In this document: positions 1-64,000 of the stretch, piece by piece
How positions within the stretch are numbered: position 1 is the stretch's first letter
How the letters are laid out: each line of letters starts with the position of its first letter
Source of the DNA: Planctomycetota bacterium
Lineage (GTDB): Bacteria; Planctomycetota; PLA2; JAEUHO01
Reading direction: 5' to 3'
Assembly: GCA_965223505.1 (NCBI GenBank)
Contig: CBDCWP010000021.1
Coordinates: 32,001-96,000 of the forward strand
Length of the DNA stretch: 64,000 nt
The notes under the pieces: generated by a model
Database searches by the model: none
What the model saw: the letters and a program-made list of their open reading frames with translations, nothing else
What the model was told of the DNA's origin: nothing
Translations under genes and position numbers: made by a program

Positions 1-1
1 A

Positions 2-517
2 CTCGGCAACGTCTGGACCTGCGTGCGCAAGACGAAGTTCGTCAAGGACGCGCGGGACACGGGCGACGAGAACGCGCGCATCGATCCCTTTGCCGGCTAC
101 GACTTCGTCGATCGCGACCGCCTCTTCGGCGTGAAGCTCGTGGACGGCTGGAAGGCCGACGCGCCGCCGCCCGCCATGAGGGCGCAGATCCCGCTGGCGG
201 TCACGATGGTGTCGAAGGGCGCCGCGACCATGCTCGTCATCCTGATCGACCAAGGACAGTCGGAAGCCGCGCTCACGCCGAGCATCGGCATGATCCTGAA
301 GAACTTCGGGATCCAGGTCGACGAGACGAAGCTCGAGAAGAGCGTCGTGGCCGGCATGCCGGGCGTCGCGTACCCCTTCATGGGACAGACGTTCCATCTC
401 GCAAGCGACGGGGTGCGGACGCTCCTCGTTCGAGAGATGGGAACCGCGGCCGACGCGGCGACCGCCGACGAGGCCAAGCAGATCCTGAAGAACATGAAGG
501 CCATCCTGGGCTATTGA
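2..517 (+). CDS. Hypothetical protein, 5'-truncated by the window edge
   Basis: Frame open from position 2 (LGNVWTCVRKTK...) to TGA at 515-517; GC3-rich codons; stop overlaps the next start. Confidence 0.7.
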   Translation, partial: LGNVWTCVRKTKFVKDARDTGDENARIDPFAGYDFVDRDRLFGVKLVDGWKADAPPPAMRAQIPLAVTMVSKGAATMLVILIDQGQSEAALTPSIGMILKNFGIQVDETKLEKSVVAGMPGVAYPFMGQTFHLASDGVRTLLVREMGTAADAATADEAKQILKNMKAILGY

Positions 518-1767
518 ATCGACTCGCACTCCCGTTCGTCCTCGCCCTCGTCCTCTGCGCGCCTCAGGACGGTCGCGGTGAGGAGGAGCCGGGCCTCTGG
601 CAAGGGTCGAATCGCGTCGCGCTGAAGGACGGGCTCACGTCCGACAGCACGGGCCTTTGGATCTCACGGCGGGATCTGGCGGACGGGCTGCGGGTCCACG
701 CCAAACGCCTGATTCCGTCGGTGCAGGACAAGCCGAAGCGCAACGAGAGGCGCCGCGCCGACGCCTGGGTCCTTTGCTTCGAACGCTTCTGCACCCGCTA
801 CGACGAACCCACGCGGGGCGTGACGGGGAGCGAGACGTTCAACATCCGCAAGATCGCGCGCGGTCTCGGCTTCCGGCTGCGCGAGGTCGAGGGCGGGTGG
901 CGCGTCGACGCGTCGGCCCGGCGCGCGGCCCCGGCGCGAGGACGCCCGGGCGAGCGCGTTCCGCCGCTGCGGTTCCGGATGCTCGACGGATCGACGCGGG
1001 ACACGTACGAGCGGCCGGGACAGCGGCTGTTGATGGTCGTGTGGTCGCCGTGGTCCACGTCGCGCAAGCACGTGGGAACCTGGGTGTCGCAGGCGAAGGC
1101 GCGCAAGCTGGACGTGCTGGCCGTGGCCGTCGACCTCGAGGGCGAGCCGCGCGTGCGTCCCTACGCGCCGCCCGACGCGGACGGCGACGTGGCACTCGAC
1201 CCCACGGGCCAGGTGCTTCAAGGCTTCGGCTTGGCGACCGTCGATCGGTGGATCCTGATCGACGAGCTGGGACTTCACCGCGCGTCGGGCCCCCTCGATC
1301 GGCCGGGGGACTGGCTCTGGATCGACCGGCACCTCGCGGAGTCCAAGGCGCCGGCGCCGCCGAAGCCCGAGCGCCCCTTCGAAGGTGTGGGCGTCGAAGC
1401 GCTGCGCGAGATCGTGCGCCGCTCGCCGCGTGACTTCCGTGCGAAGCTCGCATTGGTGAGCGCGCTCCCCGCTGCGAGTCGCGAGGAGGCCGCGACCCTG
1501 TTGCGGGAGCTCATCGCGAAGCAACCGCGCGACATGAGTCTGATCCTGAGGCTGGCCAAGCTGTCGATGGACGCGAACGATCGCGGCGAGGCCGTACGCA
1601 TCCTGGATGCGGCGCGCCGGCTGAATCCCGCGCGCTTGCCGCTGCGGCGTCAGTTCTGGGCGCTCGCGTACCCGGAGCGGTTCTACGACGGCGAGATCGA
1701 CACCGCCTGGCAGAAGACGCAGAGGAAGGCCGAAGACGAAGAGTGGGGCTGGGTGAAGAAGAGGTAG
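514..1767 (+). CDS. Exported thioredoxin-fold (TlpA/ResA-like) protein with C-terminal TPR-like region; active-site Cys absent
   Basis: N-terminal signal peptide; GERVPPLRFRMLDG...RLLMVVWSPWSTSR...VLAVAVD...WILIDELG Trx-like pattern; helical C-terminus ending PERFYDGEIDTAWQ. Confidence 0.7.
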   Translation: MNRLALPFVLALVLCAPQDGRGEEEPGLWQGSNRVALKDGLTSDSTGLWISRRDLADGLRVHAKRLIPSVQDKPKRNERRRADAWVLCFERFCTRYDEPTRGVTGSETFNIRKIARGLGFRLREVEGGWRVDASARRAAPARGRPGERVPPLRFRMLDGSTRDTYERPGQRLLMVVWSPWSTSRKHVGTWVSQAKARKLDVLAVAVDLEGEPRVRPYAPPDADGDVALDPTGQVLQGFGLATVDRWILIDELGLHRASGPLDRPGDWLWIDRHLAESKAPAPPKPERPFEGVGVEALREIVRRSPRDFRAKLALVSALPAASREEAATLLRELIAKQPRDMSLILRLAKLSMDANDRGEAVRILDAARRLNPARLPLRRQFWALAYPERFYDGEIDTAWQKTQRKAEDEEWGWVKKR

Positions 1768-1789
1768 GGCGACTCGGGGGACGCGGGCT

Positions 1790-1873
1790 GTAGGGGCAGC
1801 CCTCGTGGCTGCCCAATTGGGCCACCACGAGGGTCGCCCCAACCAATTGCGCGACGAGGAGGGTCGCCCCTAC
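1790..1873. repeat. Cluster of three 25-nt GTAG-type REP-like palindromes between convergent genes
   Basis: GTAGGGGCAGCCCTCGTGGCTGCCC (1790-1814, +) plus two degenerate reverse copies at 1819-1843 and 1849-1873, separated by AATT and CAATT. Confidence 0.8.
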
Positions 1874-2142
1874 AAGTCGCCGAGCCGCTGAATCGAGGCG
1901 ACGGATTCGCGGGGCACCAGGATCCGGTCGTGGGTCTTCCAGATCCCGAAGCGCGCCGCCTTCTGCAAGTACTCGGACTTGGACGGTGCGTCGCCGCCCT
2001 CCTCGTGAACCGCAGCATCGAGCAGGATCACGCCCTCGGGCGTGATCGTGTCGCAGCGGCCGACGAAGACCTGCGGCCCCTCGGTGTCGACGACGACGGT
2101 GATGCCGTGCAGCTCGCCCTTGTCGTGGTGAAACGTGCCCAT
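1870..2142 (-). CDS. Small hypothetical protein (90 aa, beta-rich)
   Basis: MGTFHHDKGELHGITVVVDTEGPQVFVGRCD...; directly downstream of the bacilliredoxin; the longer ORF call overlaps that gene out of frame. Confidence 0.75.
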   Translation of the reverse strand: MGTFHHDKGELHGITVVVDTEGPQVFVGRCDTITPEGVILLDAAVHEEGGDAPSKSEYLQKAARFGIWKTHDRILVPRESVASIQRLGDL

Positions 2143-2156
2143 GTCGGCGCGTCGCG

Positions 2157-2573
2157 CTAGGCGCAATGCTGGTCGAAGACGGTCACGAGATCGAACGCGA
2201 TCGACTGTGCGTCCCGGCTCTCGATCATGTGCCGAGGGACGAAGTGAACGAGCTCCGTGCCCGTGAACAGCATCGCGGATGGGCTGCTCGGCGGCACGTC
2301 GGCGGCGTAGCTGCGCGCCTTCGCGGTCGCCTCGACGTCCTGTCCCGCGAACACCGTCGCGACGTGGTCGGGCCGGTTCTCGTGCTGCATGGCGATGCGC
2401 AGCGCGGGCCGCGCCTGTCCGGCGGCGCAACCGCAGACGGAGTTGATGAAGATCAGCTTGGTGCCTTCGCGAGCCATGAACGCCTCGACCTGCGACGCGT
2501 CGACGAGCTCTTCGATTCCCATCGCGGTGACTTCTTCGCGCATCGGCTGGACGAGGACCGGGTCGTAGGGCAT
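2157..2573 (-). CDS. BrxA/BrxB (YphP/YqiW) family bacilliredoxin
   Basis: INSVCGCAAGQARP (CGC motif), TVFAGQD, PSSPS, RHMIE motifs; GGAGAG RBS. Confidence 0.92.
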   Translation of the reverse strand: MPYDPVLVQPMREEVTAMGIEELVDASQVEAFMAREGTKLIFINSVCGCAAGQARPALRIAMQHENRPDHVATVFAGQDVEATAKARSYAADVPPSSPSAMLFTGTELVHFVPRHMIESRDAQSIAFDLVTVFDQHCA

Positions 2574-2690
2574 GACGCTCTCTCCGTTGTTGGACGAGCG
2601 CTCATTGTAGTCAGCGGCCCGCGAGCGGCCCCGCGCGGTCAGACCGTCCGGCCAGGCCTTCCGCCGCGGCCGGGCATCCGGTGCCCCCGG

Positions 2691-3518
2691 TCAGTCTTCG
2701 CCGACGAGCTGGCGGAGCACCTCTTCGGCCTCGGAGCGCGGCTCGGTCAGCGGCGCGCGCTTGACGAATTCGGATACGACCGGGTCGTCGAAGTTCACGA
2801 GCTCGTCGTAGGTGCCGCTGAAGACCACCTGCGCGCCGCCGGCTCGCGGCGCGAGCATGGTGATGCGGTCCGCGATGATCTTCACCGACTCCATCTCGTG
2901 CGTCACGACGACGATCGCCATGTTGAAGGCCTGGTTGAGGTTGCGAATCAGATCGTCGATGCCGCGGCCGATGCGCGGGTCGAGGCCGGCGGACGGCTCG
3001 TCGCAGAACAGCACCTGCGGATCCATGGCGATCGCGCGCGCGAACGCAACGCGCTTGACCTGGCCGCCCGACAGCTGGCTGGGGAGCCGGTCCTCGAAGC
3101 CCGAGAGCCGTACGAGACCGAGCTTCATGCGGACGGAGATGTCGATGATCTTCGGATCGAGCTGCGAGTGCTCGATGAGCGGCAAGGAGACGTTCTCGAA
3201 CACGGTCATGGAACCGAAGAGCGCGCCCGATTGATACACCATTCCGATGCGCTTGTAGACCTTGTCGATCTCTCGTTGCGGCGCGTTGACCATGTCGACG
3301 CCCAACACCTTCACGCTTCCGGAGACGGGCTTCAGGATGCCCAACAGGCACTTGAGCAGCGTCGACTTGCCTGAGCCGCTTCCCCCGAGAATGATCATGA
3401 CCTCGCCGCGATGGACGGTCATGCTGACGCCGTTCAAGATGACCTGCTCGTCGTAGCGCACGACGAGGTCGCGCACCTCTACGACGGGATCCCCTTGTGT
3501 CGGTTGCTTTTCGCTCAC
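2691..3518 (-). CDS. ABC transporter ATP-binding protein, MlaF/Ttg2A-like
   Basis: Walker A GGSGSGKS, QSGALFGSMTVFENV, LSGGQVKRVAFARA, CDEPSAGLDP, VVVTHE. Confidence 0.88.
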   Translation of the reverse strand: MSEKQPTQGDPVVEVRDLVVRYDEQVILNGVSMTVHRGEVMIILGGSGSGKSTLLKCLLGILKPVSGSVKVLGVDMVNAPQREIDKVYKRIGMVYQSGALFGSMTVFENVSLPLIEHSQLDPKIIDISVRMKLGLVRLSGFEDRLPSQLSGGQVKRVAFARAIAMDPQVLFCDEPSAGLDPRIGRGIDDLIRNLNQAFNMAIVVVTHEMESVKIIADRITMLAPRAGGAQVVFSGTYDELVNFDDPVVSEFVKRAPLTEPRSEAEEVLRQLVGED

Positions 3519-3621
3519 GCGAGGATCTTATCCCAAACGCGCACCCGACGCAGATCACCGTTGACCTGCGCCTGACCATCGCTAGCCTCGGTATGGATTG
3601 GCGTGTTGTGGCGGGAGAGAG

Positions 3622-6288
3622 ATGGGCGAGCCGCCGGGTAGCTCACCGAGTGACTTCGAGGGCACGGACCTCGCCCGGATCGGCACCGCCGCGCTCGGCA
3701 AGACGCTGGACGTCCCCGCGCTCGCGGAAGCCGTACACGAGTTCAGCAACCGCGAGCCCGGCGCGGACTCGCCGCAGGTGCTCGGCAAGTTCCTCCGACA
3801 GATCGGCGACGCGCTCCATGCGTCGTGCGCCGCGCTGTGCTTGTTGTCGGCCGAGCGCACCCACGCCGATCTGATTCTCGTCTACGGCACGCCGCCCCCG
3901 GCGAGCCACCTGGGCTCGCCGCCGTTTCACGAGTTCGGTGAACCCTGGCCCGGCGTGCGCGCCACGGAAGGACCGCCGCCCGACGTCCTGGCCTACGTCT
4001 GCGCTCAACCGCTCCCGGTCGCCGGCGTTGCCGGCGTCGCGGGCATTCCGCAGGTGAGCGGCGAGTGGGGCGCGGTCGCATCGTGCATCGGGGGCGTGAT
4101 TCCCGGCGCCGGCGGGCCGCGCGGCGCGATCTTTCTCGGGCGCGCACCGGACGCGGCGCCCTTCGCGCCCGAAGTAGCGGCGGTGGTCTCGTCGCTCGGC
4201 TCGGTCATCGCGCTGTACGCGCAGTACGCGCGGTTGCGACGCGCATCGGATCAACAGACCCACCGCGAGGGCAGCCTGACCGAGGTCGCAGCCGCGTGCA
4301 TCGAGGCCTCGGATCCCCCGCCCTACGCGTTGGCGCAGCAGACGGTGTGCGACATTCTCAAGGCCGATGCCGTCGAGATCTGGGTGACGCGCGACGGCGC
4401 GCGCAGTCTGCGGCTCGTCGCTTCCCGGCACATCCCCGAGGGTCGCGTCGGCATGTTCGTCCCGTCGGCGGCCAATGCATCGCTGCCGGGGTACGCGCTC
4501 GCCAGCCGGAAGTTCCTCCAGGTCCCGAACCTGTCGACGGAACGACGATTTCCCGCCGGCGACAACATCCTGAACGCGGGAATGGGCTCCGCGGCCGCCG
4601 CGCCGCTCGTCGCGGCCGGAGCGCCGTTCGGCGCCATGTGCGCCTACTTTCGCGGGCACGTCGAAGTGAGTGACGCGGACACGCGATATCTGCAAAGCGT
4701 GGCGGACCTGCTCGCCGGCGCCTTGGCACGGCGCCGCGCGGAAACGGAGCGCCGCCACAACGAAGCCGTCCTGCAGGACGTGATCACCCGCAGTCCCGTG
4801 CCGTTGATCGTCTACGACGATCACGAGCGCATGGTCGCAAGCAGCGATCTCATCTGGGAGATCACGGGGCACGATCCGAGCGACGTGCACGATCTGTCCG
4901 ACTGGTTCCTGCTCGCCCACCCGGACGAGGTCCAGCGCTATCGCGTCCGCTCGGCGTTGGACTGCGTGCAGCGCGAAGCGAAAGACGTCCGCGCCGTCGG
5001 CGACTTCGAGATCTCGTGCGCCGACGAGTCGACTCGGCACTGGAAGCTGGTCTTGAATCCGGTCACCCGCGACGACGAACATCCGCTGTACTTCATGGCG
5101 GGGCTGGACATCACCGAAGAGCGCCGCGCCCAGTCGCATCTTCGCCAAGCGCAGAAGCTGGAAGCGGTCGGGCGGCTCGCCGGCGGCATCGCGCACGACT
5201 TCAACAACCTCCTGACGGTCATCAGCGGGTACGTCGACATCGCAATCGGCAAGCTGGCGGAGGACCACGCGGCGCGGCCGCCGCTGGCCGAGGTCGCGCT
5301 GGCGGCGGACCGCGCGAGCCAGCTGACGGAGCGACTGCTGGCGTTCTCGCGTCGCCAAAGCCTCGATCCGGAACCGCTCGACCTCAACGAGCTCGTTCGC
5401 AGCCTGCTCGGGCTGATGCGGCGGCTCATCGGCGAGAGCATCGAGTGGAAGCTCCAGCTGCGACATCCGCTGCCGCTCGTCCGCGCCGACCACGCCGGGC
5501 TCGAGCAGGTCCTCATCAACCTCGTCCTGAACGCGCGCGACGCGATGGAGGACACGGGTTCGATCGCGATCGGTTCACAGCCGGTGCCCGCCGGAAGTGC
5601 TCCGCCGCTCGTCGGCGGTCCGCCGCTGGACGTGGACCACGTCATGCTGTCGGTGTCGGACACCGGCTGCGGCATGCCGCCCGAGATCATGCGGCGGGTG
5701 TTCGAGCCGTTCTTCACGACGAAGGAGCGGGGTGCAGGCACGGGACTCGGGCTGGCCAACGCCTACGCCACCGTCCGGCAGTCCGAGGGCGACATTCGCG
5801 CGACGAGCGAGGTCGGCAAGGGCACGACTTTCGGCGTCCTGCTCCCCGCGACGGCCGAAGATCGCCGGTCCGTTGCGCCCATCGAGAGCGGCGCGCCTCG
5901 CCGAGGAACGGAGACCGTCCTCATCGCGGAAGATCGCAGGCCCATCCGGGATCTGGCTCGCGCGACGCTGGAGGACCTGGGCTACACGGTCCTCTCGGCC
6001 GTGGACGGGATCGCTGCCCTCGAGGTCGCGGCAAGCCACGAAGGTCGCATCGATCTCCTCGTGACGGATGTGATCATGCCGCGCATGGGCGGCGCGCGGC
6101 TGGCGGAGAAGCTGCGCGACGCACGGCCGGGACTCAAGGTGCTCTTCGCCTCCGGCTATCCGGGCACCGAGTTCCCCCATGCGAAGTCGCCCGCACACGA
6201 CGAAGCGGTGCTGCGCAAGCCCTTCACGTCGTCGGAGTTGGGGCGACGCGTCCGCGCGGCGCTCGACGACGGCGAACCCGTGGCGTAG
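3622..6288 (+). CDS. Cytoplasmic hybrid sensor histidine kinase (GAF-GAF-PAS-HisKA-HATPase-REC)
   Basis: QKLEAVGRLAGGIAHDFNNLL H-box, NLVLNARDAM, DTGCGM, FEPFFTTK, GTGLGL, receiver with TDVIMP and KPF; ATG after GGGAGAG. Confidence 0.92.
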   Translation: MGEPPGSSPSDFEGTDLARIGTAALGKTLDVPALAEAVHEFSNREPGADSPQVLGKFLRQIGDALHASCAALCLLSAERTHADLILVYGTPPPASHLGSPPFHEFGEPWPGVRATEGPPPDVLAYVCAQPLPVAGVAGVAGIPQVSGEWGAVASCIGGVIPGAGGPRGAIFLGRAPDAAPFAPEVAAVVSSLGSVIALYAQYARLRRASDQQTHREGSLTEVAAACIEASDPPPYALAQQTVCDILKADAVEIWVTRDGARSLRLVASRHIPEGRVGMFVPSAANASLPGYALASRKFLQVPNLSTERRFPAGDNILNAGMGSAAAAPLVAAGAPFGAMCAYFRGHVEVSDADTRYLQSVADLLAGALARRRAETERRHNEAVLQDVITRSPVPLIVYDDHERMVASSDLIWEITGHDPSDVHDLSDWFLLAHPDEVQRYRVRSALDCVQREAKDVRAVGDFEISCADESTRHWKLVLNPVTRDDEHPLYFMAGLDITEERRAQSHLRQAQKLEAVGRLAGGIAHDFNNLLTVISGYVDIAIGKLAEDHAARPPLAEVALAADRASQLTERLLAFSRRQSLDPEPLDLNELVRSLLGLMRRLIGESIEWKLQLRHPLPLVRADHAGLEQVLINLVLNARDAMEDTGSIAIGSQPVPAGSAPPLVGGPPLDVDHVMLSVSDTGCGMPPEIMRRVFEPFFTTKERGAGTGLGLANAYATVRQSEGDIRATSEVGKGTTFGVLLPATAEDRRSVAPIESGAPRRGTETVLIAEDRRPIRDLARATLEDLGYTVLSAVDGIAALEVAASHEGRIDLLVTDVIMPRMGGARLAEKLRDARPGLKVLFASGYPGTEFPHAKSPAHDEAVLRKPFTSSELGRRVRAALDDGEPVA

Positions 6289-6458
6289 GGCCCACGAGAG
6301 CGGAGCGGTCGGCAAGCGCCGTCGCGCATCCGGCAAGCCGCATGCCCGCGCGGATCCGCCAACCGACCTGCAACCGACCTCGATAACGTGGCCGTCTCGC
6401 GGATCGGCCGCGCTATCTTTGGGTCGTGCGGGCCGGGTGCCCTTGTCGAGGAGCCGTC

Positions 6459-7841
6459 ATGCCTCAACTTCACGACGAGACCTTCGCGAACGCATTGCGC
6501 AATGCCGCGGGGTTCGGCGAGCCGCCCGCGTCGCCCGAGGAGCGGCTGAACGACATCCCGTCGATCGAGTCGCTGGGAGACCTGCCGTCCGGAACGCCCG
6601 TCTGGATCCGGGCGGATCTCGACGTCGCCGATCGGGACGGCGTCATCGGAGACGATCCGCGTTTGGCGAGCCTGAACGAGACGTTGGCGTTCGGTCGCGA
6701 GCACGGCTGGCGCATGCTCTTGCTCGGCCACCGCGGACGCACGCCGGAGAAGACGCTGGAGTACGTGCACCACAAGCTCAAAGAGCTCGAGCCCGGCGCG
6801 GGTCCGTTCATCAAGGACTGGTTCGACGAGCACGCGGAGACCCTGACCGGCATCGCGGTCAAGGCGGTGGAGAGCCTCAAGCCCGGCCAGTGGCTGATGT
6901 TCGAGAACGTTCGCCAGTACGGGTTCGAGACGCGCATGTGGAACGCCGTCGAGGCGCAGGTGAACGAGGTCGCGGATCACTTCGAACGCATCGCGTCGGC
7001 GATGCGCGAGGGCGCGACGGTGTACGTGAACGACGCGATCGCGGCCTCGAACAAGGACTTCTCCAGCATCGCGTTGCCGCTGGCCATGGGCCGGGTCGCC
7101 TTGGGCGCGTTCACGCGCCGCGAGCTCGCGGAGCACGTCGTGCGCGCGCGCGAGGCGGGTCTCGTGTGCTTCTCGGGGATGAAGCTCGACAAGCTCAAGG
7201 ACTTGCACCGGATCGTCCGGCGCGGCGAGGTCGAGATGATCATCGCGGGCGGAGGTCTGGCGATGGCCCTTCGCCGTGCGCGCGGCGAGCTCGAAGGAGA
7301 AGACCTCTCGATCGGCGCGGCCGGCGACCCGGTGAACAAGGACGAGAAGGCGTTCGTGCCGGCGTCGGCGATCGAGAAGGCGCGTCAGCTCCTGAAGGAC
7401 GCGGCGGCCGCCGGCATCGAGGTGGTCCTGCCGATCGACTTCGTACTGGACGACGGCACGACGGCGGACGACATCCCGCCGGACGCCTGGCAGCGCGACA
7501 TCGGACCGAAGACGCGCACCCTGTTCGAAGAGGAGGCGCTGCGCTGGGCGTCGGAGACGAAGAAGCGCGTCGGCTTCTACAACGGCGTGATGGGTCAGTT
7601 CGAGAACTCGTCGTTCGCGGGCGGCACGGAGTCGATCATCGAGACGCTGAAGAAGCTCCAGGCGGCGGGCATCGCGATGTATGTCGGCGGCGGCGAGGGC
7701 CGGGCCGCGCTCGAGCGCTACGCGACGCTGGGGGACGTGACACACGCGTTCACGGCCGGCGGGACGATCTTGAAGTGTCTGGCCGGTCGGCCGCTGCCGT
7801 TCGTGGAGACCATCTACGCCCAGGTGACGGCGCAGGAGTAG
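6459..7841 (+). CDS. pgk: Phosphoglycerate kinase family protein, divergent
   Basis: WIRADLDV, LLGHRGR, MFENVR, YVNDA, VVLPIDF, DIGPKT, NGVMGQFE, VGGGEG, AGG; GAGGAG RBS. Confidence 0.8.
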   Translation: MPQLHDETFANALRNAAGFGEPPASPEERLNDIPSIESLGDLPSGTPVWIRADLDVADRDGVIGDDPRLASLNETLAFGREHGWRMLLLGHRGRTPEKTLEYVHHKLKELEPGAGPFIKDWFDEHAETLTGIAVKAVESLKPGQWLMFENVRQYGFETRMWNAVEAQVNEVADHFERIASAMREGATVYVNDAIAASNKDFSSIALPLAMGRVALGAFTRRELAEHVVRAREAGLVCFSGMKLDKLKDLHRIVRRGEVEMIIAGGGLAMALRRARGELEGEDLSIGAAGDPVNKDEKAFVPASAIEKARQLLKDAAAAGIEVVLPIDFVLDDGTTADDIPPDAWQRDIGPKTRTLFEEEALRWASETKKRVGFYNGVMGQFENSSFAGGTESIIETLKKLQAAGIAMYVGGGEGRAALERYATLGDVTHAFTAGGTILKCLAGRPLPFVETIYAQVTAQE

Positions 7842-7842
7842 G

Positions 7843-8122
7843 GCGCCGCCGAGAGCTGGCGAGGAGCGCGTCCGCGCGACTCGGTGGATCGACCTACCAA
7901 GCGATACGAAGTGGTGGAGCGGTCGCCCCCAGCCTCCGGGAGCCCGGTCGAACGGGATCGGCTCGCCAGGTCGAAGGCGCCGCAAAGCCGACGAGGAGGC
8001 CGCGTGGTCGTCCACGCAACGACGAGAGCGAAGTAGTCGGCGCAGCGCCGCCGAGAGCTGGCGAGCAGCGCGTCCGCGCGAATCGATGACCCAACCTACC
8101 AAGCGATACGAAGTGGTGGAGC
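7843..8122. repeat. 78-bp direct repeat (7843-7920 and 8045-8122) including the last 9 nt of tRNA-Ala
   Basis: Identical 29-nt core ACCTACCAAGCGATACGAAGTGGTGGAGC in both copies; offset 202 nt. Confidence 0.9.
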
Positions 8123-8189
8123 TGAGGGGAGTCGAACCCCTTACCTCGTCATTGCGAACGACGCGCTCTACCAGGTGAGCTACAGCCCC
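8114..8189 (-). tRNA. tRNA-Ala (anticodon CGC)
   Basis: Reverse complement GGGGCTGTAGCTCACCTGGTAGAGCGCGTCGTTCGCAATGACGAGGTAAGGGGTTCGACTCCCCTCAGCTCCACCA; cloverleaf, G3:U70 pair, TTCGA T-loop, encoded CCA. Confidence 0.97.
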
Positions 8190-8321
8190 ACTTCGTAGGT
8201 CGGGGGAGGACGGTACCTCCGAGGCACCGGGGGTCAAGGGGCGGGGCCAGTCGCCGGCTCGGTCGGCGCCAGGGCAGACGCGGGACCGGGCCGGGGCGCA
8301 GGAAACGGGACTTCGCGTCCG

Positions 8322-9023
8322 CTACGCCAACGTCCCCTTCAGCTCCTCGGCGACCTCCCTGACGCGTCCCTCGTCCGTGCCGCGAACGACCACGCGCACG
8401 TGCCAACAGCCGTCCTCGCACACCGGATACGAACCGATCGCCACGTCCGCGACGCGTTCGCTCAGCTCGGTGAGGCGCGGCGCGATCTCGCCCTCGCGCA
8501 GCGTCGTCGTAACCTCCGTTCGATGCAACGGCTCCGGCCGGAACTCCAACGCGATGCCCTCGATCAGGTCGCGGAACAAGAACGGCACGCCCGGCAACGC
8601 GTACACGCCGCCGATCTCGAACCCGAACGTCCCGGTCTTCACGCCGTCCACGATGCGCGCACCGCGCGGAAACATCGCCATCGACAGCTCGGCGTCGGTG
8701 ACCTTCTCCTTGTAGAAGCCACGAATGCGCAGGTCGGCGCGTTGGTGCCGCTCGAGGTCGACGTCCATTGCGCGCGCGACGGCCGGCCGCGTCATGTCGT
8801 CGTGGGTCGGTCCCAGCCCGCCGGAGATGATCACGGCATCCGCGCGCTTTCGCAGCCGTCCGATCTCGTCGACGATCTCGTCCAGGTCGTCGCGAACGAC
8901 GGACAGGCTCGCGATGTGCACACCGTCCTTGGTCAACCGCTGAATGAGGTGCGGCCCGTTCTCGTCGGTGACCTCACCCGAGAGGATCTCGTCGCCGACG
9001 ATGAGAATGGCTACGGACTTCAC
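8322..9023 (-). CDS. CinA N-terminal-like molybdopterin-binding domain protein
   Basis: ILIVGDEILSGEVTDENG, SGGLGPTHDDMT, ALPGVP, IGSYP; no C-terminal NMN deamidase domain. Confidence 0.88.
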   Translation of the reverse strand: MKSVAILIVGDEILSGEVTDENGPHLIQRLTKDGVHIASLSVVRDDLDEIVDEIGRLRKRADAVIISGGLGPTHDDMTRPAVARAMDVDLERHQRADLRIRGFYKEKVTDAELSMAMFPRGARIVDGVKTGTFGFEIGGVYALPGVPFLFRDLIEGIALEFRPEPLHRTEVTTTLREGEIAPRLTELSERVADVAIGSYPVCEDGCWHVRVVVRGTDEGRVREVAEELKGTLA

Positions 9024-9065
9024 GGCCGGATTGTACGCGCCCCGCATGCGACGAGCGCAGCGTCC

Positions 9066-9740
9066 CTACGCCGGCGACGACGGATCGATCACGCGCCAGC
9101 CGTACTCGCGCCCGATGCGCTCGAAGACGCCGCGATGCCGGTCTCGCGCGCGCTCGTAGGCGAACGCCTCCAACACCACGCTCGTCCCCTCGCCCAGACC
9201 GGCCTCCGTGCGTGCGGCCGTGTTCGACGGATCGAAGGGATAGTAGACGAGCGAACCTTCCTGCGTCGGCGCCAGGGGCTGGTGCGGCGCATCGTCGGGC
9301 GCGATGCGGTACTGGACCTCGAATCCGTTGTCGTGAATGCGATCCGCGCGAAACTCCGGCGGCGGATCGATGTCGATGGTCCGCTTGCCCATCTTGAAGA
9401 TCGCCGCGAACGTCTGCATCGTCGTGCGCTGCAGATAGAAGTCGCGCACGACCTCCTCGGCCTCGCGCCAGAGGCGCGCGACGAGGGCGTCGAGGGCCCG
9501 GTCGTCGCAGATCCGGGTGACGACGTCGACGACCTCCTCGAGGTTCGCCGCGTCGATGGTCTTCATGTTCGGCCGCGTCGCGGGGAGGTCGACGCCCGCG
9601 AGGTCCAGCGCCCACGGAGACGGCAGCTGATACTGCCGTACGGCGTCGTGCGCGATGAACCGCGCGAGCGCTTCTCCCGCGCGCGCGTCCTCGGGTAGCA
9701 CGACCAACAGCGGTTCTTCGTGGGGCAAGGCCTTGGGCAT
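9066..9740 (-). CDS. Hypothetical protein
   Basis: Plausible composition; co-oriented and tightly spaced between the methyltransferase and the CinA-like gene. Confidence 0.65.
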   Translation of the reverse strand: MPKALPHEEPLLVVLPEDARAGEALARFIAHDAVRQYQLPSPWALDLAGVDLPATRPNMKTIDAANLEEVVDVVTRICDDRALDALVARLWREAEEVVRDFYLQRTTMQTFAAIFKMGKRTIDIDPPPEFRADRIHDNGFEVQYRIAPDDAPHQPLAPTQEGSLVYYPFDPSNTAARTEAGLGEGTSVVLEAFAYERARDRHRGVFERIGREYGWRVIDPSSPA

Positions 9741-9752
9741 GAGCGCAACACG

Positions 9753-10400
9753 CTACAAAGAGACCGCGTAGAGCGTGATCTCTGCCCCTTGCGGCCGCGC
9801 CGGCAGAATCGAGGTCGCGCGTAGCCTGAGGCCGACCGATGCGAGCGCTGCGGCAAAGCCGCCCGCGAACGCGCGCCCCGGATCCGCGATCAACCCGCGC
9901 CCGTCGGCCGAGAGATGGGCGGCCAGGAATCGCGCGACCGCCGGGATGTTGCGCTCCTCGTACAGCACATCCGCGCCGAGCACGATGTCCCAAGGGCCGC
10001 CTTCGACGTCGTCTCGCCAGTCGGCTTCGATGAGCCGGCTCGGCACGACGTCCAGCCGCGCGGCTGAGAGCTCGACGAGCCGCAGGGCGCGCGGCTCCCA
10101 GTCGAGGAAGGCAACCGACGCGCCGCGCCGTGCCGCCGCGAGCCCGGAGGGGCCGGCGCCGCAGCCCAGATCGAGCACCTGCACGCCGTCCAGGCGCGGG
10201 CCGTCCAACAACTGCGCCGCGAGCGCGGCGCCCGACGGCCAGAGGGTTCCGAAGTAGGGCACGCGGTCGTCGTCGCCGTGCTGCGCCGCGGCATCGTCCA
10301 GCGTCGCGTCCGGGTCGGCCAGCACGTAGAGCCCGAAGTCCGGGGCGGTGTCGAGGCTCCGCCATGCGAGCGGGTTTCCGTCGAGATGAGGAATTTCCAT
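9753..10400 (-). CDS. Class I SAM-dependent methyltransferase (lysine methyltransferase / Methyltransf_16-like)
   Basis: PYFGTLWPSG, VLDLGCGAG, DIVLGADVLYE, LIADPGR. Confidence 0.85.
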   Translation of the reverse strand: MEIPHLDGNPLAWRSLDTAPDFGLYVLADPDATLDDAAAQHGDDDRVPYFGTLWPSGAALAAQLLDGPRLDGVQVLDLGCGAGPSGLAAARRGASVAFLDWEPRALRLVELSAARLDVVPSRLIEADWRDDVEGGPWDIVLGADVLYEERNIPAVARFLAAHLSADGRGLIADPGRAFAGGFAAALASVGLRLRATSILPARPQGAEITLYAVSL

Positions 10401-10432
10401 ACGGCGCGTTTCTCGGCGATGGTTGGACCATC

Positions 10433-11386
10433 ATGGACTGGCTGATCGTCGACGGACACGAGGACATCGCGATGGCGTTGCTCGAGACGCCGCGGGACTT
10501 CGGCGCGCCCGCGCCCGAAGGGCAGGCGCTGTCGTTGTTCGACGCGAAGCGCGGCGGCGTCGGCCTCATCCTCGGCACCATCTTCGCGACGGAGGGGTAC
10601 TGGGAGGGCTTGAAGCCCCACGATGCCGGCGTGCAGCAGATGGAATGCTACGACCGGCTCCTGGTCGACCACGCGGGCGACCTCTTTCGCGTCGAGAGCA
10701 AGGGCGATCTCGCGCTGTGCCGGCGCGGCGGCCCCATCGGGCTCCTGCATCTGATGGAAGGCGCGGATCCGATCCGCTCGCCGCGCGAGCTGGAGCGTTG
10801 GGTGAACCGCGGTGTTCGCGTGGTCGGCATCGCCTGGAACACGCGCAACCGCTATTGCGGCGCCAAGGGCGACGACCATGGGCTCACGGCCGACGGGCGC
10901 GCGCTGTTCCAAGAGATGCGGCGCCTCAACGTCATCCCCGACATGAGTCACCTGACGCCCGTCGCATTCGACGACGTCATGGCCATGGACGGCGACCTCG
11001 TCGTCGCCAGCCACAGCAACGCCCACGCGCTCCACTCCCATCCGCGCAACCTCACGGACGAGCAGATCCGACGCATCGCCGAGCGAGACGGCCTCGTCGG
11101 CGTCGTGCTCTTCAACCCCTTCCTCAGCCGCAACGGCGCCAGCCTGGAGACCGTCGTCGAGCACATCGATCACATGGTGCAGCTGGTCGGGGCGGAGCAC
11201 GTAGGGATCGGATCCGACCTCGACGGCGGCTTCACGACCGACGACGCGCCGCAGGGAATCGAGACCGTGGCCGACCTGGGCCGCATCGGCGAGGCGCTGC
11301 GCACCCGCGGCTACGCCGACGAGGACATCGAGAAGATTCTCGGCGGCAACTGGATCCGTGTTTTGCGGAGGGCCCTGCCTGGTTGA
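10433..11386 (+). CDS. Membrane dipeptidase (peptidase M19)
   Basis: VDGHED, MEGAD, DMSH, ASHSN, HPRNLTDEQ, GIGSDLDG, KILGGNW. Confidence 0.92.
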   Translation: MDWLIVDGHEDIAMALLETPRDFGAPAPEGQALSLFDAKRGGVGLILGTIFATEGYWEGLKPHDAGVQQMECYDRLLVDHAGDLFRVESKGDLALCRRGGPIGLLHLMEGADPIRSPRELERWVNRGVRVVGIAWNTRNRYCGAKGDDHGLTADGRALFQEMRRLNVIPDMSHLTPVAFDDVMAMDGDLVVASHSNAHALHSHPRNLTDEQIRRIAERDGLVGVVLFNPFLSRNGASLETVVEHIDHMVQLVGAEHVGIGSDLDGGFTTDDAPQGIETVADLGRIGEALRTRGYADEDIEKILGGNWIRVLRRALPG

Positions 11387-11406
11387 GTATCGTGCCCATC
11401 CAACGC

Positions 11407-12345
11407 ATGGGACGTCGACGCATCACGGGCCGCTTCCTCGCTATCGCCGCGCTCGCGGGACTCCTGACCGGCTGTGGCGAGGACGACGTCTCGCACGGGA
11501 TCGAGGGCGTCGGACTGAAGAACCGGCCCACCGGTGATCCGATCGAGGTCGCGTATGCGATCGAGGCCGGCGAGTCGTGGTCGCTCGAATTCGAGCTGGA
11601 CGTGTCGGTCTACGTCGAGACGAACGAAGGGGGCAAGATCAAGCGCAACGACCTCGAGGGACGCATGATCGGCTCGGTCGTACAGCGTCATCGGTGGGAC
11701 GAGACGCAGGGCCGGGCGTTCGGCGACGTCGAGGTGCGGTTCCAGCGCATCGAGGGCAACGGCGAGGTGCACGACACCGAGCAGGCGGCCGCCGCCGGGA
11801 CGTTTCACTACGCGCCCAGCGGTCGGCCGGAGCGCGGATCGCTCGAGGTCGAGCAGAACAGCCGCAACGAAGGCTGGAAGGTGCTGCATTCCGAGTACCT
11901 CGCCGGCTTCGGCGGCAGTCCGTCGTGGCTGCCGGACCGTGCCGTGCGCGTGGGCGAGTCGTGGCCTGCCGAGACGGTGATGGACCACGACGCGCTTCGC
12001 CGGATCTTGAAGGCGCACGCGTTCCCCGGTGCGCGGCTGCCGGACCTTACGTTCGACGGCGAGGTGCGGCTCGAGCGCGTGTTCCAGGAAGACGGCGAGA
12101 CCCGCCTCGAGCTGCGCATCGACGCGCTCGTGGAGCGCAAGGGCCGCATCAGCCACGGACGGTCCAGCGGGCGGATCGCGATGGGCCATCGGATCGAGGG
12201 AACCGCGGTGATCTCGAAGCGTACCGGCTTGCCCGTCCGGATCGACGTCGTGCAGACGGGCACGACCGACATGAAGTCGCCCCAGGAGACCGCCGAGCAG
12301 CGCTCCCGGCTCACGTTCAAGGCCCGCGCGCGGCCCGGTCGATAG
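11407..12345 (+). CDS. Hypothetical lipoprotein
   Basis: MGRRRITGRFLAIAALAGLLTGC lipobox; beta-rich body with VRVGESW motif. Confidence 0.7.
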   Translation: MGRRRITGRFLAIAALAGLLTGCGEDDVSHGIEGVGLKNRPTGDPIEVAYAIEAGESWSLEFELDVSVYVETNEGGKIKRNDLEGRMIGSVVQRHRWDETQGRAFGDVEVRFQRIEGNGEVHDTEQAAAAGTFHYAPSGRPERGSLEVEQNSRNEGWKVLHSEYLAGFGGSPSWLPDRAVRVGESWPAETVMDHDALRRILKAHAFPGARLPDLTFDGEVRLERVFQEDGETRLELRIDALVERKGRISHGRSSGRIAMGHRIEGTAVISKRTGLPVRIDVVQTGTTDMKSPQETAEQRSRLTFKARARPGR

Positions 12346-12354
12346 GATCGCTCC

Positions 12355-13284
12355 ATGAGCAGCAACGGAGACGCCGCCGCTGAACCTGCCGTTCGCTTCG
12401 AGAACGTGACGAAGCGGTTCGGGGACTTCGTCGCCGTCGACGGCATCTCTTTCTCGGTCCCGCGCGGCAGCCTGTTCGGGATCCTCGGCTCCAACGGCGC
12501 CGGCAAGACCACCTCGATCCGCATGCTCATGAACATCTTTCGCTGCGACGAGGGCACGGTGGAGGTCCTCGGCAGTCGCGTGAGCGACGAGCTCAAGCCG
12601 CGCATCGGCTACCTGCCGGAAGAGCGCGGGCTCTACAAGAAGATGCGTGTCGGCGAGATGCTGCGGTTCTTCGGACACATCAAGGGGCGCAGCTCACAGG
12701 ACCTCGAACCGCGCATCGACCGCTGGCTCGACTACCTCGGTCTGGGCGGCTGGAAGAACCGCCGGGTCGAAGAGCTCAGCAAGGGCATGTCGCAGAAGCT
12801 GCAGTTCGCCGTGACCGTCGTTCACGCGCCCGACCTACTGGTGCTCGACGAGCCGTTCGCCGGGCTCGATCCGGTGAACCGGGACGTGCTGCGCGACGCC
12901 GTCCTGTCGCTGCATCGCGAAGGAACGACGGTCGTCTTCTCGACGCACGTGATGGAGCAAGCCGAGCAGCTGTGCCGCGAGCTCGTGCTCATTCATCGCG
13001 GCAAGATCCGGGTTGGCGGCAGTCTCGACCAGGTGCGCGCGTCGGAGGGTCGCCAGGCGGCGCATGTGCGCTACCAGCTCGAGCCCGGCAAGGATCTGGA
13101 CGACCTGCCCGGCGTCACGCACATCGCCGACCACGGCAACGAGGCGGAGCTCACGCTCGAGGAGGGCTGTGACGCCAACGCGTTGCTGCGCGCGTTGATG
13201 GAGCGCGCGGTCATCACCGGGTTCGACCTTCGCGAGCCGAGCCTGCACGAGATCTTCAAGCGCATGGTCGGGGAGGACGCATGA
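12355..13284 (+). CDS. ABC-2 type transporter ATP-binding protein (NatA/YhaQ-like)
   Basis: GSNGAGKTT, GYLPEERGLY, LSKGMSQK, LDEPFAGLDPVN, PSLHEIF. Confidence 0.92.
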   Translation: MSSNGDAAAEPAVRFENVTKRFGDFVAVDGISFSVPRGSLFGILGSNGAGKTTSIRMLMNIFRCDEGTVEVLGSRVSDELKPRIGYLPEERGLYKKMRVGEMLRFFGHIKGRSSQDLEPRIDRWLDYLGLGGWKNRRVEELSKGMSQKLQFAVTVVHAPDLLVLDEPFAGLDPVNRDVLRDAVLSLHREGTTVVFSTHVMEQAEQLCRELVLIHRGKIRVGGSLDQVRASEGRQAAHVRYQLEPGKDLDDLPGVTHIADHGNEAELTLEEGCDANALLRALMERAVITGFDLREPSLHEIFKRMVGEDA

Positions 13285-14540
13285 GCCGCATTTGGTGCGT
13301 CATCAAGCGCGAGTACCTGGAAAACGTGCGCACGAAGGCGTTCCTCATCGGTCTCGTGCTGACACCGATCTGGATGGGCCTCATCTTCGTGGTGCCCGCG
13401 TTGGCCGGCAGCGCGGAGGTCAAGGCTGTCGAGGTGGTGATCGTGGACGAGACCGGGGTCCTGCTCGGACCGTTGACGCAGGACCTCGAGCGCTACGAGT
13501 CGTACGAGATCCGGACGCTCGACCCGGAGACGGCTTGGGACGAGGACGACTACGGCATCTCCGAGATCGACGCGTTGGAGCTTCGGGCCGGCGCGGGCGA
13601 GCTCTTCGCGGTGATCCTGACCACGCCGCTGCTCGAGAAGCGCGAGCCTGGTCCCGACGAGAGGGCGTATCGCATTCTCGGTCCCAGCGGCCTCTCGGCG
13701 CGCGCGGAGGTCGCCCCGCGGCTGTCCGCCGCCGTCGACCGGGTCGTCAACGCGCACATCATCGATCAGCGCGACATCGACGAGGAAGACGCGAAGCTGC
13801 TGCAACGGCGCGGCATCGAGTACGTCCCGCTCGACGCCGAGGGCGAGGCGGCCAGCGACGTCAGCATGGTCACGCCAATCATGTTCATGATGCTGCTCTT
13901 CATGGGCATCGTGGGCATCAGCCAGATGCTCATCAGCAGTACGCTCGAGGAGAAGAGCAACCGCGTCTTCGAGGTGCTGCTGTCGTCGCTGAGCCCGTTC
14001 CAGTTGATGGTCGGGAAGATCCTCGGTATCTGCGGCGTGGGACTCACGCTGATGCTGCTCTGGTCGGGCGGCGGATTGCTCGCGGCGGCGGGCGCCGGAT
14101 TGGACGGCATCGTGAGCGCCCGGCAGGTCGGCTGGTTCCTGGTGTACTACTTCCTCGGCTTCCTGATGATCTCGAGCCTGATGGTCGCCGTCGGCAGCGC
14201 CTGCAACACGCTGAAGGAAGCGCAGAACCTGATGGCGCCGATCTCGATGCTGTTGGCGATGCCGCTCTTGCTGTCGATCGTCATCCTGCGCGACCCCAAC
14301 AGCAGTCTCGCCGTGGGTCTGTCGTTCGTTCCGCCGTTTACGCCGTTCATCATGATGACGCGGCTGGCGAGCGTCCCTGGACCGCCTGCGTGGCAGATGT
14401 GGGCCACGCTCCTGGCCCTCGTGCTCGGCACGTACCTCGCGTTCGTCGCCGCCGGACGGGTGTTCCGGGTGGGCATCCTGCTCTACGGCCAGCCGCCCAA
14501 GCTCTCCCAGATCTGGCGCTGGATGTCGTCGCGCGACTAG
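13281..14540 (+). CDS. ABC-2 type transporter permease (NatB/YhaP-like)
   Basis: IKREY N-terminus, EEKSNRVFEVLL, MVGKILG, multiple TM helices; ATGA overlap with the ATPase. Confidence 0.9.
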   Translation: MSRIWCVIKREYLENVRTKAFLIGLVLTPIWMGLIFVVPALAGSAEVKAVEVVIVDETGVLLGPLTQDLERYESYEIRTLDPETAWDEDDYGISEIDALELRAGAGELFAVILTTPLLEKREPGPDERAYRILGPSGLSARAEVAPRLSAAVDRVVNAHIIDQRDIDEEDAKLLQRRGIEYVPLDAEGEAASDVSMVTPIMFMMLLFMGIVGISQMLISSTLEEKSNRVFEVLLSSLSPFQLMVGKILGICGVGLTLMLLWSGGGLLAAAGAGLDGIVSARQVGWFLVYYFLGFLMISSLMVAVGSACNTLKEAQNLMAPISMLLAMPLLLSIVILRDPNSSLAVGLSFVPPFTPFIMMTRLASVPGPPAWQMWATLLALVLGTYLAFVAAGRVFRVGILLYGQPPKLSQIWRWMSSRD

Positions 14541-14563
14541 CGGGCGCCGAGCAGCCGGCGAGC

Positions 14564-15496
14564 CTAGCGGGTGGGATGGAAGAGGCGGTCGCAGATCTCC
14601 GCGGCGATCTCGCGGTCGGACTCCGCCAGTCGCGCCTCGTTGCGAAGCGCCGTGTTCTCCCCTTCGACGCGCGCGCGCTCGCCCGGTGACAGGTCTTCGG
14701 ACGTGAGTCGACGCAGGTGATCGACGTGTGAACGCACGTTCTTGCGCACGGTCGGATGCTCGTAGATGCCGCGCAACCAACGGCCGAGGATCGGACGGCC
14801 CCGCCACAGGTCGCCGCAGCGGTCGATGTAGTCGATCGCGGCTTCTTCGCAGTCGAGACCCTTGTAGTGGGTGCCGCGGTACGTGGGCACGTCGCTGAAG
14901 ATGTCGGAGTCGGTCAGACGCGCGACGAGGAACAGGTTCTCGAAGATCGCGCGACGGAACGCGTTCACCGAGCGGGTGAACTCGCCGCGGTAGAAGTACG
15001 CGAGGCCGAGGTTGTAGAGCGCGTCCGGATCGTCGCCGACGAGCTGCCATTCGCGAATGGCACGGTCGAGCTCCCCCATCCGGAAGTACGTCTCGCCGAG
15101 CAGGAAGCGCACGTCGAGCGGGTCGGTCGTCGCGAGCCTGAGCAGCTTGCGGAACTTGCGCGCGGCCTCGTCGTAGCGGCCGAGCCAGAACAAACAGAGG
15201 CCCCGGCCATGAAGCGCGCGCAGGTACGGCCGCGTCGTCGTGTCGGACCACCAGCGGTAGCGGCGGCTGGTCAGATCCAGGTGCCGGCGCGCGAAGCGTT
15301 GTGCGCGGCGGAAGTCGCGGTCGGCCCGCTCGAGACGGCCCATGTCGTAGCAGGCCTTGCCCCGGCCGCACCACGCGTCCGCGTTGTCGGGCTCGAGCTC
15401 GAGCGCGCGGTCGTACCACTGGAGCGCCTCTTCAGGCTCTCCGCGTTCGAGGTGCTTGGCGCCCATCCGGCACAGGCGAGTGACTTCTTCCGACAT
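14564..15496 (-). CDS. Tetratricopeptide repeat protein
   Basis: EEALQWYDRALELEPDNADAWCGRG, DALYNLGLAYF repeats; TRPYLRAL motif. Confidence 0.85.
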   Translation of the reverse strand: MSEEVTRLCRMGAKHLERGEPEEALQWYDRALELEPDNADAWCGRGKACYDMGRLERADRDFRRAQRFARRHLDLTSRRYRWWSDTTTRPYLRALHGRGLCLFWLGRYDEAARKFRKLLRLATTDPLDVRFLLGETYFRMGELDRAIREWQLVGDDPDALYNLGLAYFYRGEFTRSVNAFRRAIFENLFLVARLTDSDIFSDVPTYRGTHYKGLDCEEAAIDYIDRCGDLWRGRPILGRWLRGIYEHPTVRKNVRSHVDHLRRLTSEDLSPGERARVEGENTALRNEARLAESDREIAAEICDRLFHPTR

Positions 15497-15552
15497 GGGC
15501 GAAGTGTACCAATGCCGGACGGTCGGGCGCCTTCGGTGCACAATGTCCGGGC

Positions 15553-15987
15553 ATGCGACGAAGGCCTCCGATCCTGTTGATCCTCGTGGTCGTGGCCGGG
15601 CTCACGGTCGCCATCGAGCGGCTCATCGTGACCGACGCGGAGGCGCTCGAGCAGTGGGCGGAGGACGCCGGCGAAGCGGCGTCGGACGTGGACCTCGAGC
15701 GGCTGCGGGCGCTCATGGCGGACGAGGTGACCTTCCAGCACCGGGACCTGGACGCGACCATGGAGCACCTGGGCGGGCAGCTCCGCAAGTACGCGCCCCG
15801 CAACGTCGCCGTGGAGCTACGGCAGATCGAGGTGCACGGGGACGTGGCCCACTCCGACGCCCGAATCAGCTGCGTGGTGGTCGGACGGCCGGTTCGTCTG
15901 GCCGCGAAGCTGCATTTCCAGCGGGCGGACGGCGTTTGGCGGCTGTCCAAGGTCGAAAACGTGACGCAAGCGGGCCTCGCCCGCTGA
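15553..15987 (+). CDS. Membrane-anchored NTF2/SnoaL-like hypothetical protein
   Basis: N-terminal TM helix; DLERLRALMADEVTF...IEVHGDVA...DGVWRL pattern. Confidence 0.6.
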   Translation: MRRRPPILLILVVVAGLTVAIERLIVTDAEALEQWAEDAGEAASDVDLERLRALMADEVTFQHRDLDATMEHLGGQLRKYAPRNVAVELRQIEVHGDVAHSDARISCVVVGRPVRLAAKLHFQRADGVWRLSKVENVTQAGLAR

Positions 15988-16033
15988 AATCCGGGCTCCG
16001 CGACCCGCTGGTAGTGCGTAGCAAGTGTTCAGG

Positions 16034-16732
16034 ATGCGTTCCGACGAGGTCGATAGGGCTGCTGCCGTCGTGAGCCAAGAACTCGCCATTCTCTTCGAGA
16101 TCCTGCTACCGGACTCGCTCGAGCCGTTGCTCAGCGAGGCCGTGGACTGCACCGTCACGCGCGAAGGCCGCGACGGGCGCCACAACGTGACGGCCTCGGG
16201 CGTCTTCGAGGGCGGGCTCACGGCCGACCTCTTCGGCCTTGCGCGCAGCCAGGCGCTCAACGGCGCGCTCGTGGTCGCGGCGCCGGACGCGAAGCGGGTC
16301 TTGTACTTCCGCAAGGGCGTCGTCGTCGGCGCGCGCAGCAATCTGGCGGAGGAGCGGTTGGGGCAGATCCTGCTCTCCGCGGACCTCGTTTCGTTGGACG
16401 AGGCGCAGCAGATCATCGACGCGGAGAACCACTACGGCATCGGCGCGGCGCTCGAGATGGTCTCCGCGGAGGCCGCCCAGTGGGGCATGGAGCGGCGTGT
16501 CTGGGAGATGGCGACGGGCCTGTTCTTCGTCGAGGGCGGTCACTACGTGTTGGTCGAGGGCGAGCCGGTGTTGGAAGGCGTGCTCGAGGTCGGCTTCCAG
16601 CCGATGCAGCTGTCAATGGACGGCATGCGGCGCGTGGACGAGCACCGCAACTTCCTAGCGCAGCAAGAAGCCTCGGGCAAGAAGAAGAAGCGCGGGTTCT
16701 TCAAACGCAAGCAGGCCGCAGAGGCGTCGTAG
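16034..16732 (+). CDS. DUF4388/PATAN-like domain protein (start uncertain; 16070 possible)
   Basis: GALVV...KRVLYFRKGVVVGARSN...RLGQILL...PMQLSMDGMRRVDE. Confidence 0.7.
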   Translation: MRSDEVDRAAAVVSQELAILFEILLPDSLEPLLSEAVDCTVTREGRDGRHNVTASGVFEGGLTADLFGLARSQALNGALVVAAPDAKRVLYFRKGVVVGARSNLAEERLGQILLSADLVSLDEAQQIIDAENHYGIGAALEMVSAEAAQWGMERRVWEMATGLFFVEGGHYVLVEGEPVLEGVLEVGFQPMQLSMDGMRRVDEHRNFLAQQEASGKKKKRGFFKRKQAAEAS

Positions 16733-16747
16733 CGCGGCTCCGCTTCC

Positions 16748-18340
16748 CTACTTCAGCACGATCCACGCGCTCGGCTTGCCCTGCTTGCCGCCGACGATCG
16801 CGCGGACGCGCCAACGGAACGCCTGCGTCGCCGACGTGTCCATGCGCTCGAGCTCAAGCGTGACCGCCGTCGTCTTCGCCGGCTTGCGCGCGCTCGGAAG
16901 CCACGTTCCGCCCGCGCCGGCCTCCTCGACCTCCAGAAGGTACGCTGTCGCGCCCTTCACGGCACGCCAGCTGAACCCGACCGGCACCACCGCGTCCCCC
17001 GGTAGCTCCGTGCCGGCGCCCGGCGCGATCGGCTTCGGCGCGCCCGTCGAGGCCGTCGTCGCACCACCCGCCGCGCGCGGCGCCGGGGCCGGCGCGGACG
17101 CGGGTTCGCGACGCGGCGCCCCACCCGTCGGCGGTCCCGCCTTCGGCAGCTCGCCCGGACCGATCCAGATGCGCACGAGCCCGCCCTTCGGAACCCGCTT
17201 GCCGCCCGCCGGCTGCTGATCCACCACGCGCCCGGGCAACCCGGTGCGCGCCTTCTCGATCTGCGGCTCGAGGCCGAGGTCCTCCAAGATGCGCTCCGCC
17301 TGCAAGTACGTACGGTCCAGCAGATTCGGCACGTCGACATCGCGGACGTACACCGCCGGCGCCATCGGCGTCTCGGCGTCGTAGTCGCCGCCCGCGGTGA
17401 CGACCACCTTCACGACCCCGCGCGCGCCAGGCTCGGTGCCCGGCGCCGGCTCCTGACGCAGTACGCGTCCCACCGGATGTCCGGCGACACGCTCGACGTA
17501 GAGAATCATGTTCGCGTCGCGTGTGAGCTGCTCGGCGTCGTTCAGATCCAGGCCCAACAGCTCCGGCACGCGGCCCACTTCGACCGTCGCGGCACGCGGC
17601 GCATCCGGAGAGCCGATCTCCTCGGCGGGTCCCTCGCCCGTCGCGTCCGCGTTGATGTCGTCGAGCCACGGGTTGCGATCCGGCAGCGCCGCGTCGGCGG
17701 CGGCGGGTTCGGGCGCGGCCGGCGCGTCTTGCGACGGCGGCGACGTGACCGCCGGGGGATCGTTGCCGAGCGGCACCGCCGGCGGCGGCGCTGCGTGCTC
17801 GGGCACGTCGGCGACGCCCCCCGCATCGGCGGGCGCGGGCGCCGCCGTCCCGGCGTCGCGCTTGGAGCCGGCGTTCGGAATCGGCTGCACGTTCAGGTTG
17901 CGGAAGCGCGGATCGCGCGGCAGGCGTCCGTCCTCTTCGGCCAGAACGATCAGGTCGATCGCGCTCCCGCGTGGCAGCGTGCGACCGGGACTGGGGCTCT
18001 GGATGAAGACCTCGTCGATCTGCATGCCGACCGAGAGCGCCAAGGCGCGTTTGTCGCGCGGGTAGTACTTGATGTAGTACGCGTAGATGCGCTCACGCGA
18101 CATCTCATAGACGTTGCCGACGCGGAACCCGACCCGGCCCAGGACGGCGCGCGCCTTGTCGAGCGGCTGGTTCTGCACCGCGGGCACCACCACGGTGCGG
18201 GAGAGGGGCGCGCCCTTCTTGGCGCCGGCTTCTTCGTCCCCGTGCGCAGCTTGGCCCGCCAGAAAAACCAGCGCGCAGGCAAGGGACGCAGCCGCGCGCA
18301 CCCACCGTTCGCGCCCAGTGCCTGCACCCCAGCCGTCCAT
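16748..18340 (-). CDS. Exported protein with three PASTA domains and a C-terminal beta-sandwich (FN3-like)
   Basis: VVPAVQNQPLDKARAVL...QSPSPG, VPELLGLDLNDAEQ...QEPAPG, VPNLLDRTYLQAERIL...QQPAGG; WRAVKGATAYLLEV...WRVRA. Confidence 0.8.
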   Translation of the reverse strand: MDGWGAGTGRERWVRAAASLACALVFLAGQAAHGDEEAGAKKGAPLSRTVVVPAVQNQPLDKARAVLGRVGFRVGNVYEMSRERIYAYYIKYYPRDKRALALSVGMQIDEVFIQSPSPGRTLPRGSAIDLIVLAEEDGRLPRDPRFRNLNVQPIPNAGSKRDAGTAAPAPADAGGVADVPEHAAPPPAVPLGNDPPAVTSPPSQDAPAAPEPAAADAALPDRNPWLDDINADATGEGPAEEIGSPDAPRAATVEVGRVPELLGLDLNDAEQLTRDANMILYVERVAGHPVGRVLRQEPAPGTEPGARGVVKVVVTAGGDYDAETPMAPAVYVRDVDVPNLLDRTYLQAERILEDLGLEPQIEKARTGLPGRVVDQQPAGGKRVPKGGLVRIWIGPGELPKAGPPTGGAPRREPASAPAPAPRAAGGATTASTGAPKPIAPGAGTELPGDAVVPVGFSWRAVKGATAYLLEVEEAGAGGTWLPSARKPAKTTAVTLELERMDTSATQAFRWRVRAIVGGKQGKPSAWIVLK

Positions 18341-18369
18341 CGACCCAGTGTACGCACGAAGCGCGCGGA

Positions 18370-19059
18370 TCAATCATTCAGGAGCGCGCCGTCGCGCAGG
18401 TGCAGCACCCGGTCGGCCTCCGCCAGCATGCCGGGATCGTGGGTGACGACCAGCAACGCGCTCGTGCGCGTACGCTCACGCAGCAGCGCAATGACGCTGC
18501 GACCGGTCTCCTGGTCGAGCGCCGCCGTGGGCTCGTCGGCGAGCAGCACGTCCGGATCGTTGGCCAGCGCGCGCAGGACGCCCGCCCGCTGCCGCTCGCC
18601 GCCCGAGAGGCGATGCGGACGCTCGTCCAACATCGACGACATGCCGATCTCGGCCGCAATCGCCTCCACACGCCGTCCCGCCTCGGGACCGGTCGCGTGC
18701 GTGAGCGCGTTCTCGCGCACGCTCAGGTAGGGCACGAGGAAGGGCTCCTGAAACAGGAATCCGACGTGCGCGCGCCGGACACCGGCGCCACCGTCGGGTG
18801 TGGCCGGCAACGGGTTCCCGAGGAGCCATACCGCCCCTTGGTCCGCTGCGCGCAGACCCGCCAGCAGGAAGAGCAGGCTCGACTTGCCGGAACCGGACGG
18901 GCCGACCAGCCCGACGAACTCCCCGCGACGCACGGCGAGGCTCACGTGGTCGACGGCACGCACGCGCCGGTCGCCGTCCTGGTACTCGAGCACGAGGTCC
19001 TCGGCCCGTAGCAGCTCGTCGTCGTCTGGACGACGGTCGTGATGGTGGTGCTCGTGCAT
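18370..19059 (-). CDS. ABC transporter ATP-binding protein (LolD/MacB-like)
   Basis: GPSGSGKSS, LSGGERQR, ADEPTAALD, VVTHD; N-terminal HEHHHH. Confidence 0.9.
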   Translation of the reverse strand: MHEHHHHDRRPDDDELLRAEDLVLEYQDGDRRVRAVDHVSLAVRRGEFVGLVGPSGSGKSSLLFLLAGLRAADQGAVWLLGNPLPATPDGGAGVRRAHVGFLFQEPFLVPYLSVRENALTHATGPEAGRRVEAIAAEIGMSSMLDERPHRLSGGERQRAGVLRALANDPDVLLADEPTAALDQETGRSVIALLRERTRTSALLVVTHDPGMLAEADRVLHLRDGALLND

Positions 19060-20216
19060 CAGATCCCCCGCCTCTGGATGATCGCGACGGGATCCATCCG
19101 CCGTAGCCGCCGCGCGAGGGCAAGCGCGCTCACGGCGGCGGACAGCACCGGCACGGAGAGCGAGAACCAGAACGGGCGCGGGTCGAAGACCCACACCACG
19201 ATGCCCTTGGGGTCCAACGCCCACACCTTGTAGAGCCAGACGACGAGCACGCCCAGGGCCAGGCCCAGCAGCCACCCGGCGAACGCGACGAGCCCGGCCT
19301 CGAACGCGAGCTTTCGAACCAGCGCGCCGCGCTTGTGGCCGATCGCCAGATAGAGACCGAACTCGTCCTCGCGGACCTGGAACGCGATCACGTTCAGCAA
19401 GGCCGTCACGAACGCGACGACGATCGCGATGGCGCCCGTGATGAACCCGATCAGCAACGGCAGGTTCTCCATCGAACGATCCAGCCGCGTACGGAAGAAC
19501 GCCTCGTCGAATGTGCGAAACGCACGTTTGCCCGTGTAGTCGACGGCGTTGCGCAGATACGCGTCGCTCTCGGCCTTGCGTCCGGGTACCGCGTAGATCA
19601 GCTCGAAAGGCGGCAGACGCGCGAGCACCGACTGGGACTTCGCGGCGTGCTCGTAGTCGACGACGCCGACGCGCGAAGGGCCCTCGAGCACACCGACAAC
19701 GGTGAACCGGCCGAGGATCGCGTCGTCCTCGCTGACGTTCTGGCCGAACACGTCGCCCATCGACATGCCGCGCGCCCGCAGCACCGACGCGTGCACGACC
19801 GCGCCGTCGGAGCCTGCTGCCGGAAGCTCGCCTTTGGTGATACGGCAGCCCACGCGTTCGAGAAACCCCCGCTGGAAGTCGCTCGGCAGGGCGATCACGG
19901 GCGCGCGCCCCTCGCCGACGATCATCGGCGTTCGCATGGCCAGCGACTTCGCCGGAACGCGCTGCTCGAGCGCCGGGTTCGCGTCGAGCAGCTCCTGGAG
20001 CTCCTCGTCGAAGCTCACGCGCGAACGGGGCGCCACCATCGTGAACACCTCGAGCGGCTTGACATACGTCTCGCCCGTCGCCTCGAACGCGTTCGTCGCC
20101 GTCACGATCGCGACCATGAGGCACGTGACGAGCAGCTGAATGCCAAAGACGGGCAGAATGCGACGCGGGTTGCGGACGAGGTACGTCCAGGGCGACAGTG
20201 TGCGCTGCACGCTCAC
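19059..20216 (-). CDS. ABC transporter permease (FtsX/MacB-like)
   Basis: N-terminal TM, periplasmic loop, REDEFGLYLAIG, C-terminal TMs, RMDPVAII. Confidence 0.85.
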   Translation of the reverse strand: MSVQRTLSPWTYLVRNPRRILPVFGIQLLVTCLMVAIVTATNAFEATGETYVKPLEVFTMVAPRSRVSFDEELQELLDANPALEQRVPAKSLAMRTPMIVGEGRAPVIALPSDFQRGFLERVGCRITKGELPAAGSDGAVVHASVLRARGMSMGDVFGQNVSEDDAILGRFTVVGVLEGPSRVGVVDYEHAAKSQSVLARLPPFELIYAVPGRKAESDAYLRNAVDYTGKRAFRTFDEAFFRTRLDRSMENLPLLIGFITGAIAIVVAFVTALLNVIAFQVREDEFGLYLAIGHKRGALVRKLAFEAGLVAFAGWLLGLALGVLVVWLYKVWALDPKGIVVWVFDPRPFWFSLSVPVLSAAVSALALARRLRRMDPVAIIQRRGI

Positions 20217-21502
20217 GCCAGTGAGATGGACAGCAGCGTCTGGTCGTCCGCTTGGGGCTGGTTCGCGGTGAACACCGCCGTTGCGCGGCAGAGCCCGGCG
20301 ACCACGCCCGCGGGCGATCCCTCTGCGGCGCCGATCGCGTCCCGCACGCGCTCGTCTCCGAAGCGCTCCTGCCCCTCTCCCACGGCGTCGGCCAAACCGT
20401 CGCTGAGAATCAAGAGGGTGTCGCCCTTGGCGAGCGTCCCGCTACCGCCTTCGTACGTGGACTCGGGCAGGATGCCGAGCGGCAAGCCGAGCGGTTCGAG
20501 CCACTCATCGAGCGTGCCGTCGGCGCGCCGGATGATGGGCGCGAGGTGGCCCGCGTTCGCGAACGCGATCTCGCCGGAGGCCGGATCGAGCACCGCGTAG
20601 AAGAACGTCACGAACATGCCGCGTGACGCGCGCGCGGCGACGATCTTGTTGACGGCCGTGAGCGTCTTCGCCACGTCGTCGTGGTAGAGCGCTTCATAGC
20701 GCACGTCGGACATGATCCGGGCGCCGAACAACGCGCCGGGCACGCCCTTCCCGGACACGTCGCCGACCATCACGCCGACGCGCCCGCCCGGCAGGCGAAT
20801 CACGTCGTAGAAGTCGCCGCCGACGTGCTGTGCCGGCACGGAAGAGACGGCGCCGATCACGCCCTTCAGGGCCGGGAACTCCCCCGGCAGGAACGTCTTC
20901 TGGATCTCGGAGGCGACTTCGAGCTGTTGGCGCAGCAGGTCGCGCTCGCGCTCGGCGCGTTCGAGCCGCACGCGGTCGAGCGTCGCCGCCGCCTGGCCCG
21001 CGAAGGCCTCGATCAGCGGAATGTCCGCCTCGGTGAAGCGCCGCGTGATCGCGTTGCTGTCGACGTAGATCACGCCGATGATGCCCTGTTTCGTCTTCAA
21101 CGGCACGCACAGGATCGTGCGCAGGGAGAGGCTGATGATGCTCATGCGCGCCTGGTAGGCGTCCGACGAGGCGGCGTCGTCGATCAGCTTCGTGATGCCC
21201 TTCTCGGCGACCTCGCTGACGACCCCCTGGCTCACGCGGAACTTCTTCTCCTCCAGCGGCTTGCCCGTCTTGTCGCGGGCAATCGTGAAGTCGAGTTCGC
21301 CGGTCTCCTCGTCCCGCAACATGAGGAAGCCGCGGTCGGCGCGCACGATCGACACGAGACTGTCGACGATGGTCTCCAGCACGGCGTCGAGGTTGACCTC
21401 GGCGTTGATCCGACGCGTTACGCTCAGGAGGTTCTGAAGACCCTCGGCCTCGAGAGATTCGAGGCTGACGTCAGCTTCGGGGGCCCCTTCTTGGTCCGAC
21501 AT
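20213..21502 (-). CDS. GAF domain plus SpoIIE/RsbU-type PP2C phosphatase
   Basis: GAF (ILCVPL...GVIYVDS); VGGDFYD, GDVSGKG, NAGH, SDGL, DDQT. Confidence 0.92.
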   Translation of the reverse strand: MSDQEGAPEADVSLESLEAEGLQNLLSVTRRINAEVNLDAVLETIVDSLVSIVRADRGFLMLRDEETGELDFTIARDKTGKPLEEKKFRVSQGVVSEVAEKGITKLIDDAASSDAYQARMSIISLSLRTILCVPLKTKQGIIGVIYVDSNAITRRFTEADIPLIEAFAGQAAATLDRVRLERAERERDLLRQQLEVASEIQKTFLPGEFPALKGVIGAVSSVPAQHVGGDFYDVIRLPGGRVGVMVGDVSGKGVPGALFGARIMSDVRYEALYHDDVAKTLTAVNKIVAARASRGMFVTFFYAVLDPASGEIAFANAGHLAPIIRRADGTLDEWLEPLGLPLGILPESTYEGGSGTLAKGDTLLILSDGLADAVGEGQERFGDERVRDAIGAAEGSPAGVVAGLCRATAVFTANQPQADDQTLLSISLA

Positions 21503-21554
21503 GTGTCGCTCCGGACAACGGGCCTCGATCCTACCCCAAGGCTCGCAAGACCCC

Positions 21555-22255
21555 TCAGTGCGATGGACTTTGTCGCAGAGTCCTGTTCACGACATCGAGC
21601 AGCTTGTCGGAGAGGAACGGCTTGTTCAGGTGCGCGGTCCTGCGGGCCACTTCGCCGACGCGGCTCCGCTCGCGTCGCCGGACTCGACGATGATGGGCAT
21701 TGGCTGCGCCAGTGCCTGAATCCGCTCCGCGATCTCGCAGCCGGGCGCGTCCGGGAGGTGGTTGTCGAGCAGCGTCAGCGCGACGCGGCCAGGCGCCCCC
21801 GCGAGCAGGTCGAGGCCGTCCTTGCCCGTCGCCGACTCCCAGACCACGAACCCCGCCTGCTCGAGGTAGAGCCGGGTGATCTCGCGAACGCCGGGCTCGT
21901 CGTCGATGATGAGGACGGTCCTGCCCTCGGAAGGAGGCCCGGCCACCGCCGTCGGCGCTTCGGTTCCGGGCACGGACAGCTCGGACGGCAACGAAACGAG
22001 CACCTCGGCGCCCTTGCCGCTGCCGCCGAGTCGATCCGCCCACCGACGCGCTCGACCAGATCGCGCACGACCCACAGCCCCATGCCCGTCGCGAGCGTCG
22101 GGGCGCGCGATGACGCGGGCCATGAACGAGGCCGCGCTGCGCAGCACGGCCATCTGCTCTTCGGTCGGCTCGAACGAGCGTCCTTCGCTGGCGGCGAGGG
22201 CGGCGATGACGTCGCCGCCGTTGAGCGCGGCACGAAAGACCGTATGAGCTGCCAT
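21555..22255 (-). pseudogene. Frameshifted remnant of a hybrid histidine kinase (HATPase tail plus receiver)
   Basis: TGMGLWVVRDLVERVGGRI in one frame, GKGAEVLVSLP plus receiver (VLIIDDEPGVR...LLDNHLP) in a second, and the receiver end HLNKPFLSDKLL in a third. Confidence 0.7.
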
Positions 22256-22379
22256 GTTCCACCACCCATCCGGGTTCATCCGCGACCCACGCTAGGGAAC
22301 AGGCGCGCGCGAACAAGCCGCCTGTCGCGGTGTCTTGAGGACTGGTTCATTGCGGATACGCGTCCTGTAAGGTGCGCGC

Positions 22380-23546
22380 ATGAACGCGAAGGGCGACAGT
22401 CCCTGGCAAGTCGACCGCAATCCCCTAAGGCCGCTGCGGGGATCGGTGCGGGCCGGCACCGTGATCGTCGGCGCGGGCATCGCGGGTCTTCAGCTCGCGC
22501 GCTCGCTCGCGGAGCGCGGCGACGAGGTCGCGATCGTGGAGGCCCGGCACATCGGACACGGCGCGTCGGGGCGCAACGCCGGGTTCTTGCTCGCCGACGG
22601 CGCGACTCCGTACGCCTCGCTCGCGGCGCGAGACGGCAACGAGATCGCGCAGGCGGTCCGCTTGCTCGGAACGCGTTCACGCGAGATCGTCGCGGCGCTC
22701 GACGCGCGCGCGATCGGCCTTCGCTCGTGCGGCAGCCTACGGCTCGCATGCGACGCGGACGAGGCCGACGCCCTACGCAAGACGGTCGGCGCGCTCGGCG
22801 ACCCGCTTCGGTTCGTGGAAGCGCACGAGCTCCCGGCGCCGTGGCGCGACCACTCGTTCTTCGGCGCCGCGGAGGACCCCGACGACGGCGTGATGAATCC
22901 GATGCAGCTGCTGTGTGAGACGTGGGAGCGGGCGCGCGACGCGGGCGCCGTGTTGTTCGAGCGTTCGCCCGTTCGCTCGATCGAGGCGTCGTCCCGCGGT
23001 GTGGAGGTCACGACCGACGCGGGAACGCTCTCTGGCGAGCGTGTCGTGATCGCGACGAACGCGTGGGCGCGCGCGCTGCGTGGTCTGCCGATTCGACCGA
23101 TGCGCGCGCAGATGCTGGCGGCGCGCGTCGACCCGACGCCGGCTTGGCCGCAACCGGTGTACGCGCGTGGTGGCGCCGACTACTGGCGCGTCCTCGACGG
23201 CGAGATCCTGATCGGCGGCTGTCGCGATGCGGGCGGCCCCGCGGAGGCCTGTGACGAGGCGCGTCCGAGCACGGCCGTGCAGTCGGCGCTGGACGTGCTG
23301 CTGCGCTCCCTCGTTCCCGGGGGCGCCGTCGAGATCACTCACCGGTGGGCCGGCCTGATGGGGTTCACGCCGGACGAGCGACCGATCGCGGGGCCGATCG
23401 ACGACACCGGGCGGGTTCACGCGCTGGCCGGCTTCAACGGGCACGGGATGGGTTGGGCGCCGGCACTGGCGGAGGCGCTCGCCGAGCAGCTGACGGGCGG
23501 AAACCGAGTGCATGCATCCTTCGCCGCCGTCCGCTTCGACGGGTAG
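22380..23546 (+). CDS. FAD-dependent oxidoreductase (DAO family, PuuB-like)
   Basis: IVGAGIAG, GASGRNAG, ATNAW, WAGLMGFTPD, GFNGHG. Confidence 0.88.
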   Translation: MNAKGDSPWQVDRNPLRPLRGSVRAGTVIVGAGIAGLQLARSLAERGDEVAIVEARHIGHGASGRNAGFLLADGATPYASLAARDGNEIAQAVRLLGTRSREIVAALDARAIGLRSCGSLRLACDADEADALRKTVGALGDPLRFVEAHELPAPWRDHSFFGAAEDPDDGVMNPMQLLCETWERARDAGAVLFERSPVRSIEASSRGVEVTTDAGTLSGERVVIATNAWARALRGLPIRPMRAQMLAARVDPTPAWPQPVYARGGADYWRVLDGEILIGGCRDAGGPAEACDEARPSTAVQSALDVLLRSLVPGGAVEITHRWAGLMGFTPDERPIAGPIDDTGRVHALAGFNGHGMGWAPALAEALAEQLTGGNRVHASFAAVRFDG

Positions 23547-23557
23547 GCTGCGCCCGC

Positions 23558-24571
23558 ATGATCGAAGGCAGGGACGTCGTCACGCTCGATACTTTCACGG
23601 CCGACGAGATCCGTTGGGTAACAGCACGGGCGCGTGAAATGAAGCAGGAGGGCTTCGGCGCTCCCCTGCAGGGTCGCTCGTTGGCCATGGTGTTCTTCGA
23701 TCCGTCGCTGCGCACGCGGGCGTCGTTCGACATCGCGTTCTCGACGCTCGGTGGCACGGTGATCGACCTGGTCGCCTCGCGCGACCTCTGGCCGCTGGAG
23801 ATTCGAGAGGGCGTGGCCATGGACGGCGCGGCGGACGAGCACGTGCGCGACGCGGTCGCCGTGCTCTCCGAGTACGCGGACGCCATCGCCATTCGCGCGC
23901 TCGCGCGTCATACCGACTGGAGCCAGGAGCGGCGCGATCAGGTGATCGTGGCCTTCCAGAAGTACGCCAACGCGCCGATCTTCAACATGGAGAGCGTGCT
24001 GGACCACCCCTGCCAGGCGTGGGGCGACGCGCTCACCCTCGAAGAGGAGCTCGGTGACCTGCGGGGCAAGAAGATCGCGCTCACGTGGGTCTATCACCCC
24101 AAAGCGCGCCCGTTGGCCGTCCCCCACGGCGTCGGCGTCATGGCGGCCAAGCTCGGCATGGAGCTCACGGTCTGTCATCCCGAGGGCTACGCGCTCGACA
24201 GCGGCGTGAACGACACGATCAGCCGCTGCGCGGCGGAGTCCGGCGGCACGGTGCGAACGTGCGACGACCTGGCGGAAGCCGTGGAAGGCGCCGACGTCGT
24301 CTACGCGGCGCCCTGGGGCGCGATCGATCTACACGGTCAGCCCGAGCGCGCGAAGGCGCGTCGCGACAAGCACCGCGATCGGCGCATCACGCAATCCCTG
24401 ATGGCAGCCACGAACGCGGGGCGGTTCATGCACGCGATGCCCGTGCGTCGCAACGTCGAAGCGGACGACGCCGTGATCGACGCGCCGCACAGCTTGGTGA
24501 TCCGCCAGGCGGCGAACCGGCTTCACGTTCAGCGCGCGCTCTTCACGTCGGTCTTGGGCGCGGGCGCGTAG
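23558..24571 (+). CDS. argF: N-acylornithine (probably N-acetylornithine) carbamoyltransferase, ArgF'-type
   Basis: FFDPSLRTRASF, MDGAADEH, NMESVLDHPCQ, TWVYHPK, MHAMPVRRNVE, QAANR. Confidence 0.85.
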   Translation: MIEGRDVVTLDTFTADEIRWVTARAREMKQEGFGAPLQGRSLAMVFFDPSLRTRASFDIAFSTLGGTVIDLVASRDLWPLEIREGVAMDGAADEHVRDAVAVLSEYADAIAIRALARHTDWSQERRDQVIVAFQKYANAPIFNMESVLDHPCQAWGDALTLEEELGDLRGKKIALTWVYHPKARPLAVPHGVGVMAAKLGMELTVCHPEGYALDSGVNDTISRCAAESGGTVRTCDDLAEAVEGADVVYAAPWGAIDLHGQPERAKARRDKHRDRRITQSLMAATNAGRFMHAMPVRRNVEADDAVIDAPHSLVIRQAANRLHVQRALFTSVLGAGA

Positions 24572-24828
24572 CCGCGATCCAGGTCGAGCTCGGCGGGCGG
24601 CCGGGCCGCGGCGTCGGTGCCGCGCGCCATGAGCGCCGAGACGACGAGGATCGAGCCCAACAGCGCGAAACAGCCGGCGATCGTCCAGACGATGATCTGC
24701 GGCCAGAGGTAGACCGCGACGCCGGCGCCGATTGCGATCAGTCCCGCGACGAGCATGCCGACGCGCCACCGCATCGATCGTCCCGGGGGGTTCCACGTGC
24801 CTTGCTTGCCTTCCACCGTGCGATTCAT
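24529..24828 (-). CDS. Small membrane protein with two TM helices
   Basis: Two hydrophobic segments; 3' end overlaps the convergent argF-like gene. Confidence 0.5.
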   Translation of the reverse strand: MNRTVEGKQGTWNPPGRSMRWRVGMLVAGLIAIGAGVAVYLWPQIIVWTIAGCFALLGSILVVSALMARGTDAAARPPAELDLDRGYAPAPKTDVKSAR

Positions 24829-24912
24829 CCTCGTCCAAACCGGGTCCGGATCCGGCTGGACCGCTCCGGCGGGGTCGGTACCTTACCCTACCTTCCGAAT
24901 CCGAGGTCGCGC

Positions 24913-25149
24913 GTGGCGGACAAAGACAGCAAGCTTTCCGAAAACGTCGACGGCGCGTTCTACGTCGATGATCAGTGCATCGATTGCGACGCCTGCCGCG
25001 AGACCGCGCCCGACTTCTTCACGCGCAATGACGACCGGGGCTACTCGTACGTGTACCGGCAGCCGACGAACGAAGACGATCGGGAGCTCTGCCGCGAAGC
25101 GATGGAGGGTTGCCCGGTCGAGGCGATCGGGGAGGACGGAGAGGAGTAG
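24913..25149 (+). CDS. Ferredoxin, single Fe-S cluster type
   Basis: ENVDGAFYVDDQCIDCDACRETAPDFF...CPVEAIG; GTG start after GAGG. Confidence 0.92.
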   Translation: MADKDSKLSENVDGAFYVDDQCIDCDACRETAPDFFTRNDDRGYSYVYRQPTNEDDRELCREAMEGCPVEAIGEDGEE

Positions 25150-25174
25150 GAGGACGGGAGGCCTAGGATCCGTC

Positions 25175-26068
25175 CTACTTGGCGTTCGCCTCCGCGATCT
25201 GCTTGGCCGCGATCTCGTCGAGGCGCTTGGACGCCTTCTTGATCTCCGGATCGTTCGCCTTGATCCAGTCCTGCGCCATCTTGGCCGTCGCGAACTCCTC
25301 GCCCGTCAACAGCTTCAGCACCTCTTCGACGATGGGAACGATGTCGCGCTGGTTGCGCGCGGCGCGCTTGCCCTTGCGTTTGTTCTTCGCCATCTGCTCG
25401 CGGCCGAGGCGCTCCGCTTCGCGCTGGTCGCCGTCACCGGCCGTGCCGGTATCGACCGTGACCGACACCCCGTCCCACTTCACGCCCTTCTCGAGCTTGA
25501 TGGCCTTCAGGAGCTTGAAGATGTCCTCGACGAGCCGCATGTCCCTGAGCTCGCCGATCGCGAGGAACGCGTGCTTCTTGACCGAGTAGTCCTTGTGACT
25601 GGTGAGCTCCTTCAGCTTCTCGGACGCGGCCTGGTACTCGAGCGCGACGATGGCGTTGACGCCCGCCATCACGAGGGTCGAATCCTTACTCTGCTTCTCC
25701 ATCGCCTTGAGCACGCGCTCGCCGGCGTAGCCCGGCAGCGCGCGCTGCTTGCCCAGGTAGATGACGGCGGCGGTGCGCAGGTCCGGGCTGCGGTTCTTCG
25801 TCTGCTTGAAGAGCACGTCGGCGACCGAGCGGTGCTGCACCACCGCGAGCTGACGCATGGCCCAGTCCTGTTGAGCGAGCTTCTCGTCGCCCTTCAGCCC
25901 CTTCGCCTTGAACTCTTCCTTGAAGACGCTGATCGCTTCGGCCGCGGCCTCGTCCGACGCAATCGGCGGAATCGGTTCCTTCTTCTTCTCGTCCTCGGCC
26001 CCGGCGAACGGCGCCAAGACGGCGAGACAGAGCAACGTGACGCCGAATGCGGTCAGGTGGCGCGCCAT
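25175..26068 (-). CDS. Exported HEAT-repeat-like protein
   Basis: Signal peptide; DLRTAAVIYLG, YSVKKHAFLAIG, LKLLTGEEF...W. Confidence 0.75.
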   Translation of the reverse strand: MARHLTAFGVTLLCLAVLAPFAGAEDEKKKEPIPPIASDEAAAEAISVFKEEFKAKGLKGDEKLAQQDWAMRQLAVVQHRSVADVLFKQTKNRSPDLRTAAVIYLGKQRALPGYAGERVLKAMEKQSKDSTLVMAGVNAIVALEYQAASEKLKELTSHKDYSVKKHAFLAIGELRDMRLVEDIFKLLKAIKLEKGVKWDGVSVTVDTGTAGDGDQREAERLGREQMAKNKRKGKRAARNQRDIVPIVEEVLKLLTGEEFATAKMAQDWIKANDPEIKKASKRLDEIAAKQIAEANAK

Positions 26069-26158
26069 GGCGAATCTCCAGATCACAGGCCGTCAATGAT
26101 AGCAGGTCGAGGGATGGGAGCGCCGTGAAGTCGACGGCCGGCGCTACCCACGAAAACC

Positions 26159-27583
26159 CTATTCGTAGAGATTCAGGTACGTTCCCCCGCTCGCGTTGGC
26201 GATCGCCGCCATCATCTCGTAGGCGTGCGACTCCACCCCGATGGTGTGGATCGGGACCATGCGCAGCCGCGCCTTCAGCCCGATCGCCGCTCCGACGACC
26301 GCAGGCTCCTTGAGTTCGCCCTGGTTGGGCGCGTTGCACGCAGTGAAGAAGATCTCGTCGGGGCCCGACTTCCAGGCCGCCGAGTCCTTGGCCCCGCCCA
26401 GGTCGAGCGCGTCGCGCATCGCGTCGTAGTGCGCCATGCCCGCCCCGTGCACGAGTCCGTCGATCGTCTCGATCGCGGTCTTCTTCGTGCCCCCGTTCGC
26501 CGAGGTGAACTTGCCGAACGTCGTGTTCACCGTCGTGTTGAAGGCGAGCAGGTCGAACTTCGTCGACTTGGGCAGGTCGTTGATGGCCCGCTTAAAGTGC
26601 GCCTGGATGAACGCGCCCACGGTCAAGAGGCGCGTGTGCAGAATCGGTCGCGCACCCGGCACCTCGCACAGAGCAAGCAGGCGGTCGACATCCTTGAAGC
26701 GGTGTGGATCTTCGTTGCGCTGGCTGTTGGTGATGATGAAGACGACGCGCCGGCCGTAGACGGGAATGCCGAACGCGTGCGGGAGCTTCTCCGGCTTGCG
26801 ACGGATCGACGCCGGATCGGCGCCGCCTGCGTAGGCCTTCCACGCGGGAACGTCCAGGCCGAAGTCCTGATCGGTCAGGAACGCAAGCGTCTCGATCAGA
26901 TCGCGGCGTTCGCGCCCCTTCGACATGGCGAGGCTCGCAACGAGCGGCCCGAGCAGCGGCTGCACCTCGAAGGAGGCCGCCCGTTTCGGCTTCACGTTCG
27001 GATCGGGCTCTTCGCCTTCCTTGGGCTTGGGCGGCTCCTCCGTGGCGATGAACCGCAGGGCGCGCGCCGCGGCCGCGCGTATCTGCCAGTCCTTGTGCTT
27101 GAGCAGCTTCACGAGCGGCTCGATCGCGTCCCTGGACTTGCGCCGGCCGAGAACGAGCGCGGCCTGGGCAGCGGCCATGGCGTCCTTGCCGTTGAGCATC
27201 TCCATGAGCAGCGCGGTGCTCTTCGCGTCCGTCTGGCCCTCCATCGACATCAGCACGTAGAGCTTCGTCGCGCCCTTGCTCTTGCGCAGCGCCGTCGCCT
27301 TGGCCTCCTGCGCTTCCAGCGAGTTCTGTCCCGACAGCGCGCGGATGCCCGCGATGACCACAGCCGGGTTCTCTTCGCGGGCCATCGCCGACAACGCCTC
27401 GCCCACGGCGTCGGCGCTGTCGTGGTACGCGAGCACGGCGAACGCGTCCTCGCGTTCCTTCCAGTCGTCGCTCTTCATCGCCGCGCGAAACTCCTTGCGC
27501 GCGTCGCTCCAATCCTCGGCGACGGCGGGCGCGGGTACGGCGAACAAGCACAGCAAGACCGCGGCGGTTACGAAGCGAGGCAT
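26159..27583 (-). CDS. Exported HEAT repeat plus C-terminal vWA-like domain protein
   Basis: Signal peptide; KDWQIRAAAARAL; FGIPVYGRRVVFII, FDLLAFN, PDEIFF, IHTIGV, IANASGG. Confidence 0.8.
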   Translation of the reverse strand: MPRFVTAAVLLCLFAVPAPAVAEDWSDARKEFRAAMKSDDWKEREDAFAVLAYHDSADAVGEALSAMAREENPAVVIAGIRALSGQNSLEAQEAKATALRKSKGATKLYVLMSMEGQTDAKSTALLMEMLNGKDAMAAAQAALVLGRRKSRDAIEPLVKLLKHKDWQIRAAAARALRFIATEEPPKPKEGEEPDPNVKPKRAASFEVQPLLGPLVASLAMSKGRERRDLIETLAFLTDQDFGLDVPAWKAYAGGADPASIRRKPEKLPHAFGIPVYGRRVVFIITNSQRNEDPHRFKDVDRLLALCEVPGARPILHTRLLTVGAFIQAHFKRAINDLPKSTKFDLLAFNTTVNTTFGKFTSANGGTKKTAIETIDGLVHGAGMAHYDAMRDALDLGGAKDSAAWKSGPDEIFFTACNAPNQGELKEPAVVGAAIGLKARLRMVPIHTIGVESHAYEMMAAIANASGGTYLNLYE

Positions 27584-27616
27584 GACAGCCCAGGTTAGCG
27601 CATCGACGGAGTCCCG

Positions 27617-30277
27617 TCAGGGACCCCCGAGGCCCTTCTGGGCGTGGACGTGGATCTTCTCCGACATGCGCTCGAGGTTCTCGTCGGCCTGCTGATAGTT
27701 GCCGGCGCGAATCTTCTCGTCGTCCTCGGGCCGGAACCGTCGATACGCGGCGTTCGCCGCCTCGGCCGCTTCCAGGTCTTCGAGCTCCCGATAGACGTCC
27801 TGGGCCTTGGCCCACGCCCGCCAATCCTCGGGGTCGATCTCGAACAGGCGCCGGACGGTCTTCAGCGCGTCCTCGAACTTGTCCTGCTCGTACTGCGCGT
27901 TCGTGAGGTTGCGAAGTGCGGCGCGCTCGCGCGGGAAGTCGATCAGCACGTCCGCGAAGGCCTGCTCCGACTCGGCGAAGCGCTTCTGCGCGTCGTAGAT
28001 GACACCCTCGAAGAACCGCACCTTCGCCCAGCCGGGCTTGAGCTCGGCGGCCTTGCGCAGGTTCTCCCACGCCGGTGCCCAGTCGCGCTTTCCGATGTAC
28101 GCCCGCGCGACGTTCACCCAGCCATCGGGGTAGTCGGGCTTCATCCGGGTGACCTCTTCGAAGAGGTACGCGGCCTCGTCGAACTGCTCGTCGAGGTAGT
28201 ACGCGATGCCGAGATCGTTGATGCGCTCGGTGTCCTCGACGACGTCGATCGCGCTCGGCTTCGGCGGATACGTCGGCGTCCCCTCCGCGGTGACGGGCAG
28301 CGCGATCCGGGCCGTGCCGATGTCCAGAATGGGCAGCTTCGAGACGTCCACTTCGATCAGCTCATCGTTCGGACGGTGCTGGATGATCTTCGAGTCGGGG
28401 AAGAGGAAGTCGATGTACTGCCGCATGAACTTGCGGTAGTAGAGCGTCGCCTCGAGCCGCAGGTCGCCGGTCGCGCCTTCCGGCACGCGGAAGCGGTACC
28501 GAACGACGTCCGCGGTTCCCGGGCCGATGACGTTCTTGTAGACGACGGTGTGCACGTCGGGACCGATGCGGTTGACGACGTGCTTCCCGTGCTTGTCCAT
28601 GGGGTACGCGCGGTAGAACTCGGCACTCTGATCGACGATGCCGGTATCCTCGTCGATGTCGCCGGAGACGTAGAAGGGCTCCGCGTCGCCCACGGCCGCC
28701 TCGAAGCGCACCCAGACCTCGTTCGAGTCGATCGTCCCGCCGGGGAACGGGTGCCCGACGCCCACGTTGCGGACGACGACGTGCGCTTCGACGATCTCGC
28801 CGGGCTTCACGGCCGGCAAGATGCGCGGCGCCGGGGCGAACAGGCGCCGCCGCGCATCGCCACCCTCGAGACGCGGCAGCACGATGCCCGTCATGTCGAC
28901 GCGCAGCGCCGTGCTGAGGAAGGCGTGCTGGCGTTCGATCATGTCGGTGTCGCCGCGCATGTGCGGCAGAGCGGAGTTCGCGGCCGGGAAGAGATGGCTA
29001 CGGACGAAGCCGCGCGCATCCGCGGCGGGGTCCTCCGCGTCGGCCACCAGCGGCATGTGGCAGTCCTGGCACCGCTTGGCGAACGGCGGGTGATAGAAGG
29101 ACCGCACGTTGCCGAGCGAGGCGCCGCTGTCGTCGTGCGCGTCGAACTCGTCCTGCGCGCGGAACCAGTGACGGCGATTGAGCTCGGGAGGCACCTCGGC
29201 CTTGTGGCACGCGGAGCAGAATCCGGGCTCCTGGATGTTGTGCGGACGCAGGCTCTCGATGTGCGCGTCGGGCTTGGCGCGCAGCAACACGTCGTGGGCC
29301 TCCTGCAGCGCCGGGTCGTCGTACTTCTCCCAGGCGTACGCTCGCCGGCGCCCAACGACGTAGTCGCCGTTGCCGAGCGTGCTCTGCACGTCGATCGCGT
29401 GACAGGACATGCACGTCAGACCGGCGCGCGCCTCGACGCTCTCGAAGTCCAGGTCGGGGTCGTCCATCTTGCCGGTGAACAGCAACGCGGGGTCGTGACA
29501 GGACGCGCACCACTTCGTGTCGACGAGCGGATACGTTTCACGCATCGCCTGGATCGTTCCCTTGTAGAAGGGATTGGTCATCGACGAGTGCCGGTGCGCG
29601 CTGCGCGCCCACTCCGCCGTGATGCGTGGATGACAGCGGGCGCAGCCGGTCATGTCGGTGATGGGCGTATGGTCCTTCAGGAACTCGCCGTCGGGCGTGT
29701 TGCTGCGCGCGAGCCCGTAGTTCTTGTTCGAGACGAGCGGCGCGTCCTCGCCCCGGGCGAACGCGCCTTCTTCGACCGGCATCATCTGGTCGACGGCGAG
29801 GAGCAGCACGCCCACGAGCGCCATCGCGGTGACGCCCGCGCCCAGTCGATGCCATGACGCGGGATTGGTGCCGAAGCGGCGGTGCACGACGTAGAGCAAC
29901 AAGACGCCGAACCCACCGATGACGTGCAGCGGCCAGACCCAGTCGCCGCGCAGCGAGGAGCGCTCGAAGGCGAGCAGGACGCCCGAGAGTCCGACGCCGA
30001 GCACGGTGAGCGTGACGAGCGCACCGGTGAAGCCGATGACCGGGCGGCGCAGCATCTGCGCCTTCGCGTGCGGGATGACGAACGCCAGGAGCAGGGGAAT
30101 CGCGACCAGTCCGACGAGGATGTGCGCGAGCAACGCAACGGCGGCGGTCGTGCTCGCGCCGTCGCTGCGCAGGAGGAAGAGACCGCTGCCCGCCAGCACG
30201 ACGAAGCCGAACAGCAGTCCCCTCACCACGAGCTTTTGCCACCGTGTCAGGATCTCGCTGGTGAGCCGCTGCGCCAT
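27617..30277 (-). CDS. Membrane-anchored multiheme cytochrome c (5 CxxCH) with C-terminal TPRs
   Basis: CARCH, CASCH, CMSCH, CSACH, CQDCH; N-terminal TM bundle with His residues; [11 protein letters not shown] repeats. Confidence 0.88.
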
Positions 30278-30466
30278 GGGAGTCTCTTTGTGGGTGATGT
30301 TCCGCGGTCGGGATGCACGCGGCCGGGGGAGCGGCCTCGATTGTCGAGCGTTCGCGCCCGGGGACGGAACGCCGGTCGGTGGCGCGCCATTCCCCGGCGG
30401 GAATCGAAACCGCTATGGTATGCCCCCGCCTTCGACAGCAGAAGTGCACGACGAATTGGAGCGCCC

Positions 30467-31675
30467 ATGTTCGAGAACACCCGTGAGGGCATTCAGGCCG
30501 AGCTACGAGAGATCGACGAGGCGGGGCTGACGAAGAGCGAGCGCATCATCACGAGCCCCCAGCGCGCGCTCATCACGACGAGCGACGGCAAGGAGGTGCT
30601 CAACTTCTGTGCCAACAACTATCTCGGTCTGTCGGACCACCCCGCGCTGATCGACGCCGTCAAGGAGAGCTTGGACGCCCGCGGGTACGGCATGTCGTCG
30701 GTGCGCTTCATCTGCGGCACGACCGACCGCCACCGTGAGCTCGAGAACCAGCTCGCTGCGTTCGTCGGACAGGAGGACTCGATCCTCTACAGCTCTTGCT
30801 TCGACGCGAACGCCGGGCTGTTCGAGACGATCCTGGGGCCGGACGACGCGATCATCTCGGACGCGCTCAATCACGCGTCGATCATCGACGGCATCCGGCT
30901 GTGCAAGGCGAAGCGGCTGCGCTTCCTGCACATGGACCTGGGCGATCTCGAGGCGAAGCTCAAGGAGGCCAAGGAAGCCGACGCGCGGCGCATCATGATC
31001 GCGACAGACGGCGTGTTCTCCATGGACGGCGACATCGCGGACCTCGAGGGCGTCTGCGACCTCGCCGAGAAGTACGGCGCCATGGTGATGGTGGACGATT
31101 CGCACTCGACCGGATTCGTCGGCAAGACCGGCCGCGGCACGCCGGAGCACTGCGGCGTGACGGACCGAATCGACATCATCACGTCGACGTTGGGAAAGGC
31201 GTTGGGCGGCGCGTCCGGCGGCTTCACGGCGGCGAAGCAGGAGATCGTGGATCTGCTGCGACAACGCTCGCGGCCGTATCTGTTCAGCAACTCGGTCGCG
31301 CCCCCCATCGTGGCGGCTTCGCTCGCGTGCATGCAGCTGCTGACCGGGAGCACGGAGCTCAGGGACCGGCTCGAGGCGAACACGATGCGCTTCCGGGAGG
31401 GCATGACGAACGCGGGTTTCGACATCCGGCCGGGCGTCCATCCCATCGTGCCGATCATGCTCGGTGACGCGCGCTTGAGCATGCAGATGGCCGACGCGAT
31501 GCTGGAAGAGGGCATCTACGTGATCGGCTTCTCGTATCCCGTGGTGCCGAAGGGCCAGGCTCGCATTCGTGTACAGCTCTCGGCGGGACACACGCCGGAG
31601 AACGTCGATCAGGCCATCGCGGCGTTCACGGGCGTGGGCAAGCGCCTGGGCGTGCTCTCGGAGTCGCCCGCCTAG
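30467..31675 (+). CDS. kbl: Glycine C-acetyltransferase (2-amino-3-ketobutyrate CoA ligase)
   Basis: [51 protein letters not shown]. Confidence 0.96.
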
Positions 31676-31761
31676 AGCCCGCCTGCGGCGAGAACCGCTC
31701 GTTCGGGCTCGGGCTCGCATCGGTCTCCCCGGGCTCGCGACGCGGCATTTCCGCACAGAGC

Positions 31762-32253
31762 CTAGCCGTCGCCCCAGCTCGCACCCTCCGGGCGCACGAT
31801 GTCGTCGTCGGTGTCGGGCAGGCCGTCGGCGCCGAGGGACCGGAGGCGGTATACGCCGCCCGCGGCGTCCACGACGCGATACTGGATCGGCCGGCGGTAC
31901 TGGTCCTCGGGCAACACGTCGCCCTTGTACGTCGAGTGGGCGTTGACGAGCTCGTGGAAGCGTTGGGGGAGAACGCCGGTTCGCTGGTGGTGCTCGACGA
32001 GCGCGTGCTCGATGTCGTCGAGGATGGCCTCGGTGGCTTCGAGATCTTCGTCGCGCTGCTGGGCGTTGAGGAAGCTGACCGTGCCCCACGCAAAGGCGGC
32101 GAGGCCGAGGACGGTGACGACGGTGACGATGCGGCGCCAGCGGCGATGCCGGACAGGCTTGGACGCACCCTTGGACTTGCGCCGCGCGGGCAGCGGTCGC
32201 GAGGCGACGTCGCCTTCGGTCTGCTCATCGGGTGCGGCCACGTGCGTCTCCAC
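31762..32253 (-). CDS. GspG/T2SSG-like pseudopilin domain protein
   Basis: TM helix, then DDIEHALVEHH...P, DQYRRPIQY, RLRSLGADGLPDTDDDI. Confidence 0.75.
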   Translation of the reverse strand: METHVAAPDEQTEGDVASRPLPARRKSKGASKPVRHRRWRRIVTVVTVLGLAAFAWGTVSFLNAQQRDEDLEATEAILDDIEHALVEHHQRTGVLPQRFHELVNAHSTYKGDVLPEDQYRRPIQYRVVDAAGGVYRLRSLGADGLPDTDDDIVRPEGASWGDG

Positions 32254-32303
32254 GCTCGGACGAACGTCCGAGCCACGGGATTATGCCGCCAAGGGTAGGG
32301 CGT

Positions 32304-33023
32304 TCAGCGGCCCGCGCCGACCACCTCCCCGGTGATCGGAATCAGCAGCTCGCCCAGGTCGGCGACCTCGACGATGAGATGAGCGCGAAACGGGCCGCGT
32401 TGGGCCGGCACGTGGAGCTGAATCGTGAGGACGGCTCCCGGCCGGTGACGGAATGCCGACGGTGCGACGGCCACATTCCCCTCGATCCCTCGCAGCTGCG
32501 TGTGTACGACGGGGTCGGACCCGCCGCCATGCCGGCGCAGCTCGACGGTCCGCGTGAGCGCGGCGCCCGGGCTCAGGCGGCCGAGCAGGAGCGCCGCCGG
32601 GGTCGCCGCGAGCGGCCGCCCTACGAAGCCACGCACCCGACACGTCGCGACGTCCAGCGGAGGGTCGCCGTCGGTGACGATGCGAACCCGCACACTGAAG
32701 GGGCCGGCGCGCGAACCCACGCGCAGGTGGATCGAGAGGACGCCGCTTTCGTTCGGGTCCAGATGCTTGGCGAGCGGGGCAGTCAACGCGCAACCGCAGT
32801 CGGTCTGGACGTCGAGCACGCGCAGGCGGCCGGAGCCGACGCGTTGCCAGGGAACGCGCACGGACCGGAGGGAGGCGGCGTCGATCCGGCCCACGTCGAT
32901 CACGGCCGGCACGATGACGCCGCGCCGCGGCTCGACGTCGGAGCGTCGTGGGCGCGTCGCGAACCCGAAGACGAGGAGCAATGCGAGCAGGACGGGAACG
33001 AAGTAAGCGGGGCGGCCGCGCAT
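32304..33023 (-). CDS. DUF1573-like Ig-fold protein
   Basis: LRVLDVQTDCGCA, LDPNESG; N-terminal hydrophobic anchor. Confidence 0.7.
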   Translation of the reverse strand: MRGRPAYFVPVLLALLLVFGFATRPRRSDVEPRRGVIVPAVIDVGRIDAASLRSVRVPWQRVGSGRLRVLDVQTDCGCALTAPLAKHLDPNESGVLSIHLRVGSRAGPFSVRVRIVTDGDPPLDVATCRVRGFVGRPLAATPAALLLGRLSPGAALTRTVELRRHGGGSDPVVHTQLRGIEGNVAVAPSAFRHRPGAVLTIQLHVPAQRGPFRAHLIVEVADLGELLIPITGEVVGAGR

Positions 33024-33189
33024 GCCGAGACCTCGTGTCGCGGCCAAGACCGGTTTCGCGGGCGGTCGGATTCGGAGCCCGCTGCACGTGCGCCGCGCAC
33101 AGGGGTCGCGTCGTACGTCGGTCGTTTTCCCGGGGCCCCCAAAACGCAACATCGCGCGAGAGGCGGTCGCGGTTACGCCAGGCCGCTGC

Positions 33190-34263
33190 CTACCCCTCTT
33201 CTTGCCCGTGGTAGATGGGATAGACCGGCTCCGGCAAGAGGCCCGCTTCGAATGCCTGGTCGAAGAAGAGCTGCACGGCCTGCCGCCCGCGCTCCCCACA
33301 GTCCAACGAGAGGTCGTTCACGTACCGGTCGACGTAGCGCTCCAGCGACTCCGGATCGTGCTTGCGGGCGTATTGCATCGCCCACTCGAGCGCTTCCTCT
33401 CGGTGTCCCAACGCGTATGCGATCGAACGCTTCAGATCCAACGCGATCCGGTTGCGCTCTTCCACGTCGATGTCGCGTCGAATCCCGGCCGCCGTCAACG
33501 GCAGCGGCAACCCCTCGGTCTCCTCGCCCCACCAGAGCCCCAGATCCACGACCCGCATCAGGTTGTGATTGCCGTACGTGAACTGGTCTTCGGTGACGAG
33601 GACACCCGAGCGCGCCTGGTTCGCTCGCACCATCAACGACACCTGGCGGGCCGGCATCGGCATGAGCTCGAACGTCGCTGTCGGAAGCCACAGACGCAAC
33701 GCCATCGCGGCGGTCGAGTGCTCACCCGGCACCGCGACCTGCAGTCCGTCCACCTCGCTCGAACGGATGTGCGATCTCGAGACGAGCAGCGGGCCGCGCT
33801 GGTCCCCGAAGCTGCAGCCGCACGGCAGCAACATGTAGCGGTCGTCGACGATCGGATAGGCGCCGAACGACATCGTCGTCACGTCGTAGGTGCCCTTCGT
33901 CGCGTCCTCGTCCAGCGCCTGTACGTGCTTGCGGACCAGGGCGTAGGCGCGGCCCTCCGTATCGACCTTGCCCGTCGCCAGGGCGAAGACCATGAAGGCG
34001 GCGTCCGATTCGGCGCCGTAGGCCACGGTGATCACGCCGTCCTTGCGCCTCGCGGGCATCTTCGGGATCGGCTTGGGCGGCGGACGGACCGGGCCCTCGT
34101 CTTCCTCTGCTTCGGCGGCGGCGGCTGCGGCGGCGGCGCTCCCGGCAGCCTTCTTGGCCGCTTTCTTGGCCGCCTTCTTCTTGGCGGCCTTCTTCTTGGG
34201 AACCGCAGCCTTCTTCTTGGCCGCCTGCTTCGCGGATTTCTTCGCGGACTTCTTGGCGGCCAT
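33190..34263 (-). CDS. mqnD: MqnA/MqnD family (MqnD-like) protein with N-terminal Lys/Ala-rich histone-H1-like extension
   Basis: DAAFMVFAL, SFGDQRGPLLV, VAVPGEHSTA, DLGLWWGEETEGLPLPL, SIAYAL, YVN; GGAGG RBS before MAAKKS. Confidence 0.8.
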   Translation of the reverse strand: MAAKKSAKKSAKQAAKKKAAVPKKKAAKKKAAKKAAKKAAGSAAAAAAAAEAEEDEGPVRPPPKPIPKMPARRKDGVITVAYGAESDAAFMVFALATGKVDTEGRAYALVRKHVQALDEDATKGTYDVTTMSFGAYPIVDDRYMLLPCGCSFGDQRGPLLVSRSHIRSSEVDGLQVAVPGEHSTAAMALRLWLPTATFELMPMPARQVSLMVRANQARSGVLVTEDQFTYGNHNLMRVVDLGLWWGEETEGLPLPLTAAGIRRDIDVEERNRIALDLKRSIAYALGHREEALEWAMQYARKHDPESLERYVDRYVNDLSLDCGERGRQAVQLFFDQAFEAGLLPEPVYPIYHGQEEG

Positions 34264-34393
34264 CGCCCCTCCCACAACCGGCGCTGAAAGGCTACCCGGC
34301 GCGACGGGTCGTCCAAGCGGAACCCTGTGACACCGAAGGGCCGCCACGGGCGTCGATCGGTAGGATCCGCAGCGCGACCCCTTGGAGACACCC

Positions 34394-35578
34394 ATGGCCG
34401 ACGGCATCTTCCTGGCAGGCGGCGTCCGCACCCCCATTGGCAAGTTCGGCGGCTCGCTCGCCCGCCTCTCCGCGCCCGACCTCGGGACGGCAGCCGCGAC
34501 CCAGGCGCTGGCGCGCGCGGGGCTCGCCCCCGACGCGGTCGACCAGAGCATCTTCGGGCACGGCCGGCAGGCCGGGCAGGGCCCGAGCACGGGCCGTCAA
34601 GTGTCCGTGCGAGCCGGCGTCCCGGTCGAGCGCCCCGCCTGGACCGTCAACATGGCTTGCGGCAGCTCGCTCAAAGCCGTCACGCTCGGCGCCGACGCGA
34701 TCCGGCTCGGGCAGGCCGACGTCGTGCTCGCGGGTGGCATGGAGAGCATGTCGAACACACCCTACTACCTGCCCCGCGCTCGCTGGGGATATCGGCTGGG
34801 CAACAGCGAGATCGTCGACGGCATGTACCGCGACGGCTTCCACTGCATGCTGGCCGATCAGCTCATGGGGGCGACCGCGGAGAACCTGGTCGATCAGTAC
34901 GACTTGAATCGCGACGAGCAGGACGCCTACGCGGCGCGCAGCCAGCAGCGCTGCGAAGCCGCGCGGAAACGCGGGCGGTTCGACAGCGAGAAGGTCGGCA
35001 TCACGCTCCAGGACCGCAAGAAGGGCGAGTACGTCTTCGACGCGGACGAGCACGCGCGCGACGGCGTCGTCGCCGAGAAGCTCGGCAAGCTACCCGCCGT
35101 GTTCCGAAAAGACGGATCGGTGCACGCGGGCAACTCGAGCGGCATCACCGACGGGGGCGCGAGCATCGTGGTGCTTTCCGAGCAGGCGGCCGAAGCACAC
35201 GGCGTGACGCCGATGGCGCGCCTCGTCGGCTACGCAGAAGGCGGTGTCGATCCCAAGGTCATGGGCCTCGGCCCGGTGCCCGCCGTCCGGAAGCTCTTGG
35301 ACCAGACCGGGATGACGACGGACGACGTCGATCTGTGGGAGCTCAATGAGGCGTTCGCCGCGCAGGTGCTCGCGTGCAACCGCGAGCTCGACATCGACGA
35401 AGAGAAGCTCAACGTCGACGGCGGGTCGATCGCGCTCGGTCACCCCATCGGCGCGACGGGCTGCCGCATTCTCGTCACGCTGTTGCACTCGATGGCGGAA
35501 CGCGACGTCAAGCGCGGCGTGGCGACGCTGTGCATCAGCGGCGGCCTGGGCGTCGCCGTGATGGTGGAGAGAAGCTGA
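34394..35578 (+). CDS. Acetyl-CoA C-acyltransferase (thiolase)
   Basis: [41 protein letters not shown]. Confidence 0.95.
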
Positions 35579-35608
35579 CCGGATCCAGGGGACGTCGGGG
35601 CTGACGGC

Positions 35609-36817
35609 CTACGGGCTGCTCTCGCCCTTGTCCTTCTCGCCGTCCTTCTTCTTGTCGAGCTCGTCCTGCTTCTTCTTGGCCTCTTCGCGCTCTTTCTTGC
35701 GCTTTTCGAATTCCTCGCGCTCTTTCTCCCAGTCGAAGTCCTTGGGCGCGTACTTCTTGGTCAGCTCTTCGAACTTCTTCTCGGAGCGGATGTTCGCGAG
35801 GTCCTCGTCGCCCAACCAGAAGTGGATGAACTGGAACTTGTACTGCTGCCCATAGTGAATCAGCTTGCACAGGTTCATCGCTTCGTCGACCTCCGAGAGC
35901 GCGTCGTTCGTACGCTTCATCAGCGAGTACGCGCACGCGAGGTTGTAGCGGGCGCCGAAGGCCGAGTTGCGCAACATGACCAGATCGCCCTTGGCGACCT
36001 CGAGAACGGCCTTGCTGAGTCCGCGCGCACGCTCGAGGAACTGCGCCGCTTCCTCCCAGAGTGTGGCGTCCTTGCGCATCAGCATCCGCCCGCCGATCGT
36101 GTGGCACGCGAACATCTCCAGGCCGATCTCCGGCGGCAACGGCCGCGCGGGCTTTAGCGAGTCGCGAATCGTCTCGAGACCCAGATCCCACTCGTCGTCG
36201 TAGAGATAGAGCAGTCCCTTGATGGTGTCCGCGGCCGCCGCTTTCGGGACGAGCTTGCTCGCAGCGAGCGAATACTCGGCGGCCCGTTGGCGTGAGATCT
36301 TCCCCGGGCTCATGTTCGCGAAATCGCTCAGGATGCGCCGGAACGCCAGCTTGCAGAGCTTGTCTGCCGCGAGCACCGACTGCCAGTTGACGAGCTTCGG
36401 GGTCTCTTCCGGGTTGCTGCAAGCAATGAGCATGAGACGCGTCGGGTGACCCATCTGCTTGACCACCCAGCGTTGCGGCGCCGCCTTGAGCATCAACGCC
36501 TGCGTGTACGGATGCGGGCCGCCTTCGGTGTCGACGTCGACGATGCAAACGACGGCGTGCATGCCGTCCGGCCCCTTCAACGCGCGGTATTCGGAGGTCA
36601 AAGAGAACTCGTCGACCGCCTCGCCACCGGCGCCGAGGATCTCCTCCTCCGTCGGCAGGCCCTCGGCCGGCTCGTCGACGACCTCCCAGCCCTTGGGCAG
36701 GTCCTTCTGCGTCGTGATCATGACCTCGGCGTTGAAGTCGACCTCCTCGGCGTGCGCGGCCGCGGCGGCGGCGCACGTCACGACGAGCGGCATCAAGAGG
36801 CAAAGCAAGGCACGCAT
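35609..36817 (-). CDS. Exported TPR-like hypothetical protein
   Basis: Signal peptide; YNLACAYS...DEDLANIR TPR-end motif; charged tail; GGAG RBS. Confidence 0.75.
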   Translation of the reverse strand: MRALLCLLMPLVVTCAAAAAAHAEEVDFNAEVMITTQKDLPKGWEVVDEPAEGLPTEEEILGAGGEAVDEFSLTSEYRALKGPDGMHAVVCIVDVDTEGGPHPYTQALMLKAAPQRWVVKQMGHPTRLMLIACSNPEETPKLVNWQSVLAADKLCKLAFRRILSDFANMSPGKISRQRAAEYSLAASKLVPKAAAADTIKGLLYLYDDEWDLGLETIRDSLKPARPLPPEIGLEMFACHTIGGRMLMRKDATLWEEAAQFLERARGLSKAVLEVAKGDLVMLRNSAFGARYNLACAYSLMKRTNDALSEVDEAMNLCKLIHYGQQYKFQFIHFWLGDEDLANIRSEKKFEELTKKYAPKDFDWEKEREEFEKRKKEREEAKKKQDELDKKKDGEKDKGESSP

Positions 36818-36971
36818 GGCACTCCTCCGTATCGCTGCGGCGGGCCGAAATCCGCTCGCGGCAGCGCGTTTGGGCGCGACCGGACAGGGTACTCCCAAGG
36901 CACGGCCTCAGGAACCCAAGTCGCCCGTGAAGCCACCGACCCTCGCACGCCCTCGGGAGAAAGGCCCTTGC

Positions 36972-38852
36972 TCACATCAGGGCGAGGACGGTGATCGTCG
37001 TCACGGCCATGACGACGGTCATGAAGGCGCCGACCCGGACGTAGTCGCGCGTCCCGTAGCCGCCTGGGGACATCACCAGCAGGTTGCACTGGGCGAACGG
37101 CAGCAGGAAGTTGCAACTGCAGCCGTAGGCCATCGCGAGAAGCGCGCCCTTCGGGTCCAGCCCCTCCAAGCCTGCCGCGGACTGCACCGCGACCGGCGCC
37201 ATGATCGCCGCCGCCGCGGCGTTGCTGGTCAGGACCGACAATCCCGCCGCCATCAGGAACAGGGCCGCGAACACGGCGGTGAGGCCCCCCATGTCGGAGA
37301 TGACCTCGAACCAGTCGGCTACGATCCCGGAGATCCCTGTATTCTTGAGCGCGATGCCGAGCGGCAGCGTGCCGCACAACATCGCGAGCACCTTCCAGTC
37401 GATGGCGCGCACCACGGCGTGGCGCGCGATGCAGCCCGTGGCGACCATCAACACTGCGCCGCCGATCGCGCTGATGGCGAGCGGAAACCCGAACACCACC
37501 GGCGGCAGGAGCGTCAGCAGGAGGATGCCGATCGCGACCGGCGCGCGCGTCACGTCCTCGCCCTGCGAGAGATCGGTGAGCACGATGTAGTCGGGATTCT
37601 GCGCCAGCGCCAAGACGCGCCGCGACGAACCGGAGACGAGGAACGCGTCGCCCATCTGGAGCCTTTCGTCGGCAAGACCTTCCTGGATCGGCTCGTTGCG
37701 CCGCCACAGCGCAACGACGTTCAGTCCGGTGCGCTTGCGGAAGTCGAGCTCCTTGAAGGACCGGTCCAGCGCGCGCGAGCGGGGTGCCGGCGCGACCTCG
37801 GCGAGCGTCGTTCCGTGCCCCAGCAACCGCTCGATCGCGCGCGTCGTCGGCAGGCCGAGCTGGAGCAGTTCCGACTCCGCGAACATCCAGGCGTCCTGAT
37901 GGTCTCCCTGGGCGTACATGACGTCGTCCGGCTGTAGCACGAGATCAGGCGTCGGTTGCAGCCACTTGTCGCCGATCGTTCCGGGACGCCGGATCATGAT
38001 GACGCCGAGGTTGTAGCGTTTGCGAATGTCCGCGTCTGCGATCGTCATGCCGGCGACCTTCGACCCCTTCACGACGAGCATCTTGAACAGCTTCTCGGCG
38101 AGCTTGTAGCTGTCCGCGGCGTCCTTTGGCAGACGCGCCGCCGTCATGCGGTCCTCGCGACGGATGACCGGCAGCAGACGCCGGCCGAAGACAGCCATCG
38201 CGACGATGCCGACGACGGTGATCGGAATGCCGACCTTCGCGAACTCGAACACGCCGATCTGCTGACCTGGAAACTCCTCGGCGTAGTAGTCGGCGACGAT
38301 GAAGTTCGGCGCCGTTCCGATGAGGCTGATCGTGCCGCCGAGCACGGCCGCGAACGCCATCGGCATCATGATCCTCGACGGCGCGATACCGGCGCGCGCC
38401 GCCAGCGCCGCGACGGCGGGCAACAGGATTGCCACGACGGCGGTGTTGTTCATGAACGCGGCGAGCAGCGCGGTCGCCAGCATGATGAGGCTCAGCAGGC
38501 CGACCTCTCTGCGGCCGCCGATCCGCTGCAGGCCGCGGGCCATCAACGTGGCGACGCCGCTCTCCTTGAGCGCGGCGCCCACGACGAAGATCGCGCAGAT
38601 GGCGAGTACGGCATGGTTGCCGAATCCGACCAACGCCTCCTTCGGAGCGGCGAACAGGACCCCCGGGTCGTCCGGCGCGTCAAGGACGCCGGTCGCGTAC
38701 AGCACGACGGGAATCCCCAACGCGGTCATGGGAAGCGGGATCCAACGCGTGATGAATAGCGTCGTCGCGACGACGAGCGTCGCGAGCGCGATCCATCCCT
38801 TCAAGTCGAGACCGTCCTGCGCCGCGAGCGAGAGGCAACCGAGCCAATCCAT
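36972..38852 (-). CDS. SLC13/CitMHS-type permease with two TrkA-C (RCK_C) domains
   Basis: AFMNNTAVVA, GGTISLIGTAPN, RCK_C segments, IDWK, SNAAAA, PGGY. Confidence 0.9.
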   Translation of the reverse strand: MDWLGCLSLAAQDGLDLKGWIALATLVVATTLFITRWIPLPMTALGIPVVLYATGVLDAPDDPGVLFAAPKEALVGFGNHAVLAICAIFVVGAALKESGVATLMARGLQRIGGRREVGLLSLIMLATALLAAFMNNTAVVAILLPAVAALAARAGIAPSRIMMPMAFAAVLGGTISLIGTAPNFIVADYYAEEFPGQQIGVFEFAKVGIPITVVGIVAMAVFGRRLLPVIRREDRMTAARLPKDAADSYKLAEKLFKMLVVKGSKVAGMTIADADIRKRYNLGVIMIRRPGTIGDKWLQPTPDLVLQPDDVMYAQGDHQDAWMFAESELLQLGLPTTRAIERLLGHGTTLAEVAPAPRSRALDRSFKELDFRKRTGLNVVALWRRNEPIQEGLADERLQMGDAFLVSGSSRRVLALAQNPDYIVLTDLSQGEDVTRAPVAIGILLLTLLPPVVFGFPLAISAIGGAVLMVATGCIARHAVVRAIDWKVLAMLCGTLPLGIALKNTGISGIVADWFEVISDMGGLTAVFAALFLMAAGLSVLTSNAAAAAIMAPVAVQSAAGLEGLDPKGALLAMAYGCSCNFLLPFAQCNLLVMSPGGYGTRDYVRVGAFMTVVMAVTTITVLALM

Positions 38853-39469
38853 CGCGGGATGGTAGCGATGCGACGTCCCGGAAGCGACCAGAGGCGCGAA
38901 ACCGTCGCGATCTGCAGCAGTTGGGGTCCGAATGCGGTCGGTCACGGCCAACGCGATGGACGCGCGTTGTCGGGAATTCGCGACACGGTGAGCAGAGGCG
39001 CGACTCCGTCGAGGCATCGCAACGCGAAAACGGCTCAATCGAGGAGAAGTGAGGCTCCGCGGAGACCTGAGAGCATCCGAAGCACCCTATTTGCGGCTCC
39101 GACGAGCGATTGTCGAGGAACTTCGACGCGACTTGAAAGCCCTCTTTCGACTTTAGCGCTCAAGGAACGGACGTCGAAATGTTGAGGGTCAGAGAGGCCG
39201 GGGGGGTGGTCTCGGGAGCCAAGTCACCCCCTGCATGCTTGTCGACGCCGCGCCCGGCGGAATGAGGCCGCACGGCCCGGAGCCCGCCACAGCGCAGACG
39301 CCTGCCCCGCAACCAGCAACCGGCGTCGACCAGCATGAAACGGCCGGCCGAGCGAGCGCCTTGGGAGGGCCGCTCGCTCGGCCCTCCATGAATGGGTGAG
39401 GCGACCGAGGCCGCACTCCTCGAACCGGTTCCGCCGGTCCAGACGAACCGAAACGGGAGAGGAGAGTCG

Positions 39470-41023
39470 ATGCCCACGACGAGGCTGCTCACCGCACTTA
39501 CGGCGCTATTGATCGTATTCACGACGAGCGCCTGCGGAGGCGGGGGAGGAGGAGGCGGCGGCCAGGTCGTGCCGCCGGATGGCAAGGCCCTCTCCCTCAC
39601 TCCGAAGGCGTCCTTCTCCAGTGACGACGTGTGTCATCTGTTGATGCGGACACACTTCGGCATCACGCAGCAGGAGCACGACGGCGCGATGGCCATGGGT
39701 CTCGACGCGTACGTCGACCAGATGGTGGACTTCCAGCTCGACCCCGTCTTCGAGGCCGCCGCGCTCGACGCGACGATTCCGGTCGAGGACCGGGACGACC
39801 CGAGCCGTGAGCAGCTCGAGCGCTGGTGGATCTACATCATGACCCACACCGACCAGCCCTTCGTCGAAGCACTGGCGATGTTCTGGCACGACCACTTCGC
39901 CACGTTGACGGACGTACTCGACGGCGACGAACGCTGGTGGTACTTCAACCACCTCAACCTGGTGCGCACGAGCGGCCGCGCGAACTTCCGCCAGTTCCTG
40001 TTCGACATGGCTACCGACTGGGTGATGCTCGACTTCCTGGACGGCATCCGTAGCCGTGTCAACAACATCAACGAGAACTTCGCGCGCGAGTTCTGGGAGC
40101 TGTTCACCCTCGGCGAGGGCAACGGCTACACGCAGGAAGACATCGAGGAAGCGGCGCGCTGCTTCACCGGCTACGACGACTTCACGGACGCCAACGACGG
40201 CGACCGGGAGAAGATCCGTTGGGAAGCCGACCGGCACGACACCGGGGACAAGACGATCTTCGGTCAGACGATCACGGGCCGTTCGGGCGACACCGCCTGG
40301 CTCGAGTACTTCGACGTCATCGACTTGACGCTCTCCGAACGTCCGGTGGCCGAGTACATCGTCACGAAGCTCTGGGAGTACTTCGTTTACGCCAATCCCC
40401 CGCAGGAGCTGGTCGATCAGTTCGCACAGGTCTTCCGAGACAACAACTGGGAGATCGCCCCGGTCCTCAAGACCATGTTCAAGTCCGAGGCCTTCTACTC
40501 GTCGGCGGCCAAGGTCGGCATCATGAAGAGCCCCGTCGACTACGGCGTCGGCTTCATCCGCAGTACGACGCTCAACATCGAGGAAAGTCGCCTCGAGGAC
40601 GGCCTGACCGCCTCCGGCCAGCGTCCCACCCGCCCGCCGAACGTTGCGGGCTGGGAGCACGGCGACCTCTGGCACTCGGCCCAGAACGCGGTCGAGCGCG
40701 CGAACATGATCCAGGATTGCATCACGCGCCGCAGCTACCAGGCAAGCCAGAACATCGATCTGGCGAACCTGCTGCCGCCCGGCGTCGACGCCAACACGCC
40801 GCCGACCGCGGACGAGGTCGTCGACTACTTCGAGTTCCTGTTGCACGTCGACCTGTCGCAGTCGGAAGAGATCAAGTACGTCGACTTCCTGAACTCGTTC
40901 CGTCAGTCGGATGGGACGGTCGTCGTCGACCCGTTCAACCCGGAAGACAGCCGGCACGTGGACGAGCGCGTGCGCGGGCTGCTTTTCATGTTCTCGCAGC
41001 ACCCCGCCTACCACGTTCGCTAG
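39470..41023 (+). CDS. DUF1800 family lipoprotein (copy 1, no Ig module)
   Basis: TSAC-GGG lipobox; HLLMRTHFG, FWHDHFA, NENFAREFWELFTLG, PPNVAGW, QHPAY. Confidence 0.9.
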   Translation: MPTTRLLTALTALLIVFTTSACGGGGGGGGGQVVPPDGKALSLTPKASFSSDDVCHLLMRTHFGITQQEHDGAMAMGLDAYVDQMVDFQLDPVFEAAALDATIPVEDRDDPSREQLERWWIYIMTHTDQPFVEALAMFWHDHFATLTDVLDGDERWWYFNHLNLVRTSGRANFRQFLFDMATDWVMLDFLDGIRSRVNNINENFAREFWELFTLGEGNGYTQEDIEEAARCFTGYDDFTDANDGDREKIRWEADRHDTGDKTIFGQTITGRSGDTAWLEYFDVIDLTLSERPVAEYIVTKLWEYFVYANPPQELVDQFAQVFRDNNWEIAPVLKTMFKSEAFYSSAAKVGIMKSPVDYGVGFIRSTTLNIEESRLEDGLTASGQRPTRPPNVAGWEHGDLWHSAQNAVERANMIQDCITRRSYQASQNIDLANLLPPGVDANTPPTADEVVDYFEFLLHVDLSQSEEIKYVDFLNSFRQSDGTVVVDPFNPEDSRHVDERVRGLLFMFSQHPAYHVR

Positions 41024-41041
41024 AGGAGAGGAGGTCCACCT

Positions 41042-42364
41042 ATGTGCGACGGCCACGACACCAAGGAGAAGGCGGGCGTCACAAGGCGTGATGTCCTGAA
41101 GTACTCGGCGGTGGCCGGAACCGCGATCGCGGCGATGGGCCCCTTGGGTTCGAAGCTGCTTCCCAGCGCGACCGGCGCGATCGCGCAGCAGACCCACCTG
41201 ACCATCGTCAACATGTTCGGCGGCAACGACGGCTTGAACACGGTGATCCCCGTGGCGAACGGCGTGTACGACACCTACGCCGGTAGGCGTCCCACGATCG
41301 CGATCGATCCGCAAACGGACGCCGTCCATGCGCTCGGCAACAGCAACTACGTCCTCCACCCGCAGCTCCCCAACATCGGGCGGCTCTACGGAGACGGCGA
41401 TGTCGCTGTCATCAACCTGGTCGGCTACCCGAATCCGAACCTCAGTCACTTCACGAGTGAGGACATCTGGAGCCGGGGCATTCGCAACAGCTTCCCGATC
41501 GGGCAGCAGCCGAGCGGCTGGATTGCGCGGTGGGCGGGACAGTACGAACCGCAACCGACGGGCGCCATCTCGGTCGGTCTGAGCCGACGTCGGGACTTCA
41601 CTGGCGGCACGTCAGACCCGCTGATCCTTTCGCGTGCGAGCAACTTCCGGTTCGACCGCGACGGACAGTACTCGAACAACCACGACTACCGCATGGACAT
41701 CGTCCGTCAGGTGCTCGCGGAGAGCGGGGCGGTGGGTTCCTCCGCGACGGCGCGCGACTCGATGGACCAGGCGCACCAGCTGATCGATCAGACACAGCTC
41801 GCGCTCGAGGAGTACGAGAACTTCGCCAACAAGGCGGCGTACTCGAGCGACCGCCCTTCGCGGTACCTCCAGGACATCGCGCGTCTGATCCACGGCGGAT
41901 TCGACACGCGCATCTTCTACACGGGATTCGGCGGGTTCGACACGCACGGCGACCAGGGCGCCGCGACGATCGACCCCAACAACGAGCCCCGTCACGCGCG
42001 CCTGCTCCGTCGTCTCGACGAGGGCATCGCTTCGTTCGAAGCGGACATGAAGGCCATGGGCATCTGGAACAAGACGTTGATTGCGGTGATCTCCGAGTTC
42101 GGGCGCCGGAACTTCGAGAACGGTTCCAACGGCACCGACCACGGACACGGCGCGGCCATGTTCCTGATCGGCGGCGCGGCAAACTCGGGGGTCTTCGGCC
42201 CAGAGATCACGAGCGAGATGATCGACGAGAACTGGATGGCGCCGCACATCGACTTCCGCAATGTGTACCGCGAGGTCCTGGCGGGGCATCTGGGTGTGAC
42301 CGACTTCTCGTCGATCTTCCCGGAAGCGCCAATGAACCCGTACGCGCCGATGGGGCTCGTCTAG
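41042..42364 (+). CDS. DUF1501 family protein with Tat signal (copy 1)
   Basis: TRRDVLK; GGNDGLN, SHF, GGFDTH, SEFGR, GTDHG, DFR. Confidence 0.9.
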   Translation: MCDGHDTKEKAGVTRRDVLKYSAVAGTAIAAMGPLGSKLLPSATGAIAQQTHLTIVNMFGGNDGLNTVIPVANGVYDTYAGRRPTIAIDPQTDAVHALGNSNYVLHPQLPNIGRLYGDGDVAVINLVGYPNPNLSHFTSEDIWSRGIRNSFPIGQQPSGWIARWAGQYEPQPTGAISVGLSRRRDFTGGTSDPLILSRASNFRFDRDGQYSNNHDYRMDIVRQVLAESGAVGSSATARDSMDQAHQLIDQTQLALEEYENFANKAAYSSDRPSRYLQDIARLIHGGFDTRIFYTGFGGFDTHGDQGAATIDPNNEPRHARLLRRLDEGIASFEADMKAMGIWNKTLIAVISEFGRRNFENGSNGTDHGHGAAMFLIGGAANSGVFGPEITSEMIDENWMAPHIDFRNVYREVLAGHLGVTDFSSIFPEAPMNPYAPMGLV

Positions 42365-43783
42365 GTGCGCCTCACGTTCCTGCCAGCCCTGCTGCTCTTC
42401 TTCCACCCCGTGCTCGCCGCCTGCGGCGGCGGCGGCGGTGGCGGCGGCGGCGATCAGATCGCCCCCGCCCAGCTCACCTACGACACGTCCGCAGGTGTGT
42501 ACCGGGTGAGCGAGCTCATCAAACCGAACCAGGCCACTCTGACCGGTGGCGCCGCGACATACTCGGTCGACCCCGCGCTACCGGCGGGGCTCGACCTCGA
42601 CCCGTTGACGGGTGAGATCTCGGGCACGCCGACTGCGGAGGCCGCAGCGACCGACTACACGGTCACGGCGGCGAACGCGGCAGGTTCGACTACGGCGACG
42701 GTGAACATCGTCGTCGGTGCCGCGCTTCCTGCGGCCTTCCTGTCGCTGGCAAGCGGCTTCGTCGCCGAACCGGTCGTCCAGGGCAACACCAAGGTGGCGA
42801 AGATGGCGCTGGCACCGGATGGCCGCATTTTCTTCAACGAGGTCGACGCAGGCGAAGTCCGGGTGATCGATCCGGCCAACGGGCTGCTACCGACGCCGTA
42901 CGCGTCGTTGACGGTCGCTCAAGGCGGTCATCGCGGCTTGCTGGGTCTTGCCCTGGCGCCCGACTTCGCGCAGTCCGGCTTCGTCTACGTGATGGCGACA
43001 GTGCCCGGCCCGAACCTCGGCGACCCCGACCGCAGCGTGGTGTTGCGGTTCACCGACGACCCGGTCAACAACGTCGGCACGAACGGAACGCTGAAGATCG
43101 ACAATCTACCGGCGTCGAACATCAACAACGGCGGCGAGCTGTTGTTCGACTCGCTCGGGCATTTGTGGGTGAGCGTCGGGGACGCCGAGAATCCGGTGAA
43201 TTCGCAGGTCGCTGCGACCGTCTCGCTCGCCGGCAAGATCCTTCGCTACGACGTGTTCGATGCGGCGAATCCGGACGTTCCGGCGACGATCCCGCTCGAC
43301 AACCCTGACCCGCAGAGTCCCGAATGGTGCCGTGGGCTGCGCAACACGTTCGGCCTGGCGATGCACCCCGCGACCGGAGGTCTCTTCGGTGTCGACAACG
43401 GTCCGACGGGGAACGACGAGCTGAATTTCCTCGAGTCCGGCATGAACTTCCAGTGGGGCGCGCAGAACACCACACCACCGGAAGGCACCCGGATCCTGAC
43501 CTATGCGGACGTGATCGTTCCGACCGCGGTGGCCTGGCACACCGGAACGGGTTGGGGCGCGGCGTTCGCGGACAACCTGTTTCTGACAAGCTACGACGAC
43601 CAGGCGATCCGCCGATTCCAGGGAACCGGCCCCAACATGACCCAGCTCGACGACGAGGAGATCTGGGCCGAGTTCGCGTTGCAAGCGGACGACAACAAGC
43701 CGTTGGACGTCGTCATCGACCCCGTGACGGGGAACATGTACATCGCCACCTTCAAGGGCATCTGGCGGATCCGGAAGCTGTAG
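42365..43783 (+). CDS. Lipoprotein with Ig-like (He_PIG) module and GSDH/PQQ sugar dehydrogenase-like propeller (copy 1)
   Basis: LAAC lipobox; LPAGLDLDPLTGEISGTP; GLLGLALAPDF, SVGD, GKILR, GLRNTFG, DELN. Confidence 0.85.
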   Translation: MRLTFLPALLLFFHPVLAACGGGGGGGGGDQIAPAQLTYDTSAGVYRVSELIKPNQATLTGGAATYSVDPALPAGLDLDPLTGEISGTPTAEAAATDYTVTAANAAGSTTATVNIVVGAALPAAFLSLASGFVAEPVVQGNTKVAKMALAPDGRIFFNEVDAGEVRVIDPANGLLPTPYASLTVAQGGHRGLLGLALAPDFAQSGFVYVMATVPGPNLGDPDRSVVLRFTDDPVNNVGTNGTLKIDNLPASNINNGGELLFDSLGHLWVSVGDAENPVNSQVAATVSLAGKILRYDVFDAANPDVPATIPLDNPDPQSPEWCRGLRNTFGLAMHPATGGLFGVDNGPTGNDELNFLESGMNFQWGAQNTTPPEGTRILTYADVIVPTAVAWHTGTGWGAAFADNLFLTSYDDQAIRRFQGTGPNMTQLDDEEIWAEFALQADDNKPLDVVIDPVTGNMYIATFKGIWRIRKL

Positions 43784-43852
43784 GCCCACCGGTCGTCTCT
43801 ACCCGGAGGGTCTCACCGACGCCTCGCCGTACGTTTCGACGACGGCGGGGCG

Positions 43853-44533
43853 TCACTTCGTGCCGGACATGCCTTGGTCTCGCGCGGCCCGTGCAATCTC
43901 GATGTGATCGGTGATCACCCCGGTCAGATCCCAAGCAAAACACTGTCGGTGCTCAGCGGGAGTGGCGGCGCCATATGTCCAGAGTCGTAGGCCGGCGTAT
44001 CGCGCGTAGTCGACCACCTCGTCGTCTAGGCACCGGTAGTGTGCGACGATCACGTCGATGCCGAGGCCAGTGGCTCGTTCGAGCACGTCGGTACGCGGCG
44101 CGACGTCGAAGAGCCAGCCTGTATCGCAAGGACCGATCGAGCGCATGTCCACCATCGCGGCGTGATGGAACGAGCTGATCAGAACCCGCACCGCAGGTGC
44201 GTGACGCGCCAAGTAGGCGCGAACCACGGGCACGGCATCGGGCGCCTTGATCTCCAGGTTCCAAAGCACGTTGGGCCAACGACGCAGCGCCTCGTCGACT
44301 GCTGCGACTTCGTGGCCCACCGCGACGGAGATCTCGGCACGGGAGGTTCGCTCGACCGGCCGCCCGTCGGGGAGCGTGGCGTCGTGGAACAAGATCGCCT
44401 CTCCGTTCCGGTCGAGGCGAACGTCCGTTTCGACACCCTCCGCACCCGCGCGGAGCGCCGCGTCGAAAGCCTGGACAGTGTTGTCGGGGGGGCCTTGCGC
44501 TACCCGCCCTCGGTGGCTGATGATATGGCCCAC
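43853..44533 (-). CDS. Glycerophosphodiester phosphodiesterase family protein
   Basis: ISHRG, DNTVQAF, VETDVR, FHD, NLEIK, ISSF, VITD. Confidence 0.88.
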   Translation of the reverse strand: MGHIISHRGRVAQGPPDNTVQAFDAALRAGAEGVETDVRLDRNGEAILFHDATLPDGRPVERTSRAEISVAVGHEVAAVDEALRRWPNVLWNLEIKAPDAVPVVRAYLARHAPAVRVLISSFHHAAMVDMRSIGPCDTGWLFDVAPRTDVLERATGLGIDVIVAHYRCLDDEVVDYARYAGLRLWTYGAATPAEHRQCFAWDLTGVITDHIEIARAARDQGMSGTK

Positions 44534-44600
44534 GACTTCGTATGATAATGAGGCGCATGAGAAGTCGGGGGCTCCCGTTGATGGGAGAAGGTAAGTGGTC

Positions 44601-45290
44601 ATGAATTCGGTGTTGGTCGTGGAAGACGAGGCGGTGACGCGCGCGCTCATCACCAGCACCCTTGCCGACTTCGGGTATCAGGTTCTCAGCTCCGACAGCG
44701 GCAAGGAGGGGCTCTGGATCGCGCTCAACAAGGAGCCCGGGCTGGTACTTCTGGACCTCATGCTTCCCGATCTGAGCGGCATCCAGTTCTGCAGCCAGCT
44801 GCGCAACGACCCGCGCACACGCTCGGTGCCGGTGATCATGGTCACATCCCGCGGCGAGGAATCGGACGTCGTCCGCGGACTCGAGGCGGGGGCCGACGAC
44901 TACGTCGTGAAGCCCGTGCGGCCGAGGGAGCTGGTCGCGCGCATTCGCGCCGTGCTGCGGCGCGGGGGCAACGCTGATACGTTCCAGGAGAACGATACGA
45001 TCGTCCACGGCACGATTCAGATCGATCCAACGCGGCACATGCTGGTCGTGGACGGCGAATCCGTACATACGACTGCGACGGAGTTCCGCGTGTTGCATTG
45101 CCTGGCGAGCCACCCCGGACGTGTATTCACGCGCGAACAGCTCTTGCGTTCGGCCTCCCGCCCGGAAGGCGAGATCATCAAGCGGAACGTCGACGTGCAC
45201 GTGCGCGCGTTGCGCCGCAAGCTCGGGAGCCACGCGAGCATCATCGAGACCGTGCACGGCGTCGGCTACCGCTTCCGCGAAGAGGACTGA
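44601..45290 (+). CDS. OmpR/PhoB family response regulator
   Basis: LLDLMLP, GADDYVVKP, TEFRVL, RNVDVHVRALRRKL, ETVHGVGYRF. Confidence 0.93.
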   Translation: MNSVLVVEDEAVTRALITSTLADFGYQVLSSDSGKEGLWIALNKEPGLVLLDLMLPDLSGIQFCSQLRNDPRTRSVPVIMVTSRGEESDVVRGLEAGADDYVVKPVRPRELVARIRAVLRRGGNADTFQENDTIVHGTIQIDPTRHMLVVDGESVHTTATEFRVLHCLASHPGRVFTREQLLRSASRPEGEIIKRNVDVHVRALRRKLGSHASIIETVHGVGYRFREED

Positions 45291-45329
45291 CCCCGCGCAG
45301 GATCGGCTCGTTCGGTATGATTCCGCGCC

Positions 45330-46727
45330 GTGAGTCGCGAAGCCGTCATCCTCGTCACGTTGGTCGTCTATCAGGTGATCCTGCTCGGCATCGCGGTCAT
45401 GGCGCACGGACGCAACCGCTCCGGCAGGGACTTCTTCCTCGCCGGCAAGAAGCTCGGTCCCGTCGTTGCGTCAGTCAGCGCGTCAGCCAGTTCGTCTTCC
45501 GCATGGACCCTCATGGGCGTGAGCGGCGCGGCGTATGCCGACGGTGTATCGGCACTGTGGCTGTTTCCCGCGTGCGTCGGCGGCTTCCTGTTGAACTGGT
45601 GCGTCCTCGCACCGGCGTTGCAGCGCTTCAGCCACGGCAACGACGCCATCACGGTCACGGACGTGTTGGCCGGCACGGGGGAGAGTCGTTCCCGGGGCGT
45701 CGCGTGGCTCGCGTCATTGATCGTCCTGATCTCGCTGAGCGCCTATGTGGCCTCGCAGTATCAGGCGGCCGGCAAGACGTTTAGTGAGACGTTCGACCTC
45801 TCGCTCGAGGGCAGCATCATCATCGGGGCCGGGGTCGTGTTGCTGTACACGCTCCATGGCGGTTTCTGGGCCGTGAGTCTGACGGACACACTGCAGGGAC
45901 TCGTCATGGCCGCCACGGCGGTGATCCTGCCTGTCGCGGCGCTGATCGAGGTAGGAGGCCTGGCGGCCATCGACTGGTCCGGTGGGGAGCCGCGGCCCGT
46001 CAGCATCGCCGTCGGCGCAACGCTGGGGCTCCTCGGCATCGGCCTCGGATACCCCGGCCAGCCGCACGTGGTCAACCGCTTCATGGCGCTGGAGAACTCG
46101 GCGAACGCAATGAAGCAGGCACGTCGAGTGGCGGTCGGGTGGGCCGTGATCGTGTACGCGGGCATGCTCCTGCTGGGTCTGTGCGGACGCGCTCTGATGC
46201 CCTCGCTGGGAGACAACGAGAGCATCTTCATCGCGGCGACGCTGAAGCTCTTTCCACCCGCCGTGGCCGGCATGATGCTCGCCGCCGTACTGTCAGCCGT
46301 CATGTCGACGGCAGACAGTCAGCTTCTCGTCGCTTCGTCGGCCGTCACACACGACATGGGGCTCGGCGGGTCGACGTCACGCCGCATGCTGGTGCGGTCG
46401 CGCATCACCGTCGCCGTCCTCGGCTCGGCGGCATGCGTCGCGGCGATCTACCTGGAGAAGAGGATCTTCTCCAACGTGTTGTTCGGTTGGTACGCCATGG
46501 GTGCCGCATTCGGGCCGCTGCTGCTAACGATGATCGTTGGGCAACGGACGCTCACGCGCAGGAACGTGTTCATCGTCATGGCGACCGGCTTCGCGACGAG
46601 CGTGACGGGCTTCTGGGGATGGCCGGGTGTGCTGGAGGGACCGGCGTACAAGTTCCTGCGCGCGGGTCTGGTGTCGTTCGGGATCGCATTCGGGCTTGCG
46701 ATGTTGCTGTCGAAGCGGCGGGCGTGA
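45330..46727 (+). CDS. putP: Sodium:solute (proline) symporter, PutP-like
   Basis: DFFLAG, GGFWAVSLTDTLQG, GLGYPGQPHVVNRFM, MSTADSQLL, GAAFGP. Confidence 0.85.
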   Translation: MSREAVILVTLVVYQVILLGIAVMAHGRNRSGRDFFLAGKKLGPVVASVSASASSSSAWTLMGVSGAAYADGVSALWLFPACVGGFLLNWCVLAPALQRFSHGNDAITVTDVLAGTGESRSRGVAWLASLIVLISLSAYVASQYQAAGKTFSETFDLSLEGSIIIGAGVVLLYTLHGGFWAVSLTDTLQGLVMAATAVILPVAALIEVGGLAAIDWSGGEPRPVSIAVGATLGLLGIGLGYPGQPHVVNRFMALENSANAMKQARRVAVGWAVIVYAGMLLLGLCGRALMPSLGDNESIFIAATLKLFPPAVAGMMLAAVLSAVMSTADSQLLVASSAVTHDMGLGGSTSRRMLVRSRITVAVLGSAACVAAIYLEKRIFSNVLFGWYAMGAAFGPLLLTMIVGQRTLTRRNVFIVMATGFATSVTGFWGWPGVLEGPAYKFLRAGLVSFGIAFGLAMLLSKRRA

Positions 46728-47760
46728 CCGGCGGAAAACGTCCGGCCGCGCAAAACGGCGGCGCGCGCTCCCGAACGACGCCTGATCCGTTCGATCCAGC
46801 CGTGCCGTTCGAGTCGCTCGCGGCGCTCGATCCGTTTCCGGCCCCCTGAGCGGCGTTGATGTCCTCCCGGATGCGCGCCGTCTGAGGCACTCCCCGCGAG
46901 AGCGGCCACCCAATGCGTCCTGCGTCGTACAGCACGTGGTGGCGCCTGCAGAGAAGGCCAAGGTCGTCGATCTCACGGCCACTGCCGCTCCGGTGCGGCG
47001 TGCGGTGCGCGAGCTCGAGACCCAGTCGATGGTCGCAGGTCGGCACTTCGCAGGTCCCGTTCGCCCGGACGTAGATCGCCCGTTGGACCTGAGCCGGGAC
47101 GTAGCGACTTCTCGGCACTGCGCTCGTATCACCCACACGCCGCGTGCCGCCCTTCTTTCGCAACGGGTCGTTCTCGTCGAGGTAGAAATTCACGACGCGC
47201 GTGAATGTCTGCCCGTCGGTGAGGAACGTTCCGGCCTTCTGTGATGCGACATCGCGCGCGCGTTCGAAGTCCTCCCTCGCCTTCGAGGTGATGTGAACGC
47301 TGATTTGCTCGATGCCGATCTCGCCCTGGGCGTGTTGCTCGAAGCGCTTCTTGACCTTGCGCCGGAGCATTCGGATGGGATTCGAGGCCGCGGCAAGAAG
47401 CCAGTCGTCGCCCGGACGGATGATCTCCGGGCGTGCAAACACGCGCCCGATGACGGCAGCCGCCTCGACGCTGATCTTCCCGCTTCGAATGCGTGGTTCG
47501 GCCTCGGGCGCGACGGCGAGTGTCTTGCCGAGATTGCTGAGCGTGCGGACCTCAGCGGCGCTGAGCCCGAGCTTGACGCCGTACTCGACCACCGACGCGC
47601 AGCCCGAGAACACGAAGTGCGCGTTCTCGTCGATCTTCGCCAGGTCGCGCGCCAACCGGAGCTGAAGCTCGCGCAGCGCGGCAACGTCGCCGGCGACTCG
47701 ATCGTCGACGCCGGGGATCCGGTTGGCGTCGATGCTGCGCTTGTCGGCTCGGATTCGCAT
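46576..47760 (-). CDS. HNH endonuclease-like protein (DUF222/13E12-like architecture)
   Basis: RYVPAQVQRAIYVRANGTCEVPTC...AHRTP...LGLLCRRHH; helical N-terminus with GKISVEAA; low-complexity tail overlapping putP. Confidence 0.7.
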   Translation of the reverse strand: MRIRADKRSIDANRIPGVDDRVAGDVAALRELQLRLARDLAKIDENAHFVFSGCASVVEYGVKLGLSAAEVRTLSNLGKTLAVAPEAEPRIRSGKISVEAAAVIGRVFARPEIIRPGDDWLLAAASNPIRMLRRKVKKRFEQHAQGEIGIEQISVHITSKAREDFERARDVASQKAGTFLTDGQTFTRVVNFYLDENDPLRKKGGTRRVGDTSAVPRSRYVPAQVQRAIYVRANGTCEVPTCDHRLGLELAHRTPHRSGSGREIDDLGLLCRRHHVLYDAGRIGWPLSRGVPQTARIREDINAAQGAGNGSSAASDSNGTAGSNGSGVVRERAPPFCAAGRFPPVTPAASTATSQARMRSRTTPDPRAGTCTPVPPAHPAIPRSPSRSSRSRSP

Positions 47761-47866
47761 GAGAACAAAATACTAACAACTGGCACCGACGGTCCTCAAA
47801 GCCCAGCAATCTGCGGATTGGAGGCGTGCATCGATGCCGACGCGACCGGATTCGACCCTGCCCGCC

Positions 47867-49309
47867 CTACACCCGCAACGCCTCGACGTCGTCGATCTCC
47901 TTCGCCAGCGCTGAGCTGAGCACCTCCGGGTCCCCGTCGGTCACGAGAACGTCGTCCTCGATGCGGAATCCCCCGACCGGCAAGAGGGACTCGGCGCGGC
48001 GCCAGTCGACCGCATCGTGATGATCCGCGCGCAACTTCTCGTCATTGAGCAACGCATCGATGAAGTAGATGCCCGGCTCGATCGTCACGACGACGCCCGG
48101 CTCGAGCGGCAGGTCGGTTCGCAGGAATTTCAGCCCGGGGCGTTCACTTCGCTCGCGACCTTCCAGGTAGCCGCCCACGTCATGCGTGCCCAGGCCGATC
48201 AGATGCCCGATGCCGTGTGGAAAGAACAACGCGGGCGTGTCCCGCTCGACCAGGGCGTCCGGACTGCCGCGCAGGAGACCGAAATCGACCAGGCCGCGCG
48301 CGATCCCGGTGTAGGCCTCGAGATGAAGCTCGCGGTACTCGACGCCGGACCGCGCGCCGGCGACGGCCCTCTTCTGGACGTCGAGCAAGATGGAATAGAG
48401 GTCGCGCTGCTCGGCCGTGAAGCGTTTTCCTACGGGATAGGTGCGCGTGACGTCGCTGTCGTAGCCGGCGACCTCCGCTGCCGCATCGACCAGAACCAGC
48501 TCGCCGTCTTGCATGACGCGGGCGGTAGGTGCGGCATGCAGCACCGCGGCGTTCGGTCCGCTCGCCACGATCGACGCATAGGCGCACCGCTCGGCGCCCG
48601 CTCGCATGAACCCCGTCTCGATCTCGACTTGCAGCGCACGCTCCGTCAGGCCCGGTGCTGCCATGCGCATTCCGCGTTCATGGCCGTCACACGACGCCGC
48701 CGCCGCGACGCGCATGAACGCGAGCTCGACCTCGTCCTTCGTCCGTCGCTGCGCGTGCAAGCGCTTCTCGAGCGCCAGGTTGGCGTCGGCGTCGATCGCG
48801 AACGACTGAACGATGCCCGGGTGGATCGCATAGGCGGCCGGCCGGTCGAGCAGATCGGCGTTGCCGAGCAACGCGCTGGGCCGCTCCGTTCGTTGCGCGA
48901 GCCACGCCTCGAGCTCGTCGAGGGGAAACACGGCGCTCAGACCGCACGTCTCGCCAACCGCGTCGAGCGACTCGGCACCGCCATGCCAGACAATGTCGTT
49001 CTTCGAAGGCACCGGAACGAACAATGACCAGCCGTCGTCCGCGCCGTCATCGCGGGGGTCGAAGACGAGCACGCCGCGCGGCCGTCGCGAGCCGCTCAGG
49101 TAGTAGTGGTCGTCGTGCGCTCGGAACGCGTAGTGCTGGTCCGTTCCATCCACGACGATCTCGGAACCGGCCGGAACGAGCACGAAGCCGTCACCCCATT
49201 CATGCTCGTCTGACATGAACGCCGAGCGAACTTCGGCACGTCGCGCGACGAAGGCGCTGCGCACGCGATTTGCAGTCGGGATCTCGAGTCGTTGCTGTGT
49301 CGCCGGCAT
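47867..49309 (-). CDS. pepP: Xaa-Pro aminopeptidase (M24B)
   Basis: IVASGPNAAVLH, DAAAE...SDVTRT, HGIGH...HD, TIEPGIY, RIEDDV. Confidence 0.92.
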   Translation of the reverse strand: MPATQQRLEIPTANRVRSAFVARRAEVRSAFMSDEHEWGDGFVLVPAGSEIVVDGTDQHYAFRAHDDHYYLSGSRRPRGVLVFDPRDDGADDGWSLFVPVPSKNDIVWHGGAESLDAVGETCGLSAVFPLDELEAWLAQRTERPSALLGNADLLDRPAAYAIHPGIVQSFAIDADANLALEKRLHAQRRTKDEVELAFMRVAAAASCDGHERGMRMAAPGLTERALQVEIETGFMRAGAERCAYASIVASGPNAAVLHAAPTARVMQDGELVLVDAAAEVAGYDSDVTRTYPVGKRFTAEQRDLYSILLDVQKRAVAGARSGVEYRELHLEAYTGIARGLVDFGLLRGSPDALVERDTPALFFPHGIGHLIGLGTHDVGGYLEGRERSERPGLKFLRTDLPLEPGVVVTIEPGIYFIDALLNDEKLRADHHDAVDWRRAESLLPVGGFRIEDDVLVTDGDPEVLSSALAKEIDDVEALRV

Positions 49310-49770
49310 GTCTTGGGTGTCCCGCGCGGGATATCGAACAGTGCCACTAGCACAACCCACCCAGAGGTCCACTGCAATACGAAGTAAAGCGATTCTGACG
49401 GACGCTCGGCGCGTTTTACCGAAAAGCTGTCCGCTACTGCACGAAGGTCCCTATACCCAGGCAGTGTCTCGCCTCGGATGCAGGGTCGGACGAGACACGG
49501 CAGGAACCCGGCTCCGTCAAGGGGGTTTGAGTGCCTGTCAATCGGTTCGAATACAGATACAGGTGGGACCGACGGCACCCTGGTGTCGATAGACCTGGAG
49601 GTTTCGTGCCTCTTCGCGGCCGGCGGCCTCGAAACGCGCGCAGCCGCCCAATCTCAGGTCGTCGACGGGCGTCTCGCGGAGGGCATCCTCCCGCTGCGCA
49701 AGCCGGGCAGTTCGCTCGGGTGTTCTGGATTCGTTCGTACGACACCCTGATCTCGAACGGAGGCCACCCA

Positions 49771-51657
49771 ATGCGCACGGCGTCATGGCATGGGTCGATT
49801 CCCAAGAGCGCCGGAGGCCGCGCGCCTCACCCGCTCGTCTTTCTCGCACTCTTCTTCGCCGCGCTCGCGCTTCCGGCGTGCGGTGGCGGCGGCGGCACCG
49901 CCGACCCAGGTGCGACCGTCCCGCCGTCGAACCTCGTGTACGACGACGGCAATCCGCTCTACCGCACCGACGCGCCGATCACGCCCAACTCGCCGACGGT
50001 GGACGGAGGCGCGGTCACGCTCTATACCTGCACGCCCGCCCTTCCGGCCGGACTCTCGATCGACCCGTCAACGGGCGTGATCTCGGGTACGCCGTTGGCA
50101 CCTTCGGCGGCCGCCCCGCACACCGTCGAAGCATCGAACGCCGGTGGCTCGACCCAGTCCGTCGTCGTGATCGAGGTCAAGTGGGCCTTGTTCAAGTCGA
50201 TCGAGCCCCAGCAAGGTCTCTCCGACGCGGACATCCGGTACTTCCTCGACCGCACGCACTTCGGGTTCAACGACGCGAAGTACGCGGACATCAACGTCAA
50301 GGGCATGAGCACGTACCTGGACGACGAGCTCGCCGCCATCGGTCCGACGCCGGCGCTCGAAGCGGAAGCCGAAGGGTTCGTCGAGGACACGGACTTCCCG
50401 TCGTTCACGGAGCTCGCACTCTATTGGCTGCACATGCTGCAGCGCACCCCCAATCCGCTCCAGGAGTCGATCGCCCTGCACTGGCACGATCACTTCGCGT
50501 GCTCTTCGGACGTCCTGAGCGAGGCCAGCACCTACTGGTTCTTCGACCACATCAATCTATGGCGTCACAACGGGGCCGGCAACCTGCGTGACCTCATCCT
50601 CGCGATGGCGCGTGACTGGTCGATGCTCGAGTACCTCGACGGCCGCGACAGCACCGCCGCGGCGCCCAACGAGAACTTCGGCCGCGAATACCTGGAGCTC
50701 TACTGCAACGGCGCGGACGAGGGCTACGACCAAGCCGACATCGTCGCGGCCGCGGCGCTGTTCAGCGGCTACCGGCGCGTGTTCAATCCCGGCACCCAGC
50801 AGTTCGACATCGTGTGGAATCCCAACTTCCACAACGCGAATGACCAGACGTTCCTCGGCGTGTTCTTCCCCGGCGTTTCGAGCCAACCGCAGGACGAGTA
50901 CGCACAGGTCGTCGACGTTACGCTGGCGCACAAGCCGCAGGGGGACACGATCGGCTACACGTCGCGTTGGATCGTGAAGCAGATCCTGCGCCGCTACTGC
51001 ATGGAGAACCCCGATCAGGTTCTCATCGACCAGCTCGCAACGGTGCTCGAAAACGCCAACTGGGAGCTGACGCCGCTGTTCAAGACGCTGTTCCTCTCGG
51101 AGGCGTTCTACTCGAGCCAGGCCAAGGCCGGCTTCGTGAAGACACCCACCGAGCACATGCTCGGCTTCATCCACTCGACGGGCCTGGTCGTTCAGATTCA
51201 GCGTGGCAACCTCGGCTTCGGGGACGGCGGTCAGCTGGGTCTCGACAACGTTCTCGCGAACCTGTCGAACCGGATGACGCAGCCTCCGGTCGTGGCCGGC
51301 TGGCCCGAGGGTACGTCATGGTTCTCCGCACAGGGCATGGTGGACCGCGCCAACGCACTCGAGTTCATCATCGGTGAGCAACGCGGCTTCCAGGCGAACG
51401 AAGGGGTGGACCTCACGACGCTGCTCACCAACGGCACGACCTCGACGACGACGCAAACTGTCGACGACATCGAGCTGCGCTTCGGCATCACGCTGACACC
51501 CTCCGAGCAGACCAGGTTGGAGGAGTATCTCGACACGGACGAGGTCGGCAGCCTCACGAACGACCCATGGGACGCGTCGAATCCTACGCACATCGACGAG
51601 CGGCTGCGTGGGCTGCTCTACGTCATGGGCCAACATCCCCAGTACCTGCTTCGGTAG
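49771..51657 (+). CDS. DUF1800 family lipoprotein with Ig-like module (copy 2)
   Basis: LPAC-GGG; LPAGLSIDPSTGVISGTP; RTHFG, HWHDHFA, PNENFGRE, PPVVAGW, QHPQY; GGAGG RBS. Confidence 0.9.
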   Translation: MRTASWHGSIPKSAGGRAPHPLVFLALFFAALALPACGGGGGTADPGATVPPSNLVYDDGNPLYRTDAPITPNSPTVDGGAVTLYTCTPALPAGLSIDPSTGVISGTPLAPSAAAPHTVEASNAGGSTQSVVVIEVKWALFKSIEPQQGLSDADIRYFLDRTHFGFNDAKYADINVKGMSTYLDDELAAIGPTPALEAEAEGFVEDTDFPSFTELALYWLHMLQRTPNPLQESIALHWHDHFACSSDVLSEASTYWFFDHINLWRHNGAGNLRDLILAMARDWSMLEYLDGRDSTAAAPNENFGREYLELYCNGADEGYDQADIVAAAALFSGYRRVFNPGTQQFDIVWNPNFHNANDQTFLGVFFPGVSSQPQDEYAQVVDVTLAHKPQGDTIGYTSRWIVKQILRRYCMENPDQVLIDQLATVLENANWELTPLFKTLFLSEAFYSSQAKAGFVKTPTEHMLGFIHSTGLVVQIQRGNLGFGDGGQLGLDNVLANLSNRMTQPPVVAGWPEGTSWFSAQGMVDRANALEFIIGEQRGFQANEGVDLTTLLTNGTTSTTTQTVDDIELRFGITLTPSEQTRLEEYLDTDEVGSLTNDPWDASNPTHIDERLRGLLYVMGQHPQYLLR

Positions 51658-51682
51658 GCGCGCAACAAGAAAGGCAAGACTC

Positions 51683-52999
51683 ATGTGCAACCACAAGAAG
51701 AAGCACTCAAAGACGCGCGCCCGCCTGACCCGTCGCGACGTCGTTCGCTACGGCATCGCGGCAGGCGCCGGGATCGCTGCACTGGGACCGTTCGGCGGCA
51801 GGCTGCTGCCGAAGGCGACCGGTACGCCGCTTCCGAACCACCGGCGCTGCGTCGTCCTCTACTGCTACGGCGGGTACGACGGCCTCAACATGCTGGTGCC
51901 CACGGCTGGCGAGGCGGTCACGCCGTACACGAACCTGCGGCCCACGATCGCGATCACGAGCGGCACGCACGCGCTCAACGGGATCGCCAACTTCGAGCTC
52001 AACCCGAATCTCGACAACATGGCTGCGCTCTACAACCAGGGCGACGGCGCGATCTTCCAGAAGGTCGGCTACCCGAGCCAGAATCTCAGCCACTTCACGA
52101 GCCAGGACATCTACAGTGAAGGCGTGCGCAACGGCTTCGGCGGACTCCCGATTCAGGAGAGCGGCTGGATCGCGCGCTTTGCCGACCTGTACGCCCCCAC
52201 GCCCTTGGGCGCCGTGTCCGTGGGCGTCGGCAAACCGCTCGACTTCGTCGGTGGAACGTCGAACCCGTTCCTCGTGGATAGTCTCAACGGATTCGAGTTC
52301 GACGTCGACGGCGACTACCCGGCGAACCACCAGCATCGCCTCTCGGCCGTTCAGGACATCCTGAGCGGGTACACGGGCGGATCGTTGGACGAGGACGCCG
52401 CGACCGCGCTGGAACAAGGACTCGCGCTGACAGTGGACATCCAGGACGCGGTAGACAACTTCACGCCGCCGGCCGGCCAGCAGTACCCGAACAGCTCGCC
52501 GGGACGCTACATGAAGGACATCGCGACCCTGATCCAGCACGGAACGGAGACGCGGATGTTCTTCACCGGCTTCAGTGGCTGGGACACGCACGGCAACGAG
52601 ATCGCCGGCATGAACAACCGCTGCACCCGCCTCGACGACGCCGTCGGCGCGTTCGCGGGACACATGCAGGAGATGGGCCTGTGGGATGACACCCTCATCC
52701 TCGTGGTTTCCGAGTTCGGCCGGCGCAACTTCGAGAACGGCTCGTTCGGCACCGACCACGGACACGGCAACTGCTTTTTCGCGTTCGGCGGGACGGTGAA
52801 CTCCGGCTACTACGGCAACGAGCTGACCGCGGCGGAGCTGACGCTCCCGAACAACAACTGGCTGGGATACGACATCGACTTCCGTGACATCTACAAAGAG
52901 ATGATCGACGATCACTTCGCCGGTCTGGGCACGAACTCGAGCTTGATCTTCCCCGAGCCGCAAGACATCAACACGAACCTCAACTACATCACTCCGTAG
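51683..52999 (+). CDS. DUF1501 family protein with Tat signal (copy 2)
   Basis: TRRDVVR; GGYDGLN, SHF, GWDTH, SEFGR, GTDHG. Confidence 0.9.
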   Translation: MCNHKKKHSKTRARLTRRDVVRYGIAAGAGIAALGPFGGRLLPKATGTPLPNHRRCVVLYCYGGYDGLNMLVPTAGEAVTPYTNLRPTIAITSGTHALNGIANFELNPNLDNMAALYNQGDGAIFQKVGYPSQNLSHFTSQDIYSEGVRNGFGGLPIQESGWIARFADLYAPTPLGAVSVGVGKPLDFVGGTSNPFLVDSLNGFEFDVDGDYPANHQHRLSAVQDILSGYTGGSLDEDAATALEQGLALTVDIQDAVDNFTPPAGQQYPNSSPGRYMKDIATLIQHGTETRMFFTGFSGWDTHGNEIAGMNNRCTRLDDAVGAFAGHMQEMGLWDDTLILVVSEFGRRNFENGSFGTDHGHGNCFFAFGGTVNSGYYGNELTAAELTLPNNNWLGYDIDFRDIYKEMIDDHFAGLGTNSSLIFPEPQDINTNLNYITP

Positions 53000-53132
53000 C
53001 TGTGTTCGATCGGTTCCGCCGGCGTGTACCGGCGCCGGCGGAGCCATGACGGTTCGCGTCCCCGCAGCGAATCGTCGTCTCCCGAAGCGGGTATATCGAA
53101 CCGACCTCCACGTACGAAGGGTCGAACCTCGC

Positions 53133-54641
53133 ATGGCCGCACGAATCCCGAACCTCCGCCCGATCCGGCCGGGCTTGCGCGCCGCCCTCTCGGCGGCCGC
53201 ACTGCTCTCCCTCGTCGCCGCTTGCGGCGGCGGGGGGGGCGATGCCGCGCCGACGACGGCGCCCGCGAACCTCACCTACGACGTCGATCCCGGCCTCTAC
53301 CGCGCCGGGGAACCGATCACCGACAACAACGCGTCTACGACCGGAGGCGCGCCGACGAGCTTCACCGTGAACCCGCCGCTGCCGAGCGGGCTCGTTCTCA
53401 ATGCCGTCACAGGCACCATCGGCGGCACGCCGACCGTCGAGACGCCGGGCGCGGCGTACACGGTCACGGCCGCCAACAGCGCGGGCCAGACACAGACGGA
53501 CGTCACGCTCGCGATCGGCAAGCCGCTCCCCGGGAGCTTCGTGAGCTTGAAGGAGGGCTTCGAGGTCGAGTGCGTCCTCACGGGCCTGAACAAGGGTGCG
53601 CGGATCGCACTGTTGCCCGACGGACGCATCCTCTACACCGAGGTGAGCCTGGGCCGCGTGCGCGTCATCGACGCCAACGGCACGTTGCAGCCGGCGCCCT
53701 ATCTCGATCTGCTCTCGTTCCAGCTCGGAGGCGCGACCGTCGACCTGCTGCAGGGCTCGCACCAGGGGCTGCTCGGCCTCGCGATCGCGCCGGACTTCAA
53801 CGCGTCCGGACACGTCTTCGTGAGCCTCACCATCGGCGAGCAGGGGCAGCCGGACCGGATGGCCGTGTTGCGCTTCACGGACGATCCGACGCCGAACGCC
53901 AACCAGGGCACCGACATGCAGGTGGTGCTGGACGACCTCCCGACGGCGGACACGAACTGCGGCGGCGAACTGTTGTTCGAGCCCGATCCCGGCGGCGTCT
54001 ACGCGACGGACCGCATGTGGGTGAGCGTCGGCGATGCGGAGAACTCGCTGAACGCGCAGGCGCCGATCGCGACCACGCCCGCGGGCAAGATCCTGCGCAT
54101 CATCCCGACGACGCCCGCGACCTTGCCGCCGGAGAACACGTCGGGCACGCTCCAGTACGCGAACGGCTGCCGCGCGATCTTCGGCATGGGCACGCATCCG
54201 ACGCTCGGCGGCCTGTTCGTGGGCGACAACGGCGGCATGGACCTGGTCAACGGCCACGACATGCTGGACGAGGTCAACTACGTCATCGAAGGAAACAACT
54301 ACGGCTGGGGCTCCGGCGCCGGCGGCAACCCGTTGAAGGTCAAGGAGTGGACGAACGTGACCGTCGTCCCGGCAGGGCTCACCTTCCACACGGGCGCTGC
54401 GTTCTCGACGACGGTCCCCCCCACCGACAGCCTGTTCGTAACGGCACACCTCACGCGCGAGATCTTCCGATTCGTGATGTCCGGCGTAGCACGCACCGAC
54501 GTGGACCTCGAGGAGGTTTGGGCGCAAATGACGCTCAATCCCAACGACAACCCGCTCGACATCGTCGTCGACCCCGTGACGGACGACCTCTACGTCATCA
54601 CGTTCGGCGACATCTGGAGGATCAGCGCGATCACGCCGTGA
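53133..54641 (+). CDS. Lipoprotein with Ig-like module and GSDH-like propeller (copy 2)
   Basis: VAAC lipobox; LPSGLVLNAVTGTIGGTP; GLLGLAIAPDF, SVGD, GKILR, DEVN, NYGW. Confidence 0.85.
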   Translation: MAARIPNLRPIRPGLRAALSAAALLSLVAACGGGGGDAAPTTAPANLTYDVDPGLYRAGEPITDNNASTTGGAPTSFTVNPPLPSGLVLNAVTGTIGGTPTVETPGAAYTVTAANSAGQTQTDVTLAIGKPLPGSFVSLKEGFEVECVLTGLNKGARIALLPDGRILYTEVSLGRVRVIDANGTLQPAPYLDLLSFQLGGATVDLLQGSHQGLLGLAIAPDFNASGHVFVSLTIGEQGQPDRMAVLRFTDDPTPNANQGTDMQVVLDDLPTADTNCGGELLFEPDPGGVYATDRMWVSVGDAENSLNAQAPIATTPAGKILRIIPTTPATLPPENTSGTLQYANGCRAIFGMGTHPTLGGLFVGDNGGMDLVNGHDMLDEVNYVIEGNNYGWGSGAGGNPLKVKEWTNVTVVPAGLTFHTGAAFSTTVPPTDSLFVTAHLTREIFRFVMSGVARTDVDLEEVWAQMTLNPNDNPLDIVVDPVTDDLYVITFGDIWRISAITP

Positions 54642-54685
54642 ACCCTGGCGGGCAAGTCGCGGTATACCTGACCAAGGAGGTATCG

Positions 54686-56500
54686 ATGCGACCTGGAGCC
54701 ATGCGCATCTTCACAGCGCTCTTGGCGCTGATGCTCGCCGCATGCGGTGGCGGCGGCGGCGCCGCCGGACCGACGCCGGATGCGCCCACCAACCTGAGCT
54801 ACGACGACGCGAATCCCACGTATCGCACCGACGCGCCGATCGTGCCTAACAGCCCCTCGACGCTGGGCGGGACGCCGACGTCCTATACCGTCAACCCGCC
54901 GCTGCCCGCAGGCCTGGTCCTGAACCCCGCTACGGGCGTGGTGTCGGGCTCGCCCTCGTCGGCCGCGCCCGCCGCGCCCTACACGCTCACGGCCGCCAAT
55001 GCCGGCGGGTCGACCGATACCGTCGTGACGATCGAGGTCAAGTGGGCGACGTTCAAGTCGATCGAGCCGCACGCGGGGCACACGGACGACGACATTCGCC
55101 ACTTCCTGAAGCGGACGAACTTCGGGTACGAGGTCGACAAGCACGCCGAGATCACGAGCAACGGCTTCGACACGTACCTCGACGGCATCCTCGACATGAC
55201 GCCGAACGCGGCGCTCGAGAACGCCGCGCGGCAGGCGTATTTGGTCGATCTAGACGACCCCAACGGCGAAGCGCCGACGCAGGCCGACCTGGCACGTTGG
55301 TTGATCTACCTCATCCAGAACAACCCCAACGCGTTCCAGGAAGTGCTGGGCATGCACTGGCACGACCACTTCGCGGCGTCGTCGTCCGTCCTCGACGGGT
55401 TCAACAGCCGCTTTTTCGTGGATCACATCAACCTGTGGCGCCACGCGGGGGCCGGCGACCTGCGGCAGCTGCTCATCGACATGGCGCGCGACCCGGCGAT
55501 GCTCGTCTGGCTCAACGGCATCGACAACATCGCGCTCGAACCCAACGAAAACTTCGCTCGGGAGTACTTCGAGCTGTACTGCTTCGGCGTCGGCAACGGC
55601 TACACGGAGAACGACATCCAGGAAGCGGCGCGCGCGCTGACCGGGTATCGCTACCAGTTCAACCCGAACACGCAGCTCGTCGACGTGATCTTCAACCCGT
55701 TCTTTCACGACACGACCGACAAGACCGTGCTGGGAACGGTCATCCCCGGGCAGAGCCTCACCGACGACTACGAAGCGTTGGTGGACATCACGCTCGCGGA
55801 GCTCGATCCGGTCAGCGGCGTCCCGCGGGCGGCGCTTTGGATCACGCGGCAGACGCTTCGACGCTTCGTGATGGACGCGCCGTCCGCCGTGCTGGTCGAG
55901 CAGCTCGCGGCCGTGCTCGCCGCCAACTGGGACCTGACCGAGATGCTTCGGACGATGCTGCGTTCGGAAGCGTTCTTTTCGACCGTCGCCAAGACGGGCT
56001 TCGTGAAGACGCCGGTCGAGCACCTGATGGGGTTCATCCGCTCGACGAAGATCACGTGGGATCCCGCCACGATGGACTTTTTCTTCACGTTCATGGGGAA
56101 CCGACCGACGCAGCCGCCCACGGTCGACGGGTGGCCGGAAGGAACCCAGTGGTTGTCGGCACAGGGCATGGTCGACCGCGCCAACGCGCTCCGCTTTCTG
56201 ATCAGCGACCGCAACCACCAGACGACCAACAACGTGGATCTCACGCAGCTGATCGCGCCGCCCACGCCGCCGGCGACCAAGCCCACCGCGGAGGAGGTGC
56301 TCGACTTCCTCGCGAACCGACTGAGCGTGACGCTCGCGCCTTCGGAGCGTACGCAGATGCTCGATTACATGAACACGGATCTGGTCGGCGGCAACGTCGT
56401 CCCGGATCCGTTCGACGCGGACGACGTCGTCCACCTCGACCAACGAATGCGCGGCGTGCTGTACATGCTCGGACAGCACCCGTCGTACGTGCTCCGCTAG
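54686..56500 (+). CDS. DUF1800 family lipoprotein with Ig-like module (copy 3)
   Basis: AAGGAGG RBS; LAAC-GGG; RTNFG, HWHDHFA, PNENFARE, PPTVDGW, QHPSY. Confidence 0.9.
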   Translation: MRPGAMRIFTALLALMLAACGGGGGAAGPTPDAPTNLSYDDANPTYRTDAPIVPNSPSTLGGTPTSYTVNPPLPAGLVLNPATGVVSGSPSSAAPAAPYTLTAANAGGSTDTVVTIEVKWATFKSIEPHAGHTDDDIRHFLKRTNFGYEVDKHAEITSNGFDTYLDGILDMTPNAALENAARQAYLVDLDDPNGEAPTQADLARWLIYLIQNNPNAFQEVLGMHWHDHFAASSSVLDGFNSRFFVDHINLWRHAGAGDLRQLLIDMARDPAMLVWLNGIDNIALEPNENFAREYFELYCFGVGNGYTENDIQEAARALTGYRYQFNPNTQLVDVIFNPFFHDTTDKTVLGTVIPGQSLTDDYEALVDITLAELDPVSGVPRAALWITRQTLRRFVMDAPSAVLVEQLAAVLAANWDLTEMLRTMLRSEAFFSTVAKTGFVKTPVEHLMGFIRSTKITWDPATMDFFFTFMGNRPTQPPTVDGWPEGTQWLSAQGMVDRANALRFLISDRNHQTTNNVDLTQLIAPPTPPATKPTAEEVLDFLANRLSVTLAPSERTQMLDYMNTDLVGGNVVPDPFDADDVVHLDQRMRGVLYMLGQHPSYVLR

Positions 56501-56511
56501 GGAAACTCGGC

Positions 56512-57831
56512 ATGTGCCAACGACATCGACGCAAGCAACGGACGCCCGGCCGGGTCTCCCGGCGTGACGTGATCCGCTACGGCCTCGCCGGCGCCGGCAT
56601 CGCCGCGCTGGGACCGCTCGGCCGGTCCATGATGCCCGCGGCGCAAGGCGCGCCGCTCCCCAATCACAAGCGGTTGGTCGTCATCAACTGCTACGGCGGC
56701 TACGACGGGCTGAACATGATGCCGATCACGGCCGGCCCCGCTGCGCAGGCGTACCAGGATCGCCGGCCGGCCATCGGCATCGACCCGCTGGACGCCTTGC
56801 CGCTCAACGGCGTCAGCGACTACGGCCTGCACCCCAACCTCGCCAACCTCCAGACGCTGTTCAACGCCGGCGAGGTGGCGACGTTCCAGAAGATCGGCTA
56901 TCCCACGGAGGATCTCAGCCACTTCGTCAGCCAGGACATCTACAGCTTCGGCGTACGCGGCTCCTTCGGGCCGCTCGGGATTCCGGCGAGCGGTTGGATC
57001 GCGCGTTACGCGGAGCTCTACGCACCCACGCCGCTCGGCGCGTGCGCCATCGGCGTCGGCCTTCCGCTCGACTTCGAAGGCGGAAGCTCGAATCCGTTGA
57101 CGCTGTTCAACTTGACGTCGTTCCAGTTCTTCGCGGACGGTGCGTACCCGGCGAACAGCCAGCACCAGCTCGACACGATGGACGCGCTGTTGAACGGCTA
57201 CAGCGGCACGCCGCTCTCCGAGTCGGCCGCGCTGGCCGAGCAGCAGGGTCATCAGCTCAGCAACGACATCCAGGACGCGCTGCAAAACTCGGCATCGCCA
57301 CAGGCGGCGAACTACCCGGCGTCGTCGCCGGGTACGTTTCTCAAGGACGTCGCCAACCTCATCAACCACGGCACGGAGACGGAGGTCTTCTTCACCGGCT
57401 TCAACGGCTGGGACACGCACGCCGCGCAGACCAACCAGAACAATGCGAACACAGGGACGATGGCCAACCTGATCACGCGGCTCGACGGCGCCGTCGGCGT
57501 TTTCGCGCAGGATCTCAAGGACATGGGCGTCTGGAACGACACGGTCGTACTGATCGTGACCGAGTTCGGGCGTCGCAACTTCGAGAATGGGTCGTTCGGC
57601 ACCGATCACGGCCACGGCAACACGTTCTTCGCCACCGGCGGCCCGGTGATCGGCGGGTACTACGGACCGCAGCTCGCCGAGGCGGACCTGCTGCAGAACT
57701 ACCTCGACTACGAGATCGACTTCCGCGACGTCTACAAGGAAGCGCTGTCGAGGCACCTGGGCGTCGATGACGCACCCGTCTTCCCCGAACCGCTCGAGAA
57801 GAACAACACGCTCAACTATCTGCCGGTGTAG
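56512..57831 (+). CDS. DUF1501 family protein with Tat signal (copy 3)
   Basis: SRRDVIR; GGYDGLN, SHF, GWDTH, TEFGR, GTDHG. Confidence 0.9.
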
Positions 57832-60616
57832 CGACGGCATCGACGACGCGGTGCAGTTCCTTGATCGAGATCGGCTTGGAGATGTACTCGTCCATGCCGG
57901 CCTCGATGCAGCGCTCCCGGTCGCCTTGCATGGAATGCGCGGTCATCGCGATGATCGGAATCTCCGGGGATGCCGGCGTTTCGCCGGCGCGAATCCGGTG
58001 GGTCACCTCGAAGCCGTCGATCCCGGGCATCTGAACGTCCATTAGGATCAGGTCGAAGTGCCCTGAGCCGAGCAGCTCGATCGCGGCCTCGCCGGACTCG
58101 GCAATCGCGACGTCGTGACCACGCTTGTGAAGCATGTGTTGTGCGACGGCGGAGTTGACGGGATTGTCCTCGACCAGCAGCACACGCAGCGTGGGGCCGC
58201 GCTCGGGCTCGCCGTTGTCGTGGTTCGTGACGGCGGGGGACGCGGCACCCATCGCGAGTTGGATCTCGTCGAGAAGCTCGGACGGGTTGACGGGCTTGAG
58301 GAGCTGCGATCGGTAGCCGAGTTCCTTCGCGCGGTGCATCCCGCCGGGGTACGAGCCGGAGCTGAGCAGGATCAGCTCGACGTTCGGGATCGAGCCGTCG
58401 CCGTGCAGGGCCTCGGCGAACATGAAGCCGTCGGCCTTGGGCATGTGGAAGTCCACGATCGCCATGCGGATCGGATCGTCGGTGTCCGCGGCGGCACGCA
58501 GCCGATCCAGGCCGGCCTCCGCGCCCGCGACGGAGACGGGCCGCAGCCCCCAGCGCTGCAACAGACGCTCGAGCACCATCCGATTGGTTTCGTTGTCGTC
58601 CACGATCAGTACCGGCAGTCCGCGCAGGTTCGCGGGCGGCCGGTCGAAAATCGGAAGCGCCGCCTCGGGCGCGAGGCCCACCGGGATCACGAAGTGGAAC
58701 GTGCTGCCCTTGCCCACCTCGCTCTCCACCCAGATGCGACCTCCCATGAGATCGACGAGCCGCGCGGAGATGGCGAGCCCCAGACCGGTGCCCCCGTACT
58801 GTCGCGTCGTCGACGCATCCGCCTGCGCAAAGGCCTCGAAGATGTGCTCGACCTTCTCGGGGGGAATGCCGACACCGGTATCCCGGACCTGGAAGTGCAG
58901 TTCGACGCGATCCGCCCTGAGCGGCCCCTCGGGCTCCACGTGCACGACGACCTCGCCGTCCTTCGTGAACTTGACCGCATTGCCGACGAGATTGACGAGG
59001 ATCTGACGAATGCGAGCGACGTCTCCGACGACGCCGTCCGGCACTTGCGTTGCGACGTCCCAGGCCAGCTCGAGTCCCTTGTCGGACGCGCGTACGCCGA
59101 GGACCTGCAGCGTTCGGCCGATGAAGTCGCGCAGGCTGAACGGACGCGGGTCGAGCTCGAGCTTGCGGGCCTCGATCTTGGAGAAGTCGAGGATGTCGTT
59201 CAGCACCGTCATCAGCGCGTCGGCGGAGTACTTCACGGCATCGAGGTACTGACGCTGCTCGGCGGTGAGCTGCGTGTCGAGGGCGAGCTCGGTCATCCCG
59301 AGAACGCCGTTCATGGGCGTGCGCACCTCGTGACTCATGTTCGCGAGGAACTCGCTCTTGGCCCGCGTCGCGGCCTCGGCGTGCTCCTTGGCTTCGACGA
59401 GCTGGGCCTGCGCGCTCTCCAGCGCCCCGGCCATGTGGTTGAAGCGTTCGCCGAGATCGTAGAGCTCATCCTTGCCGTCGATCTCCACACGGGCAGACAG
59501 ATCGCCCTCGCCGACGGCCGTGGCCGCGCGGCCCAGCCGCCCGATTCGCCTCGTGAGCGCGTGCGCGATCAGCCACCCGAACGCGAGCGCGAGCAAGGTC
59601 GCCAATCCCGCCGTGATGATCGTCGTCCTGCGCAGCTCGTCGATGGGCCCGAAGACGTGGTCCTGATCCCATTCCCAGAGGAGGATCCAGCCCAGCCCGC
59701 CGAAGCTCTCGTGCCCGCGGGATCGCGCGAAGGCTGAGAGCACCTCACGACCGCCTCGCGTGTGCTCGGCTACGAGCACGTCGCTCTCGCCTCCGAACGC
59801 GACGCCCTCGAAGAACACCGGCGCCTCGCGCGGCTCGCCGATCGGCTCGTCGCTGATGTGAATGAGCAACCGGTTGCCGCTGAACAGCGCTACGCGGCCG
59901 CCGGCCAGCCCCTGCGCGCGTTCGTTGATGAGCTCGATGACGTCGTGGATGTTGAGGACCGCCTTCAGGACGCCGGCGAACGCGCCGTCGGCATCCGTCA
60001 GTCGAACGCAGACGTCGCAGGAGTAGATCCCGGCGCTGTCGTCGAACTGGACGTCGCCGACGTAGACCCCCTCCTCCTTGGCCGTGTCCCACCACGTCTC
60101 GCCCTTCTGCATGAAGTCCGACGTTCGATGCGTCTGCGCGACGTTCGCGCCGTACCGATTGGTGAGGAAGACCTCACCGAAAACGGGATATCCGCGCGCG
60201 TTGCTCAGCTTCCGGAGGCGCAGCCGCATGTCGGCGGAGAGAGGGTCGGCGATCAGCTCCCTCATGAGCGGTGTCTCGCCCGGCGACGCCTGCCAGCGCT
60301 CGTCCTGATCACGAATGTACGCATCCACGTCGTCGAGACGGGCGAATGCGGCGTGCGAGCTCTTCAGCGCGTCGCGCACGGGACTGCTGTCCGCGTAGGC
60401 CTCCCACTCGCGGACCCAGCCGGCCATGTCGCGGTCGATCTCGCTCATCAAGGCGCGCACCTGCATCTTGGACGATTTCTCGATCGCCTCGCGCAGGCTC
60501 GCCTCGCCGGACGACGATGCGTAGAACGCCGTCCCCCAGATCAGAACGACGGGCAGCAGGGCCCCCAGGATGAGCTTTGTAGCGATCCGCACGGCGGCAC
60601 AGATACTAGCCCGCAT
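57812..60616 (-). CDS. Membrane hybrid sensor kinase (Cache-like periplasmic domain, HAMP, HisKA, HATPase, two REC); start may be GTG 60592
   Basis: [41 protein letters not shown], two receivers (VDFHMP, MDVQMP). Confidence 0.93.
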
Positions 60617-60747
60617 GGTTCATGAACTGGCGCTGAAGTCGTGCGGTTCTCGCCCGCCTTTCTGCCCGGTCTCCTCGCGCAGAACCGCCGCTCGGCGACC
60701 GAACGTCTTCGCCCCCCGGTGCTCGCGCCGGAATCTCACAAGGGGAT

Positions 60748-63045
60748 CTACTGCGCGGGCGAGCCCTCCGGCTGCGCGGCGGATCCTGCGAAGCTCCGGT
60801 CGACCACCACCTCCGGTCGTGCCCCTTTCACGTGTTTCCAGCGAGAGATCATGAACCAAGCGATCGGCACGACGCCGCCGAACGTGAAGATCCACCCGCC
60901 GACCGCACGCATCCAGGTCAGCGTCTGGAAGGTGGAGCCTCCGATGAAATCCGCCGACCTTGCGGACGCGTATCCGTCCTCGAGCACTACGCCGAGTTGC
61001 ACGAGACCGACCGGCAGCGTATCGAGGAGCAGCATCAGCATCAGTCCGATGTTGAGCGCCCAGAACGAGGACCTCAGCGTTCCAGCCCCCCACTTGCCTT
61101 CCGGCAACAGGAACCGTGCGCAGAACAAGCTGACTCCGATCGCCAGGTTGCCGTATACGCCCATCAACGCAGCGTGACCGTGATTCACCGTCAGGTACGT
61201 GCCGTGCTCGTAGTAGTTGACGATGGGAAGATTGATGATGAGGCCGAAGACGCCCGCGCCGAGGAAGTTCCAGAAGTTCACGCCGATGAGGAACAGGAAT
61301 GCGACGTCCTGCCCGAAGCGCGCGCGGTTACCAGGGTTCTTCGCGGTAGCGAGCGCGCGCGCGGGCATTCGTCGGAACTTCCATGCATCGAGTGTGAGCA
61401 GGATCAACGGAAGGACCTGCAGCGTGGAGAAAACACTGCCCAAAGCGAGCATCGAGACCGGCTTTGCGTTCCAGTAGAAGTTGTGGGCAATGCCCAGCAG
61501 GCCGGATCCCAAGAAAAGCAGCGTCGCGATGTAGCAGGCCCGGACCGCGCGCTGCTTGCTCACAAGCCCCATGAAGACGAGGAAGAACGCGACGATCACC
61601 GTCGTGAAGACCTCGAAGAAACCCTCGACCCACATGTGAATCACGGCCCAACGCCAGAAGTCCGCAATCACGAAGTTCGTCTTTGGTCCCGAGATGAACC
61701 CGGAGATGAAGAGCACGAGCACGGAGCACACGGTGAACACCAGAAGCCACGGAAGCGAAAGCGGGCCCATGCGCCGAATGGCCGGCTTCGCACCTCGGTA
61801 GAGAATCAACAACCACAGCGCGATGGCGACGAACAGCAGCCCCTGCCATGCGCGGCCGAATTCGACGAACTCCCATCCTTGATGACCCAGCATGCGCCAA
61901 TAGCCCTGCATGACGCCCTTGGGTCCCAGAACGATGCCGACGAGACTGCCCACGACGAGCACGATGACGAGCCAGAACAGGGAGCGCACGAGCAGCATCT
62001 GCTTCGGGGGTTCCTCGCCGGAGATCTTCGGCAACAGGAAGATCGAAGCGCCCATCCAGCAAGCGCTGATCCAGAACAGCGCCAACGCCAAGTGCAGGCT
62101 CCGCGTGATCGTCACCGGCAGCCACACCGCGATGTCGATCCCGAAGAAGACGGTCGCGCCCAGAAAGTCGTGCGCGACGAGCGCGCCGAAGAGGACTTGA
62201 ACCAAGAACAGCACGGACGCGACCGCCATGAACGGATAGGCGGCTCGCTGAGTGGGAGTCGGCGTGGACTTCGCGACGCCGTCGTCGGTCAGGACGTCGG
62301 ACTTGTCACTCACGTCCCAACCGGCGGTTCGTCCGGCCCGACCGTAGCCGTAGAGGACGAACCCGACACCGAGGATGAACCCGAGGATGCCGATCACGCT
62401 CCAGAGTGTCGTGGGCGCGCTGGGCTGATTGCCGGCCTCGGGATCGAACGGCCAGTTGTGCGTGTAGCTGTAGTCGTAGCCGGGCCGTCGAGCACCGCAA
62501 ACCCATGCTCCCCAATAGAAGAACGCAGCGAGGTCGGACAGCTCCCGCTCGTCGGTGATGTAGCCTGCCGGCTCGAATCCCCCGTCGCCCTCGTCCGTGA
62601 AGAACCAGGCGACGTGGCCCGCGTAGATTCCGTACGCATGCACGTCCGCCGCCGAAAGCGTCACGACGTTCCTCTCGGCGTCTAGCGTGTTGTTCTTGAT
62701 CTCGCGTTGAACCCGCAACGCGACGACATCCTCGTCCACGCCGCTCTCGCGCGCGTAGTACGCCCGCATGTACTGCGCGCGGCGACGAAGCGCATCCGCA
62801 GTGAAGTCCGGCCCGCGACCGGATCCGTCGCCGAAGTAGGAACCGTACTCCATCAACGCGCGCTGCAAGAACACGGCCTGGCCGGCGAGGATCTTCTCTT
62901 CGTCGAACAGCACGGCCCCGTCCGGCCCCTCGAACCTGGCCATTGGCGGCGCGTCCTGATAGGTGCGCGTCGCCATCCAAGCGAGACCCGCGCCCCCGGT
63001 CACGATCACGACGAAGAGCGGGATCCACCAATGACGTTTCTTCAT
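60748..63045 (-). CDS. Single-subunit heme-copper oxidoreductase of the qNor family with Nod-like (putative NO dismutase) substitutions, 765 aa
   Basis: GPDFTA, YTHNWP, RSLH, GHQGWEFVE, HMWVEGFFEVF, GIAHNFYW, STLQVLP, INLPIVNYYEHGT, NHGHAALMG; GGAGGA RBS. Confidence 0.9.
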   Translation of the reverse strand: MKKRHWWIPLFVVIVTGGAGLAWMATRTYQDAPPMARFEGPDGAVLFDEEKILAGQAVFLQRALMEYGSYFGDGSGRGPDFTADALRRRAQYMRAYYARESGVDEDVVALRVQREIKNNTLDAERNVVTLSAADVHAYGIYAGHVAWFFTDEGDGGFEPAGYITDERELSDLAAFFYWGAWVCGARRPGYDYSYTHNWPFDPEAGNQPSAPTTLWSVIGILGFILGVGFVLYGYGRAGRTAGWDVSDKSDVLTDDGVAKSTPTPTQRAAYPFMAVASVLFLVQVLFGALVAHDFLGATVFFGIDIAVWLPVTITRSLHLALALFWISACWMGASIFLLPKISGEEPPKQMLLVRSLFWLVIVLVVGSLVGIVLGPKGVMQGYWRMLGHQGWEFVEFGRAWQGLLFVAIALWLLILYRGAKPAIRRMGPLSLPWLLVFTVCSVLVLFISGFISGPKTNFVIADFWRWAVIHMWVEGFFEVFTTVIVAFFLVFMGLVSKQRAVRACYIATLLFLGSGLLGIAHNFYWNAKPVSMLALGSVFSTLQVLPLILLTLDAWKFRRMPARALATAKNPGNRARFGQDVAFLFLIGVNFWNFLGAGVFGLIINLPIVNYYEHGTYLTVNHGHAALMGVYGNLAIGVSLFCARFLLPEGKWGAGTLRSSFWALNIGLMLMLLLDTLPVGLVQLGVVLEDGYASARSADFIGGSTFQTLTWMRAVGGWIFTFGGVVPIAWFMISRWKHVKGARPEVVVDRSFAGSAAQPEGSPAQ

Positions 63046-63232
63046 TGGTCCTCCATCCAACTGACACGTCGCTGAAACCCGAGCGCGCAAACCCGGTCGC
63101 GCACGTGAACGCCGGAATTCCGACCTTTCCGATGTCGCTGGGGGTACGTACGCAGTATCGAACGGACGGCGTGGAATCGTCCGCAATCGGGCAGTCCTCC
63201 GTGGAGCCGTCGTTTTCAGCGAGACTGCGCGC

Positions 63233-64000
63233 ATGCGTACGAAGCCGCGCCCATTGATCCTCCGAGACGGCACGTCGCTGCTCGTTCGGCCGGCGGAGCC
63301 GGCGGATACGGAAGCCTTCGACGCGTTCATCGACCGCATGGCGGTCGAGCGTTCGACGACCGGCTGCGACGCGTCGAATCCTTCGGAGCAGTTCTGCTTG
63401 CTGGCGCTCCGCACGCTCGACGGCGCGCAACGGGTGGTCGGCGCGGCGGAGTACGTCGTCACCGACGACGGATGCGCGAACGCGGCCCTCGGCGTCGACG
63501 AGGCGTTCAGAGGGCTCGGACTCGCGACCGGGCTCCTGCGTCGTTTGGCGCTCACGGCCGCGCATCACGACGTGCGCGTGCTGCGGGCGCGGTCCGGCAG
63601 CGCCGCGCTGCTCGAGGTGCTACGCAATTCGGGCGTCCCGCAGCTCGACACCGCCGAGGCGGGCACGGTCTCGTTCGATCTCGGCGCCGTGCCGACGCCG
63701 CAGAGTCGCGAGCAGTCGGAGACGCGGGATCGCCTCGCGACCGCGGCGTCGATCCATCCGTTCTTCCATCCGACCGCCGTCGCCGTGATCGGCGCGTCGC
63801 GTGACCCGAAGAGCCTCGGGGCGCGAACGCTGCGCGCGCTCGTGAAAAACCGCTTCCGTGGTCCGGTCTACGCCGTGAACCCGAAAGCCGACTCCATCGG
63901 CGCGATGCCGTGCTTCCCGTCCGTTGCCGCTCTGCCGCGCGAGGTCGAGCTGGCAATCGTCCTCGTCCCCAAGGAGCACGTGCTCGGCGTCGTCGACGAG
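63233..64000 (+). CDS. GNAT plus CoA-binding (acetate-CoA ligase-like) protein, Pat/PatZ-type lysine acetyltransferase; 3'-truncated
   Basis: Not in the ORF track (no stop in window): ILRDGTSLLVRPAEPAD, VDEAFRGLGLAT, FHPTAVAVIGASRD, VYAVNP. Confidence 0.85.
   Translation, partial: MRTKPRPLILRDGTSLLVRPAEPADTEAFDAFIDRMAVERSTTGCDASNPSEQFCLLALRTLDGAQRVVGAAEYVVTDDGCANAALGVDEAFRGLGLATGLLRRLALTAAHHDVRVLRARSGSAALLEVLRNSGVPQLDTAEAGTVSFDLGAVPTPQSREQSETRDRLATAASIHPFFHPTAVAVIGASRDPKSLGARTLRALVKNRFRGPVYAVNPKADSIGAMPCFPSVAALPREVELAIVLVPKEHVLGVVDE

Follow-up and report, generated by a model that had tools for sequence, protein, structure and literature searches.

The 64,000-nucleotide stretch of Planctomycetota DNA analyzed here (the window) encodes on its reverse strand, at 60748..63045, a 765-aa protein (P0001) that very probably belongs to the published NOD family, an offshoot of the quinol-dependent NO reductases in which Asn replaces His (family criteria after Ettwig 2012, Murali et al. 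and Ruff et al. 2024). To judge from its sequence, P0001 belongs to a Planctomycetota/Scalindua/Bacteroidota-rich clade (clade A) and not to the Methylomirabilis/HdN1-type clade (clade B). Its residue changes are real, but the kind of enzyme has been described before and P0001 is not a new one. The original prediction of a Nod-related enzyme in a Planctomycetota host, with no adjoining nir gene, holds, but not the novelty that it implied: similar sequences from Planctomycetota, Scalindua and Bacteroidota already count as nod or NOD in the available text of PMC11549561, PMC11828985 and bioRxiv 10.1101/2023.11.21.568154, including nod of Planctomycetota UBA1135 and Scalinduaceae (PMC11828985). 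The same sources, in the portions available, give the family 16 phyla, 162 genera and four subclades. It is a candidate for light-independent production of O2 from NO, but none of its members has been purified or structurally solved, and the available text of PMC11549561 calls it "not biochemically or structurally characterized". In the available text of PMC11549561 and PMC3413370, the reaction 2 NO -> N2 + O2 has been shown with a purified enzyme for no NOD member, and even in Methylomirabilis NOD is a candidate dismutation enzyme by hypothesis only.

The reading frame is free of stops and begins with an ATG at 63045, 4 nt after a Shine-Dalgarno-like GGAGG read directly from the sequence (63050..63054, reverse strand); this start is favored over a longer GTG open reading frame extending to 63555 because homologs align from residue 1. 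P0001 has the qNor-like architecture expected of NOD, consisting of an N-terminal transmembrane helix, a haem-free NorB cytochrome c-like domain (Pfam PF22085, residues 38-199, 6.5e-40) and a COX1 core (PF00115, residues 268-719, 3.2e-46). Residues 31-739 align with residues 48-767 of the Geobacillus stearothermophilus qNOR (PDB 3AYF; pairwise HMMER, E = 3.9e-150), a sequence match that already fixes the predicted fold, and homology to the A. xylosoxidans qNOR (E = 3e-123) is also full-length. The translation contains all of the motifs named in the original prediction: GIAHNFYW, STLQVLP, WMRAVGG, VEGFFE, LVAHDF and the N-terminal loop FGDGSGRGPDFTA. P0001 is apparently under purifying selection, since of the 202 clade A alignment columns with conservation of 95% or more it departs from just 6. 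Its host genome has a high GC content (63-72%).

Residue equivalences with G. stearothermophilus numbering were taken from the pairwise HMMER alignment to 3AYF, which is gap-free with identical flanking residues around the HN, Q and GG sites. The predicted replacement of the FeB ligand pair His-His by His-Asn is evident in the codons at 61480..61485 (reverse strand), CAC for His521 (61483-61485) and AAC for Asn522 (61480-61482), which align with H559 and H560; no other His takes the third FeB position. Asn occupies the H560 position in every member of clade A (121/121) and clade B (120/120), and His in 16/16 qNor cluster representatives. The proton-pathway Glu is likewise replaced as predicted, by Gln543 in STLQVLP (CAG, 61417..61419, reverse strand), aligned with E581; this position is Gln in 121/121 and 120/120 members of clades A and B and Glu in 16/16 qNor representatives. 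The quinol-site Asp has given way to Gly717, the second G of WMRAVGG (60895..60897, reverse strand), aligned with D746 (D724 of A. xylosoxidans), which is Gly in 120/121 clade A and 116/120 clade B sequences and Asp in 16/16 qNor representatives. The Asn, Gln and Gly substitutions of P0001 are not chance, because Asn and Gln are invariant in both clades and all 16 qNor representatives have His, Glu and Asp. The numbers H560, E581 and D746 given in the original prediction agree with the 3AYF alignment, with PMC10286720 and with the Figure 4 legend of PMC3413370. Asn in place of one of the three His ligands of the non-haem metal, residue N564 of M. oxyfera and H560 of G. stearothermophilus, is a defining feature of the NOD family.

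The remainder of the metal site is intact. Glu474 and Gly475 (61621..61626, reverse strand) align with E512 and G513, and the FeB-ligand Glu is invariant across clade A, clade B and the qNor representatives; further equivalences are H508 = H470, E516 = E478 and E332 = G296. The G513 position is Ala in 90, Cys in 28, Gly in 2 (P0001 and its closest relative, P0002) and Ser in 1 of the 121 clade A sequences, Val in 120/120 clade B sequences and Gly in 11/16 qNor representatives, so that the Gly in VEGFFE (2/121) is the sole unusual residue of P0001 within its clade. His318, His622, His624, His470, His521 and Glu474 are invariant throughout clades A and B; P0001 thus retains the haem His residues and the other two metal His residues, as NOD proteins do. 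Which of these His residues ligates which haem is presumed here from general knowledge of the haem-copper oxidoreductases.

The quinol-site residues are partly kept and partly replaced. His292 (62170..62172, reverse strand), equivalent to H328 of G. stearothermophilus and H305 of A. xylosoxidans, is kept, as are Trp711 and Arg713, the equivalents of A. xylosoxidans Trp718 and Arg720, whereas Asp746 and Glu332 have become Gly717 and Gly296. The H328 position is His in 110/121 clade A and 15/16 qNor sequences and in none of the 120 of clade B, where it is Thr in 75; Thr in place of H328 is also reported for nod of the NC10 cluster (PMC10286720). Trp718 is kept in 117/121 and Arg720 in 121/121 clade A members, which therefore retain three of the four quinol-binding or electron-transfer residues of the A. 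xylosoxidans qNOR (His, Trp718 and Arg720). P0001 lacks the 3-His+Glu FeB site, the complete His328/Asp746 quinol (Qi) site and the Glu581 of canonical qNor. The original prediction took its VEGFFE and LVAHDF motifs to mark a protein intermediate between qNor and Nod, but this is not a property of P0001: Glu512 and Glu516 of VEGFFE are kept in all clade A, all clade B and nearly all qNor sequences and do not discriminate, and a quinol site with His328 but neither Asp746 nor Glu332 is the typical clade A state. Nor is P0001 nearer to qNor than its clade mates are, since, when the 121 clade members are ordered by identity to each of four qNor representatives, it comes 8th, 37th, 68th and 88th.

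Relatives of P0001 are encoded in 515 stretches of species-representative genomes. The 120 best-matching proteins (the query and 119 matches, 52-70% identity) all have [SA]HNFYW, ST[LM]Q and GG. Residues were counted over clade A (121 members including P0001), clade B (120 members) and 16 qNor cluster representatives, and two trees were built, of 68 and 33 rows; the named M. oxyfera and HdN1 references were not among the sequences, so that the position of P0001 is relative to the clade B members used. In the LG+G4 tree (68 rows), SH-aLRT support was 100 for A+B, 98 for A and 100 for B, and P0001 stood beside P0002 at 100; in an LG+C20 PMSF quick-search tree (33 rows), the values were 100 for A+B, 99 for A and 100 for B. 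Clade A is thus the well-supported sister of clade B, both lying outside the 16 qNor representatives in both trees, and P0001 is not nested among the canonical qNor proteins. We equate clade B with the Methylomirabilis/HdN1-type (canonical) Nod clade because two of its 120 members (P0292 and P0321) are named "nitric oxide dismutase" by JGI, because Thr predominates at the H328 position, as in NC10-cluster nod, and because its median identity to P0001, ~44%, is close to the ~40% between Planctomycetia-type and Alpha-type Nod (available text of bioRxiv 10.1101/2023.11.21.568154). P0001 is about 36-38% identical to the qNor representatives. P0001 falls outside clade B in both trees and has His292, Gly475, Asn526 and Trp711, where clade B has Val513 (120/120), Ile564 (120/120) and Tyr718 (86/120) at the last three positions. 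Within clade A, the Bacteroidota members form a distinct subgroup (68-row tree), and P0001 makes a separate long two-member branch with P0002, which is 70% identical and comes from a Planctomycetota MAG (locus L001) of the same GTDB family as the host.

The host genome (92.47% complete) was searched for nitrogen-oxide and oxidase genes. There were no matches to nirS or nirK, and nosZ was not found (the NosZ model gave just two CuA-like segments of ~24 bits, against a cut-off of 625). The genome does encode NarG (1493.6 bits), NapA (932.5 bits), a HAO-like multihaem cytochrome (89.8 bits), two CtaD-type oxidases and two distant CcoN-like oxidases. The P0001 gene is the sole qNor-family gene that tblastn found in the genome, and "paralog", as it was first called, is inappropriate.

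Downstream of the P0001 gene, on the same strand and after a gap of 131 nt, lies a gene for a hybrid sensor histidine kinase (57812..60616, reverse strand; Pfam: dCache-like, HAMP, HisKA, HATPase_c and two receiver domains). The statement that no NO regulator stands beside the gene must be qualified to this extent, as no signal is assigned to this kinase. A promoter and terminator scan found no terminator-like site within the 131-nt gap, and co-transcription of the two genes is possible. No such kinase was found beside the 70% identical homolog in L001. The divergent upstream neighbor (63233..64000, forward strand; Pfam CoA_binding_2) encodes the first part of a CoA-binding protein and continues past the window edge; its likely counterpart in L001 is a Pat-like GNAT/CoA-ligase (GNAT, CoA_binding, Succ_CoA_lig and ATP-grasp domains), which adjoins the nod homolog there, but with nod in the opposite orientation to that in the window. 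The FNR/Dnr-type box, whose consensus we take to be TTGAT-N4-ATCAA, has 17 matches in the window with up to two mismatches versus 6.5 expected, and none in the intergenic region upstream of the P0001 gene (63046-63232). The scan of 57500-63600 gave no promoter-like sites and three terminator-like sites, all within coding regions and at chance level. A Pfam census of the neighbors (115 ORFs at 24 of 80 clade A loci; 9 ORFs longer than ~1000 aa were dropped) found no consistent nod neighbor, and a conserved nod operon is rejected. Proteins of the ScdA/hemerythrin (RIC) type are encoded near clade A genes in L054, L015 and L064, accompanied by two Crp/Fnr-type regulators in L054 (Cerina) and by a globin in L015; an ODP-GGDEF sensor is encoded near the Scalindua locus L028.

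P0001 is best explained as an intact NOD with Methylomirabilis-like chemistry and a role in NO removal, although we hold this explanation as a whole at slightly less than an even chance. NO is probably its substrate; dismutation is a plausible but tentative assignment. The catalytic-site changes are common to clades A and B and therefore predate their split, for which reason the chemistry proposed for Methylomirabilis Nod is taken as the most likely for P0001. The protein would bind haem b, haem b3 and a non-haem metal, the latter through a set of two His, Glu and Asn, and would turn over NO without the normal input of electrons from quinol to haem b and without a proton relay through Glu581. 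Of the possible reactions, 2 NO -> N2 + O2 would be the likeliest, and the host's own oxidases would then consume the O2. Since the host has Nar and Nap, while nirS, nirK and nosZ were not found, NO removal is the likely role: P0001 might clear NO leaked from nitrate or nitrite metabolism or from neighboring organisms, rather than serve as a step of complete denitrification.

P0001 may alternatively be an NO reductase that forms N2O at its 2-His/Glu/Asn metal site for NO detoxification, with electrons from quinol via the His292/Trp711/Arg713 region or from another donor, an explanation that we consider the strongest competitor but unlikely on balance. Clade A retains the equivalents of His328, Trp718 and Arg720, which clade B has mostly lost, so electron input and reductase chemistry may both persist in clade A; in the A. 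xylosoxidans qNOR, W718A and R720A lose ~85% of activity, and both residues are shared with cNOR (available text of PMC13087809). The same text cites the Persephonella marina qNOR, in which mutation of the homologous His, Arg or Asp abolished activity, and this weighs against a reductase in a clade where the Asp has become Gly in 120 of 121 members; in addition, every member has Gln in place of Glu581, a residue implicated in both catalysis and proton delivery. Bacteroidota relatives are encoded in nor/nos gene clusters (bioRxiv 10.1101/2023.11.21.568154, and PMC11828985 for Cecembia rubra, in their available text), for which N2O production fits better than dismutation, and the RIC proteins (L054, L015, L064), Crp/Fnr regulators (L054) and globin (L015) at some clade A loci are neighbors of a nitrosative-stress-regulon type. 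A precedent exists in gNOR, a haem-copper oxidoreductase with a replaced active-site His that is still proposed to be a NOR (bioRxiv 10.1101/2021.10.15.464467). No nosZ was found in the host to use the N2O, which is no argument against pure detoxification.

Clade A, including P0001, could also represent an enzyme in its own right that accepts electrons and converts NO, with a product or stoichiometry unlike those of both qNor and the proposed dismutase. This is suggested by its combination of the NOD-type Asn/Gln site with an electron-entry region that is preserved in part (His328, Trp718 and Arg720), and we regard it as improbable. In a planctomycete that has Nar and Nap, and where nirS, nirK and nosZ were not found, the substrate of such an enzyme would be NO of external or adventitious origin, and its activity could contribute to the formation of O2 or N2 by a route other than classical denitrification.

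Less probable again is some other chemistry or role, such as NO-dependent signaling, sensing of O2 or N-oxides, or conversion of another small molecule, with NO not the physiological substrate. The activity is putative throughout the NOD family, neighborhoods are inconsistent over the 24 clade A loci, and sensors are encoded next to P0001 (the hybrid kinase) and near the Scalindua gene (ODP-GGDEF). However, the kinase is not conserved even beside the 70% identical homolog, the qNor core and the complete complement of haem and metal ligands are conserved, and transcripts of Planctomycetia-type nod become more abundant in anoxic water rich in nitrite (13-19 RPKM; available text of bioRxiv 10.1101/2023.11.21.568154). 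That P0001 is a misaligned canonical qNor or a decaying pseudo-enzyme is highly improbable and is refuted by the alignment, the residue counts and both trees: despite its identity to qNor representatives and its full-length 3AYF match, the HN, Q and GG sites align without gaps, separation from the 16 representatives has an SH-aLRT of 100, and the gene has no stops and few departures from conserved columns.

As a putative NO dismutase, P0001 gives the NOD family another full-length and well-conserved representative. Its host is a planctomycete of high GC content in which nitrite reductase and N2O reductase genes were not found, in keeping with published work according to which oxygenic methanotrophs like Methylomirabilis are a minority among nod carriers. 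Nothing surprising remains in the P0001 gene itself. The result is more useful at the level of the clade, which keeps His328, Trp718 and Arg720 together with the Asn, Gln and Gly changes, and the comparison of clade A with the Methylomirabilis-type subclade offers a testable contrast: are electrons still accepted by clade A?

Among known systems, P0001 shares its clade with the Nod that bioRxiv 10.1101/2023.11.21.568154 names Planctomycetia-type, which is OTU I of Fuchsman 2017, and with UBA1135/Scalinduaceae nod (PMC11828985), as these are described in the available text, although no published Planctomycetia-type sequence was placed by name in the trees. HNFYW, STLQ, GG and HDF are common to the 120 best matches of P0001, and loci of Scalindua and other Planctomycetota MAGs encode proteins 50-58% identical over the full length. 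In both P0001 and the Planctomycetia-type Nod, the latter according to the available text, adjoining genes suggest no related function; P0001 and P0002 differ in their own long branch and in Gly at the G513 position.

The Bacteroidota "unknown Nor-related" or NOD set includes Muricauda ruestringensis (G2PJH6), Cecembia, Algoriphagus and Sediminibacterium, and isolate proteins of Negadavirga, Aquiflexum and Cerina are 51-53% identical to P0001, fall in clade A and have the same motifs. Bacteroidota NOD genes have nor/nos or NsrR-type contexts in the literature available, and RIC and Crp/Fnr in Cerina L054, none of which is found beside P0001.

DAMO_2434 and DAMO_2437 of Ca. Methylomirabilis oxyfera and NorZ of HdN1 (PMC3413370) have H560N, E581Q, D746G and loss of E332, as do clades A and B; the comparison of P0001 with M. 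oxyfera is made through clade B as a stand-in rather than with the M. oxyfera sequences themselves. Clades A and B also share the change from GHG to GDG in the N-terminal loop, and P0001 and clade B both keep the haem ligands, two FeB His residues and Glu512. They differ at H328 (Thr, Met, Ile or Leu in clade B versus His in clade A), G513 (Val versus Ala, Cys or Gly), N564 (Ile versus Asn) and W718 (Tyr versus Trp). According to the literature, M. oxyfera carries nirS and a methane monooxygenase and produces O2 as part of its physiology, whereas neither nirS nor nirK was found in the host of P0001. Compared with the qNORs of G. stearothermophilus (PDB 3AYF/3AYG) and A. xylosoxidans, P0001 lies outside the 16 qNor representatives and differs in the third FeB His (Asn), Glu581 (Gln), Asp746 (Gly) and Glu332 (Gly), but it has the identical domain order and keeps H328, H508, E512, E516, H559, the haem-ligand His residues, Trp718 and Arg720.

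The minus strand of the window (60748-63045) carries a nod-type gene of the qNor family, an open frame whose translation of 765 codons (P0001) contains a NorB cytochrome c-like domain (PF22085, 6.5e-40) and a COX1 domain (PF00115, 3.2e-46) by Pfam, with no named model matched in NCBIfam. GGAGG lies 4 nt upstream of the ATG; an alternative open frame with a GTG start extends to 63555, but the shorter form is favored because homologs align from P0001 residue 1. The top solved relative is Geobacillus stearothermophilus qNOR (3AYF, E 3.9e-150), followed by the Achromobacter xylosoxidans and Neisseria enzymes.

Ungapped stretches of the alignment with 3AYF, whose numbering is used below unless prefixed Ax (A. 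xylosoxidans), equate P0001 H521/N522 with H559/H560, Q543 with E581 and G717 with D746; H328, H508, E512 and E516 are retained as H292, H470, E474 and E478, and E332 is replaced by G296. The original prediction had recognized the changes H560 to Asn, E581 to Gln and D746 to Gly from the nucleotide sequence; its codons lie exactly where it placed them, and all the motifs that it quoted occur in the translation.

A word-indexed search yielded P0001 plus 119 listed matches (52-70% identity, 95-100% coverage) from Planctomycetota, Proteobacteria, Obscuribacterales, Myxococcota and Bacteroidota isolates (e.g. Negadavirga, Aquiflexum), designated clade A; all 120 contain G[IV][SA]HNFYW and FST[LM]Q, while xHDF and R..GG occur in the commonest variants among them. 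Relatives are encoded on 515 stretches of species-representative genomes, the best 80 of which include many from Planctomycetota, Scalindua, Brocadiaceae, Acidobacteria, Obscuribacterales and Saprospiraceae, as well as Cerina litoralis. Among 50%-identity cluster representatives, searched exhaustively, clade A has one (P0121, 53% identity); the next full-length representative (P0122, 42% identity) has HNFYW, Q and GG without His328, and below it are qNor-like representatives (28-40% identity). P0122 and 119 matches form the clade B set, taken to be of the Methylomirabilis/HdN1 type, whose listed members include Pseudomonadales, Magnetovibrio, Rhodobacteraceae, Myxococcota and Acidobacteriota proteins; the JGI name of two of these 120 is "nitric oxide dismutase".

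Diagnostic positions were counted over 121 clade A, 120 clade B and 16 qNor sequences. Position 560 is Asn and 581 is Gln in every member of both clades (His and Glu in 16/16 qNor); 746 is Gly in 120/121 A and 116/120 B (Asp in 16/16 qNor), and the GHG of the N-terminal loop is GDG in 120/121 A and 117/120 B, with His or Asn in qNor. His328, present in 15/16 qNor, is kept by 110/121 of clade A and none of the 120 in clade B (Thr in 75), and Ax Trp718 (11/16 qNor) by 117/121 of clade A and 3/120 of clade B (Tyr in 86). Ax Arg720, Glu512, His508 and His559 are present throughout, as are the predicted haem ligands His318, His622 and His624, except that His624 is found in 15/16 qNor. Position 513 is Ala (90), Cys (28), Gly (2) or Ser (1) in clade A, Val in all 120 of clade B and Gly in 11/16 qNor.

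A tree of 68 sequences (LG+G4, short search; 29/121 of clade A and 23/120 of clade B, sampled at random plus named picks, and 16 qNor representatives) gave SH-aLRT values of 100 for A+B, 98 for A and 100 for B, placed all 16 qNor outside A+B, and paired P0001 at 100 with P0002, a 70% identical relative. A second tree (33 sequences, LG+C20 PMSF quick search, three long-branch qNor removed) gave 100, 99 and 100, and P0001 fell in clade A, apart from qNor, in both. The stem branch of clade A is shorter than that of clade B in the first tree (0.19 versus 0.61). These comparisons establish the predicted ligand set, substitutions and clade placement of P0001.

The residue observations of the original prediction thus stand, and its interpretation does so in part: P0001 is not intermediate between qNor and Nod, because His328 is clade-wide in A and Glu512 and Glu516 of VEGFFE are universal. 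Within clade A, only the Gly of this motif is particular to P0001 and P0002. The idea that P0001 is more qNor-like than its clade mates was rejected, as it ranks 8, 37, 68 and 88 of 121 in identity to four qNor representatives. It deviates at 6 of the 202 columns whose conservation across clade A reaches 95% or more and is, judged by its sequence, an intact, typical member.

P0001 would bind haem b, haem b3 and a non-haem metal, with NO as the probable substrate. The Asn and Gln changes common to both clades predate their split, so clade A most likely shares the active-site chemistry of clade B, and NO dismutation is tentatively proposed for P0001. Reduction of NO to N2O appears rather unlikely: electron-dependent N2O formation would fit the retention of His328, Ax Trp718 and Ax Arg720 in clade A and the reported nor/nos gene contexts of Bacteroidota members, but with Glu581 and Asp746 lost, reduction would probably lack its usual proton and quinol supply. 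Some other chemistry at the altered site is improbable.

The host genome (5.15 Mb, 44 contigs, 92.47% complete) has, in its assembled part, no qNor-family gene other than that of P0001 (tblastn, E <= 1e-3). It encodes five further HCO subunit I genes: two CtaD-type, two with distant CcoN similarity (200-243 bits, cut-off 583) and one that is very divergent. A 521-aa open frame (contig C31, 92995-94560, minus strand = L086:1282-2847) whose match to COX1 is weak (59 bits by Pfam, and 24 bits with an NCBIfam model of the CcoN type) may encode a very divergent haem-copper-oxidase-like protein. In the assembled 92.5% of the genome, nirS, nirK and Hcp were not found, the NosZ model matched just two CuA-like segments (~24 bits each), and NrfA was unconvincing (top match 26.5 bits across 60 residues). 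NapA (932.5 bits, ~359 kb from the P0001 gene on the same contig), an HAO-like multihaem cytochrome (89.8 bits) and NarG (contig C38, 125387-128983, minus strand, locus L089; 1493.6 bits, above cut-off) were matched. One TGA lies in-frame in NarG, and sequencing error, recoding or a pseudogene state could each account for it. Because nir and nos genes were not found in the assembled 92.5%, the role of P0001 in this organism is most plausibly NO scavenging rather than a step of denitrification. Among 40 related genomes the qNor-family gene is patchily spread, matched in 8/24 of the same family and 0/16 of other families, with at least 50% identity in three same-family genomes only (G012, 71%, its contig coinciding with L001; G015, 51%; G013, 50%).

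A hybrid sensor kinase gene in the same orientation lies 131 nt downstream of the P0001 gene, and a divergent CoA-binding gene (63233-64000, plus strand, cut by the window end) lies upstream. The likely counterpart of the latter, a Pat-like GNAT/CoA-ligase/ATP-grasp gene (L001:2595-5219, plus strand), adjoins the P0002 gene, in inverted relative orientation compared with the window and with no hybrid sensor kinase adjoining nod. No universal partner emerged among the 115 ORFs surveyed around nod at 24 clade A loci; recurrent neighbors were DUF1800-DUF1501, RIC/hemerythrin, Crp/Fnr regulators, an ODP-GGDEF sensor, and multihaem cytochromes with Fer4_5/TPR partners. DUF1800-DUF1501 pairs directly precede nod, in its own orientation, at five Planctomycetota loci (L008:2491-5411, L011:4923-7893, L012:5015-7945, L013:4910-7880, L023:5066-7989), with gaps of ~10-120 nt. 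This arrangement looks operon-like, yet the adjacency may be due to chance and the loci may be close kin. Both families are very abundant in Planctomycetota, and the window has three pairs (39392-42364, 49531-52999, 53024-57831), the last ending ~2.9 kb from nod. The pair is downstream of nod in L020 and L047. The three pairs in the window also mark the host as a Planctomycete. Outside the P0001 lineage, some clade A nod genes adjoin NO/O2-stress-type genes, such as those for ScdA/hemerythrin (RIC), a pair of Crp/Fnr-type regulators, and a globin and rubredoxin-RIC fusion (L054:6943-7677, 10562-11299, 11711-12406; L015:4232-5878) or, in a Scalindua MAG, for an ODP(di-iron)-GGDEF sensor (L028:706-2529). 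CarboxypepD_reg/multihaem (MtrC-like) proteins and a Fer4_5/TPR membrane protein flank other Planctomycetota and Acidobacteria nod loci (L006:1679-3850, 6856-10873; L010:5227-7344, 10356-14373; L002:10327-12741).

In the literature, putative NODs were defined by His to Asn at one coordinating ligand and a nearby Glu to Gln, with proton-channel substitutions and loss of the proper quinol site; they already included a Muricauda sequence (Bacteroidota), and dismutation was termed speculation by the authors (Ettwig et al. 2012, PMC3413370). Another account lists the qNor signatures (His328, Glu332, Phe336; His508, Glu512, His559, His560), reports Thr in place of His328 in NC10-cluster nod, and mentions clusters, termed "unknown qNor-related", that lie between nod and qNor (PMC10286720). 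For A. xylosoxidans qNOR, one quinol site is described at His305/Asp724, close to haem b, and a second at Trp718/Arg720; mutation of the homologous His, Arg and Asp in Persephonella marina qNOR is cited there as causing loss of activity (PMC13087809). NOD is reported to span 16 phyla and 162 genera, to comprise four subclades of 40-50% mutual similarity, all with Asn, and to be without biochemical or structural characterization (PMC11549561); nod occurs in Planctomycetota UBA1135 and Scalinduaceae as well as Maribacter and Cecembia (PMC11828985); and a "Planctomycetia-type Nod", ~40% identical to the Alpha-type, has uninformative neighbors and transcripts at 13-19 RPKM (bioRxiv 10.1101/2023.11.21.568154). 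Both the NOD family and its occurrence in Planctomycetota were published previously, and the P0001 gene adds one more member to it.
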